Part shown: positions 1 through 64,000 of the stretch, one piece after another
Numbering within the stretch: the stretch's first letter is position 1
Layout of the letters: every line of letters begins with the position of its first letter
Assembly: GCA_965637545.1 (NCBI GenBank)
Contig: OZ281500.1
Location: 3,224,001 to 3,288,000, forward strand
DNA from: Phallusia mammillata
Lineage: Eukaryota
Direction: 5' to 3'
DNA: 64,000 bases
Notes under the pieces: generated by a model
What the model saw: the letters and a program-made list of their open reading frames with translations, nothing else
What the model was told of the DNA's origin: nothing
The model's database searches: none
Program-made: the position numbers and the translations under genes

Positions 1-330
1 TTTATGTCTGTATATGGATCAGGCGCGCCAGGCCATTCGGCCAAGTTCCTGCCCTGCTATACATGTTAAACCATATATCGCTAGTAAGCAATCATTTGTT
101 TCACCTAGCGGAATAATACTCTTACGAGTAATAAAATTGCAGCAAAAGTAACCGTTTGTTTAGTATTTTTGGTAACTTGAAGCAGGTACGCTCCGTTGTG
201 CACATCGTGTGCTTTGTGTCTTGTAGAAGGGTAAAGTTTATTCTATGATACGAAAACTAGCATTGACAACATGTCAGTATCGTAATGACGCCTAATACAA
301 CAAGAAATTAAGTGTTTAAACTGGCAGTAC

Positions 331-440
331 CTGTTTTCGACTGATTCGTTTCTCTGCATCCAGCACCTCCTCTGTATTGTAAGGGACGTCAGATATTACG
401 CCTCTTGGTCGTACTTCTATGATGCATGGTAATTTTTTTA
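331..440 (-). CDS. Possible internal exon of an unidentified minus-strand gene
   Basis: 110-nt open stretch between an AG acceptor (442-441) and a GTACTG donor; phase 1 to 0 gives VKKLPCIIEVRPRGVISDVPYNTEEVLDAEKRISRKQ. No recognisable family, and flanking exons could not be secured. Confidence 0.25.
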
Positions 441-700
441 CTGCTGCAATTTACGATTGTAAAATGACTTAAAAGATTACGTTCAAAAAGCAACTGTTTG
501 CGATCAAACTGATCTTGACACACAAACCAACAGTGAACAAAGCATACTTTTATAGTAAATAAACGCTACCGGTATATGTGCAAGATAAAAAAAAATGCCA
601 TCAGACTGCTAAAAACCCACGGTTTAAATTTTATCGATCATTAAAACTATGCGTCTCGTTTGAAACGCTATCTATCAATGTTAACACGTGTGATATAAAC

Positions 701-935
701 CAGTGGTCGGCAACCGCCGGTCCGCGGCCCGGTACCGGTCCGCGAGGAGTTCGTTACCGGGCCGTATAATTTTTCAGGTTAAATGCTATGAAACATTTTG
801 CAAATGTATCCCGGGGATGATAAACTAATTTAAGCGTTTTTATAGCTATATTCTTGTAGTTTTTTGAAGACCGGTCCGCGATAAAATTTCAGTTTTCAAA
901 CCGGTCCGCAGTGCAAAAAAGGTTGCCGACCCCTG
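701..935. mobile_element. Non-autonomous hAT-type MITE (235 bp)
   Basis: TIRs CAGTGGTCGGCAACC / GGTTGCCGACCCCTG; perfect 8-bp TSD ATATAAAC at 693-700 and 936-943; repeated CCGGTCCGCG subterminal motifs. Confidence 0.9.
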
Positions 936-3900
936 ATATAAACGACCACTAGATGTACCCAGTGAGCAAAATAAACCGGGTTGAGAGACGCACAACACGT
1001 TTTACTGGTCTCCACAAGGGCGTAAGAGTCTACTAGAGCAGAGCTCCGCTAATAATTATTATAATGAAACGCGAATCAAATTTGAGTTAACATACAGATT
1101 CTCGCGAGAAACTCTGGCCTGTAAAACCTACTTGGGTATTATAGACTCAACGTATGTCATGCATAGACTAAAGCTGCGCTTTTAGAGCAGGAGTAAAAAT
1201 GGGTCGCGACCCAAATTTGGGTTTTGTCAAAATGCTACGCGATGTTTTAAAACATAAGCTCCGAAAACATTAAGCAGAATTGCGTTTGACCTCTTGGTCC
1301 GACCTTCCGTCCTTTGTCTCTCATTTGGCTACGGAAAAAAAATTTAATATCTTACCACCGCCGATAAATGTATCATTTGCTAAAACGTTTTGGGCTGAAA
1401 TCCGACTAAATTACGTCACAGATATTCAACAAACAAACAGGGTCCGCACCCCCCTGAAAGTTTAAAGTTGGACCGGGCTTTGGTCTTGTACTTTCGGATT
1501 TGGACCAACTTACAATTTTGTACAAAGCGCATCCCCGCTTAACGTGTCGTTTTGACCTGAAAACGAAGTAGGCAAATGGAAATACTACTGACAGTTTGAC
1601 GTGTGAATTAAGTATTCAAGTAGTGTTTCGTTTAACAGAAGAAGTGAAAACACTTGCGTATTTCGAGGAGACATTTGAAGCGTGTCTACGAAATCAACCG
1701 TGACGGACAGAAATTAAACTGATTCGTACAATTAAAAAGATGGGCTATAGTTACCCAACAATCGATTCCATTACCAAGTGGTGCAGAATTTCTCAAAATA
1801 CAAGTTGGTTCGTATCCTGTTTATTCTCATCTGTTATTGACATGTAGCGGCTGTAGCCGTCGAAGTCGCCACGACTTTTCGAATCGGTGATGCATGCAAG
1901 CCTGTAAAACGCTCGCAGTTACAAGTCAATTCTGCAACAAGATACGATTGCTTTTGCGACTAGATGACGCAGACGATCACAAATATCATTAAAGTTGTCT
2001 GTTGGCAGAATACGACCCCGGTCAAAAGGAGTTTTGCTTTATCCACGCATTGTGCAGCTGGTGCGTAAAAACCTCATAAAGCATTGGGCTGTAATTAGCG
2101 TACTGCGTACATATATCGTACGTCTTGCGTTAAAATCAAAACCTATACTTTCATCTATTCGCAATTTTACGTGTAAGTTAGTGTTATGATAATCCTGACC
2201 GATTACTGCAACATTTCAGAGGGAAGTTAATCAAATAACGTTTGCAAGACCGGACTCGTATAAAGCATTTTAACGAAACCATGTCTTATCAAGGGCAGCT
2301 TGGATAGTGAATAGCCCTGGCTTTTGTTGTACTTTTGACAAATGTCAACAAATTTCAAATTACTCTTGTTTAGTTTTCCACCAGTTGAAAGGTACGAAAA
2401 CATGGCAATGTTATTCTTAACACTACAACGTAATCTTTTGCGTAGTGTGTTAGACCAAAAATCACACAACTATGCCAATTGTTTGTATGTTTGAGTAGAT
2501 ATCCAAGCTGTTTTGATAGAAGTCGTTGTTTTGTTTTGACACAATGACACTACGAGGAAAGAGCACCTGTTGTATCCTATTTCTTTCGGCCTGTGTTTTT
2601 AGGATGGGATGGAATTTGACTATATTGTCACTTAGGTTGAGTTTTAGTTTAATTTTAAAATTTTTGCTGTGCTAATACTGCGTACTTAAAAAAGTGACAG
2701 GACTTTTTTATAGTTCTAGTGTGGGTAAAAAGGGTTGATAAATATGGTCAAACAGCAAATATCTTCAAACAAGCATATTTAGGCGTGCACGGTTACTGCA
2801 AAAAAAACGGTAACGTGCAGCCAAAACGATTAAACTTCTAAAACAAGTTCATAAGAGGGGGCGTTTCAAACAGACACACGGATGTGTCGGCCTTTTTGCT
2901 GCAAAAACATACCACATTTTATAAACTATGATTTTAGGATACAAATTTTAAACTGAATTAATAAGATTTGTATCTTCCCAATAACAGAAACTCCACAATG
3001 GTTTCAGGAAAGCCTTTTTAGGTGGCAGCGTTGGGTCGTATTGTCAAAAAGTTCATAAATATTTTGTTTTGAGCGTCAGAATAAGGTACTATAGATCAGC
3101 GGTGGAATTTCAATGAATTATCTGTCAGTATACGAGGAAAAACAAACAAGGCGATTGTTAAACGCATGTCTTATTCTCTGAAAAACGACAAAGAAGCCTA
3201 TTATTAAGCATGGGTCCGACTTTTGCTAGTCAAACCCATATATTGTTTATTTAGGGATACTCAATAAAGAAGGGTTATACCAGATAAAAAACACTCTATT
3301 TCACCAGAGAGATGGCGTTTGTGTGATACAACAATATAAAACAGTATGTGCGTTTATAATTGTTAAAACTTTTGCAGATGTGGTAGATGCTGATACAAGG
3401 CAGGTCTCATTAATTTACACCAAATTCAGTTTGAAGATTTATTGCTATTTCAGAGCGCACTTTGGAGTACTGTCACAAGCACGTATGCAAGGTTGCCATT
3501 GACATCTAAATAGGAACAACCCAAAAGTTCGAATTTCATACAACACGAAACAAGCGTTAGAATCTTTATACGAGCTGTGGTATATCAAAAGCCATACTTT
3601 TTGCCAGAAACGGTATGTTTCAGGAACTCCTTGTTCATAGAAAACACTTCATGTATCTCACGACAGCTAAGGTCTAGGTTTACTTATAAGAGGGATTTGA
3701 CTGTCATTTCACGAAGGTTGTTCCTTTTAATTGTTGAAAATAAGACAAAAGGACTCAACTGAAAAACAACTACATTTCTTAGAAATAAGGACAATACATT
3801 GTTCTAGGACATTGCTATTCAAAATAAGGAGAAATCTTAGACAAGAGGACCGTATGGCAACCCTGCACGCATGGCAATGTTTTCTCCTACATCAAACGTC

Positions 3901-4195
3901 AGAATCCGGTGGCGAGAATCCACAAAAGAACGCAAGCGTCACATTTTGTAAGCGATTGTTTCGAGATGTGATAAAAAGCTTAAAGCGATGTAGACGGTAC
4001 ACAGGAAGTTTTATTTGGAATAGGTAATGAAAAAAAGATAGTTGATTTAGGCATATAATACTTTTTCATGCTATTGTCAGATGAAATAGTAACCGAGATA
4101 CGGATATTACGTTCAATGGTAAACAGCTTGTTGAATATAGGGTTTACATGTGCATATGATTTTAATACAGGACACTAATAAATAGTAATTCTAAA

Positions 4196-6772
4196 ATGTC
4201 TGCATGCAAAGTTGCGTCCGATTGCTTGAAGGATATAATAACAGACGTAATCATCAAATGTTTGGCAAATAAGCTGAAAAAACAATGTCGTCCTAATGGA
4301 GAGGAAATTAACCCACAGGAATCTGCAAAAACTTTGTATCAGTTGGGACTTGCGTATAAAGAGAAAAGTCCAGATAAGATCAGTATCATTCAAAGTGTTG
4401 CTTTAATGACATCAGCTGTGTTAAGGCAGCCCAACAATGCAGATGCTATCAGGAAAGATCTTGATGATGTATGCTTGCACATTTTAACTTTGGCAAAGGC
4501 TTCAAAGTTGGATACCCATTTTCTTAACATTGCAGTTGCTGAAGCAAAACAGAAAATCTCATTGCTTCGTGAAACAACCAAAATAAAGCTAGAAAAATTA
4601 AAACCAATTAGTGATGACTTAAAGGAAAACGAACGAGAAAAGGTAATACAAATCAAAGTGGCATATGTTAAAAAAATACAGAACTATGTAAGCGAAACTT
4701 ACACAAGTATTATGCAAATTATAGCAAATCACACACTCTCCATCTTATGGAAAGCACCATGTCAGTTTGCTTTGGTAGGAATGGGTTCATTGGCAAAAAA
4801 AGAAGTTACTCCATATTCTGACTTTGAAAGTATTATTGTTTTGGAAGACAAAATACAAAAAACTCCCAACTACCACAACGTTTTGGAGTATTTTCAGTGG
4901 TTTGCAACTATTTTCCAAATGATTCTTGTTCGCTTGGGGGAAACTTTACTCCGTTTCTTGGCAATTCCATGTCTTAACAATCCCCTAAACAAAAAAGAGG
5001 ATTGGTTTTATGATGCATACACTCCATGCGGAATTTGTCCTGATGGATTTGCTCCTCAAGCTAGCAAGAATCCAATGGGAAGACAAACAAAGACACAGAA
5101 AAAGCCTTGGACAACTGAACTTATCAAACCTGTCAGTGAAATGGTAAAGTACTTGGACAGTGAAGTGGATTTGAAAAATGGATATCATTTGGCAGATATG
5201 TTAAGCAGGTCAAGTTATGTTTTTGGAGACTTAGCTGTGTTTGAACAGTTTAGAACTAATGCTAAACAAAAAGCCGCCAAGTCCATGATTTTTAATCCAC
5301 ATAAACAGCAGCAAATCCAAAGTGACTACAGCCTGTACTCAATATACGAGGCTGACAATATTTTTACTATAGACATCAAACGATTTGTTTATAGAAGTTG
5401 TTCTTTGTTTGTTGAGGCATTAGGGCACCTATGTCGCAGCAAGGTATTAAACTGCTTTGACATTGTTGATGACCTAAAGACACGTAATGTAATAAGCAAA
5501 ACACACTTTAACAAACTTCAGTTTTCATTAGCAGTTGCTTTTGAAACACGGCTAAGGTTGTACAGCAACGCATCAAGCCAAGATGACATTCTCCATCAAG
5601 TTACTTATGATGGAATGCCATCATGCATAGAAAATATTTCTTCATGTATAGGCACCAGGGCGTTCATTCAAGGTTTGGGTATTGCAATGGTCCTGCAAGA
5701 GTATGTTGTCAAATGTTTTCATGAAGGTAAAAAGTTAAAACACACACATGTTTTACCATCACCAATACAAGAAGTTGCGCTAGCAACAGGTTTGAAACTT
5801 TATGGTTTTGCTGAAAGGCTGGTGCATGAACTTAAAGACAATCCTGATCATAAGAACCTAGAAGACCAAATCATACTGCTCATTGTTTACACAAAAAGTT
5901 TGCATGGGCTTGAGAAATACAGAGAGTGTATCAAAGTTATTAAATTGAATTTACCAATGCTTGAACAGCATGGGCTTATTGACTTGAAATGTTTTCTAAT
6001 GAGGCAATGTGCCATTTGCTTGCTTGTCCTAAAAAAATATAAAAAAGCACTTAAGTTCTTTAGAAAATTAAACTTTTACCATTTTTTTAAAATTTCAACT
6101 ACCATTCCTCCTCAAAAAATTAGTATGGGAATGGGTGATTGCTTTAAAAAACTTGGATGCAACAAAAAAGCTCTAAAATACATAAAATTTGCATACAATA
6201 AAACAAAAAATAATCTAGAAACCGAAAATGATCGTGATGGTTATGTTCAATTGATGATGAACTATATGGTATGTCTTCATCGCCTAGGTCAAAATGAGGA
6301 AGCGAGAATAGTTTGTCAAGATATCATAAACACAAGACAAACCCTCTATGTGAATGAGGAATCAGATGTCACATTAAATTTCGGATATGGTTTAATGGGA
6401 GGTATATTGCTTGGTCTAGAGAGATATGAAGAAGCTCTTGTTTATCTTAATAAGTCATGGAGGTGCTCACAGATTAGAACTGACTTTCTAATAGACACAA
6501 GTATCAGTCATGTCAGAAACAAAGCCCGGTGTCTGACATATTTAGGAAGATCATCTGAAGCCATAGAGTTTGTTACTCAATATGTTTATAATCATGAAAC
6601 AACTTCATGGAAAGAAAAAGTTAATTTGCTACAAAATCTTTCCAATGAGTTTGAACAATCGGGGTTTTATGAAGCCAGCATCCAGTGCAAGAATTTACTC
6701 TTTGAAATTCGACAACTGAATCTTTACCTTGTTGGTTATGAGCTATTTAATTACTTTTTAACACACACCTAG
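4196..6772 (+). CDS. Intronless 858-aa protein: N-terminal helical/TPR-like region, GlnD/GlnE/DUF294-like nucleotidyltransferase domain, DUF294_C-like helical domain, C-terminal TPR repeats
   Basis: Uninterrupted 2577-nt ORF. Pol-beta-superfamily signature FALVGMGSLAKKEVTPYSDFESIIVL. Downstream IDIKRFVYR...ALGHL...L...ETRLRLY matches the substrate-binding helical domain pattern. TPR-like units such as MGMGDCFKKLGCNKKALKYIKFA, NYMVCLHRLGQNEEARIVCQ, MGGILLGLERYEEALVYLNKS and NKARCLTYLGRSSEAIEF. Confidence 0.85.
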   Translation: MSACKVASDCLKDIITDVIIKCLANKLKKQCRPNGEEINPQESAKTLYQLGLAYKEKSPDKISIIQSVALMTSAVLRQPNNADAIRKDLDDVCLHILTLAKASKLDTHFLNIAVAEAKQKISLLRETTKIKLEKLKPISDDLKENEREKVIQIKVAYVKKIQNYVSETYTSIMQIIANHTLSILWKAPCQFALVGMGSLAKKEVTPYSDFESIIVLEDKIQKTPNYHNVLEYFQWFATIFQMILVRLGETLLRFLAIPCLNNPLNKKEDWFYDAYTPCGICPDGFAPQASKNPMGRQTKTQKKPWTTELIKPVSEMVKYLDSEVDLKNGYHLADMLSRSSYVFGDLAVFEQFRTNAKQKAAKSMIFNPHKQQQIQSDYSLYSIYEADNIFTIDIKRFVYRSCSLFVEALGHLCRSKVLNCFDIVDDLKTRNVISKTHFNKLQFSLAVAFETRLRLYSNASSQDDILHQVTYDGMPSCIENISSCIGTRAFIQGLGIAMVLQEYVVKCFHEGKKLKHTHVLPSPIQEVALATGLKLYGFAERLVHELKDNPDHKNLEDQIILLIVYTKSLHGLEKYRECIKVIKLNLPMLEQHGLIDLKCFLMRQCAICLLVLKKYKKALKFFRKLNFYHFFKISTTIPPQKISMGMGDCFKKLGCNKKALKYIKFAYNKTKNNLETENDRDGYVQLMMNYMVCLHRLGQNEEARIVCQDIINTRQTLYVNEESDVTLNFGYGLMGGILLGLERYEEALVYLNKSWRCSQIRTDFLIDTSISHVRNKARCLTYLGRSSEAIEFVTQYVYNHETTSWKEKVNLLQNLSNEFEQSGFYEASIQCKNLLFEIRQLNLYLVGYELFNYFLTHT

Positions 6773-8608
6773 AGGCATTTATATTTATACACTATAACGA
6801 TTTGTTTTGTAATTATGCATATTGTGTATCTTTACTCTGTTATTGTTGAGTTTAATTGGTTTGCTTTGTCATTATATTTTCACTTTTTGACCATTGTTTT
6901 AGCACACACTATTCACTATATTAGTCTTACACTGTGATAGTTACTTTTTCTTCGTTTCTAGGATTCCCCTCTTTCCTGTCATTAATTTACGCTTGATTGC
7001 TTGTATCACTACCCAGGTGGGCCTTTGGTCATCATGTGATTGTGATTGTTTCTTCGACGTACTTGTCTATGCATGCTCGCAATTTTAGAAAATTTCCCTT
7101 CGGAAATTTCATGGCCTTTTCAAAAATTACATTGCATTGCTACAAAGTGGGTTTTTCTGCTGCAAATGTGCCATCATTGTTTTACTAGAATATGTTTGTT
7201 TAAACATACGTAATACATTGTTACCAAATAAACATAGCAAATATGGATATCAATAAGCCTTTTTACATGATCGAATCGAATCGTATCATTGATGCGCATT
7301 GTGTGACATCGAGATTTCGATTCGCTAAAGCGTAAAATTACATGTTGCTGAACCGAATCGTATTCAAGGTTTTCAACTTCGCAAAAACGATATAATGGTT
7401 ATTGTAAAGTGATATACAAACATAAGGTCTCTTAATTGTTAATTTTAAAGTATTTTTAGACTTTTAGTCTATTCTTCCAAAAAAATCTGAATTAATTTGT
7501 GTGCAGCAGTTGTTTGCGTCGAGTTTAGACATACCAAAGAGCAATTCGCCCTCAGGTCAGGTCAATTTACTGACCAACGCGAGAGATCTCTGTGAAGCCA
7601 AGGCTGCCAAATTAAGCTACAAAATGTCGTGCTTCAAATGAACGATAGCCCGCTAATTCTGTTTAATTGTGTAACTTTCATCATTCTCTTGTATTGGCGC
7701 TTTTCATGTAATCGCCCTTTCTTGCGTTCACATACCTACGACATAGTATTTATGTGGTGCCTTTCGTTGCGTAATGAGTGTGTTATCCTCGGTTGCCTGT
7801 GAAGTTGTACGCTTGTTGAATGCAGTTTCTTTAGAACTGAATGCCAGATTACTGTGAATTTGGCAGTTGTATGTATTAGCATTATGTCTTGTGTTTAATA
7901 ATTGTTTGTGTGTTTCTTTTATTAAAATCACTTGGTGGAGTGGAACTAGGTTTGGTTTATAAACAGGTTTTACTTTCATAAAGTAATTTAACTTTAACTA
8001 AAAGTTCGTTTATACACAAAAAGCAATAAGCGAATTAGTGAACTCATGCAATAATAAAATAACTAGATAATATAATCTATATTAACGTAAGATTATACTC
8101 TAAATTTAGTGGCGTTTTTATAATAGCTCAAATAGTTAATTTAGACTAAAAAGGCTACCTAGAAACGTTACAGCACCCAACAGCCAAAAAACAATTGTTG
8201 CATGTCACTCAGAACATTTTGTAAGGCCACAGTTAGCTGACCAATACCCTAGTTAAAATAAACCAATTGAGACAACTTACCAGTATCTATTTTGCTTTTA
8301 CATCAATCAGGATGAACAGAAAATAAATCCAGGCAAAGGCTTGGTAACCAGAATATGCAAGTATCATATGTACATTCATCAGAACCATATATACATCAAT
8401 TATATGCCCAATAGTTTCACTAGATAAGGAAAAGATAATTTTTAAATGTAAGTAAATAGTGTAATATAAATGTGAATGTATCATGCCAACAATATTAACT
8501 TGGTATAATGTAAGAAACTTGTTTGTTCAATATGTCTATTTACAGTAGCATTAGCATTGTCACTTTAAACCCATTTGCCCGACTTAACAGGCAATTGTGT
8601 AAGACCTA

Positions 8609-9044
8609 GAGGAGTGCACAACTTCTTTGCCATGACGGTCACATTAAAAGTCCTTATTTTATTGAGCGGCATTAAGTATCCTCATGTTTTTCGTTTATGT
8701 ATTAAAGACGTAGGATTTATCTTATTATATCTACTGTAAGATATCTATTGCCCAAAAGTCTAGACAATTTTTTTTCATCTTATATTTTCAATTAGTTTTA
8801 CTAACGATTTGGCAATCAGTCGTAACTCTGGTGCACATGACTACTGGGTCAGTGCCCAGTAGAATATGTTTTAATCTAAAAAAAAATCCATTGCAACCAG
8901 TTTTTCAAAGCTAAATGTTTAGCAATAGAGAGTTAATCAATTCACGGCCACCTGTACAAGTATTCTAATACACATGTTCATGGCCACATCAACTCATGTC
9001 TGTGGGTCACATGTGGCCGTACAGCTACAGGTAGCGCACCCCTG
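8609..9044. mobile_element. Degenerate hAT-like MITE
   Basis: Ends GAGGAGTGCACAAC / GTAGCGCACCCCTG resemble the CAGGGGTG... TIRs of the other MITEs, with GGCCAC/GTGGCC subterminal motifs. No clear TSD. Confidence 0.3.
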
Positions 9045-10541
9045 CTAGATATATGCACATCAATTAAAAAACTAAATCAAACAAAACTTACAGACATTCT
9101 TGTAATTTTACTAAAGCATTATTTTAATTCCTTAAAAGTTGTAGAAAGAATCACAGTGCAAGCAAGTTGGAAACAGATCAGTGTAGCAGATCACCTAAAA
9201 ATTCTGTCACCATATTTATTAGCTTAGTTAATGATGCAAGGTCTTGGTATAAGCAAACCATTGAACTAGGTAAACTAGATTTTAGAACACAAACATCCTA
9301 AACTTCCGTCTTGTCTTGTAAACTATAGGCTAAAGTAATTATAGGCTAAACCTAAATCTTAACAAATGTGGTTTATTTGTTTCGTGTCGTGTTATTTTGT
9401 GCAGTTTTATCTCATCAAAATTTTGGTTTAAGGAAAACACAAACAGAAGTTTGTTTATTTCTGAAATTTTTCAGCACTACTGTGAGGGTTTGACAAGTTA
9501 AGGCTACTCAATATTAAAAGTGCCTATTAAAAAGTTTGAAACTTAGATGATTTGAGGTGCCAACCCAATTCTAACATATTTAACAAAATTATTTTTCAAC
9601 ATAAAAGAGTTTTTCTATCAATAAATCCTTTAATAAAAATGCAGTCAAAAGCCTATAGAGACATAGTAAATTTATATTTTCACACAATGCGTTGTTTTTA
9701 ATCCGAGTTCGGTCCCGTCCAACTACGCAAACTGTTGTCCACCAGCAAGCAGTTATTTACTGTTTGTAAAAACTGCACCATTTTAAAGCTCCGCTGCGAA
9801 AATGTGGGAATACCCAGGGAGATCCCCTATTTCGCAAATTATAAATCATGACCGTGTTTACCATAGATAACTTACCAGTAGGCCTAATCTAAGTTGTTTA
9901 CGAATAAATTAGTTAAAATTGTTCATAAACATAATCAGATAAACAACAGACTCAAACCATTGCTACCAAAAACGCAAACATGAATTAAGCGTAGCGTTTG
10001 CCAACAACATATATTTTTTTCTGTGAAACATTTTCAAAATTTTGTTCTTTTATTTCTAGAGTTTCGAAATTACATTTACCAATATGCATTGTGCACAAAA
10101 CTTTTGTCCTAATCTTAAATTCAAAAAAATATACGTTATTAGCCTATAGTTATTGCCACAAATTTACCCGTATTGTGCTTTGAACTCGCCCATAACATTA
10201 ACAAACCAAGTTATTTTCGCCCGTGATTTTTTCCTAAATCAGTCAAAAATGTTTAAAATACAATCTCCAAATTAATTGCTGCAATGTCTGCAAACACCAA
10301 ATCCAGTGCAGCATTTGTGGCATTGCAGACTGGCGCCACTTGGTCAAGTACACTTGCAATCCAAAATGTCAAATCTGTAGTGAAACTTTCAAACACGCTT
10401 CTGAATTTGAGCGTAAAGTAGGTGGTTTGTTTAGGACACGTTCCAAAAAGCTCATTGTTTCACTTTTAGACATTTTTGCCAGTCACTCCTGGAGCCTATT
10501 TAAGCTCCACATAAGCCAGTTTAGTTTATTTTCTAGACGAG

Positions 10542-11639
10542 ATGTTGCTGTACGTGTTGCTTAAGCTAGCTCTTCTCTTGACAGTTGTAAGTAGGTCTTA
10601 CAGCCATCTAAACCACCAACAAACTTATACGGTTTGCCGATCGCTTGACTCATTGTTTGAGCAACAACCCACAGTTCCTTGTAGCAAGTCGACCATAAGG
10701 GGTTCCCCAGGCCGACCTGGAAAGCAGGGTCCACAAGGTTTTAAGGGAGATACTATAAAGGGTCCCCCAGGCCGACCAGGAAAGCAGGGTCCACAAGGTT
10801 TTAAGGGAGATACTATAAAGGGTCCCCCAGGCCGACCTGGAGAACAGGGACCACAAGGGTTTAAGAGAAATACTATAAGAGGTCCACCAAGCCACCCTGG
10901 AAAGCAGGGTCAGCAAGGTTTTAAGGGAGGTACTGGTCCGGCTGGCCCTCCTAGTCCCAAACCAGTGGTGAATTGGACCAGAATTGAACATCGTATACAA
11001 GAAATAATAAACGGTATGATAGTTTCTGTATTAACAACTGCATTATTTTAAATAAAATATTACAGCAAAATATGCTTAGGAGATGTATTTATTAGCAGAC
11101 AAAAGAATATGTTCTGGAGTCGTTTACAAAGATCATTGCTACTGGCTACCTATGGTTGTTGCACGATCTGACAGTAACGGTGGAAAATCGGCAGCTACCA
11201 ATGTTTGCAGTTCTTACCGTGCAACATTGGTCGATATAGAATCATCTGAAATGTATAAAGTACTTTACAACTACATACAGAACGCTTGGATGGTTTTTGT
11301 TGATCAACCAACATACGATAATGTTGACGTGTGGCTTGCTTCCACATATCAGGTGTGTTGGCTTGTAAAACAAAGTTTTTTAAAAAAAGCTTTCTAATTT
11401 TTTAGGTGGTAATGCATTTGTTGAACAAGTTAACTTAAAAACAAGACAACAATTTCACCCTACAGAATACCAACTGTAAACCTCATAAGTTTACATCACA
11501 AAAACAATTTTGTACGTCTTTTATGTACAGAATGGAAGTGTCCTGAGTTCCATACATGGAAGCGTTTACACACAAAATGATCGGGATGTTTGCAGCACAC
11601 GAAAATGACCCTTTCCCGGTGCCGTTTTGCCGCCTTTAA
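10542..11639 (+). pseudogene. Collectin-like gene copy A (signal peptide, collagen, C-type lectin domain) with frameshifted exon 3
   Basis: Exons 10542-11013, 11099-11352 and 11531-11639 are phase-compatible and paralogous to copy B. Exon 3 lacks the WYNGHPG...VAPY segment of copy B, so it stops at TGA 11606-11608, while the original ending IGMF...FPVPFCRL* survives in another frame. Confidence 0.75.
10692..10931 (+). repeat. Four tandem 60-bp coding repeats forming the collagen region of copy A
   Basis: Units start at 10692, 10752, 10812 and 10872 and encode TI(K/R)GPPGRPGKQGPQGFKGD. Confidence 0.9.
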
Positions 11640-11800
11640 ATGTTGGTTTACATGTGTTATTATGTTTTATTATTCACACCAAACCGTAGTTTTTATGTAC
11701 AATACGTGTTTCTGCAGTATGTCTGTAATAAAATAGCTCAAAATTCAGTTTTCTTTACAAGATTTTTTAGAATCCAGTTTTTATTTACCGTTTTTTTAAA

Positions 11801-12250
11801 GAAGTCGTTGCTACTGGCTACCGCGGATTGTTGCAAAATACTATGGTACCGGTGGAAAGTCAGCAGTTGCAAATATTTGTAGTTCCTAGAGAGCCACATT
11901 GGTTGACATAGAGACTGAAGAAATGTTCAATGTACTTTACAACTACATACAAAAAGCTAGGGTGGCGTACATTGATCGACCGACAACCGATTTTGTCGAC
12001 GTGTGGCTGGCTACAACTTACAGGGTAAACTAACTAGGGCGAAAGATTGTTGCCTATTTTAAAATATCAAAAAACTTTACAAACTGTAATACTTACGTAA
12101 AAAATAGTCGCGTTTTATACAGAATTATGAGTTAATAACAAGTACTTGCAATTTTAATTAAGCTTGGGCATGATTCAATACACAAGCTTCTTTCGTGCTG
12201 TCACTATTTATAACAAAATTGTTGCTTTAGAACGGAAATGCGTTTAAAAG
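11801..12250 (+). pseudogene. Partial collectin-like copy (CTLD exon 2 plus the start of exon 3)
   Basis: 11801-12024 reads SRCYWLPRIVAKYYGTGGKSAVANICSS*RATLVDIETEEMFNVLYNYIQKARVAYIDRPTTDFVDVWLATTYR, with in-frame TAG at 11887-11889 and a GT donor. The exon 3 start (AG|AACGGAAATGCG, about 12231) breaks off. No exon 1. Confidence 0.8.
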
Positions 12251-13543
12251 TTTTATCACAGTTTGTTCTCTGCATCAGGCATTGAATAATTTTGAGAACT
12301 AATGGTGTCGAACAGGTGAAACAAATATTCGCTGAAACAATATCTGTTGTGCTACGAAGCGTTTTTGCACCCACGGGATTTTGTTCTGCAAAACTGAAGA
12401 AAAAGAGGTTGACCACATGTCCGAGTTCAACCAACCCAACAAAACGCAAATTTTCAACTTTCATGTGAAACTTTTTTTGGAGGCCTGCCGATGTATTTAT
12501 ATAGTTCGACATATTGTGTGCGTATAGGTGCGTATCGTCCATTTAGTAAACTTATGACAAGAACGCCAGTGGAGGGCGCAACCACCTAAATTAAAAGGTT
12601 CTAAAGTTGTTAGCAGTAAAAATTATGTAGTAGGCTATACACTTTCCTACCAACGTACTGTCAGTTTTATTGAACTACGTTTGGCGGTCAACAAAAGAGC
12701 CAGCAGCTATGGGTTAAAGTAAATTTTGCTAAATTTCATGATCAAAACTTAGTCAACGTTAAGGCAAATACCTGGAACAAAGTGATTTCAAAAATTAGAC
12801 TACATACACGACGGTAGTAAAAAAATGTCGTTTTTATTGCTTGTTTATTTAGACAACCTTCATTAGTTTGCAAAATACATCGCAAGCAATCATACAAGTA
12901 TAATTCGTGTTTGCAGCTGTGCAAACTTGCAAAAATGTCCAAAGCGACAAATACCTGTTCCATGACCTTTGCAGCATGCAAGGGCTGGCTATTCACAATG
13001 TACTTCGAATTGCAATTCCTCTCTCTTTACCATTCATTTTTCCAAGCACGACACGGGAAGTGCCTGGTGCGCGTAACAAGCAAAGCAAGAAACTGTTTTA
13101 TTACATCACATTCAATCACCCCGCACACAAATCCATTCAACAAACAAACCGATTAGTTTTTGAGGTTATCCAAGGGACGGCAATGACTTGGCATGGATTT
13201 TGTAGACAGGACTAACACAGGTAGCGCTTAATACATTGACAAGTAGATGGCCGTTCTATCGCCTGGAAAATTAAAATACGCTTTCCTTAAACACGAATAG
13301 ACAAATTTCAATCAAAAGTCTTCGAGCCAAAAGCACATATTTTATATTCATAAGAAATTTCATTGTTATCACTGCACCATAATTTTCGATTTCGCTGTTT
13401 TGGATTTTTGTTGTTGTAAAGTACCTCACCAATTTACTGCCATTGTTAATTGCATCATTGTGGCGATGCGACAAGTCCCATTTACCTCTCACATCTCAAT
13501 GACGACATTGCTCATAGTTTGGATGTTATAGAAATATGAAATC

Positions 13544-13790
13544 TACAGCCCGCGCTACCTGAGGTAAATGTGGCCACATATTAAAGGCTTTACGGCCCGC
13601 CGACGTTTAAAATTAAAATAAAGAAAGTTCCACTAATTTAGTGTAGTGTTTTTTTCACATTTTGTACTAATAGCTTTTAGCTCAATACGAGCGTGTTTGC
13701 ACACTAGTGTCACCTTGTTTCATGTAAATGTGCAGCCAGCGGTCTAATTATGTTGTATGTATTTGAATTATTCCAGTTGCACACCCCCTG
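13544..13790. mobile_element. Degenerate hAT-like MITE remnant
   Basis: Right end GTTGCACACCCCCTG resembles the hAT TIR; internal GTGGCC/CGGCCCGC motifs. The left TIR is poor. Confidence 0.25.
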
Positions 13791-14532
13791 ACTGTACACG
13801 GCTTTCCAATACGATTTGAATAATGGCTGCAGTGTCAATTGTAGAAGCCCGATACGCCTAAAAAGCGCCTATTATTACATCCACAGTATTAATTAAACGT
13901 TTTGCCTAAAATTGAAATTCTTTATGCAGTTGTGTCTATTTTCCATGATTCTGGCGCATATACGTTTTAACGTTCGTTGGACTGAAACACTTTCGTTTAT
14001 AAAAATAACGAGTTAATAAAATGTATTGACTGTTAAACGCATTTTTAACGATTGAGGGAGTTTGCAAAGTTCAACTCCGCATAGTTAGTAACAATAAATA
14101 CAAACTTTCGGACTTGCGCTGGAGCTGCAAAAAGTTGGTGTTAATAACTTAAACAGCGTTGTGTTCTCTTCTTTATAATACGCAGTATTTTAACAAATAT
14201 TTCTGTTTGATGCTTTATTAAACTTGGCACATTTAAAATACGATTATTCAGGGTTGGCTGATTATCTGTTATACCGAATAAAAAGTTTTACAAGTTTGAC
14301 CAGTTGGTGTCCTTCAATATAGGACACCAACTGTGTACAATCCATTTTGAAAAAATTAGCTTTAGTTGCCAGCAAATGTCAATAAGTTTTCGGGAATGTT
14401 ATGGCTGCTCAATTCGAGGCTTTGCAAAAAAATGTTCCTTTACCGCGTGCACCTTTTTCGGTTGCGTCATTCTTGCCATTTATATATGATTCCAAGTGAC
14501 AGAAATGACTTAGTTGCCTTTAGTAAGGCAAG

Positions 14533-15702
14533 ATGAATGTTATGTTTAGAATCGCACTTCTCTTGGCAGTTGTTAGTATGGCATGTAGTCATGACAACCA
14601 CAAACAAAATTATTTGGTTTGTCGGCCGCTTGACAGCTTGTTTGAGCAACAACCTACAAGTTCTTTAAACCAGTCAACCTTAAGGGGTCCACCAGGCAGG
14701 CCAGGTAAACGCGGGCCTAGAGGAGAGCAAGGTATGCAGGGCCAGCCTGGTCCGATTGGACCGCAGCCATTGATAAATTGGACTCAAATCGACAACCGTA
14801 TAACTGAAATAATAAATGGTAAGACATGTATCCAACCTTGTCTGTTGTAAAGAATGAAACTGTGGCCAGAATTCTTGTCAACAAAATCGTATTTCCAAAC
14901 TTTAAAATAGATATTTATCTGGTCAATGCTACCGTAGCATTGCACATAAAATGACACTCAAATGTTTTAAAATTAATTTCTTAAACATGCACATAAATAC
15001 CGAATTATTCAGGGGCTGCTCTTGTAACGCTAGTCGTCAAACGTAATGTTTTTTCTTCATTTGCAGAAAAACGAATCTGTACGGGAATCGTGTACAGAAA
15101 TCATTGCTACTGGCTACCGCATACTGTTGCAAAATTCTATGGTACCGGAGGAAAGTCGCCAGCTGCAAACGTTTGCAGTTCGTACGGGGCCACATTGGTA
15201 GACATAGAGACCGAGGAAATGTACAATGTACTCTACATCTACATACAGAAAGCTTGGGTGGCGTACATTGATCGACCCACAAACGATTATGTTGACGTGT
15301 GGCTGGCCACAACTTACAGGGTAGGGTTAACATTACAAATTTCACAGTTTTTTGAGGGCGAAAAATTGTTGCCGATAGTGTAATCTCAATAAAATTAACA
15401 AAATGTATTACTTATGGAAAAAAATAGTCACGTTTATAAGAAATTGTGATTTAGTGTAAGTATTTGCAAATTAAGCTTCTTTTATGTTGCCACTAATCTT
15501 AACAAAATTGACTTGTTAGAACGGAAATGCGGTAAGTTCCAGAGGTGGGAATGTTTATACACGATGGTATAATGGCCACCCTGGCAGTGATACTGGCATC
15601 GGATGGATTGTGTCGACCGAACCTGGGAGAGTTGCGCCTTACATCGGTATGCACACAACCAGCGAGACGTACTCACGCCCTGTGCCGTTTTGTCGCCTGT
15701 AA
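14533..15702 (+). CDS. Collectin-like protein copy B (signal peptide, short collagen, neck, C-type lectin domain), apparently intact
   Basis: Exons 14533-14818, 15067-15320 and 15520-15702 (phases 1 and 0). Signal peptide MFRIALLLAVVSMACS; about 9 Gly-X-Y triplets; CTLD motifs CYW, VCSSYGATLVDIET, VWLA and terminal PFCRL*. Confidence 0.85.
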
Positions 15703-16470
15703 AGTAAATTGGCTTCTGATGGATTTTGTTAAAATGCCCAACAATTTGAAACGTTTTGTCAGTGATCATTTGTACAAATCATTAATTACGTGTAGCCTAC
15801 ATGGCAAGATTATTGTTTTCAGTCTGAAAATTCAGGCACTATATGTTAAAATCAATTTTGAGTTTATAATCGAAAATGTATACATATGCTTGATAATATT
15901 AATCACACATTACCGCAACTAGGTAACCAAAGTCGATTTGCAATGAACTGTTAAACTCTTAAAATGTTTTTGTTTAATTAAAACCCCGTGTGTCGGCCTT
16001 GTCGCTGTTGTAGAAACAAGTTCAAAGTGTAAGAAATAAACGGTTGGAATCATGCACATAAATTGTTTTGTGGATATCGTTTTATTGCTTTTAACCAAGA
16101 GTCGCGCCTTATTATGAAAAACAACTTATAAACAAACTTATTATTAACGTTACTATCAAGTAGAGTGATAAATAGCCTACAAATGCGTGTTGTAAAAAAA
16201 ATTTATAGTCACAAAGTCGGGTCAGTCGGAAATAGGTTTCACAACTGCAAGAGTCCGAAGGCCAGCATTGCGCCATACACAAATCGTGGTTAACAAGACT
16301 GATATAAAGACGATCAACTACAGGCAAGAGTAACAGCATTAAAATTTTTAACAATGGCGTGTCATGGTCTCCAAGGCAAATTAATGTTTAGGAAAGTTGT
16401 TGCAACACATGTTTGGGGCTAAGAACTTGTGTGAGTTTTATTGTTTGCCCAACGTAAAAAAAATCAATAT

Positions 16471-16575
16471 TACAATTATCTTTACACGACCAGGTAGCTA
16501 CAATTATCTTTACACGACCAGGTAGCTACAATTATCTTTACACAACCAGATTACAATTATCTTTACACGACCAGA
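16471..16575. repeat. Tandem repeat, about 4 x 25-28 bp
   Basis: Unit TACAATTATCTTTACACGACCAGGTAGC at 16471 and 16499, with shorter variants at 16527 and 16552. Confidence 0.9.
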
Positions 16576-16699
16576 TGCTTGGTGACCGGCTGATTCGGTA
16601 TGGCGCCTTTTAATGGGCCTGGCGTATACTGTAATCCGTGTGCGACCCCGTTATAGGTTACAACTATGTTTACATGGATTTCCCTACCGACGGGGCAAA

Positions 16700-17070
16700 T
16701 TGCAGTGTTCATTTGCAAGTTGTGAATTCGACAATGGGAAATTTGCTTGCGATTGCAACGATGGTTTCGAGTTAGATAGGAAGCAGACAAATTACGCAGA
16801 CAATCACCAGTGTGACGTCAGACCGAGCAGTTATAATGAAATAGTAAAACATTTTTTCTTGTACGATCTTTAACAACCCAAACAAAAGGTTTCTCGTGCG
16901 ATGACGTGCACGAGTGTGGAAAAAGTGTTTAACAACCCAAAGACGGTTTCTCGTGCGATGACGTGAACGAGTGTGAATTGGACCGTACGCCCCGTGCACA
17001 ATCACCGTCGGTGGATTCGAGTGCTCTTGCGACAAAGGTTTCATCGACAACGGGGGGAGTTATACGCTGG
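16700..17070 (+). pseudogene. Decayed EGF / calcium-binding EGF module fragment
   Basis: CSFASCEFDNGKFACDCNDGFEL; then KGFSCDDVHECGKSV*QPKDGFSCDDVNECEL (internal duplication with a stop); then a frameshift into CTITVGGFECSCDKGFIDNGGSY and a GTGAGT donor. Confidence 0.6.
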
Positions 17071-17439
17071 TGAGTTGTTGTTTTTGGTTTAAACACTACA
17101 GTAGTTTGTGTAGTTTTTGGGGAAGCATCTTGGTTAAGTTAAGAACCTTGCTTTTTTATTGTTCTGACGCTACCAAAGCTTGTACTGTAGCCATTAACCT
17201 TTAAATAACAGTCTCTTAATGAACCTTTCTTTGTTGGCCCCTTAGCTGCAAGGTTGGCGGACATCAAGTTTAATGACGACCTTTCAATACTTTACGTGTT
17301 TTGTTTTTTCCAATCCATAGATTTTTTTATGTTATTAAACTTATGTAAATATTACATTTAGGTCGGTTTATATGCCATTGAAGGGCGTTTAATAGCATTT
17401 TTTGAAATTTAACTGCGATATGCTTATGCAATGGTAAGT

Positions 17440-17493
17440 TAGCCGCAGATAATGCACACTGTTTCGGTTCATAATGCTTCATCAGCGCAGCTA
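17440..17493 (-). ncRNA. Degenerate type I hammerhead ribozyme (family copy 1)
   Basis: Minus strand TAGCTGCG-CTGATGA-AGCATTATGAACC-GAAA-CAGTGTGCATTATC-TGCGGCTA. Stem I and the core are retained; stems II and III are decayed relative to the 46585 copy. Confidence 0.65.
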
Positions 17494-17606
17494 GAGACAA
17501 GTTCTAATTCCACAGTGGTTTGTGACAAGTTCTGGCACCAAAAACAGGTGGTTAGACATATACCGATTTGCTTGTAAGTCCCAAAACTGGCCAATGCCCT
17601 CCCACC

Positions 17607-17658
17607 AGCTGCACTGATGGGCCTAAATAAGTCGAAACAGACTGCACTCTATCCAGCT
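17607..17658 (+). ncRNA. Degenerate type I hammerhead ribozyme (family copy 2)
   Basis: AGCTGCA-CTGATGG-GCCTAAATAAGTC-GAAA-CAGACTGCACTCTATC-CAGCT. Core A9 is changed to G. Shares the upstream CCAATGC...CACCAGCTGCA with the other copies. Confidence 0.6.
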
Positions 17659-17854
17659 AGATTAAAATATATATGTGTGTTGTCATTGTATATTGCAATT
17701 ATTCTGACAATTTTTTACTTTTTTTCGCAGAGCAATCTTTCTTCTACGGTCTCATCCAGCTCAACTCAACCTTCACATTTCCCCTTCAACTCTCCAACTC
17801 ATCAAGTGAAGTTTTTTTTTTCAAGGTGTGTATTACTGTTGTATTGATTTACAA

Positions 17855-18930
17855 TTAAATATAAACTGTTTTGTTTTATTTTTCAGATCTTGCTGTTGAT
17901 TGGATGATGCTATTGTATTGTATCATTTTACCATAATTGAGCAAAAATTGTTATTGTTTCTCGCTGCAACTTTTAAAGGTAACTGTCATAACAAAACCTA
18001 TTTTTGCAGGTTACAAAAAAACATTTTGGCAGGTTTTCACAAAAACCAATTTTTCCAGGTTTTAACAAAACAAAAAGCCGTTTTGTTGGTTTTAACAAAA
18101 AGCCATTTTTGCAGGTTTTGACAACATTGTTTAACCGTTTTTTGCAGATTTTAACATTCTCTTTTTAGAATATGAACAATAACTTGTTTGTTTTTTGCAG
18201 CCTAATTATATTTGTTCCTTTGGTTTTCATAAAGTGTTTCACTTTTAGCTGTATTTTTTTTAGATTTGCCGGTTTTATGGCTTTTGGTATAAAAGTTAAA
18301 CTGTTGTTTTTTCAGGTTTTAGGGCTTTTCTTTTCAAAATGTAACCCATGTTTGGTTTTGCAGACTTGATAGGTCTTTTGTTTTAAACATTAAACCGTTT
18401 TTGCAGATTTTAAGGCTTTTATTTTCAACATGTAACTGTTTTTTTTGCAGGTTTTAGGGCATGCGTTTCAAAAATGTAACTGTTTTTTTGTTTTGCATTG
18501 CAGGTTTTAGAGTTTTTGTTTTCAATAAGTATAAAACTGTTTATTGTTTTGCAGGTTGTAGGGCTTTCATTATAAAATGTAACTGTTTTATTTTGCAGGT
18601 TTTAGGGCCTTTGTTTTAAACCCAAAACCACTTTTTGTAGGTTTACTGCTATTCACTTTTGTTTCTAATGTCAACGGTAATGGATTTAATTCGATTATTA
18701 AACGTTCTTTGTTTCAGGAATTTGTGGTTATGTCTTCTTTATTAAAAATTAACAGGTTTTGTTTTGCAGATTTAATGTTTTATGTTTCGCAGAGCACTGT
18801 TTTCAGTTGTAGGGTTTTAATATTTATTGCAGGTGTAGTTTTTTTCCGTTTTTGCAGGTGTAGGATTTTTCTTCTGTTTTTGTAGGTGTAGGTTTTTTTC
18901 TTCTGTTTTTGCAGTTGTAGGTTTTTCTTT
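17855..18930 (+). repeat. Degenerate T-rich minisatellite, roughly 25-50 bp units containing TTTTGCAGG
   Basis: Approximate consensus AACTGTTTTTTTGCAGGTTTTAGGGCTTTTGTTTTCAAAATGT, repeated many times and shortening to TTTTTGYAGGTGTAGG units near 18830-18930. Confidence 0.75.
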
Positions 18931-21358
18931 ACTCTTCCTTAACTGATCGTGCCATCTCGGTACATACTGTGACAGATCAGACAAGAGGTGCAGTGGACTG
19001 CACCAAGCGGCAGAAAAGCATGGACCCCGTACTTCAATGCACTGCTTCAGGTCACAGCTGAATGTCTTCACCAGGTTGTGAAGCTTTCTGACTTTGCTGA
19101 TCCTTGTACATACTGTAATAGACCACACGTGCAGCGGACAGTACAGTGGCAAAAGAGCATCACAGACATTATTTAGGTTTATTGCCAAGCACTAAAATGT
19201 TTTCATGTTTATTTGTTATGTGTTTCATCTCTAATTGTCACACTGACACACTTGATAAGCAATCCTGTAATCAAATCATGATCAGTTTTAATGTTGTCTA
19301 TACCACACAATAGCAGTCTGATGGACCAAATCTTCTGCATAGTTACATAACAATGCATTATTTTTTTTACTGTCATTCAGCTCATTTTCACTAATTTAGT
19401 GTTATCCTTGCACTTCATTTGTGTGAGTTTGTTGTATTTACCTTATTTGTTCATGCATATTTTACCCTCTTCAATATTTGATTGTCATTATTATCATTTT
19501 TGTCTGTTGTTTTTTACATATTTTTTAGTTTTGAAACTAATTTTGTCGTATTTATTTCATTGTGGAGTCGATACAATTATTTTGGTTTACTTTTGTGCCA
19601 ACATTTTTAAAAGTTTGTTTTAGAGCTTCCGATTAATTTAAGATGGTTTGTTAATGAATAGCAACCGTTGACAAGTTACAGATAAATGTGGATACAGTTG
19701 CTAGATTTAACTTAAGCAGGTAGTTATATAGACGGAAGTAACTATGAGAAAGTTTTAGTTCAGCTTTTCAGAGGTGGTGCAACTTTAGTCATATCTATGA
19801 CGTTTCGACCAGTGAATAATGTTGTGTCCGAATTATACCGGTTGAAACATAGCCTAACATGCTTTGTTTTTCACGAAGGGAGCTGTATTTTGTTCGTTTA
19901 GTGTAGTGAGCTGCTGCTGCTGCAATTGGTCGTACATAAAACGTTTCATTTCGTCAGAAAACAAATGGAAACGAGTAACCACTACGAAATGTCGCAATTG
20001 CGCGGGTGCGCGCTCTTGCACGCCCCACGCAAAACTGTCGCCACAAGTAGATATCGTCCCCACACAGTCGTCTAGCGGACATTGTCTGTTTCGTTCCGGC
20101 GTCATCGCTCAAAACGACTTAGCACCGAAGCGCAAGTCGCGACCAAGGACGCCCAACAAACAGTCGAGTTCCGTTATGTCCGGCGTTAGGTTGAGCGCTG
20201 AACATCGGTAAAACATCAGCTTGGCGTCGGGGACCGCATGATAGCGCGACACTTTGTGTTTGTGTGCTATGGGTTTCCAGTTTTAAGGTTCGAGTGAAGC
20301 TCGTTCTGCATGTTTGGCACGCGGAACGTCGGCTCGCCCCAGCTACGGCGCACTCCCTCGTCCAAGAGTAGAGCTAATACGTAGCTTGTTAGGGGTTATG
20401 GCACTTGCCCAACGACAAATAATAAGTCACGGCTGAGCAAAGTGCAAAGCAACTGTCAGGCAGTGACCCGTCTAGCCCGAAGCAACATGATTGCACCGTA
20501 CACAGCAGTTAACAGAAAACAATGAATTGCCCCTTTGACTTTTGCGTTAGGCTAGTTGTGGATGTGGTAGCCTACCTAATATTATTTTTACCTCCTTCCA
20601 GTTGCAAAAAGATTTTCGTTAGAGATAATTAATATTTCTTGTAGTTGTTGTGTCATTTGTTCACTCAAACACGAATATCATACACAGTAAAAATTCCTAG
20701 TAACTGTTGGTCGCTTTTCTGTTGAGCTTTCTTTACTTTTAGCGAATAGAGTGACGTTCAACTTACGGCTATTGCCAAGCGCACTAAGCACGGACAAACA
20801 ACATCGCACTTAACTTGCATCGATATGCCATAACCTTAAGCGACATCTGTTTATTTGCATTGGTAGTTTAAAGCATAAAGGTAAAAACACAAAAGCAAGT
20901 GTGCTGAAAAGACGGTCGGCAGCAAATCGAATATGCTTTATACACATGATCTAAATAATATTTTAACCACAAATGAACGTATTTCGCATCTAAAAAAAAC
21001 AGCTTGATATTTTCGAATTGCAAAGTAAAAACAATTAGGCCTAACATAAATTTGCAAAGACATCAAGCGTTTTGTTGGGACACTAGATAGACAGATACCA
21101 AAGGCACAATATGGTGTATTCTACACATTAGAAAAGGATTTGGCAGTGTGTTTGGAAATAAGAGACGAAATTAAAAACAAATAATTGATTAAGAATAGTT
21201 ATCTGGTCCTGGCTTGGAAAAACTTTGGTTTGTATGTTAGTTTAAGGGATTCAACTTAAAAAGTGCAAACGCAATAAGTTTCTAACAAGCTACTACTTTT
21301 AGTCGCAAGCACATTATAGCTATAATAAATGGTAACCAAAGTCAGCTTCAGTAGCACA

Positions 21359-24300
21359 TCAGGAACAAAGTATTTCGCGATGAGAATGTGATGATGTTTC
21401 CAGTGTCGGATCAGTGCTGATGGTGCATGTCTTGGGGTCAAAGGTGACTGCGAGAGGACGACGAAGTTCTTGAACGAATTTCCTAAAAAATCATTTTGGT
21501 GGCCTTAAAATTATTTTTTGGAAATATCTATTACAGTACCGAACATAAACCTAGTACATAGAGTAGTAAAAAAAGAGTATCAGGGTAAATATTTTATACC
21601 TGTCGCTATATAAAGGGCATAAACACGAATTAACGTTACATGGTGTGTATAAACATATTTTTTCAAAATATCAGTTTCGAAATTGGTTCAATTAACTTTT
21701 AGTTGGTTGCTTACTGTTTTTGATCAACAGAAGTAGATAAAAATAGGCCAAAACGATAAAATTCCAACCTCATTTTACTGGAAGCTTCTTCGATGCTTTC
21801 AGACACGAAATACACAGGCTGGTATGTTGTGACGTAGAACTCCTGCACACTTGCTCGAGCGGGGTCAAATTTTTGAAGCTTTTCCGTGGTAGTTAACGCA
21901 TGCTGAAAGTTTTCAATTTAAATTCAAAGCCTTTGAGATTTGGAAAACTGATTTTGTTTTTAATACAATGTCAGTGTTAACAATTCCAACGTTTTAAACT
22001 CATTCAGCGGTAGCTTTTTTATATCTTAACAGACATACAACATTTGTGGAAGTTAGACAGCAAATGACATAACTTACATAAATACATAAGGTAAAACAAA
22101 GGGAAATACAAAAAGGGCGCCAGCTATTTTCTTTGTCTTTTCGTCTCACATTACAGTAAAAAAGCAACATATCAATTGCAAAGGTTAAAATCGAACTTAA
22201 AAATGTATCCCACCTTTAGTTCTGCTATGGAAGATAACAGTCCAGCTCCGTAAGCACGTACTTGACCCTTTTCCTTGCATAAGCCGAATTCAACAGTATA
22301 CAAGTAGCACTGCAAAATAAAGCCTGATGCATACGCCTGATACACCACATAAACGCAAAATAACAGTCAAAAACGTATAAATGATTGCTTTTGGCAAAAA
22401 ATAAGTAATCGCTTTACTAAACTGACTCTCACACCATTCCATAAGTTATTCAAGCACAAATATTACGGGCAACTGAAATGGTGGCTTTCTGATATGTTGC
22501 CTATTGATATATACAACAATTTTTTGAAGAATGGTCACGTGTTTTCATCATGCTCATGACGATAATGGAATTTAAAACATTGAATTCCAAATTTTCTGCT
22601 GCTAATTTTTTTTTAAATTCATATCAACGATGCGGCTGAAAATTTTAGTTTATTTCAAAAGTGCACTTTGGGGAAAAAGTTTATGAATCACTGTGCGGGA
22701 CGATTCTACTGAATTCTTTACGTACGCAAGTCCTAATTGCCAACTCACGCTTACCGCAGCAAGTTTTGATATGTCTTCATCAGAGGCTCCCAGTGAAGCA
22801 AGCCCAATTTCTTGGTTGAATTTTGCAAACTCTGGATCGGCTAAAAGCGGCACATGACCAAGCAGTTCGTGACAAACGTCGGGCTCCGGTGTGTAAAATG
22901 GATCACTTGAATGTCTAGAAAGCATTAGGGCAATGTGAATTGTATTAGATAAACTTAACAAACGGTAAAGGTAATTAGGCTACAACAGCCTATGCGACCA
23001 ATGTCTTGTCACCAGCTGCACCGATGAGACCCAATAGGTCGAAAAAAGTGTTCAATGTCTGTAGCTTAAATGTAATTGTAGCACTCACAGTAATTAGTGC
23101 GATTTACTCAAGATTATTCCAGCTTATTAATTGAGTAATTTATTGGTTGGGGTTAAAACAAGGGCCAATGTAAAGGTAAACAAATTATATTTTATGAAGA
23201 AAAATGTTATAAACAAGTTATGACAAAGTGTGTTGTTTCTGTGGTTTTAAGACCTGCTACATATTTAGCAAAACTGTCTCACGTGGTTGTGTAAACAGTT
23301 TGTTGTTTCAAATTACCACCGAAAATATGGACCACTTCATGACACCATTCTATAGGCTACTGTGGAACTTAAAGCCAACTCGTTTAAACTTTAAAATACA
23401 TGGTTTAGTTTATTCAACGGGAATATTGATAAGTGAGGACACAATTTGTTGCGGAGACTATTCACATGAAAGAAACTCCTATGGTCCTTCAGTTCAAAGT
23501 ATAAGAACTGGTTTGATGATTTAGTTTTCTTGGTACTGACCTTATGTATTGTGTGCAGTTGAAGACTCGGAAAGCTAGACCAGCAAGAAAGTCACGTGGA
23601 CTCAGAAAACCAGCGACAGGACGTAAACGAAATCCGGATTTCCACTGAAGAAATTTTGAAACATCCTCTAACTGTAACATATAGATTGAGTTATGGACAG
23701 ATAGGTAAACTGACACACGTAATACGTTGTAATTATTTCGTTTTTTTTTGTTTAGATATCGAAACAGTGTAAACAGCTTTGTACAACGAAAGATTATGTC
23801 AAGGAATTGAAAGATTACATCGCCACTTATTTATTATGGGACAAGATCGGTTTGAATTATTTTTTACATTAAAAAGAACTAAAGCCAAATATGCTAAACA
23901 AATACACTTAAACCGATTGTTGTAAGGGTCGATTTAAAAAATGCATGCATGAATTAATTTGACAGTTTTTGATCCAAACAAACTAATTACACTTTAACCA
24001 ATTTCATTTGTGTCTAATATCCAATGGGGTTACATCCCACAGTAAACAAAGTCTGTAATAGTTGTCAGTACCTGTGGTATTTGATTCTCGCTATATCCAC
24101 AATGTGTTTCGAGCAGAGGAAGATTGGCAACGAAGCTTTCGCAAGCGTGGTGCGGATACAGAGACTTCAGTTCTTTGTAAACTTTTCCCCTGAACAGGAA
24201 AACGTTGATGCAGAAGAAGCGTGACAGCGAAGGAAAGCAACAATTCAAATGCTGAACTGTGTTTATGTATTAGTAGACTTGCACTTTTTCTAACCATCAT

Positions 24301-27266
24301 TGTACGCCAAACTTTACAAACCATTTCTTTATTTCTAGCGTAGCAAAAACTACCCGTTTTATCGATTACCAACTATACCCTTGCGACGGGTTTAAATACG
24401 TTTTAATTTAATTTGTGTTATTGTGCAACCTATAAAAAACATAAACCAGGCTTCGAAGCACTATGCAAAAATCTGCTCATAGTTGAAAAAAATATGTCAC
24501 TGAGAGCAGCGTGCCACTGCCAAAAACGTATTTTCAGCTTAGATAAATATATTCTTCGTCATTTGAACTGTAAGTGATTTGTTTTCTTACCAAGTATTTG
24601 TTTCCTCTTCGGTGTAGTCAATTTTCGGTATTTCGTCACCGCTAAAAACACATATTTGTTAGCGGTTTTAGATATATACCTATTGCAGAGTATTCTAACT
24701 GTATAAACTCTGCATTCCCACAACAAGTAAAAACCAACAAATAATTAATGGTGTTGTGAAAATTAACTTACTGTTTGTAATTGAGAGCGATCTCGGTAAA
24801 AATCTTGCGCCGTTTTCTGTATATTTCATCCTTGAAGCCCTGAAACACCAACAAGCGATTAAAACGTGCAGACTGTATAAACACAACAGCAAACTAGTGA
24901 CAGTTATGCTGAAATAATAAATTGCTTACAGGATGATCGGCGTCCAGTTCAGTCCCATACATAAGCACGTGTTTCCCGCATTCATCCAAATCCGCCAAAC
25001 AACGCGGAATCGGTATGTGATTCCCCGAAACTGAAACATCAAAATAAAATTATAAATGAATATTAGGGAGCAACAACTCGATCGAGATTTAGTGCATACT
25101 GACCAGAAGGAAGGCTCTTGATTAAGGTGACGTCATCAGATCGTTGACGTAACAGATCTATGACATCATCGTACCGTTCCGTGTCAAACTCAATTGTATG
25201 TTGTGGATCCGTGTATTCGTGCCCGAGTGTTGGATCTATGTTCTATGCGAAAATACAAAATAACGATTAAAAAAGCGATTTTTATCTGATCGTAATTAAA
25301 CTCCAGGTGGAAGATGTCTTGACTGGAATACCCCAGTTTTGCTATAGGTATAAGATTGTTTGTAAATTTTACACAAGTATCTTTAGAAAATTGAGGTTTT
25401 TAGGGAAAGCGTGCACTAATTCAACGGGCTTCACAAACAGAAATAACACATTGGAAGTCAATTTCATTTGCTTCATGGGTTAGTTTGTAACCATCGGACA
25501 TTTCAAATTTATTCAATCGGTGATTAAGTTCAAACATCCTGACCACCTGTTGAAAGTGACCCAAAAATTGCGAACAGCAACAAAACCTTTCGAAAGGCGG
25601 TCAGAAAAAATACCGGCGTCGCAGTGTTTCACTAACAGAAAACAAATCGTTTAAACGTGCCACGAGGCACATTTCACGACATACCTTCAACAATTGAATC
25701 AGATTTTCCACGGCCGTATGTTGACTTTGCATGGTGAATGTAATTGACGCCTTTAGGTAGCTCATCTTCTAAAAATCGATAAAACGCAAACGATTACGCA
25801 CTGCCTGTGCCTTAAACAAATTCCAGCCAGGTTATGTAGTAATATCTTATCGAATCGATGCTGTCGTCAATTTTGACCGCAAATCTTTTCACTGTGAGAA
25901 ATATCATCCTTATGTGGTATTTACTTGGTTAGAAATTACGCACAGTAGTTCATTTAGGTCGGCTTTGTTTTCGCCTTGATAGATGGCTCATTGAGCTGTT
26001 CTTATTTCTATAATCAGACCAATAAACGGTTTTTGAGTTTTGATAAAGCCATGTATTTCACTTTCATATAAACTCTAACTTCCCTGAGAAATAATTAGCA
26101 ACACGTATGCCACTACCAATTTTATTATTGCAAAAAGTAAATTTGAGTTAAACACACATTTTAAAACACGTAAAAAATGGTGTAAAAAGAGGATTTTCGT
26201 ACCCAAACAGATTTCAGCAAGTGAAAATTGCATGACAATTAGTCAGTAACGGTTTTCACTTTCGATAATTTTCCAAAGAGATAGATTTAAATTATGCCAT
26301 AAAAGCTTGGTGTAAACTTAAACACCAAAGTACATCAATTACTGCGACTTTTAGAACATTTTGTTTTGCACGTATTCCAAACTTAGTCATTTTTTGTATT
26401 ACTAATAGGTCACAAAAATTTTAATGTGGGGCCACTTACATAAAAGGTGGCACAGGTACAAAAAAAATGTACATTAAGCATTTCTTGGGGTAAATGACAG
26501 AACACATTTTTAGTGGCCGAATTTGCGATCTAAATATAAATTGACCGAGAATCGTGGCCGCATCGTATATTAGGCACTGATGCCAAATACATGTTTAATC
26601 ACTTCCAACGTAGCCTATGTTTGTTTTGTCTGAAGAGCCATGTGGCTCACGGGGCATGATTAATACAAGACAAACATAAAAGATAACCGCGCTCTACTAT
26701 AAATCGTGATTTACCAGTAATTGTCTCCTAAACTGGGACCGGCTTCAATGAGAAAAGAAGCAGAAACGTGATGTATAATTCATAACCGGATTGAGGGGTT
26801 ATGTCCACAATAAAAACATCAATTTTCTTCCGTTTGCTGCTTTTATTTTGGTTTTAACTGCTGTTTAAAAATGACTAAAGGATTGTCGAAATAATATGAT
26901 TTACTCACATATTGGCCACCTGCTTTTTTTGTTAAATCTTTTTTCAGTTAAAGATTTAAAAATGACATAGGACTAATACATATTACAATAGAAAATGTCT
27001 TGAAGTTGAACCTTAAATCTGTGCCTTTTGCGCTTTCGTAAAAACAACGGTAAAAAATCGTGAAAATTTGCAACGTTTCTGAACAAGTTCGTCATATCAA
27101 CCATTTTTACCCACCTTTTGCAGCAAAATAGAAAATAAATTAAAAATTATGAAGTCACCTCGTCCGTTGAACTTTGTCTTCTTGCGCTATCCGAGAAAAC
27201 TTCGTCTAGCGAAGTCACGTGACCCAGCTTCTCGCGCCTACTCTTCCCGGCTGAATGGTTCTGCAT
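21359..27266 (-). CDS. TPH: Tryptophan 5-hydroxylase (biopterin-dependent aromatic amino acid hydroxylase), 12 exons, about 437 aa
   Basis: Exons 27266-27159, 25768-25685, 25242-25104, 25030-24930, 24839-24772, 24641-24591, 24189-24072, 23671-23541, 22914-22755, 22309-22214, 21902-21769 and 21482-21359 are all phase-compatible (1314 nt). [68 protein letters not shown] and TVEFGLCK are TPH-type. The three N-terminal exons are less certain than the catalytic ones. Confidence 0.9.
23014..23066 (+). ncRNA. Degenerate type I hammerhead ribozyme (family copy 3), in a TPH intron, antisense to TPH
   Basis: AGCTGCA-CCGATGA-GACC CAATA GGTC-GAAA-AAAGTGTTCAATGTC-TGTAGCT. Stem I and stem II are intact; core U4 is changed to C; stem III is decayed. 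Confidence 0.7.
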
Positions 27267-28829
27267 GATATACAAAAGTCCTGTCGCAAATTCAACGTTA
27301 TTTAAAACACCGCTCAAGCAGATAGTGTTATGAGCTGAATACCGTACGCTTGGCCCTTTTTAACCAATCCAGTTAGCGCTGTTCAAACGATAAGCTCAGG
27401 AGGACATCTGGTCTTTAGAGCTTCCGGCGTCGATAATCGATTATTTAAATTCGAAAACTTATCGTCGTCAATCGGCGCACGATCGATTCCGCCGCTCGAG
27501 AGCGCATATTGTGACGTCACAAGACATGAACTTCAACCACTGCAACGTTTCCTGTTAACTTATTAAGACTTGAAAATCTATCTAAGCTATAAACAATCTT
27601 TACAAAATTTAAATTTAGTTTTAGGTTTTAAGTCGTTAAATTTATGCTTAATCAAGGGTGAACTCACTCGTACGCTTGGATCTTTGTGTGATAGGCCCAA
27701 GAAACTATTTCAGCAGGGCGATACCTTCAAATGCATACAAACATGTATACACTACCATATAATTGTAATGTAATGAGTTACGTTATGACAAACAGGAGAA
27801 AAAACGTATTATCCTACACATAGTGAAGCAACAGTATTAAATGTTAACAACCCACCATAGGTTGTACCAACACAACACACAAAACGAGGCTAAACCATCC
27901 GTCCAAAATTTACAAACTGATAGTAGGCGTTTCACCTTCAATGCAACAACTTTCTATTTTAAAATATCTTCCCCGACGAAACTAGAACGCGAAATGCATG
28001 TTCTCAGCTGGAACTGTAGGTTTCTTTCAAATACTCTTTAAAGAAAGTTTCGAATAAACAGATACGAGAGTTAGTGGAAATATGTATTCATATCGAAATG
28101 CAATGCTAGAGTTCTTCAAACAACAGGAAGACAAATCAATTTGTTGGTGTCCGAGAGAACCGAATCGTGTGCAAAATGATAGGATAGCCTGAGTTTTGTT
28201 GATTCAACGTTTCGTTCACATAACGAAACTTGATCACGTTTTAAAGAAAGACAATATAAGCCTGTGTCTGTTTTGAACCCAGACCATGTCGGATTACGCA
28301 ACATCCACGCACAACGGCGTGTGACGTCACAATTACACGTGCGCGTGAACCCATTGTTATGCGACGCTAAAGATAGATTGACGGTAGTTCATGACGCTAT
28401 GATTACGTAAACACCATCAAAAGGTCCAATGTTTGTTGATACGTTACGCGGAGAACGTACCGTTTGAGAATAGTGGTTCACGTCAACGAAATGATTGTTT
28501 ACGTTTCATCTAACAAAGCGTGTACACTACGCTAGTCGTGTCCTCGAATTTAGGCAAAAAACATCTGTGACAAATTACTGCAGCTTAGTCGGGCCTTTCG
28601 CCAAGTTCGAGAGTTCTTTTTGGTAACTGACACTTTGTAAGTTCAAAGATTGTGTTTGAGACGTATAAAAGAGATAATTTGTAGAAGTATTTTTTTATTA
28701 TTTGTTTTATTTTCATCCTCGCTGGACGAGAAACGTCTCAATGCGACATGCTCAAAGTGGGTCCGCCGTGGAGCTGCCTGCTTTATTGCAGGTCCGTTGA
28801 ATCGTTTATTATTTCAGAATTTTTATGTT

Positions 28830-28988
28830 GGCCAGTACGGGACGTCAATTTAGTTCAAACCATCGGGAACCACTCAGTTAGATCAATGCCGCTCAAGTTT
28901 CTTGCTCAGGGAAGCGACCGAGATAGGATTACAATCCCCAACCTTGTGAACACAGGACGGTTTCGCTGGGTTGACCACTCAGCCATAT
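28830..28988 (-). mobile_element. tRNA-derived SINE remnant, Cics-1-like
   Basis: Minus strand begins ATGGCTGAGTGGTCAACC (A-box-like) and contains CTTCCCTGAGCAAGAAACTTGAGCGGCATTGATCTAACTGAGTGGT, resembling the CCTTGGGCAAGACACTT...CCCAGTGGTC core of ascidian SINEs as recalled. Confidence 0.55.
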
Positions 28989-29531
28989 TGCAAAAAAAGC
29001 TACAACTTAGTATTTAAATGTTTTTGGCGTTGAAATTTTGCAATGGTGACTCGAATGAAATCCACCCATCTACTTAAACTTTATTACCGCTAAAACGTTA
29101 GAGAACCAGAAAGGTGACTTTCCTATATACTTTCATTTTATATGTCCTATATGATATTTACCCATTAAATATACACAGCATTTGATCTACCCAACGTTAC
29201 TAGACTTTATACAGAATATGACGTATTTAAGCAATAGTTTGCAACATATTTATCAAAACTACGTCCAGCAGGTGCAACTTTCAAACAAAATCAAGATACA
29301 TAGTGGCGCATTTCCACCAAATGTAAATTTACCACACAATAGCTTACGTTTATAAAGCAAAAACAAAGTCAAAAAACAAATACCACAGCAAAAATCGAAA
29401 TTAACCGACCATTTACGTTGTTTGGATAAAACAAAAACACCGTTTAGTTCTGCATACATTAATTATTACATTAAAGGTAATATGTATCAGCTATAACAGA
29501 AGTCGTGTATTGGCATCGTATGCGCCTACGC

Positions 29532-29776
29532 CAGTGGTTCCCAACCATTTTTGTCCTGTGCACCCCTTTAGTCGATATTCAAATCTAATCCCCCCTACAA
29601 ATTTAGTTTAGTAAAATTTCGTTTACATTAACTTTTTGATGTAATTCTTAGAACAGAAATTAAACTCTCGATTATAAGCTCCATAGCCTGTAATGCAAAT
29701 TTGTGACACAAATTCCCCCCTACAAATTACAAAATTCCCCCCTCGTGGGAAATTCTCCCCTGGTTGGGGACCACTG
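29532..29776. mobile_element. Non-autonomous hAT-type MITE (245 bp)
   Basis: TIRs CAGTGGTTCCCAACC / GGTTGGGGACCACTG; perfect 8-bp TSD GCCTACGC at 29524-29531 and 29777-29784. Confidence 0.9.
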
Positions 29777-30028
29777 GCCTACGCAATAAACGTCGTGAGT
29801 TCGTGTCATATGAAAATCAAGATTAGCGCAACGTAAAATCAAATCATTGTGCAATATTGCATGAACCACTTTAAAGAACATGGAAAAAATATGCACCTCA
29901 ATGCGTTTGGCCGCCCGATTTTTCAGCTGTTCTTCTTTTTTCTCTGTCTGTATATTTTCTCCTTTTTTGCCATTGCATCTCAACTACTGAAACAAGCTTG
30001 TGTAGAAAATTCAAAAATTGATAACAGC

Positions 30029-30913
30029 CTATCGCATAAAAGCTATAAACGACAGGGTGAAAACAAACAAAAACGCGGTTGCGCACAATTTTACGGTTAC
30101 ATTTCCGTCAGCGCAATCATTGTTGCGGATTGTAATATAGCGCGAATCAAAAACAAAGTTGACGTTCACGGTTGCATATCCGTCAGTGTAACCATTGTGT
30201 TGCAATGTGTTAACGTCTGTTACAAGTTGATCGTCACTGCAGGGATGAGTCTAGCGTCGGCTCGGCATAAAACACAAAAAGATTTTATCAGTTAGGACAT
30301 ATATGAATCGCTGGAATCAGCCCGGAAGCGTCGTTATACCGAATCAGTCGGTTACCAAGCATTCGCCATGTGGCTATTCGTCTTTGCCGGAACGTATTTA
30401 ACGCGCTAATATAAACCAATTCTGATCAACGAAAAAGCCTACAACTTAATACTGGTTTTTGTTACACGCTTTTTATTGTGCCCCCACGATTGTAAATCAG
30501 TGGATCACACCTCTAGGACCTGAGTGATATAGCGTTAAATATCATCCCGCATCTCGATGTTAGAAACCAGCCCAGTTGGGCAGAAAAGTCGCCACACTGG
30601 CACTAAATGACTGTGTCTTAAGGCACGCCGCTATGGAAGACGAACTAGTCCATAAAACCGATCTATGCATATAGTGGCAGCTTTTATGCAATGATAAAAT
30701 TGGGTAAGTTCACACAGAGTTGTAAGTTAGGCGAGGCTTTTGCAGTTAAATGAGAGCTTGTTCTTTCGGTCCGTACCCGCTTACAACTCTAGTTCGTCAC
30801 ATGGATATTGGACAACCAATACATTAAAGGCACCATTTATTGAAGCCACGGCGATTATGGAAAACAAAAACTTTATGTTGAAATTACGTGAGAAAAGGAT
30901 TGTGTTGAGTGCA
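30029..30913 (-). CDS. Possible two exons of an unidentified small membrane or secreted protein
   Basis: 30913-30785 (phase 2-2, GTAAGC donor) joins 30236-30029 in frame: ...FSIIAVASINGAFNVLVVQYPCDELEFDDQLVTDVNTLQHNGYTDGYATVNVNFVFDSRYITIRNNDCADGNVTVKLCATAFLFVFTLSFIAFMR*. Hydrophobic C-terminus; no start exon or homology identified. Confidence 0.25.
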
Positions 30914-32263
30914 CTAACAAGGTAAAATATTGGTACATCAATTACATCGTGTATAAAAAAAATCTGTGAACATTTAAACACAACGGGAAGACATAATTTT
31001 ACGAATTAGGTACGTAGTCAGGTTGTCGTGTAAGACGATGAACTAATACAAAACATCTTAATACATTAGCATGATTGCAATTATACACGTAAATATATTT
31101 CTTTATTTGTACAAAGGCAGCATAGAGATATATGAGAGTAATCTACCAAAAGGTACGGATATTACAGAAATTAGGTGCGATTTAAAGCTTCCAGCATATG
31201 CTTATTTTGCCGCGGTTTACAATTCGCAGTTAAAAAACTATTTCAAAGGACAGCGTTTTAGTAAGCACCGATAGATGTCCAAAATGTCGTTATACAAGGG
31301 TTTTTACCATCACAGTTGACAAAGGCAGCTGTGAACCCTGATTTGTTACATAGAAAAGTGTGCCCTGTTGGAATTGTTGGAAGGACAAAAGACGCTTTAA
31401 CTCTATTTTCAATTTGCACATTACAATATGTAATAACTGAACCAAGGTGGATAAAAATAGTTAAAACAGTGATTCCCAACCTGATATGCACACTATTAGT
31501 GATAGACAAACGTTTTTCAGGTGCTAACAACTACAGTGGTCCATTCAAAGTGGTATGCACAAAATTGAACGCAATGCAACAAAATGTTGGAACCACGCCG
31601 TTAAACTGTGTGCAAACTTAAGGCCATGTATACAGTTTGTTGTTTTCAATGGAGAAGTATTGCCAAACGATACAACAGGAATGTTAATATGCACCTTTTT
31701 TGTGGTATAGCTACAGGACGGTAAATCAGTACAGACTGCATGTAAAGTGCTTCGTGATAGAAGAGCTGTTATAGGGGACATTAAATACTATGGCAATAAG
31801 TATTGCTAAGACGTAAGTTACTAAATGATGATTTTAAGCATAAAATGGTAGGCAGTGGCTGATTTTATCACAAGCAAGCGCGCTTTTATGTGTACATTAC
31901 ATGTTCTAAGCAAAATATGCATTAAAATCTTACTATTAAACAGAATGGACTTTTTAAAAACCCACACAGCTACAATTTAAAACGAGTTCTTCAGGCAGAT
32001 TTTGTTGTTGAAACTTTACAAGTAGCTTTCAGCTATTTGTTGATGGTTTTATGTTGGAAGAAACATGATTCAACAAGAGTATAAATTAGCAAAGAATGTG
32101 TTTGTAATATTTGCAAAGGACGGTAAAAGATTTCTGGAAGTGGCCAATTGTTAAAAACTTGGTTTTATAAATAAAGATGAAATCGTTTTGATTAAGATAC
32201 CGTCATAAAGGAATTATTGGTCAAATTTCCAAATATTTGCCATAAAAAAAGCAATAGGAGACA

Positions 32264-35200
32264 TTAGATTGCCGATAGTGTACGTTTCTCGTGATCAGTG
32301 ATGTCCGGGTGCCAAACATCAACAATTAGAATGAGACGGAATGATTCAGCATTCTGCCAAACCTCGTGTTCGTAAGAATCATCGAAAATGAGAACCTTAC
32401 CTTCCTCCCAAGTTCTGCAAGCCACAAAAATCGATGAAGTCTTGTTGTTCCAGAGAACATTTGAAATTACTGGAATTTTGCCTTCTCAGATGTTAACGTT
32501 AAGAACAAGAAAACTCAACTGAATTATCGTTGATATGGTCTTGCTTTCAATTAGCTGTCAATTTGTACGTTAGAAGTGCCATTTACGCTATTTTATTACG
32601 TTTAATTTTGTGGACGAGATCGCCATATCGTTGGTATTATAACCTAATAGGTAAATACTGTACTTGTTTCCACGATAAAACATGGTTGTTAACATGATCA
32701 TGACATGACCAACATGATACGTTGGTATAATTTTGAAACCGCGTTGGGGGACAGAGCATTAACCGTCATGTCGTATACTAACGCATACCCACTCCCAAGC
32801 ACCAGGTATTACACAAATTAGGAAATTGTTCGACCGACCTGTATTCATCAGCACACCTTAACCTCGCACCGTCGCCGGTCTTTGGAATAACCAATCCAAG
32901 ATGCATTCGCAATCTACAGTTGGTGGGTCCAGTGTGGGGCCAAACGTGAGTGCCAGGCATCATCACACTGTACCGTGAAAATGGATTGTTAAATCGTTTG
33001 GTCGTGGTTATTAACATTATTGAACAATACATGTTTTGTTTTCTTTTTTCCGACGAAATAAAACGTTGAAACAAAATACAATGCAAACGAAAAGTTTTGG
33101 CAACATTGTCATTCTTAAGCGTTTGAAAATGCCATTAATATTCTAGTCTTTGCTCGTTTTTTTAATTAGCTGTAAAAATAGGTCATTATACCACACCTGT
33201 AAAAATGTAAACATTGATTCAAAATAATGTGAAAAAAACAGCCACCATGACTTAGTTGTAATATTATCACATTATTTTGCCTCCATTCATTTAGGACCTA
33301 AACAAAAACTAAACCAAAATCTTGTTTACAGAACAATAAAACTCAAACCATATTTTCGATATAAGTATCTTCATGAAAATTAACTTGTAGCTCACTTCCA
33401 CTTGGGCTAATTTTAGCTTTCTGACCACACTTACTTTACCTGTATTTGATTTGACCCCTTCTGCAACCTTTGGCGTTGGGCATCTTGTCTATGAGTGCAC
33501 AGGTTTTGGGCACCCTGTTACATTCAGCAGTTTTCTCTCCTGTAAAATAGTTCAATTTGCTTTAATTTGGATCCCTAACTTCAAGTTTACAGCTCACAAA
33601 TTTTACAGTAGCTGCACAATTTGACCCAGCGGTTGATTAATTAAACATATGTTTCAAAGTCAGGCTGTAAATAACTTACTGGCCTTTTCGATTGGTATTA
33701 ATTTGGTATATATATGTCTTCTACTTTCCATTTAACACACCAGTTTGCATTTTACACTTACAAACATACCCACAACATAAGGCAACGTCTAAAATGATCT
33801 AGCAATGGACATGAATCACTTGTTGACTCAAGTACAAACTATGTAAAGCACTCATTCTTGAACATTTTGAGTTGAGTTGAGTCATTTTTTTCTTTTAGTT
33901 ACAATGTTTACAGTAGTAGTAAAAAAGATAAAAGACCACAGATTTTTCCATGAAACTGCACAGCAGAGCTAGCATGAAGCTCAAAGTACCACTGCATCAG
34001 TATATTTGTATTGCACTTACCTTTTGCAAACAAAGTAAATTGTCTCCAGTTCCCAGTGTTCTTTAATCCTTCCTCTTCTTCCAGAAACAAGCCCTTTTCC
34101 ACATCCATCACTTTCAGTGCTTCATCACGGATCATTTTCCAGTTCTGTTCCAGTTTCTATAGTAACAGTGCTATTTAGAAATGCTGTTTGTTTGGACCCA
34201 TTTAAAAAAGTTTCAAGTGATATGAGGTTACCCCTTTGTATATTGTGATTTTTTTATTTCTGGTAGACTACCAACCATTAAACAGAGCAACTTTTTAGCA
34301 AATTAAAGGAAAAAAGACAAAAAAAATTACCCACCCTAACGTATTCTGATGCCCCAGCCTCCTTAGGGGTCCAGAATGGGCGTGATTGAAGTCGATCCAC
34401 ATTATACAAGGATCTCTGGTATTTTGATCTAAACAACCCTTTTTCTGCTCCTCGGGCATAAACCTCTTCTGCCTGGAAAAAGTACAAACAATGTGATAGT
34501 TGTAATATACTCACTTGGTACAGCAAAAACTACAGAATAGTATTGCATAAGACTGACACAATACATGGTAACTGTAGTCAGACACATGTGGTATAATGTT
34601 GTAAAAAATTCGTAAGACCTAAACATCGCAAATTTACCCATCAATGTTTATTACATAAGCAGTGACCAAAGTCATGTTTTTCATTCCACAATACATATGT
34701 GAGATAAAAATTGACTTTTTCATAATTCATTATAATTATAATTGTTTTAGTAATTGTCAGTTGTCCCCAACTATAGCTAAAGGCTGATTTTCTAACAGAC
34801 ACTCCATAATAGATAGATTTACCTCTTTCGTTCTGTTGGTTCTATGCAAAGCATCACCAAGATGGAAATAGAACTTCCCAGACTGTGTACCTTCTGCCAA
34901 GGAGCCAACACCCCTACCCAGCAAATCTGCCCCCTTTACCCAGTCACCCTCATTTTTCACGATGAATCCTAAGTGGGTGAGTGCGAACCCATTGTCAGGA
35001 TCAATTTGTAAAACCTGAAAAAAATAGTGGCTTTTGTTAATAAGGTGCAATTTTGTGCATGCTGTACACAGTAAATGTTATTGTTTCAACACAGAATTAC
35101 CTTGTCTATCTCTACTAAGATGTTTTTTACATTGTGGGGTAAATCCCAGCCTAAAATTGCAATAACTGTACTTCCAACTTAAAAATAGAATGCATCAGCA

Positions 35201-38200
35201 GGTTGCTTAATTCATTACAGTCTTTATCCATGAGGTATTTTGCGCAGTTATATATAATTAATGTGTATAGTTTAACACATTGTGTTATGCTTGCTTACAG
35301 ATACTGATGATGCTATTGAGGTAAAATATACGTATCTCAAAATATATTATATGAATTATTACGGATGAATGACTTAATGTTTTTATGAAGTTAAATCAGC
35401 TTGAAATAGTTTTTAGAAGAATCGTTCCTAAAAAAAGGGCCTCTCGGGTTAAGAAAATAGTCTATATATTGAATTTTGTGGAACATAAAAATATTGTCAG
35501 CCAAACATTTAGCATAAAATTCATACTTTTTACCCAAACAGTATTATCAGTGTTTTCTCATTCAAACTAACCAACAGAATGAAATTATTTGTAAATATGA
35601 CGATAGTAGATTTATATTTACATAACAGATGTGAAATGGTTAACTGACGTCTGAACTTACTGTTTCATATATTTGCTTCGCTTTGCTGTTTTTATTTATC
35701 ATGAGGTAGCCAACACCTAGTTTATTGAGCACTTCGACATCATTCGGCATTTCTCTGGCCAGGACTGCTAGGGTTTTGAGAGAGGAGCTGAGTTGGCCTA
35801 AAAACAAATTTCTATTTCAAAGGGGTTTATTTCATTCATCAAGCCAACACCACAGTAATACATCTTTTTTAAACAGTTTTTCTACTTGCTATCCAGAAGG
35901 AGTAACAGGGTTGAAACTTACCAAGAAAGGTCTCGCGATCCGATTTTGTCAAAAGAGATTGCTTTTTCAGGGCCTGTGGGCAACCAGGTATTTGGACAAC
36001 CTGGCCAAATTTGCAAAAAAACAGTTTGTTTGGTATTAATATGTTCATTCAGGTTACATAAATAAAATGTGATAACACAGACCGTTGAAGTTTATCATTA
36101 GTATACAATGCAATACACAATATAACTAACACTAGAAGGGTGGCTTAGCACATATTGCCCTTGCATATACACTATAACCTATTTTAAAACATTAATATAT
36201 TTCCTATGTTTATTTTGTATTGGGTCCCATATTAGCCATCGTCTTTTATAACTTTAGTCGTTTTTGCAGGCAAAAACTCATGGGTCCCCACACATGCAAA
36301 GTTGAAAATAATGCAATTCAAGAGATAACCATGCAAAAGTCGGGTGTTGTAAGGTAAAACACAGTGATCGGCACTGGGCTTAAATAATAATACTATGTAG
36401 AATACAAACTATAAAATTAGATTCACCCCAGATATTGTTTGAAGTATGTCCTATTTAACGTTTTAAAAAACTGACCTATTTAGGGGGCTAGTAGGGTAAC
36501 TAATGGGGTTCAACACACAAACTAAAAAATATATAAAAACCGCAATGACTCAATCAATAGTACTGCAAAATTTCAACCCAATCCGCCAATGTTTAAAATT
36601 TCGACCACTAGAGGTGTTTTGAGCAACAACCGTGTTAGGCCTACAGGGTTGAACACAACAATCGACACCTATAAATGGCATACTATACAAGAAATCCAAA
36701 TTTCAGCCAATTCTGACACTGTTCAAAAACTCACCCATTTAGGGGGCTAGCAGGGTAAATACTGGGGTTATCAACAAAAACAAAGTGGGATGCACATCTA
36801 CATGAATATATCTACCATCTGTGTAAATTTCAGCCAAATCCATCAAACATTTGATGGAAAAACGAGTCGGACAAACTTTGGGTAAAAACACCCATTTTAG
36901 GGGGCGAGCGGGGTAAATACTGGGGTTATCAACAAAAACAAAGTGGGATGCACATCTACATAACTATATCTACCATCTGTGTAAATTTCAGCCCAATCCA
37001 TCAAACATTTGATGGAAAAACGAGTCGGACAAACTTCCGGGAAAAAATACCCATTTTAGGGGGCTAGCGGGGTAAATACTGGGGTTATCAACAAAAACAA
37101 AGTGGGATGCACATCTACATACCTATATCTACCATCTGTGTAAATTTCAGCCAAATCCATCAAACATTTGATGGAAAAACGAGTCGGACAAACTTTGGGA
37201 AGAAAAAAAAAGGAAGAAAAACAAAAGAAAAAAACAGAAAAAAAACAAAAACAATTCGAGTAAAATCAATATGTGTCCCCTTCAGGAATACTTAATATTA
37301 TTAAGCTATGAGATAGCAGAATGTAACAAAAAAGTGAAAACAAAATTACCTCTCCATAAGCTTTGATACACTCTTGCAGAACTGAATTACTTTTCAATTG
37401 CTGGGATAAAGCATTGAGAGCCTCGGCCAAACCAAACCTGTAAAACGGTTAACATTTTATGTGACGCTATTTAACATTGCTTCACATGACTCAAGTGTAT
37501 ATAAATGGGTGTAACTGATGTGGCCTTCATATCACTGATAATGGCATGAGCATTTGCCGAAACGTTTGAAATGTAAAGCATGTCACTTTTTCCGTCTATT
37601 TGGGCCGTTATTAACACCGGTTATCATTTACTTTGCAGTTAGAAGCTTGAACTATTGGATGGGCGCAGAAATATAATAGCAAATGAAGTGATATTTCGTA
37701 CCTTGCTCTAGGGCTGCTTGGATTTGACTTGATCAGTTTCCGAAAGTGAAGTTCAGCCTCTTTTGCTTTGCCCTTCTTCAGCAACTTGTCTCCTGATTTT
37801 AGTTCATTCAGGATTGGTTTGTCCTCTTTTGATGTAAAGGGATTTGGCTTTTTCTTCACCTTTTCTGGAGTACAGTATAATATTAGCATTGAGTATTAAA
37901 AAGGTAAAATATAAAATATCCCTAAGTACAGATGCATCCGGTTAATTGCATAGATATAGTAAAACTGTAGTCTCATACTAGTCAAGAAAACTGTTACCTT
38001 AATTGCAAAAAACAAATTGCCATGCTTGTTTGCAAGGACCACAAAGTTTACACGCCCCAACATCAGAAACTGTGTTCAGGGATCACTTATGCGAGCAAGA
38101 GCTTAAGGCAGGGGTGGGCAACCTGCGGCCCTTGATTAAAGGCTGTGCGGCCCGCAGAGACACTTGGACTTCAAATGTACTGGCAAACGAGTGCAATTAT

Positions 38201-38723
38201 CATATATTTTTGAGCAGATTAGTGTGCCTGGTGCTATTTTTCTGCGACCTGACAATATGCAGTGAGAATCAAATGCGAATTTTACTTGTAGTAAGGCATT
38301 TTTGGTATGCAACGAAGTAAAGTCACCTTGTGCCATATAAAGATGCGGCCCGCGATCTAATTATTGCAATTGTATTTGGCCCCACAGTGACAAAGTTGCC
38401 CACCCCTGGTTTAAGGGGTAGCTACAATCCTATTTAGAGACAAATAGTGCTACTGTCAAATGGTAAAATTATGTGGAATAATAAAGAGTTTCCTCTACAT
38501 ATTTATTCTATCAAAATTGCTGAAATGAAAGGCATTTCTTCACCCACAAATCAAATGTATTGATAATTTTAGTCTTGTCTATGATGTAACAAATCGCCTT
38601 TGAGGCATTTTCATGTGTTCCCTGAAACTAACAAGATTAATCGAACATGTTGCTGCAGCAATATCTTGGTAGCAATCCCTTCCAACAAGAAACTGAAGCT
38701 TTATTATTTCTGATATATATGTA

Positions 38724-38772
<49 letters not shown>

Positions 38773-41700
38773 GTTTGTGTGTGTGTAAAGAACAAATACC
38801 TTAGCAGGTCAGATAAAATGACATTGCAGGCCAGAACTGGCTAGCAGACTGCAGTTTTGGTGACCTATACTAATACTTATAAACCTCAAATTGTGCATTT
38901 AAAGTTCTAGTTTCTGCAATTTAAGGTGATTTTGCCAAGTTTTGACTGGTCATTCGTGTTCCAAATATACAGGAGATAAATAACTGCATATTCATAAAAA
39001 GAAAGTATAATTTGATAGTTTTAAAACAAGGTTCTCCTGCACATGGCACCCAGTTCCACCTTTAGACAGCTGAGGACATATCCTAAATAGATAAACTAAA
39101 ACTAACGATCTTGGAGAAATACACTTTTTATTTGCAACATATTTGTTTTTTCAACAAGTTTTGCCTAGAATCTCTCTTTCAAAGATCATTTACACTGTCC
39201 ACAAATTCTCAGTTGCTCTTGCAGCCGACATTGATAACACATACCACCATGCTCATTTCAAAACAAACTTTCAAAAAGCATTTCCCATTTAAAAAAACGT
39301 TTTATAGTGCAAATTATAACAAACGTACAATAAAGAAGAAACATTTCTGACGGACTGAATTGTTGCACTATATAAGTGGTTACTCAGGAAACACAAAGTT
39401 AACAACAAGAATGAGTGCATGGTACAAGAGAATCATTATTAATGTGACAAACACACTAGTACGCAAGTTTTCATTTGCCTCTGAAGTAAATGCATTAGTA
39501 ATCTTTGTGCACACTCGTCCAGCATAATCGGCTACACTCGAAGAAAATTTGGCACATCGGTTGTTGTGAGAAATGGATTTTGGGTTGCGAATAGCTTCAG
39601 CAAGCAATGCTACTATGTTGTCAATTGTGTGCAACAAATCTTTGGCCAAGATGGAAAGATTGTTCAGAATAAAACTGTTGTGAAGTCTGTTTTCCCAGTC
39701 GTGCTCATTAGATGAAGAGGCTGACTTACTTGGCGGGATGTAGATTCTTTTTGGTTTACGACATAAGACTTTGATTGGAAGTGTTTTTCGCACAGGTATT
39801 TTCCGCTTTGGTTTGTTAATAGCTTTGTTCACAATCGGCATTGCTTTTGCAGCTTGTCGCATTTTTGCCTTCTTGATAGCTTTAGTCACAGTTGGCATAG
39901 CTTTCTGGGCCTGTCGCATTGTTGACTTTTTTATCACCTTTGCATTCAGTTTATTGGCAGGTGCTGTTTGGCTTGCCAACTTTTTTGTGGTTGCATGTAG
40001 TTTTTCATGAAGCACTTCCTCTGAAATCTTGGCATTACCGCCAGACTTGGTACTAGCTTGTAGGTTATTATCGTTTGGAGCAGAAGATTGATAGCCGCTT
40101 TGAGGAAGGGGTTGATTTGTTGCACCAAACTTAACAGACTTCACTGCTCGTTGGACAACATGATTTTGTACAGGTCTTGATATGAAAGTTTGCTTTCTCA
40201 AAGATTTTATAATTCTTGGCGATGGTTCTGTTCTAACACAATTTCTGACATTTACAGCAGTAAAAGGCACAATTTTAACAGGATTAACAGGAGGAAGCAG
40301 AAAACAATTCTTGATTTCCAAAAAATATGTACCAATCTTTAGAAGTTTTCTGTCATTCGAAAGAGGGGTTACATTTCGGACAATCCATGTGATAATATTT
40401 TTCTGTTCAGGTTTATTAATTGCAGTTTGTTTAGCAACCACTTTGGACTTATTGGTAACTGAAACTGAGTGCAATCTTTTGTCCACAGTAACTTTGGCAG
40501 CTAGACGGTTGTCATATTTTTGTGCATTCTCTACTTGAATATTTTCCCAATTTATGTTCTTCAGATGATGGTTATCATTTTCATCATGTTGCAGTTTGTC
40601 AGAAAGTGCTTGCTTGACATGCAGGGTATGCTGGTTAAGTTTATTAGGAGTTGGAGGCATTGGCACATCACGCAACTTGCGAGGAAATCCCACCACAGCC
40701 ACACTGTTTAGAAACGAGACAGACAAATTTCCTTTAGAAGGATACAAGAGAGGCTTCTTGCTTTTCAACCACTCGTCACTGGGCAGTGCTTGGTTTAATC
40801 TAACTGGTAATAATGAGAGAAGGGAAAGGAAAAAGGAAAAGGGGTGGAAAAAAGAAAAAGAGTTAGTAGTAACGGAGAGAAATATTTTAATGAAAAGCAA
40901 TAGAAAGTTTTTGCAATTGTACAAATAACCAATATTTGTTTGAATTTTGCTAACAGAAAAAATCACCACAACATATTTTCAACATTTTAAAAATACAGGC
41001 CTGATACAATTTCTATCTACATGCAACAGCTGCTAAGTTCTGGAGCTACTCATAAACATTGTATTAGCAGAAAGTGTTGGTCAAATTATGCAGTGGTCAT
41101 TACATTTCCTGAATTGTGACAACTTGGAACCAGATTAGCAACTAAAGAAAGTTGCTTGACCCACCTTTTTTGTTTTCCTGTGTTTTTTTCTCTGTTTCCT
41201 TTTCTATGGGTTCCACCTTCTACAAAGTGCAAAGAAATTGATTACTTCACATTGCACATTTAAATATAACTAGAAGAGTGGCTTTCTGATATACTTCCAT
41301 TTTATATATTCTATACGATATTTACCAATTTACTATACACATCATTTGATCTACACATATGAGTGTTTTTGTAAACAAAAACTAATGGGTCCCCACCTGC
41401 ATGTTTGTGCGGATTTACGGTAAACAAATGTTGCGGTGATTTTTAGATTCTTGAAGACAAATATTTAGAAAGCATTAACCCAACAATAAAAAAAAGTTGT
41501 TTGTATTCTTTTTGCACTTTTATTGTCATGTAATTACAAAAACACTAAAAAAACGTAACGAATACTTTAATTTAATCTCTTGCTTTGACCCAGATATTGT
41601 CGTCCAAGGTCGGGTTTCAAACAAAATTTTTTTTAGAAAGCTGTAACAGTTGTGTTACAGACACTTTAAATTAAATAGCAATTTGCTACAAGTGTGTACA

Positions 41701-44700
41701 TAACAAATTGTTTTTCATTTAACTTTGTTTCGCAAAACGAGTACCATTGACCTGTAGTAACCTCTCAGGGTGCACACGCCAAATGAATGTTTGACCTTTT
41801 GATACCGTTTTCATTAGCACGCCGTCCTTAGTGTTCTACAATACCGTTAAGCCTAATTTATACATGCCTTGAGTATTGATTCCTAAATTGATTGTCAAAA
41901 AACGCTACGTTATGACGAAAGAAAGTTCTGAACTGTGTTTGTAATACCTACTAGTTGACCTTAAGTAACCCGTGATCATGCGGCGACCAACCTGACAACG
42001 AGCATTCAAAAAACATTTATTTTGCAAAAAAGTCAAGTTTATTTTTTTCATCTTTATTTTGATTAACAAAGTTTTGCTTGACATGTACAAAACCAAAGCA
42101 CGCTTATTAGGTTTAAATCACGTCATAGGTGTAAAACCTTCGCCAAAACTAAAAATGTGAGTGATAACTTAATAAAACGACATAGCATTGCTGTGCACAA
42201 CAGCTGATTTCTTATCACCGAAACGACGTATCGTAAAATGTCTGTTCGACGTCAAGCTGAGCCCTCCCGCTATCGTAAACCAGTAAGTTCCTCTATTGAT
42301 ACTTCTGCCTACAGTGTCTTTCTTGACCAAACGAGCGTTAGACACATTTACGTTTTGGGGGCCTGTGGGTGAACCGCTGGGTCATTCGAGGTCAAACTTC
42401 TAGAGGATCAAGTTCAGATTGGTAACTAACATATGTCCAAATTTGAATAAATTTGAAGCACTTTTTCTTTACCAACGAGCGTTACAAACCAGCGTTAAAA
42501 AATTTGCATTTCGGGGGCCTGTGGGTAAACCGCTGGGTAATTCGTGGTCAAACTTCTGGAGGATGAAGTTTGGATTAATATCTAACATATGTCTAAATTT
42601 GAGGCACTCTTTCTTTACCAAACAAGCGTTACAAACCAGCATTGAAAATTTTACGTTTTGGGGGGCCTGTGGGTGAACCGCTGGGTAATTTGGGGTCAAA
42701 CTTCTGGAGGATCAAGTTTGGATTAATAACTAACATATGTCCAAATTTGAATAAATTAGAAGCACTCTTTTTTTACCAAACGAACGTTACAAACCAGCAT
42801 TGAAAATTTTACGTTTCGGGGCCTGTGGGTGAACCGCTGGGTAATTTGGGGTCAAACTTCTGGAGGATCAAGTTTGGATTAATAACTAACATATGTCCAA
42901 ATTTGAATAAATTAGAAGCACTCTTTCTTTACCAAACCAGCGTTAGACAGAAAAAAGAAAAAAAGAAGACAAAAAATACGGACAAAAACAATATGTATCC
43001 CCTTCAGGGAAGGGGACCCATAATTAATAGACCATCAGCAATTGTATTTGCTACCATTAGAAATTTACTGAGAACAACAATTCAGATACCATATTAGGCA
43101 TAAACAGACAAAGGTATCAAAGCTAAAAAAACAAACATACATAGATTTAAAGTAAACTTACTTTTTTGTCAGGTTCTTTAACAGAGTCGTGACTTATTGG
43201 CTCTTTGGCCTTTTCTTTATTTAAACCAGGCTGTAAAAAATAAACACTTAGTCAAATCTGCTATTTTAATGATTGCTTTCCCAGTTCATGTTAAGCATTG
43301 AGTTTAAATTTGTTTACTAGCATGTTTTGTTGCAAAATTTTCCAAATTGTAAATAAATATAGGTATCCTTGTTGCTGCAATTACCTTCTCATTTTCTTTT
43401 GCTTGGGGAGGATTTTCTGGATCAGAATCTGTGGAAAACATATCATTGATAAAACCAAGGCTGTTGCTGGTCAGCCAATCAGCAGTTTAATTCTTGACAT
43501 TAAATAGCATTAACTGTGTTGAACAGAAAGAAAATACTGTATTGTCAGTTGCATCTTGTGACTAGTACATAGGCAGTGAAGAAAATGTTTGTGAGAAGAA
43601 TTTAATTACAAGCTAACTCTGTTAACAAAAGCATTGTATATACAAGTTATATTTCGTTTGCTTTTTAAAGCAAAGTCGCCCTGTGCAAACCAGAGCACTT
43701 ACAAGACAGAACAATTAGAAAGTCAATGTACTGCACATGTACTAGCTGAGGCCACATTAAGTCAGTAATAGGTGTAACACATCTCTTCACCATCAGTCAA
43801 ATACTGGTATCACTTTAAATAAGCATATTGCAGTGTTGTGCATATTTTGTTTACATTGAATGCTATCTTTACCCGATAAACTGGACCTAATAACTAGTAC
43901 AAAACCTTACACCAAAAATAACCGAAGCCTTTTGCACTATTTGACAAACAAAAAAACTACATACTACAGCATTTGTAAACCTACTAACCTGGTACAGCTT
44001 TAGAACTTCTAGTCTCAACCGGTCCCATCTCTTTCCAACCTGCAAAAAATACAATTGTGACGTTCACAGTAAAAAATAATTGCCCCAAAGTGAATTTCAA
44101 TGTAGATAAAACAACATCTTTCTTTCAACCTCGGCAAAAATGTTTTTTTTTAGGTTTCAATTTCCTACAGATTGTCAAATAACTTAAACGTAACAAAGCC
44201 ATGGACAACATTTAACTGTAGCAAATAGCAAACCTAAAGTGATAAGTGTCAGAATAAAGTGGTCATACTTAAGTATCTGGTATAAGGTGAAACACGAGCA
44301 ATTGGTCTTCGTTTGTCAATGTAGTAAAGTTTGTCTGATATGAAAATGGAAAGAAGAAATGGAGTGAAAGGTTTAGAGTAAAACAATTACATTTTTGCAA
44401 AATGTAACCTTGAGTTTTAAAAAGTCCAGTTAGAAAATCATCGATGTATATAAGCATGCTGGCAAGCAAACGAAAAGGATGGAAGAAGCCTTGATATTGT
44501 AAAGGGTTGAGAATGGAAAGACAAGAAGTGACTTCAGAAGATGAAATAGTAGAGCTGCGGACTTTAGTAAGACAAAGTCACTTGGTTTGAAATTTACCAC
44601 ACGGTACATAATGTAAGCAACATTTTGTTAAAGTTCACACCTTGTGAAACGATAGATACTCGCTTGTGGTAATTTAAAACTGACGCAATTTGAGAAGCTA

Positions 44701-47700
44701 CATGTAAAACCACAAGAGAAAGTAACACACAGGAGTGAATTTTTAACTGCTACAAAGGAATGTGATAGCCATGCGCAATGTGAAAAAACCTACAAAACCT
44801 ACCCATTACAGCTTTGTAGTCCACAATTCCAAAATATGCAGTAGCAGCAATTCCCCATGTAAGAGCCACCATTACAATCAGGAGAATCAAAGTAAAGTTT
44901 GATGTTGATTTGACTGGCATGGAAGCCTACAATCAACATTACTTTATTAGTGCATACACATTCAATTAGGATGTATGAGTAAAAACAAGCGGTTAAAAAT
45001 AATAAACATCTTTATTTGTGTTTAATAGTGGGGGATCAGTAAGTTTAAAATTATATAGGTAATATTTTAAAGTTTCAACTTATAAGGTCTCATCAGTGCA
45101 GCTGGTGACGAGAGACCGGCCGCATTGGCTAGTGTAGCCATCAAACGGCACTCCAGTTTGTGGCGAGCAACAGGGTACAACCCCATACATCACCCAGTCT
45201 GTGCGATGCCACAACTGGGCATACAGCACAGATGAAACTGGCTCACAGTGGCCAAGCAACTGCTTGGGAACCACAGTGAAGTCGGCTTAGTGTCACAGTA
45301 TCAATGTAAAAGCATATGAGCCAATAAATGATAAGCATGTATGGCAGGGGTGGGCAAACTTTTCAGTGCAAGGGCCGCATTCAAAAGTTCTAAATCTTAT
45401 CGGGCCGCATAGTATTTCACCAACGGCCGCCAATTGCTTGCTTGTTTTTGTTTTAAAATAACTGGTGTAAAGAATTAGGTTTATATTATATATATACCAT
45501 TTAAAGCCACCTAAAATGCTTAGATTAATAGTTTCTAACATGGTGCATAAGTTTAGCTAAACGAAGCTGATTGTTTATGACATCATAATCTGTATTGTGA
45601 CGATTACTGTGCCTGTTTTTTCGGATTCTTGCACACAATAAGCGGATAAACAGGCACCGCATATAGTTAATAGGCTGGTAATCTTTTTTCCAGTCACACG
45701 AAATCTGTTTTTAGCAGTTTAAAATAGTTGGCAAAATAGTTTTAGATACGTCACGGCCTCCAGTGCATGTATTTTAATAAACATGGTCACAGCCGCACAA
45801 ACCCGTCTCCGCGGCCGCATGTGGTCGTACACGCCTGATTTAGCCCAAAATATTAACATAGCATATTTTCAGCTATAAACATAAATTTGTTGTCACTTGA
45901 TTGGACAAACATTGGTTGAAACGCTACAATTGTAATTGTTTCAAAATAAACAAGCACGTTGTTTTGTTAATAAATTCCTTGCGCCAACATTAAACAATGC
46001 GAGCCGCATTTAGTATCCATCTTTAGGTGTTGTGCGGGTCTGTGTAAACGATTCTGAAGCTATTTTTTGTCTGTTTCCAAAGTACTGCAAAGACGTAAAC
46101 TTGATCCAAAGTGACCAAAGTTTTCGCGTCAACAGTGCAAAGTGGGCTGTATTTAAACACGTGAATCGCTTTCACTTTTATCGAACGAAGAAATTATGTC
46201 AAGTGACGATTTGTATAAGAACGTGGCAGAAACAACAGGCTAAAGCACGAAAAAAGTATCTGTGTTTAGTTCCAAAGTATGGTACGGTTACAGATACTGC
46301 ACATGGTATAGGTATCGGCAAGTCGCACCCGCGGTATTTATTTTTATTTTTTAAAACTGTACGCCTGTGCTTATAATAACTTACTATTCAGCGTTGCTCG
46401 GTAACTATCTTTTTAAAATTTACTAACATTTGGCGGGCCGCATGAACTCCTTTGCCGGGCCGCATGCGGCCCGCGGGCCGTAGTTTGCCCACCCCTGATG
46501 TATGGGGTTGTACCCTGTTGCTCACCACAAACTGGAGTGCCGTTTGATGGCTACACTAGCCAATGCGGCCGATCTCTCGTCACCAGCTGCACTGATGAGA
46601 CCTTATAGGTTGAAACAGTGTGCACTGTCTGCAGCTTAATATTTTAAAAATATTGATAATAAATTGTTGGTATAACATAGATCAAAAATCATACCTGTGT
46701 ATCTTTAGCCGCTTTTCCATTGCTCTCAAATTCATCTAAAAAACAAAGAAAGAAAAATTAAAACTCCTTGTGAGAAACAAAAAATTCAAAAAAAACTTTA
46801 AAATAAAAACCTAAAACTCCTACTGATAAGAAAATGTCAAAAAATGCCTTAATTCTTACCCAACAAGGCATCTTGTTCAGTCATATTGTGCTTTGAGCCT
46901 CTACTGCGAAGGTCACCATGACCCAACACACTGTTTTCACATCTGCTTTCCATTTTCTAACCACATTCTGCCATAGGGGCTGCTTAAGACATAGTCACAG
47001 ACATAACTATACTGATAACTGCATTGCAAGTGGTTAAGTGTCATGACTAAGTATAGATCAGGGGGGAGAAAAAGGTAAAGGCGCTAATGGCTGTTTGATT
47101 GACTGTGACAACGATTACCGCAATTGGAGTGTCTGCATTTATCATCTGCCATATATCAGTGTAGTTACCTAAAGTTAAATGTTTAAGCATGTTTTAAATC
47201 TTAACTGTTTTTATGATTGTCTGATTAAACTAATTCCTATAAAATGGTTCAAAATGTTATATATTTTGTCTTATCTATCTCTCAAAGCTGTATTTAGCTT
47301 ATTGACCTAAACAAGGTTTGCGTTACAAATATCAAAAATTACTGCTATAAACTTAATGAATGAGGTAACATGAAAGTAGTTGTTACATTTTGCAGCAGAA
47401 TTCATTCATACCATTTTAAACAATACAAATTTGTGATTGGCTGATAGTGGCAGTTACGTTTATCAACATAGATTGTGACACAATCATGGAAGATATTTGG
47501 CTAGGATGAATAACAACATGGTATTTAGTAGTGTTTATATGTTATTGGTATACAATCTTGTCCCAGTCTGCAGAGTGTTGCAGCTGCACACGGATTTAAA
47601 GAAAAACTTTTTGCAGTACAATTTTTTGGGTTGCATGTGCAAATTTAGTACCAAAGGCATTTAATTGTACTGCCTTGACCTTATTTTACTTGCTTTGCGT

Positions 47701-48116
47701 CTGTTGAAATTGGTCTTATACGCAAACTCACAAGTCATACATGCATACACATAGGACATGTTGGTTTTGCATGCCCTAGGTCAGGAACTGCCATGTTTTG
47801 CAGACTGGATCCTGTCCCGTACAGTGTTTGGTGGTCACAATATACTATAATTACTATACAGTTTTAAATACACTTCCAGGCACTATGATCAAGTATAGCA
47901 AGATATATCCTGTTAAACACTACAGGGGTAAGGTAAATATTCCACAAACATTATAAACACACGAAATATGCTATTGCAGCCAGGCATAATGTATATCGGT
48001 AACCTTTATAAACACACATTTTCACAATAAGAAATAATCACCCCACTTCTTATCCACTTACCATTGCCTGAAGTTTTTGATTTGTCAGGTTTTCTTTTTC
48101 GGATTTTTAGTGGCAT
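32264..48116 (-). CDS. ASPH: Aspartyl/asparaginyl beta-hydroxylase, 18 exons, about 634 aa
   Basis: Exons 48116-48062, 46735-46695, 44926-44803 (TM), 44561-44409, 44039-43989, 43428-43385, 43230-43162, 41219-41165, 37864-37702, 37437-37350, 36000-35922, 35797-35661, 35014-34823, 34472-34335, 34156-34021, 33539-33440, 32967-32839 and 32414-32264 (1905 nt, phase-consistent). TPR region, then GCRRGQIKYSVMMPGTHVWPHTGPTNCRLRMHLGL and DDSYEHEVW...FRLILIVDVWHPD, with both iron-binding His residues. Confidence 0.93.
36131..37296. mobile_element. Helentron/HINE-like non-autonomous element A carrying a ~158-bp tandem array
   Basis: Starts ACTAGAAG; subterminal inverted repeat CACATATTG (36149-57) / CAATATGTG (37267-75), followed by TCCCCTTCAGG...TAAT. 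Shares its termini with element B. Confidence 0.55.
36734..37200. repeat. Three tandem ~158-bp repeats (plus a degenerate copy from about 36475)
   Basis: CCCATTT(T)AGGGGGC(T/G)AG units start at 36734, 36891 and 37050 and are nearly identical. Confidence 0.95.
37528..37573 (+). ncRNA. Penelope-type minimal hammerhead ribozyme remnant in an ASPH intron, antisense to ASPH
   Basis: CATATCA-CTGATAA-T-GGCA TGAGCATT TGCC-GAA-ACGT-T-TGAAATG. Stem I pairs 6 of 7, stem II is 4 bp, stem III is the palindromic ACGT; core G8 is changed to A. Confidence 0.5.
38109..38408. mobile_element. Non-autonomous hAT-type MITE (300 bp)
   Basis: TIRs CAGGGGTGGGCAAC / GTTGCCCACCCCTG; TSD GCTTAAGG / GTTTAAGG (7 of 8 match). 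Confidence 0.9.
38727..38786. repeat. Compound microsatellite (CT)n(AT)n(GT)n
   Basis: Directly visible dinucleotide runs. Confidence 0.95.
39380..40803 (-). CDS. Large alternative terminal exon of the ASPH locus (474 codons, basic low-complexity region plus C-terminal hydrophobic segment)
   Basis: 1424-nt open frame with a pyrimidine-rich phase-1 acceptor (TTATTACCAG|TT) matching the phase-1 donor of ASPH exon 41219-41165. Ends ...SVFVTLIMILLYHALILVVNFVFPE*. Confidence 0.7.
41268..43024. mobile_element. Helentron/HINE-like non-autonomous element B carrying a ~155-bp tandem array
   Basis: Starts AACTAGAAGAGTGGCTT (compare element A); ends CAATATGTA + hairpin TCCCCTTC-AGG-GAAGGGGA (42998-43016) + CCCATAAT. 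Confidence 0.55.
42345..42945. repeat. Four tandem 148-156-bp repeats
   Basis: GCCTGTGGGT(G/A)AACCGCTGGGT at 42361, 42517, 42665 and 42821. Confidence 0.95.
45072..45190 (-). repeat. Left arm of a 119-bp inverted repeat; contains a hammerhead truncated after GAAAC (family copy 4)
   Basis: Reverse complement of 46498-46616 with 3 mismatches in 119 nt. On the minus strand: AGCTGCA-CTGATGA-GACCTTATAAGTT-GAAAC, then AT-rich sequence with no stem III or 3' stem I. Confidence 0.9.
45345..46497. mobile_element. Non-autonomous hAT element (1153 bp, probably with nested insertions)
   Basis: TIRs CAGGGGTGGGCAAACT / AGTTTGCCCACCCCTG; perfect TSD ATGTATGG at 45337-45344 and 46498-46505; GGGCCGCATGCGGCCC subterminal motifs. 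No transposase ORF. Confidence 0.9.
46585..46636 (+). ncRNA. Structurally complete type I hammerhead ribozyme (family copy 5)
   Basis: Stem I AGCTGCA (46585-91) / TGCAGCT (46630-36); core CTGATGA (46592-98); stem II GACCT-TAT-AGGTT with a G.U closing pair; GAAA (46612-15); stem III ACAGTG-TG-CACTGT; cleavage triplet GUC, with predicted cut after 46629. Confidence 0.85.
46860..46953 (-). CDS. Probable alternative first coding exon (1a) of ASPH
   Basis: ATG at 46953, MESRCENSVLGHGDLRSRGSKHNMTEQDALL, and a phase-1 GTAAGA donor compatible with exon 46735. The nearby upstream AG acceptors I tested hit stops in phase 1, so it is unlikely to be an internal exon. Confidence 0.55.
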
Positions 48117-49005
48117 GGTTAAAACCACACACAACAGTCACAAACACCACTAAATAAAACTCTGCAATTTAAAGCTTGTTAGTTGTTTGTTATACTTTCT
48201 CTGTTTTTTTTAGACAATTTGTTTGCAGTTTGCACCTCACATTACCAAATACCAACTATTGCAAACACGTTTCCCTAATTACGGTGGAGAAGCTTCAATA
48301 CGCAATTTAAAGTTGCAATCAAAATACATTAAAAATGTTGCAGTTGTTATTGTTGTTTTCTATTTGCAGCAAAAAAAAAACACACGTACGCCATAGAAAT
48401 CACTTCATACGACATCGTCTCCGTTAATGTGTTTTTGTTTTGCTGGATCGACGCAGCAGCCAAAAAGCAAAATGTTTAAATATGGGTGCTAAAAAGTAGT
48501 TTTAATTCCACACAAACAAATCATAAAATGTGCAATAAAAATACATATTCTGTGATCAAAATAACACTTTTTCGGTGTTTGCTCAAAATAACGTTTTTTT
48601 ACATTCCGAACGAAACAGGAACATTTTTTTCGTTCATTTAATCCCCACCGACGATGTGCTTTGGTTTGACTCCCGCTGGGGGTGACATTAGAACATGGCA
48701 GTCTTTTAAGGCAATGAACATTTTTAAGTGGCAGTGAACGTTGGATAGTTTTGCAGTCATAAAGCGGGCAATTCGTTTTTACGCTACTTTCGTTCTTGAT
48801 ACAGACTGGCACCGATTGTGTGTTTTGTGGTTCCCATCGTTGTGCGTTTTCGACGTTTTACACAGGGTTTGTGTATCCACTGTTTCGTCACAAAGCAAAC
48901 GCCGGGCTAAATATTAATACGCGACGGCAGCAAGTGTTTAGGAGGGGTCCAGCCTGGCACAAAAAGCAGTGAGCGATTTGCGTTTGTTGTTGCAACTGAG
49001 ACACA

Positions 49006-52000
49006 ATGGCAAGCCTTAAAGAATTAGTAACAATTTGCATCTTTATCAACGTTGTTTTATGTACTACAGGTAAGTGGAAATTATTGTTATTTATCTCTTT
49101 TAGACCACGACTGCTAACTGTTTCAGCCAAAAAATAGTAAATAAAGAGTCAGAACAGAATGGAAACTTAGCTATAGGCCCATAGGCCTCTTCTGAAAACA
49201 CAAAAACTGTATGTATAACACAGTATACGTACCATGTTAGGAAATGTTGGAAAATACGTTAGGCATACGATTGCGCTAGTTTCGGGCCATGGCGTAAGCC
49301 CGCGCGGAACTCAATAAAACCAACGCGAAACTAGTATTTACACAAACGCAATCGTCACGTACACAAAAGTGTTACCTAACCCAATACTTAGATTTACAAG
49401 CAAAATGGTTACAAAATTTATACAATGCTTTATATCGCAGCCTGTGAGTACCGTAACCAATTAAAAACTTTGCAACTCGAGGGAATAGTCAACCCATTTC
49501 CGGCGATGGGCATTGTATGATGGCACCAATTGAGTATAAGTGACTGGTAAAGCGTTTAGATATTTGGTTCAATAACAAACCAATCTTGCCACTTGTCACT
49601 GTCAAAGAATGGGACATTTATAAGGGGTCTACTAAATCCCAATTTTGTTTTTACTTGCCCAGAGAAGCAAGTCCTTAGATCAAGCTTTTCGGGTCGGGTT
49701 CGGGCTTGCATAAAACGGACTTAAAAGCTAATTGAATTTAAACTCGGCCACATAGTGTCACAATTCCACTTCATTAATCTAACTATCCGGCCTTTTTTCA
49801 AAAAAAACACAACAAAGTTTAACGAGCTTTAGGCCAGTGCTTCGGGGTTTTTGGTCCCAACCTGTTGCTAACTAACAGCTTTGAGCCATTAGCCTACATG
49901 AGTAAAATAGCATTTTCGTTGACAAAGCTAACATTGTGCATAGTTTACGATGTCAACACACAAATTTGGAATGCAATTGTAGCTACGTTGTTCAGGCCGT
50001 CATCCCATTTTACATTTCATTTCACATGTAACCGAAACAAAATACCAACACGCTATAGTGTTATTAAAACAGAAAGTACAAATCGGGTTAAATAAGCTTT
50101 AGGTCAACAGTTGTGATCGCTAAAGCGCCTTTTTGGGCACGGCGTTGAAGACAGGAAGCACAAAAGACGTATTAAATCGGGAGTTTCCAGAGTTTAAGCT
50201 TCGGTAAACAATTTTTGTTTGCAGGGCTTTCGCAAAAGCTTGACCCGAAAATTTTGACGTTCAACAAACCCGATGAGGAGATCGCTGAAGGTAAAATAGT
50301 TATGTTGATAACATGGCTAGCAAGTTTTTTACGTCTAGGCTACCTCTTTTTTTGATTGAACAACTTTATCTGTTTCATCTTATTGTTTGACTAAAGCTTT
50401 AGATGTGTCAAATATTTACCTACGATGATATTTGTTTTCCATACTTCGTTGATATGTACACGTTGTGTAGTTTTCTGGATACACAAAACAAGAAAAGCTT
50501 CTATTACGCACAAGAGTAAACGTTTTTGCTCGACAGAACGGTCTTTAAGAAGCACAGCATCAGATATTTGCCAAACTGACAACAGCATAACTTATCAGAC
50601 AAATGGATCAACTACACCGACTCAATTGTTATGTTCGTGCGGAAAAGACAACTCGTCTGTGGTGAGTCGCATTTTTTCGGTGAACATTACAAAAATATTG
50701 TCCAGGCGGTGGCCGCAAAGAGCAGAATAAATCAGGAATTTTTCATATTATTAGACTTTGACCTTAGTAGAAAAGTTGGGAAGCACAAAGCGATTTTTTT
50801 TAAAACTTGAATTCATGTCAAAGTTTTTCTTCGCTTTGCGAGGAACTCCAGAGCCGAAGATTACGAAAGTGCACGCCCGAAACTTGGCCTGAACCTGATT
50901 TAAAAAAAGAACAAATTTGTAAAAATGCGGCAAAAATTATGCCGAGGGTTAAGTTAGAACCGAGTGAAGCCGGTTTGTTGGAAAAGCCTGAACCAGGCCC
51001 GAAAAGAACTAAATCGTCCCAAAATGTCGGCCTAATACAGACGGTTCCAGTAATAACAATTCTTATCCTAGGTAAGCTACAATAAAGCGCCAGTTTTGGT
51101 TTCCATTAAAGCGTTAAATTCCTTCTATCGCTTTGTACCTTGATATCATAATGATTTCATACTCGTGATTGCATTTGTTTTGACAAGATCGTGTTATTTG
51201 ATACTTGCTCCTTAAAATTTCCTGATCAAGTTATCTGAAACCTTAATCTGTACAGATTTGGAAGGACGATGGCTGCAACGATATAACAGCAGGAAACTTC
51301 TCGGATTCTACATTAAAACGTGGTTTCGTCGTTCACCCGCCGAACGTTGAAGATGGTCAATTGGTTATTTATTGCATCAGTGATGGATGTGTTCAGAAGA
51401 TTACTATAACATTTACGCCGGGCAAAGGTAAGACAAAAATACAAAGATTTTTTTTCTTTTTTTTCTTTCGTAATGAACTAAAGAGAAAGGATAGGCCTAC
51501 ACGACGTGTGTATTTAGACTTGGACTAAAAGCATTCCCAAGTATCAGTATGGATTCCAACCCACGAAACACCAAAATTTTGACTATGTCAGGGTGCATAA
51601 GTGACAAGCAAAACTGCTGCAAGGCATTATCACTTCTGTACTAAATAATTTGCACATTTTAAATGGTGATAAAAACGTCACATATCTGAAAGTAGCTTAA
51701 TGCGTTTTTTATGAACAGTGGTGTATAACAGAATTGTTGTACAAAAACACAGATACGGGAATGTCAAGCGGTCTTCGAGGTTTTCTCATTTTTATGATCA
51801 TAGCCGTCTTGCTCCTAACAACGCTGTTTTTCGTTACAAAGTTCAAAAGCCAAGTTTACCTCGGATTCCGAGACACCTGTGCGCCATCTAGCGATGGAGG
51901 TAAGTCATGTTTCCGAGATATCTATCTTTGCAAATGAACAGGCCCTTTGATATTCGGCTGATGTTTGTCAAACTGAAGCGGTGCAAAAACATGGGTGACT

Positions 52001-55000
52001 AATGCGCTAATGCGTTTTCCCGCCGATTCCAATACGGTTGCTTGTTATTTTGGTCAAAACCTTCCAGCCACCCCTCCCCGAAATTGCCGTCTTAACCTTG
52101 GGATCGGCTCTGACCCAAGGAACTCGAGCAACCGCAACCGCACCTGATGACGAAACAAACGACTTGATAGTTGTGCGATAACAAACCTTGAGAGGTTTCC
52201 GACCAATTACCGCCGTCTATCCTGTCACGTGACCTCCCCGGGCACCTGTTTGTGCAAACACAAAACGCTAACGTTTTCCGAGAAACTCCAAGCTTGTTTC
52301 TCCACATTGAAAAAATTCCAACACGACCCTGTGGTGAAGACTAAAAGGAGCAACCTGGCGAAGTCTGCGTCGCAACCGGCAAAAAGCGACACAATTTCCC
52401 GCTGACGGTTTGTTGTTGCAGATGGCATCGAGTTCGACGCTTACATCTCGATTGGCAAGAACGAAAGCGACCGGAAGTTCTTGGAAAGAAACGTGACTGA
52501 TGTGCTCAAGAAAGAACACGGGTATCGCTTCTTTATAGATGATGAGAATCTTCTGCCCAGACTGGGTATATACAAATACGAAATATTTTGCTCATTTAGG
52601 GTCTGCCGGGTTCATATTGTAGCTGTTTGTGGTTTAGTGATTCGGCTTTTAGGTCTGCTGAGGGTCAACAGTCCTATTGGGTCAAAGGGCAATAATGCAA
52701 CCTTCAAACTATTAGGTTTTATTCGTAAAATATTGAAAATTCATGCATAAAAGTGTAGGGAATTACAAAGGATCTATGTAACATAATACACGAAAAATAT
52801 TACAGCTTTAAGTTGCGTCCTGAAGATTTAAAAGTAAACGAATTTCGACAAACAAAAATACTGCTTGATGCGGAGGTGTTTTTACCGATATATGATCCGG
52901 TAAAGATTTACCATTGGTTTGGGAACCGCCCATGTCCCGAGTTTCGATTTTGCATCGCGCCCCGGGATTTCAGACCAAACACCACAATACCAGAGATACC
53001 AGTTATGCAGAATGCATGCAATTGCGATAAAAACATCTTTTTAACCAGTATTATAGTCGATTACAAGTTTCATGGGAAGTCATATTTCCTCAATTGTATT
53101 TAAATGTCACGTTGTAAAATCGATGTGGGATCTAATTTAACAGCGCTACTAAATTTTCACTTTTTTGGCTTACATTACGACCGAAAACGCCCATGAGAGT
53201 AAAGTGCAAGAACTCTGTGCTTGCCTCCCATATCGGGTATTGGGTTATTTCTGCGGGTATTGGGTTATAAACTTATTTTTTTAGCAGAAATGCAGCAAAA
53301 AAGCCTAAAAATGAAATTACAACCAACCTGCATAATCTGATCTACAACTGTCAAAAACATATGACAGCAATTATGTTTCAACGTCCCAACGTTGGCGTCA
53401 CTTGATGCATTGATGTGCGTGTATAAATCATAAGTGACCTACATTATGCGCATTCCTGTGTCAAATCAAATGTTCCCCGAACGCGATAAGGTATAGCCAC
53501 ATCTTTCTTGACTCGCAAACGTCTTCATACAAGGTCGCGTAAGACTCAATGATGAATGAATGAGATTAGATGGTCTCTCCATGGCCTGGGCAGCAAACAA
53601 CGTCGCGTGACAGAGGGATGCTCGTGGGTCTGGCAATAATTTTACTCTTGCACGCACAGTAATGCTTTACCTATGCGTCGTACAATGCGGTCAAGATAAC
53701 ACCAATGGTGTGCAGCCGCCAGGTCATCACTAACATGCAATTACGTAGTTTACGGCACGCGGTGCACCATACGACCGTGCCCCAAAACCACCTTTTTTAT
53801 TGCGTTAAAAAACTTGTACACTGGGGTGCAAAGGTACACGTTTTAGACGCGCCTGACCCCAAAGCCATGGTTTAAGTTGTACAAATGACCCTACATTAAT
53901 CTATAAACGCGAATGCAACGTTGTTAACATAAAGTTACAACTTCAGATTACTCCCAACGGGTACAAGAAAAGATGCATCGATCCAAAGTGCTCATAGTGA
54001 TGTTTACAGCTACATACATGACCAACGACTGGTGCATGTATTGCTTCAACGAAGGTGAGTCATCCCGCATGGTGGAGCTCTTAACCCGCGTGACGTCACT
54101 TGTATTCCGTAGGTCTTCGCAAACTCCTGGAGCTTAACAAACCTATGGTGTTCCTAGTTTGCGATCTCACGATACAACGTCAGCTGAATTCGGTTTCTGC
54201 GCTGGTTGGGCATATTCCAAAGGTTGGTAACTGTAAGACCACTAATTAGGTTTTTGCATAAAGGCCAAGAAATGTGACTATTAAATTCTTAGTAAACATT
54301 GTAAAACAGTGTTTTGAAAAATGCATTTGTGGCGCAGCAAAGTCAGCATCAGACGGATAAAAGCGACGCATTCAGCCTGTTACAGCGCGGACAGGATGTT
54401 TTCGTATCAAATTTTGCTTAAACTCCGGTCTATAATCCAGCTTCGCGACCGCGCAACGATCGGCGCAGTTGCAACACGATTCAGGACGCCTTATAATTGC
54501 GATACCAGTGTTCCGGTAAAGATTTCGGCAATGTTTCTAAACGCCATCGGCAAAACATACCATTGGTGGTACTTATAATACTTCCGGCAAATTGGCTTGG
54601 AATTGCCAATGGCTCATTGCCAGCTTCGTAAAGGCAATGCGAGGTTCAAATATGCTAATCGAGGCATGTGGTGTTTAAGTTTACGCTTTAGATTTGCAGA
54701 TTAGTTTTTCTCAAAACAAACAAATATTTAGCCAAGCCATATTCTGGTAAATTCATTACAAAAGTAGGCCGATGACCTATAAATTTAAAAGACGAATAAA
54801 CGTAATACGCGATAGATGAAACCGTTTATAGTTGCGCTTTGAAGATTTCAACACAGACGAATATATGTAATATGCATATTCGGTGAAATTCATCACAAAT
54901 GTAGGCCGATGACCTGCAAATTTTAGGAGATAAATCGTGTTTATTTTGATTCGAACTAGTTAAACAATCACTACACAGAACGTGAAAATAATATACTAAA

Positions 55001-56528
55001 CTTGCTGCGTAATGGCATTCTGAAAATTTTCATGGCCCAATTATGCTTATAAGACCAGTTTGCACCATGCACGGAGTATTCATCAATCAAAGGGAATCTG
55101 CATTTCTCCCTAGCACCACAGAAATACATAGAAGTAAGCCCTGTCATCATTTAGATATCAACCGTGACCCGGTGACCTGATTCCTCGGCGATGCATCAAA
55201 TAAACTCAATAGCAATTAACAGCTTGTGGGTTAACTGCGTGGAGAAAGCATTTATTTACCTTTGTTCAGGCCGTGTGCGCTAACGCTGCGACTAAAATCT
55301 TTCCCAGAAAGCGGTTACGTGCGTGGATAGCGATTGCAGTTGCCCATAATTGCACAGGATCGTTCTCAGAACGATGTCAACCTCATGTGCAGAAGCACGC
55401 GCCTGGCAAGTCTGTCTGGCTTTCCAGTCACAACAACGAACCGCTGTTGTGGGCACACGAGCAGTAACGGAAAACACAAGTGGACCACGCCTGGGACGCG
55501 TGCTGGAGATTGGCAGATTGAACTGTCAACCTTTGCACGTCGATTCCACTTGAAGAGACCGAACGCAAAGTGAATCTGGGCGCGGTGTTGTGACACACCG
55601 GCATAGAATTCTTGTACTTACATGAGCAGTAGTACCAAAGAGGCCACTGCGACAAACCAAACATGCGTAGATTGTCGCTTTTAAGTGTTGACGCATTGAC
55701 CTCTACGCCACAACGCGCCTGTGAACACGTCATCACCGCAGCACGGCTGTAAATGCCACAGAAAACTGCCTAATCACTGCGTGATCCTTTGTACAGATCT
55801 TTCTGCCGCTGGTGCAGACCGACAAGGAAAAGCAAAAAACAATCCGCCAGATTCGTATGCACCTGCCAGCCGCGCGCCGAGGTAGTGCCAAGTCACGTGA
55901 TATGCGCTCACCAATCCTGAGCGATGTAGAAGACATCGACTCGCATTCGCGTAAGTGTAGATCGAGAGGTGGTGGGTTTTTATAGATTTTTGTTGGTGTG
56001 AAGACAATGTACACTTAACGTTTTATTGAACTGGGGCAAATGGGGAATAGAAGATAACGTTTTAATTGCGCAGTACACGCAGACGAATCTTACGGAGGAA
56101 CTGAAACGAAATACACTTTCAACAAAGCGAAGATACAAAACCATGATGAGCTCACAATGGAAGAGATGGAAGTTGAACACGAAGTAAGCATGACCTGATA
56201 AAAATAAGTTCACACACATATGATCCCAACCACAACACAAATGACCCACGGCTTCCGAAAATGATACTGCGAACTAGAAAAAAGAAACACCATTAAGGCC
56301 TATGGATAAAACAAATCACAGTTGGGGAAATGGGGTATTTTAGGAATGTATTTAGATACGCTTTTATACGAGTATTGCACAAATATATATTTTCGGAATT
56401 AAATACAATTTTGCATGCAGGGTGAACTTGTGTTTGACGAGGGCGAAGACCCAAAGAACATTGCAGTGAAACAGTACAAAGCTCGACCTGACTTCTACAC
56501 GTTCACTTCCGGTGCTGACCAAGCCTAA
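49006..56528 (+). CDS. SIGIRR: Single-Ig IL-1-receptor-related (SIGIRR/IL-1R8-like) receptor: signal peptide, one Ig domain, TM, TIR, long acidic tail; 11 exons, about 442 aa
   Basis: Exons 49006-49069, 50225-50290, 50537-50661, 51256-51427, 51732-51899, 52422-52565, 53947-54054, 54113-54222, 55797-55950, 56074-56183 and 56421-56528 (1329 nt, phase-consistent). TIR reads DGIEFDAYISIGKNESDRKFL...GYRFFIDDENLLPR...WCMYCFNEGLRKLLEL; tail QYKARPDFYTFTS. These match human SIGIRR as recalled (DGKLYDAYVS...DRKF, [43 protein letters not shown]). Confidence 0.8.
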
Positions 56529-56553
56529 ATCCAATTTTTACTCCATTTCCCAT

Positions 56554-59500
56554 TTATTCCCCTGAACTTGGCGCGTGGTCTAACTGCGCGTAAGTACAGT
56601 TCGATTCCCGGCCATTATGAGATGACAAGGAACAGTGTGACGCCATATAGAGGTTATTGTTCGCATTAACGTTGTTGAAAAGTCCCGGGTTCTCATCAAT
56701 TCCAGCGTATATCCCTTCCTCTTCAAAGGAATCGTTAAAAGCGGCACCCCTGAAATCATTTCCGTTGCTTGTGGACATGGACTTTGAAACGATTGATGCG
56801 TCATAACCGCTCTTTGTTTTGTTCCGGAGCCTGTTTATCATTGTTACGGGACTGGGAATCACCGACAAACTGCGTTTTTTCTTCCGTATTGAATCCTTTC
56901 CGGTGTTTCTGTGTGTTCAAGCTTGATTAAATCGTCCTTATTTGATTTGTTGTGATGCATGTATTCAGTTTTGCAATCGTACCCTCTTATTTTAGCGTGC
57001 GTGAAATTTATTTCTGCCACACCACCGATTAATGTAAAAAGCGTGTTAAAGTCGAACGTAAAAAAGCTGTGACATAACACTGCAGTTTATTAAGCGAGCG
57101 AATTCCGAATCTTTTTGTGTGCCTTATATGTTGCCAACAATAACCTATGTTACAGAAGTTTAAATAATCACTACAGAAACAAATTACTGTGTGCTACATT
57201 ACCTGACACCATTTTTTAAGTGAGTCTGGTAAACAGGGGGTCACACCCTACATACCCAGTAAACTACTTACTCTTGTGCGTCCTCACTCCCAGCACTGAA
57301 TGATGATTCACTCGAAACGTCAGGGATACACGAATAGGTTTCCGAATCACCATCTGCACGCGTTACTGGTTGTAATTGCATTTGTGGCAGAAAACTTCAA
57401 TGTTAACTGCACTGCGTCATTCTTATATTAAGTGCTGATGTCATGTATTGTTGTCCAAAAAGACATTTAAAATAACTGCACGTCGCAAATGGAAAGACGA
57501 CTCAAATACTTTCAAAAGTTTTGTGCTGATAAGTTCAGGCGTGAAGGCATTTATTGCGTAATTTTAAATCTTTAATATGTAATTGTGCAACATTTTTGTA
57601 TTAATGTCACATACTGATTTTTCATTATTTTTTGAACGTTTTCTTGTTGCAAAATTAGAATTGCGTTTGAAGAGTTTTTCTTGTTGCAAAATTGGAATTT
57701 ATTTTTAACGGGATTGACGTAAAAAGTCTGATGTCAAATTACGTACGGCCATCCAATTAGGAATTAACGTCAGCACACATTCGTATAATTATGTCAAGTT
57801 AGCTCAAACTTACCCATCACGGTTTCAGAACTGATTGTTACCTCTGCGACCTGAAACCGCAAAAAATTAAGGTCAGACGTCACTTTACATACGTACAATG
57901 TACGAAAAATAGTAGTGAAAAAGTTTAAGTTAAAGGGTAGATTGACCACAGTGAAGCTTCAGCAATTTTAAATTTGCCCTTATTGTTAGGAAATAAACCA
58001 GACTTTGGCATGTCAGGTCACGAAAGAGACGAAGAGATTTTTTTTAGGTATTTCGGGAACGGTTGCGACAAAATCTATACGTTAAGGAAGTCACGTGTGG
58101 TGACGTAAAACGGAAGGACGTTTACTCACCTTGGGTGCGTTCTTGATCGTCCTTTTTGGTGTTTTGATCGGCGACGAATTAAGGTTGGTCCGCACAACAG
58201 TCCACTCATTTTCCACTCTGTAAGGAGAAAAGAACGTTCAGGATTAATATAAGGTTTGCGTTATATGTAAGGGGATTTTACAACGTAAAGCCGGGAATAA
58301 TGGAGAAATTACCCGGCTGTAACATTGCACCACAAACATAACAATCAACATTGAATGACCATAATTTCAGTTATATCCATCAAAACATTTAACGTGTACC
58401 CATCATAACATCACAACATCAGCTTTTACGACATTTCATGTGACGTCAGCTTTTAACCGTTTTAATGACATTGAAGAGCAATATCATAAAAGCAAGCTCA
58501 TAAAACTTTTACCAGTTAAAAACACAAAAAATGCCCAGGTTTTCAATTAAAGGAAAATCGTTGATTGATCACTATTGGCACATCTACACAAGAGGAAAAA
58601 TTAAATCGCCAAAACGACATTTTTCTATGCTAAAGTATTCATGTATGGACGTTTGTACAGAGTTCTAGAGAGTGTTACTTACTGGCTGGCAGCTTTGCGC
58701 TGTTCAGCGGCTTGTATGTTCTTTTTTGAAGGAGGTGGAGGCCGTGTAGGCGCCGGCTTTTTAGTAACTGCATGTAAACAATTGCAATACATCACATACT
58801 AAATTTAATCCACGTACCTTTCTCGCTAACGATTGCCACAATCAATATAACTTAAGAAATCAAATCAACCGACGTGTGAACATAATAAAGCACCAGTAAA
58901 TAAACCAGAAATAATACCTTCTTGTGGTTGTTTGGGTGGAGCCGTTTGTGGTCTGGGAGGGGGCGGAACGCTAGGACGCTTCAATCTTGGAGACTTTAAT
59001 GGGGACTTTTTGGTGGAAAGTGGACTAGCGGAAACTTCAGAAGCAGCTGAAACAGTTGGTGTCACGTCTGGAGTACGTGCGGGACCCGCTGTTGACTTGT
59101 CTAAAGAATTACTGGCAGTTGGAGGCAAAGGCGGAGGTGCGCTTGGAAGTTCTGGTGATGGCGGTGGAAATGCAATGACTGAAACTTGGGACTCATCAAT
59201 GCAGGTGTACACTTGATCATGATCTTCATCAGGGTCTGAACATATCGGATTGTCGTCGGTAGTCGGCAATGAAACATTAGGTGAAGGAAGCTGTCGCGTT
59301 GATTGAAATTGGCGAGTCAAGGTGGGCGATAAGTTTACAGGATGTGGGTCCATGGGGCGGTTTGGAAGGGTTGAAACTTTGGGTTGTGGTTTAGGTCTAG
59401 GCGGGGTAGCGGTTTTCGGAGGACGTGGGGGATTTGGGGTTCCGTTTAGGTGTTTTGGCTTGGTGGAGATTGCTGGTGGCGGTTTGGGTGAGTCCACTTT

Positions 59501-62500
59501 CGGCTTAGTGGTCGGTGCTTTGTGTGTTAAACCTACATCAGGTTTCGGAAGAACCCGAGGTGGGGTCGGAGCCATTTTTTTCGGCGGACGCAAGGGTTTG
59601 TCTGTTTCTTCTGCGACATTTACCGACCGATGCTTCAGGTGTGGTTGTCCATTCATTTGCTGGATTAATTTAGCAGCTGGGTGAACAAGTCTATCAGGCT
59701 TTGTCGGGACATCTGCAAGAGTGAAAGTTTGAGAAGTTGGTGCGTTTGTGGTCGTATGTTGGTCCTTTTTAGGTGTATCAGGTGGCGTGTCTTCAAATCC
59801 AGGCCCAGACTTGAGGAATGGTGAAGGAGGCCTGTAAGGTAGCCTTGGTGCGAACGAAGGTTTGGTCTTGGGTAAAGGTGGTGGTGGGGTTTCGGATGAT
59901 GCCGGTGGAGCGGTAGGGGGTTTTCCAGGGGGCAATGGAGGCGGTTTGTCAGGTGCAGAAAAAACTGGTGATGTGTCACCAGGCACAGGTGGCAACGTTG
60001 AACTATTTGGACACGGTATGGCAGGAGCCTGAGATCCTTCTGGCGCAGGGTACGCTGGTAATGGCGGTCTGCTTTGCCGTAGCGGAGGTGGAGAATCAGC
60101 ATGTGTTGATATCGGAGGTCTGCTTAATGGGACTGGAGGCAATGGTGGGAATATATCCGAGCCTGCAAACGTTTTGGCCGCAGTGTTAGGTGGGATTGGA
60201 GGCGTTTTTTCAGACGAGGTCGGACGCGAGTTTGGCGACACAGGAGGACGCCCGGTTGATGTCACTGGCAAGGGTGACGACTTTTTTGCTGTAGGCGGCA
60301 AAGGTGGCGGTTCCTGAGGCATTGATGACTGTCGACTTGCCACTGTTTTCTCTTTACTGCTGGATTCGCCATCAACGTTGCTGGTTTCTGATGGTGGATC
60401 AGGCAGAGGGCGAGGGCCTGCAACGAAACAGGGGTTAACCCTGCAGTTATACAAACACACATCGCGCTTTTGCAGATTCTATAATGGACGTGTTCGACGC
60501 AAAAGTGTGTTTACTCAGTATTTACAGGTACATAGTGCGGTTTGAGTTTGGATCCAAAAACTATATGCAGCACGTTTTGAAACAACAACTTAATGCTTCA
60601 CGAAACAAGCTCGACAGCCAATGGAGCTTTGATGCGACGCGTGGCATTGTCGCTAAACACACAAACAAGTTTGACGAGAACTGATATCTGATCTCTTCAC
60701 ATGCGCTATGTTGGACTCACAGACAGATCTATTACGGAGCACTGTTACGTCATAACCGCATACCAATAAATAGTTATGTAAAAAGTCATTATGACCTACA
60801 AACACGCATCTGTCTCCATCGATATCAGCGATATATCTTTATTATGTCTGGTTTAGATTAGTTGCCGCTGATGCCTAAATAAACACCTCGAGAATTATTA
60901 TAATCTACAGAAAACGCTTTCAAGCTTCTTGCAAATATGAATGTTCAGCGATTTAGGCCACGCTTACATCAGGCTTTAAGTGCACTTTGTAACACAAATT
61001 TGCCTTTGGTCCGTGTGGAACTGATACGAGTTTTAATACAAAATACGTATTTAAAGTTATAATGCCCGATATGAAAAAGCTTTATACATAAGCACAAAAA
61101 TCGTGTCTTTTCACCTGATTTGTTGATCACATGTTGAGATGCTTTAGGTGCAGGTGGTTCGGGTGGAGCCGCAAACGGCATCGACACGGGACGTGGGGCG
61201 GCCTGAGCACGTGACCCATCAGTGTTACGAGGTTTTCGAAGTTTTACCAACGCGGTGTGGTTACGTAAGCGTACAGAAGGTTCCGTCGAATCCTGGAACA
61301 ATCCCTCGATTAAGATTTTCCAAATGCTTCATCGCAATAGACAGGACGGATTAAAGAGGCTGGGTTCTGTTACAAGCTGCGGCAAGACTATAACCGCGAA
61401 ACCAGATGCTGTACGATTGTATTGATAAAGTAAAAGCGCATACGAGTCAAGTAACTCCTTTCAGTTGCCTGCAAGTTATAGGAACCGGTCTAGTGTCCAC
61501 CTTTTGAATATATTGTAAGGTCAGACGTTTTGTACACGTGTCTATAAGGTGAGTCGTGGGACATGATTTAATCGAAATGCATATTTTGTGATTTTACCTT
61601 TACTATCATAAAAATATTTGTCTTATTTCTTTTGAGTATTTAATTTCAAAGCTTCACAAGCAATAAACACAGGTGTACTCTAACTACTCAACAGTCCAAT
61701 CAACTCAGTTAAACACAATTTATCCCACTGGCTTTGAAAAGGCATTAACACATCAGACGATAAACAGTCGATTACATGTAATAATACCACGCCTACTTTA
61801 TTAAATACAAACGCCTACCTTTTTATTGTTGTCACCAAGGAACTTTCCATTAGATAGTCTTCCTCCCATTGACGTCACGTCTGTTTCGTCATTTCCCGCT
61901 TGCAAATGCACACCAGCTGCGTCACATGCATCGGGCCCTGCTTAACAAAGGCAGTGTTCTACAGTCACGCCTCACTGCATAGAGGAAACAATCGAGCATT
62001 TGTGACGTCATTATCGCCGGATACTTACCGTCGGACGAGTCGAGGTCCAAATATAAATCCTGTTCTGGTATGGTTTCCAGGGTGGCCTACACAAAAAAAG
62101 TTGGTTTGTTGACAAATGCAAATCAAATAATGTGTTTCATCGATATTTATGTTCATGGCTGAATATAACCAGAAGGAATTTTGATAACAAGCCAAAACCA
62201 CACTACACATTACAGTTGTATAAAAAGCTTTCAAGTGACACATTCTTTTGGAGCGACCTTTGTTCACAGTTTGTTATTTTTGAGTTGTGCCGCGTTGGTA
62301 GAAATGAAATTATAACAGGAAAATTGCCCTAAGCCACGCGAAAAAGATTGTGACGCTACACACGTCACATACTTCACTACATACAATTGTGCATCTATTC
62401 TAGTTGATCAAAGAATGAAACGTTTATAAACTGTTTGTACTCGGGCTTGTCAGATCTTTGGCATGAAACTTTAATGTCTATTTAAGGTAGCACTATTTCG

Positions 62501-62857
62501 GTCACACAGAGTCGGACGCGTGTTTGTGCATCCCAAATCCAATACAAATCCGATAATTACAGTTGACTTAGCCTGGTATTACGTTTGGGGTAAACGTGTT
62601 TAAACAAGGGATTCTATGGTAATGAAATCAAGCTACGTGGTAGCGACAACGTTATCTGGGATCTAACATAACGGACGGTCTGCAAATCTAAAACCATCTG
62701 GTTGTGTTATTGTTGAAACAAAACACCGTGTGGCAGACAGTGGGATAAGACATTGTTGATGCAATGTTGACATCAATATTTACTCTGTACCTGTCTGCCT
62801 TCAGTTTGTGGTTCGTCGCTGATGTTGTTTTTAGTCTCATCGCCGTCGACTGGAACG
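56554..62857 (-). CDS. 3' part (at least about 860 aa) of a proline-rich, disordered protein with multiple acidic tyrosine motifs; 5' end unresolved or outside the window
   Basis: Phase-compatible exons 62857-62791, 62086-62029, 61937-61819, 61292-61115, 60417-58918 (1500-nt Pro-rich exon), 58767-58683, 58217-58130, 57850-57814, 57365-57272 and 56908-56554. Motifs DLYLDL, QVYTCI, ETYSCI, GIYAGI and CTYAQL, plus many PxxP. Confidence 0.75.
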
Positions 62858-64000
62858 CTGTGGCAACAAATATGATACGTTGGATTAGACACATTAGCGC
62901 AAAGTTTGTTTAATGCTTATTTCGGCCGTCAAAAATCCTAAGCTGAATGCATTTGGTTACAGCATCTGGACAATTGTGGTGTGACCAAGAAATATCGGAT
63001 TAGAATAGCATAGGATAATAAAAACCAAAACGGACCTATTTTAAAGTGTATGTTTTTGACAAAGGCGACACTGTGCTTAGGTAAACTTAAAGACCCTAAA
63101 CAAAACACGAGAGGTAAATACCAAAGCCAAATTCGGTCCTTATTCAAAAACGTCTGCATGTTATAAATTTCAGGAGGCACTAACTGGCATTTTTTCGCTC
63201 ACGGGACAAATTTGGAAGTGCAAAGGCATAGCGGTTTATATGTTGGAAATGCTTCTCAGAAAAGATTTTTTTAAATTGGGATTTGCATCCTTGTGGAATT
63301 TTCCGCAATAAAACGAACGACATACCCAAATTTGAACGACTTCTATATTACATGCACCTTAACAATTTAGGGTTAGAAATGCACCTGGCCCATAGCTAGC
63401 TTTATATTGTCTCGGTATTCATTTATATAAACATGGTTCAGGTTTTACAACCATACTCAATAGTTGTATCTTAAACACTGAGTATACAGCTTCAGTCGTT
63501 ATAATGACGACATTTGCAAATTACAGTGTTAACACACACGCTTGATGATTTATGCTGTTGACGGAACCGAGCGCTGTGTATGACGTAATGGAGAATGACG
63601 CGTGTCATGCAAAATACAGTTGGAAATGGAATCGCGTGATATGCTAAGGTGTGTTCGGGAATGTCATCCAGAAACCAAATTTTGACCTGCTTAAATTGGT
63701 CCATGAATAATCAATGAATACTTTTCTCGTGGCAGCATTCTCTTGCGAAAATACTTTTAAGAAAAACACAACAAATCCGTAGCGATAAACCAGTTGCAAA
63801 TCCTATAAATGCAACCACGTCAACATAGCAAACAGGATGGAGCGACGTTTTTACGCTTGCTTGTTTGGGTTAACATGAATAACCTGTTTAATGATTCGAC
63901 CGGTCAAATAAAAGCAGTTTGAATGCAAAATTAAATTTTGACAGGTTTGTGTCACGCAAAACAACATTGCGGAAGACTTAAGATTAAGTTGTTAGATGAA

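What the first reader, a model, noticed from the sequence alone, without database searches (positions are those of the whole stretch)
4196..6772. Intronless bacterial-style nucleotidyltransferase + TPR gene: candidate horizontally acquired nucleotidylating sensor/effector
Seen: a 2.6-kb single-exon ORF in a neighbourhood where every other gene has many introns, with a GMGSLAKKEVTPYSDFE motif, a DUF294_C-like helical domain and a TPR array. Established: GS-x-D-x-D/E is the Pol-beta-fold catalytic signature of GlnD/GlnE, and of toxin-antitoxin MNTs, OAS and cGAS. GlnD/DUF294-type enzymes are mainly prokaryotic, and TPR arrays are ligand-sensing modules. Inference: an animal NTase-TPR protein acquired from bacteria (I recall similar architectures in intracellular bacteria, unverified) that may AMPylate/UMPylate targets or make a nucleotide signal. 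It sits next to collectin-like genes, which is compatible with an uncharacterised innate-immune system.
Basis: partly seen in the sequence, partly recalled or inferred. Interest (0 to 1): 0.75.

Follow-up and report, generated by a model that had tools for sequence, protein, structure and literature searches.

The report
Sea-squirt DrrA-like nucleotidyltransferase-TPR gene copy
This is a real, intron-free gene of a sea-squirt-type animal that joins a bacterial-style protein-tagging enzyme (the fold of Legionella DrrA and E. coli GlnE) to a TPR binding arm. It is one shortened copy among at least 55 in this genome, and I found no published study of the animal family.

Summary
Window 4196-6772 (+) is an uninterrupted 858-codon ORF with a G-x11-D-x-E nucleotidyltransferase motif, a Pfam DUF294 match above threshold and a TPR array. 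A confident AlphaFold model matches DrrA (Z 22) and both GlnE domains (Z 18-19), far above every other solved chain.

It is not a lone or recent acquisition. The genome holds at least 55 matching stretches, mostly tandem arrays on the same contig. The family is also large in Ciona, Clavelina and amphioxus, and is present in an octocoral. Tunicate and amphioxus copies are sister clades.

The nearest bacterial relatives are all in intracellular symbionts: Neochlamydia, other Chlamydiota, Holosporaceae and a gammaproteobacterial MAG. My trees disagree on who gave the gene to whom.

This copy has lost the last ~200 residues (extra TPRs) that its paralogues keep. Transposon-like repeats lie in the stretch that replaces the paralogues' 3' end. 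Its own branch still shows purifying selection (pN/pS 0.15). A frameshifting allele may segregate.

An immune role is suggested only by context: a CARD fusion in amphioxus, an NB-ARC fusion in a symbiont, and gene-family dynamics. Activity was not tested, and transcription rests on runs that are only guessed to be RNA.

The scan had already reported this family at eight or more other places in this genome.

The parts
4196..6772 (+). Single-exon ORF of 858 codons plus stop: nucleotidyltransferase-TPR protein, C-terminally shortened copy
4196..4495 (+). N-terminal helical cap (aa 1-100) made of TPR-like hairpins
   Evidence: AF2 helices 2-99, pLDDT above 90. TPR-type matches at Z 7-8 over residues 12-99, which is a weak level for helical repeats
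4508..5731 (+). GlnE/DrrA-fold nucleotidyltransferase core plus helical substrate-binding-type domain (aa 105-512)
   Evidence: DrrA 6yx5_B Z 22.0-22.8, rmsd 4.0-4.1, 322 of 339 residues. GlnE 1v4a Z 19.4 and 3k7d Z 17.8-18.6. The next unrelated chain scores Z 8.0 or less. Pfam DUF294 29.5 bits
4784..4828 (+). Catalytic motif G197-S198-x10-D209-F-E211 (G-x11-D-x-E)
   Evidence: Read from the translation. G197, S198, S208, D209 and F210 are invariant and E211 is at least 90% conserved in 58-61 homologues. DrrA's motif G-x11-D-x-D is given in PMC12409994
4795..4801 (+). A7 run inside the motif region. A one-base-shorter form is seen in other runs and would end the frame after 241 residues
5753..6709 (+). 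TPR array (aa 520-838), about eight helical hairpins
   Evidence: LGN/Pins TPR 4wnd_A Z 21.6, plus kinesin light chain and Rap/NprR TPRs. Pfam TPR_1 and TPR_12
6710..6772 (+). Twenty codons plus the stop with no counterpart in paralogues. Homology to paralogues ends at about 6709
3875..4260 (+). 5' flank and first codons shared (86%) with the 5' flanks of two paralogues: candidate family promoter or 5'UTR
6711..8178 (.). Stretch that replaces the paralogues' last ~140-200 codons and 3' flank. 6711-7247 matched only itself in the genome search. 7248-7538 is a ~290-bp dispersed repeat. 7541-8172 is a ~650-bp dispersed repeat. Flank homology with paralogue L003 resumes at 8179

Best explanation
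The ORF encodes a cytosolic-looking protein of three parts: a short TPR-like cap, a GlnE/DrrA-type nucleotidyltransferase with all family-invariant residues, and an array of about eight TPRs. The most likely mechanism is as follows. The TPR arm (and perhaps the cap) binds a protein or peptide. The enzyme domain then transfers a nucleoside monophosphate (AMP or UMP) from an NTP onto a side-chain hydroxyl of a bound protein, as GlnE does to glutamine synthetase and DrrA does to Rab1. The gene is one member of a large, tandemly amplified, intronless family that chordate invertebrates have inherited vertically. That family shares a specific subfamily of the fold with effector-like proteins of intracellular bacteria. 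This copy has lost the terminal TPRs but has stayed under purifying selection. What is shown: ORF, motif, fold, paralogue number, truncation, selection, phylogenetic placement. What is inferred: catalysis, a protein substrate, TPR-guided targeting, and any defence role.
For: ORF and domains. Models: pLDDT 89.7 and pTM 0.85 for the full length; 89.9 and 0.91 for residues 1-530. Search of 48,161 chains without Foldseek: DrrA Z 22.0, GlnE 19.4 and 17.8, all unrelated chains 8.0 or less. Motif G-x11-D-x-E is invariant across 58-61 homologues, together with D273, D283 and K291. Selection: dN/dS against the two closest paralogues is 0.26-0.27 overall, 0.07-0.15 in the enzyme core and 0.27-0.40 in the TPRs. 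The branch leading to this copy has pN/pS 0.15, against 0.32-0.33 for its two sisters. Family size: at least 55 stretches, 8 of them with internal stops; 1292 clusters at 50% identity in public data. Context pointing to a sensor-effector use: NTase + NB-ARC + TPR in a gammaproteobacterial MAG; CARD + NTase + TPR in amphioxus, with CARD at 47.8 bits; F-box + NTase + TPR in Neochlamydia (PMC4209131). Possible transcription: contigs 97-98% identical cover 4255-6609 and not the unique flanks, in three runs whose small size suggests RNA.
Against: No activity, substrate or expression pattern was tested. The runs are only guessed to be RNA. One of their contigs continues 5' into a sequence identical to paralogues L004-L006, not to this copy, so they may come from a mosaic allele or an unassembled near-copy. 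Nothing covers the novel 3' tail. The copy lacks the conserved C-terminal TPRs. A one-base-shorter A run that destroys the frame at the active site appears in contigs of two studies. Fold similarity does not fix the substrate class: relatives in the wider superfamily also modify small molecules.
Confidence: 0.6

Rival explanations
1. This copy is a decaying or already dead member of the family. The truncation removed part of the recognition arm and the locus is drifting to a pseudogene, whatever the family does.
For: The ~200 C-terminal residues that nearly all paralogues keep are missing, and the stretch that replaces them holds unique sequence plus two dispersed repeats. A frameshifting A6 allele is seen in X1 and X2, and at minority depth in the DNA run X8. 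Eight of the 55 family stretches already carry stops.
Against: The 858-codon frame is intact. All family-invariant residues are present. The branch leading to this copy has the lowest pN/pS of its trio, 0.15. Paralogues of 830-950 aa also exist with open frames.
Confidence: 0.25
2. The enzyme makes a nucleotide second messenger or modifies a small molecule or nucleic acid, in the manner of cGAS, OAS, CD-NTases or aminoglycoside nucleotidyltransferases, rather than tagging proteins.
For: All share the Pol-beta-type GS...D-x-D/E core. Aminoglycoside nucleotidyltransferases appear at Z 7.0-7.3. Classical DUF294 proteins have no established substrate.
Against: The three solved chains that match over the whole domain at Z 18-22 are protein adenylyltransferases or their deadenylylating twin. 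No cGAS, OAS or CD-NTase chain is among the 50 entries listed, where Z falls to 6.4 at rank 50. Pfam gives SidM_N and GlnE as the secondary matches.
Confidence: 0.1
3. The gene is a recent bacterial insertion or bacterial contamination in the assembly.
For: It is intronless and has a bacterial-type domain. The closest bacterial relatives live inside eukaryotic cells.
Against: G+C is 32-37%, like its surroundings. It is flanked by this genome's own dispersed repeats and by a 5' flank shared with paralogues. There are at least 55 paralogues on several large contigs. Identity to bacterial relatives is only 23-31%. It sits deep inside a tunicate clade that is sister to amphioxus.
Confidence: 0.02
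4. The protein works mainly as a non-catalytic TPR scaffold, with the enzyme fold kept only as a nucleotide-binding or regulatory module.
For: GlnE itself holds a twin domain with a different (phosphorolytic) activity. TPR proteins are often scaffolds.
Against: The catalytic motif and many surrounding residues are invariant across distant homologues. The enzyme core is the most constrained part of the protein, with dN/dS 0.07-0.15.
Confidence: 0.08

Closest known systems
DrrA/SidM adenylyltransferase domain of Legionella pneumophila (PDB 6yx5, 3nku)
   Same: It is the best structural match: Z 22.0-22.8 over 322 of 339 residues. The G-x11-D-x-[DE] motif is the same. Pfam SidM_N matches weakly here (16.7 bits) and above threshold in the octocoral relative (29.5 bits).
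   Different: Sequence identity is 14-15%. DrrA carries GEF and PI4P-binding domains and is a secreted effector. This protein carries TPRs and is encoded by an animal. Its substrate is unknown.
GlnE, glutamine synthetase adenylyltransferase (PDB 1v4a, 3k7d)
   Same: Same fold, including the helical domain after the core (Z 17.8-19.4). Weak Pfam GlnE match.
   Different: GlnE has two tandem copies of the fold with opposing activities and a PII-responsive linker. This protein has one copy, with TPRs, and no link to nitrogen control.
Pfam DUF294 / GlnD-type bacterial nucleotidyltransferases (PF03445, PF10335)
   Same: It scores above the DUF294 gathering threshold, and the nearest ESM Atlas clusters are bacterial DUF294/DUF294_C.
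   Different: Classical DUF294 proteins (with cNMP and CBS domains) score only 17-29 bits against the animal-type profile, while symbiont proteins score 80-216 bits. They form a separate clade. None of 40 evenly drawn Pseudomonadota genomes matched the animal domain.
Neochlamydia NEX2 family (F-box + DUF294 + TPR; Domman et al. 2014, PMC4209131)
   Same: Same NTase-TPR core, and also a large lineage-specific expansion. It falls in the same subfamily in the tree.
   Different: It is bacterial, has an N-terminal F-box and sometimes an OTU domain, and is presumed to be an effector acting on host ubiquitination. The animal proteins lack the F-box.
FICD/HYPE, the metazoan TPR-containing AMPylase
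   Same: It works like what is proposed here: TPRs joined to an enzyme that AMPylates proteins (PMC12409994).
   Different: The catalytic fold is unrelated (Fic). FICD is a single-copy, membrane-anchored ER protein. There is no homology.
STAND/NLR-type sensors with TPR arms (NB-ARC-TPR)
   Same: A symbiont relative has the architecture NTase + NB-ARC + DUF7779 + TPR and an amphioxus relative has CARD + NTase + TPR. The family also shows tandem expansion with frequent pseudogenes.
   Different: This protein has no NTPase switch domain, and no oligomerisation or ligand is known.

Membership tests
GlnE/DrrA-type adenylyltransferase fold | Pol-beta-type core followed by a helical domain, superposable over the whole domain on solved members | tested here: met
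   DrrA Z 22.0 (322 aa, rmsd 4.1), GlnE Z 19.4 and 17.8. The next unrelated chain scores 8.0 or less among 48,161 chains
GlnE/DrrA-type adenylyltransferase fold | Catalytic motif G-x11-[DE]-x-[DE] | tested here: met
   G197-x11-D209-F-E211 in the translation, invariant or nearly so in 58-61 homologues. The motif is as stated for SidM in PMC12409994
GlnE/DrrA-type adenylyltransferase fold | Transfer of AMP (or another NMP) to a protein hydroxyl | not testable with these tools
   Needs a biochemical assay
Pfam DUF294 (PF03445) | Score at or above the curated gathering threshold | tested here: met
   29.5 bits against a cut-off of 21, aa 156-248
Pfam DUF294_C (PF10335) | Score at or above the curated gathering threshold | tested here: not met
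   No match at E up to 1 in this copy. Paralogue L002 gives E 0.081. The region is covered by the fold match only
TPR repeat proteins | Helical hairpin repeats recognised by TPR models and by fold | tested here: met
   TPR_1 31.3 bits against a cut-off of 27.8. LGN TPR Z 21.6 over 312 residues
cGAS/OAS/CD-NTase signalling nucleotidyltransferases | Mab21/CD-NTase-type fold around the GS...D-x-D core | tested here: not met
   No such chain is among the 50 entries listed, where Z falls to 6.4 at rank 50. No Pfam match. A weak or missing match is not proof of difference
Recently horizontally acquired gene | Closest relatives bacterial, few or no relatives in related animals | tested here: not met
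   At least 55 paralogues. The clade includes Ciona and Clavelina and is sister to amphioxus. Bacterial relatives are 23-31% identical
Animal/symbiont NTase-TPR subfamily | Shared signature peptides and a strong match to the animal-type domain profile, separate from classical DUF294 and GlnD | tested here: met
   The two patterns used picked out only symbiont genomes. Profile scores were 80-216 bits for symbionts and 17-29 bits for classical DUF294. They form separate clades in three trees
Collectins (the neighbouring genes, not the finding itself) | Collagen triple helix followed by a C-type lectin domain | tested here: inconclusive
   Collagen 31.7 and 21.8 bits. Lectin_C only 15.4 and 14.5 bits, below the cut-off of 22.6, in the two following exons. 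The exons were not joined

The most novel reading that the evidence does not exclude
Invertebrate chordates (and at least one octocoral) encode their own large, diversifying family of DrrA/GlnE-type protein AMPylases. In these proteins the TPR arm senses a pathogen or danger ligand and the enzyme tags a host or microbial protein. That would be a third class of animal AMPylase beside FICD and SelO, working as an innate-immune sensor-effector. It would also be the counterpart, or the source, of the NTase-TPR effectors of intracellular bacteria.
Probability: 0.2. Interest if true: 0.85.

Novelty: new variant of a known kind. Interest (0 to 1): 0.55.

Why it matters
A 2025 review of AMPylation gives FICD as the only eukaryotic FIC-domain protein and treats the adenylyltransferase fold only through bacterial GlnE and the Legionella effector DrrA (PMC12409994); that SelO is the other animal AMPylase comes from my own knowledge and from the abstract of PMC12663964. 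If the tunicate/amphioxus family is active, animals carry the same enzyme fold that pathogens use against them, amplified into dozens of copies with variable binding arms. That would open a testable question about a new post-translational branch of invertebrate immunity or cell signalling. It would also bear on gene traffic between animals and their intracellular bacteria. This particular copy adds a natural truncation of the binding arm that has nevertheless stayed under selection.

Tried and rejected
- The listing of cluster members gave no names.
- A second homologue search with P0014 returned only unnamed proteins. The large 'unk' clade is called tunicate-like only because it nests among Clavelina rows.
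- A sequence search of the PDB with the single protein found nothing. The profile search was flooded by TPR proteins and said nothing about the enzyme domain.
- The AU test of symbiont monophyly under the mixture model did not finish in two 300-s runs. The reduced LG+G4 tree made the test unnecessary, but it contradicted the nesting seen in the other trees.
- PADLOC gave only a 14.7-bit match to a candidate system over the motif, which is not meaningful.
- Rfam found nothing in the window.
- A transposon-borne origin of the gene was considered and rejected. There are no terminal repeats around it, only a 34-nt inverted pair at 74% complementarity. The copies stand in spaced tandem arrays.
- A downstream exon carrying the missing C-terminus was looked for and not found anywhere in the 64 kb.
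- Complex prediction was not used, because no partner is known.
Full report

Yes. Window 4196-6772 (+) is one uninterrupted ORF of 858 codons. It is the only ORF of 100 aa or more in 3000-8000. Its G+C content (32-37%) does not differ from its surroundings.

Pfam gives DUF294 at 29.5 bits (gathering threshold 21) over aa 156-248. It gives several TPR models over aa 600-800 (TPR_1 at 31.3 bits against 27.8), and weak SidM_N and GlnE matches. NCBIfam gives only weak matches to [protein-PII] uridylyltransferase models.

That is the G-x11-[DE]-x-[DE] signature given for the DrrA/SidM adenylyltransferase in a 2025 review (PMC12409994).

**2. Fold**

Two AlphaFold models were built on alignments of 58 and 61 homologues:
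- The full-length model has pLDDT 89.7 and pTM 0.85.
- The model of residues 1-530 has pLDDT 89.9 and pTM 0.91.

The N-terminal model was searched against 48,161 representative chains without a Foldseek pre-filter:
- DrrA (6yx5_B) scores Z 22.0, rmsd 4.1, over 322 of 339 residues.
- The GlnE N-terminal domain (1v4a) scores Z 19.4.
- The GlnE adenylylation domain (3k7d) scores Z 17.8.
- The next two rows are DrrA fragments, and everything unrelated is at Z 8.0 or less.

A second look at Foldseek's own hits for the full model agrees, with DrrA at Z 22.8. It also shows that residues 520-844 superpose on eight-repeat TPR domains: LGN/Pins at Z 21.6, and kinesin light chain and Rap/NprR receptors at lower Z. 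Residues 12-99 resemble a few TPR hairpins at Z 7-8, which is a weak level for helical repeats.

No cGAS, OAS or CD-NTase chain appears among the 50 entries listed.

**3. Conservation**

In alignments with 57-60 homologues at 27-49% identity, G197, S198, E203, S208, D209, F210, D273, D283, G284 and K291 are invariant, among others. E211 is at least 90% conserved. This copy therefore keeps every family-invariant residue.

**4. It is one of many**

A six-frame search of the window's own genome (240 Mb, 312 contigs) finds 55 matching stretches. Only 53 of 147 first-look candidates were scored, so this is a lower bound. Most lie on the same contig, C7, and eight carry internal stops.

The window copy is the last of six same-strand copies between C7:3,181,016 and 3,230,769. 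Its closest relatives (72% protein identity) are not these neighbours (50-52%). They are copies 0.87 Mb upstream and 1.48 Mb downstream (L002, L003).

About 320 bp of 5' flank is shared at 86% with the 5' flanks of two other paralogues. No terminal repeats surround the gene, so a transposon-borne origin is unlikely.

**5. This copy is shortened**

Aligned with nine paralogues, the protein stops being homologous at about residue 838. It ends after 20 unrelated residues, while the others continue for roughly 100-240 more. In L002 that extra part contains further TPRs (TPR_12, TPR_2).

tblastn with four paralogue C-termini finds nothing more anywhere in the 64-kb window. At the DNA level:
- Homology with L003 runs over 4261-6710 and resumes only at 8179-8330.
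- In between, 6711-7247 matched only itself in the genome search.
- 7248-7538 is a ~290-bp dispersed repeat, with at least 24 copies at 91-94%.
- 7541-8172 is a ~650-bp dispersed repeat, at 80-92%.

The terminal part of the recognition arm was therefore lost in a rearrangement, and the replacing stretch holds two dispersed repeats.

**6. Is it still under selection?**

Against L002 and L003, dN/dS is 0.26-0.27 overall, 0.07-0.15 in the enzyme core and 0.27-0.40 in the TPR array.

I also assigned changes to single branches, using only codons where the other two copies agree. The branch to the window copy has pN/pS 0.15, against 0.33 (L002) and 0.32 (L003). This crude parsimony count treats the three copies alike. 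It shows no relaxation of constraint on this copy.

**7. Transcription and a possible null allele**

Three runs of one study (X1-X3) hold contigs 97-98% identical to 4255-6609. Each run holds 23-32 Mb of contigs, far less than the genome, and the tool only guesses that they are RNA. They hold none of the unique flanks 3300-4204 and 6920-7462. A DNA run of the same organism (X8) covers everything. No joint lies inside the ORF. This pattern is what an unspliced mRNA would give, but there are three cautions:
- The RNA label is a guess.
- One contig continues upstream of 4304 into 30 bases identical to paralogues L004-L006 and 13 mismatches away from this copy. The source may therefore be a mosaic allele or an unassembled near-copy.
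- Nothing covers 6610-6772, so the novel tail is not shown to be expressed.

The X1 and X2 contigs, and a contig at 56 of 326 summed depth in X8, carry six instead of seven A at 4795-4801. That would end the protein at 241 residues, before D209. A frameshifted allele may therefore segregate. An assembly artefact at a homopolymer is not excluded.

**8. Who else has it?**

With the window protein as query, 683 proteins pass E 0.001 among 8000 scored candidates. The named ones are all Clavelina lepadiformis and Ciona intestinalis, and the best identity is 40%.

An exhaustive HMMER pass over 1.84 billion cluster representatives, using the enzyme domain alone, gives 1292 clusters at E 0.001 or better, 711 at 1e-10 and 334 at 1e-30.

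A pattern scan of 185,579 bacterial and archaeal species genomes found relatives (23-31% identity) in only three:
- a Rhabdochlamydiaceae MAG;
- Holosporaceae 'Namur';
- a gammaproteobacterial MAG with 17-18 copies.

None of 40 other evenly drawn genomes of that phylum matched the animal domain. Twenty of 26 genomes in a second draw have a classical DUF294 or GlnD by the Pfam model.

Using the gammaproteobacterial domain as query brought in named relatives: many Branchiostoma proteins, many Neochlamydia proteins, Parachlamydiaceae MAGs, the Holosporaceae genome and the octocoral Xenia.

A profile of the animal domain scores 80-216 bits on the symbiont proteins with a full-length match but only 17-29 bits on classical DUF294. 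This is therefore a distinct subfamily shared by some animals and intracellular bacteria.

**9. Trees**

Three maximum-likelihood trees of the enzyme domain were rooted on GlnD. All three place classical DUF294 outside the animal and symbiont rows.

- The tunicate-type rows (this genome, Ciona, Clavelina and the unnamed proteins) form one clade with a long stem in every tree: 100, 97 and 100 SH-aLRT.
- Rows from this genome are monophyletic (97-99), which points to lineage-specific expansion.
- With amphioxus added, the amphioxus clade (98) is sister to the tunicate clade (91). Xenia sits unresolved on a long branch.
- The relation to bacteria is not robust. Under the mixture model the animal rows nest in a grade of symbiont rows (supports 80-92). 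With fewer rows and LG+G4 the symbiont rows form a clade (97) sister to the animals (97).
- The AU test under the mixture model did not finish.

My conclusion is that the gene in this window was inherited vertically within chordates. A transfer between animals and intracellular bacteria happened long ago, and its direction is open. No vertebrate protein appeared among the named hits, but absence from vertebrates was not tested rigorously.

**10. Clues to function from architecture**

In the gammaproteobacterial MAG the same enzyme domain stands in several contexts:
- before a TPR_12 array (L061), the same plan as the animal protein;
- before NB-ARC + DUF7779 + TPR (L028), which is a STAND/NLR-like plan with the enzyme in the effector position;
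- before a predicted AAA-ATPase (L021).

A Holosporaceae protein is TPR-NTase-TPR, and a Rhabdochlamydiaceae protein joins the domain to a methyltransferase. Neochlamydia proteins carry an F-box in front, which is the NEX2 family of Domman et al. 2014 (PMC4209131). One amphioxus protein has an N-terminal CARD (47.8 bits, cut-off 23.9) before the enzyme and TPRs.

Together with the tandem amplification, the frequent pseudogenes and the less constrained TPR arm, this fits a sensor-effector family used in biological conflict. It is circumstantial evidence.

**11. Neighbours**

Downstream on the + strand lie two tandem multi-exon genes. Each has a collagen exon (10515-11048 and 14527-14847) followed by an exon with a sub-threshold C-type lectin match (E 0.06 and 0.03). 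EGF-like exons lie at 16.6-17.2 kb. I searched these exons one by one and did not join them. 'Collectin-like' is plausible but unproven, and adjacency alone says nothing about a shared system.

**12. Literature**

Twenty-two papers in the held library mention DUF294, and 19 were listed. Judged from their titles and abstracts, none treats an animal protein. I opened two of them, PMC4209131 and PMC3710099. The only paper that also mentions tetratricopeptide repeats is the Neochlamydia paper. The HEPN survey (PMC3710099) lists GlnD/GlnE/DUF294_C as bacterial. The 2025 AMPylation review treats the adenylyltransferase class only through GlnE and SidM.

**13. Earlier notes of this scan**

Eight earlier notes describe the same family elsewhere in this genome. 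They report a GlnE/DrrA fold, 55-100 copies, octocoral and invertebrate-chordate relatives, and symbiont relatives. I used them as leads and re-derived each point here.

New for this locus:
- the C-terminal truncation and its repeat-filled replacement;
- the branch-specific constraint;
- the possible frameshift allele;
- the mosaic 5' end in the other individuals' contigs;
- the disagreement between trees about the direction of transfer.

**14. Verdict**

The locus is a shortened but still constrained member of a large animal family of DrrA/GlnE-fold nucleotidyltransferase-TPR proteins, on which I found no published study. It is most likely a TPR-guided protein NMP-transferase (confidence 0.6). 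An immune sensor-effector role is the attractive but unproven extension (probability about 0.2).

Noticed in passing
window 10515-12030 and 14527-15699 (+): Two tandem multi-exon genes. Each has a collagen triple-helix exon followed by an exon with a weak C-type-lectin-like match (collectin-like). The two copies are clearly paralogous in translation.
   Followed up: partly
window 16586-17198 (+): Exon-sized frames with weak EGF-type matches (EGF_3 at 19.8-20.6 bits, below threshold).
   Followed up: partly
window 3485-3866, 7248-7538 and 7541-8172: Three dispersed repeat families of this genome, about 400, 290 and 650 bp long. The first has 1333 first-look candidates at 73-82% identity. The second is 91-94% identical to at least 24 copies. 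The third is 80-92% identical to its copies. The last two lie in the stretch that replaces the paralogues' 3' end.
   Followed up: partly
window 4304 (5' end of a contig of run X1): In another individual's contig the body of this gene (97.9% identical) continues upstream into 30 bases identical to paralogues L004-L006. This suggests gene conversion or a mosaic near-copy that is absent from the assembly.
   Followed up: partly
window 39380-40969 (-) and 58865-60460 (-): Two long ORFs (529 and 531 aa, GTG starts) with no Pfam match. The first also has no PHROGs match. They are unrelated to each other, and the second is rich in proline.
   Followed up: partly
L028 (gammaproteobacterial MAG OZ257147.1, 642384-651022) and 16-17 sister genes: A symbiont-like MAG of about 3 Mb carries 17-18 copies of the animal-type NTase inside open frames of 900-3000 aa. 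One of those scanned has the plan NTase + NB-ARC + DUF7779 + TPR.
   Followed up: partly
P0458 (Branchiostoma hybrid, LOC144907263): An amphioxus family member has an N-terminal CARD domain (47.8 bits) in front of the NTase and TPR array.
   Followed up: partly
Rfam at gathering thresholds found no family anywhere in the window.
   Followed up: partly
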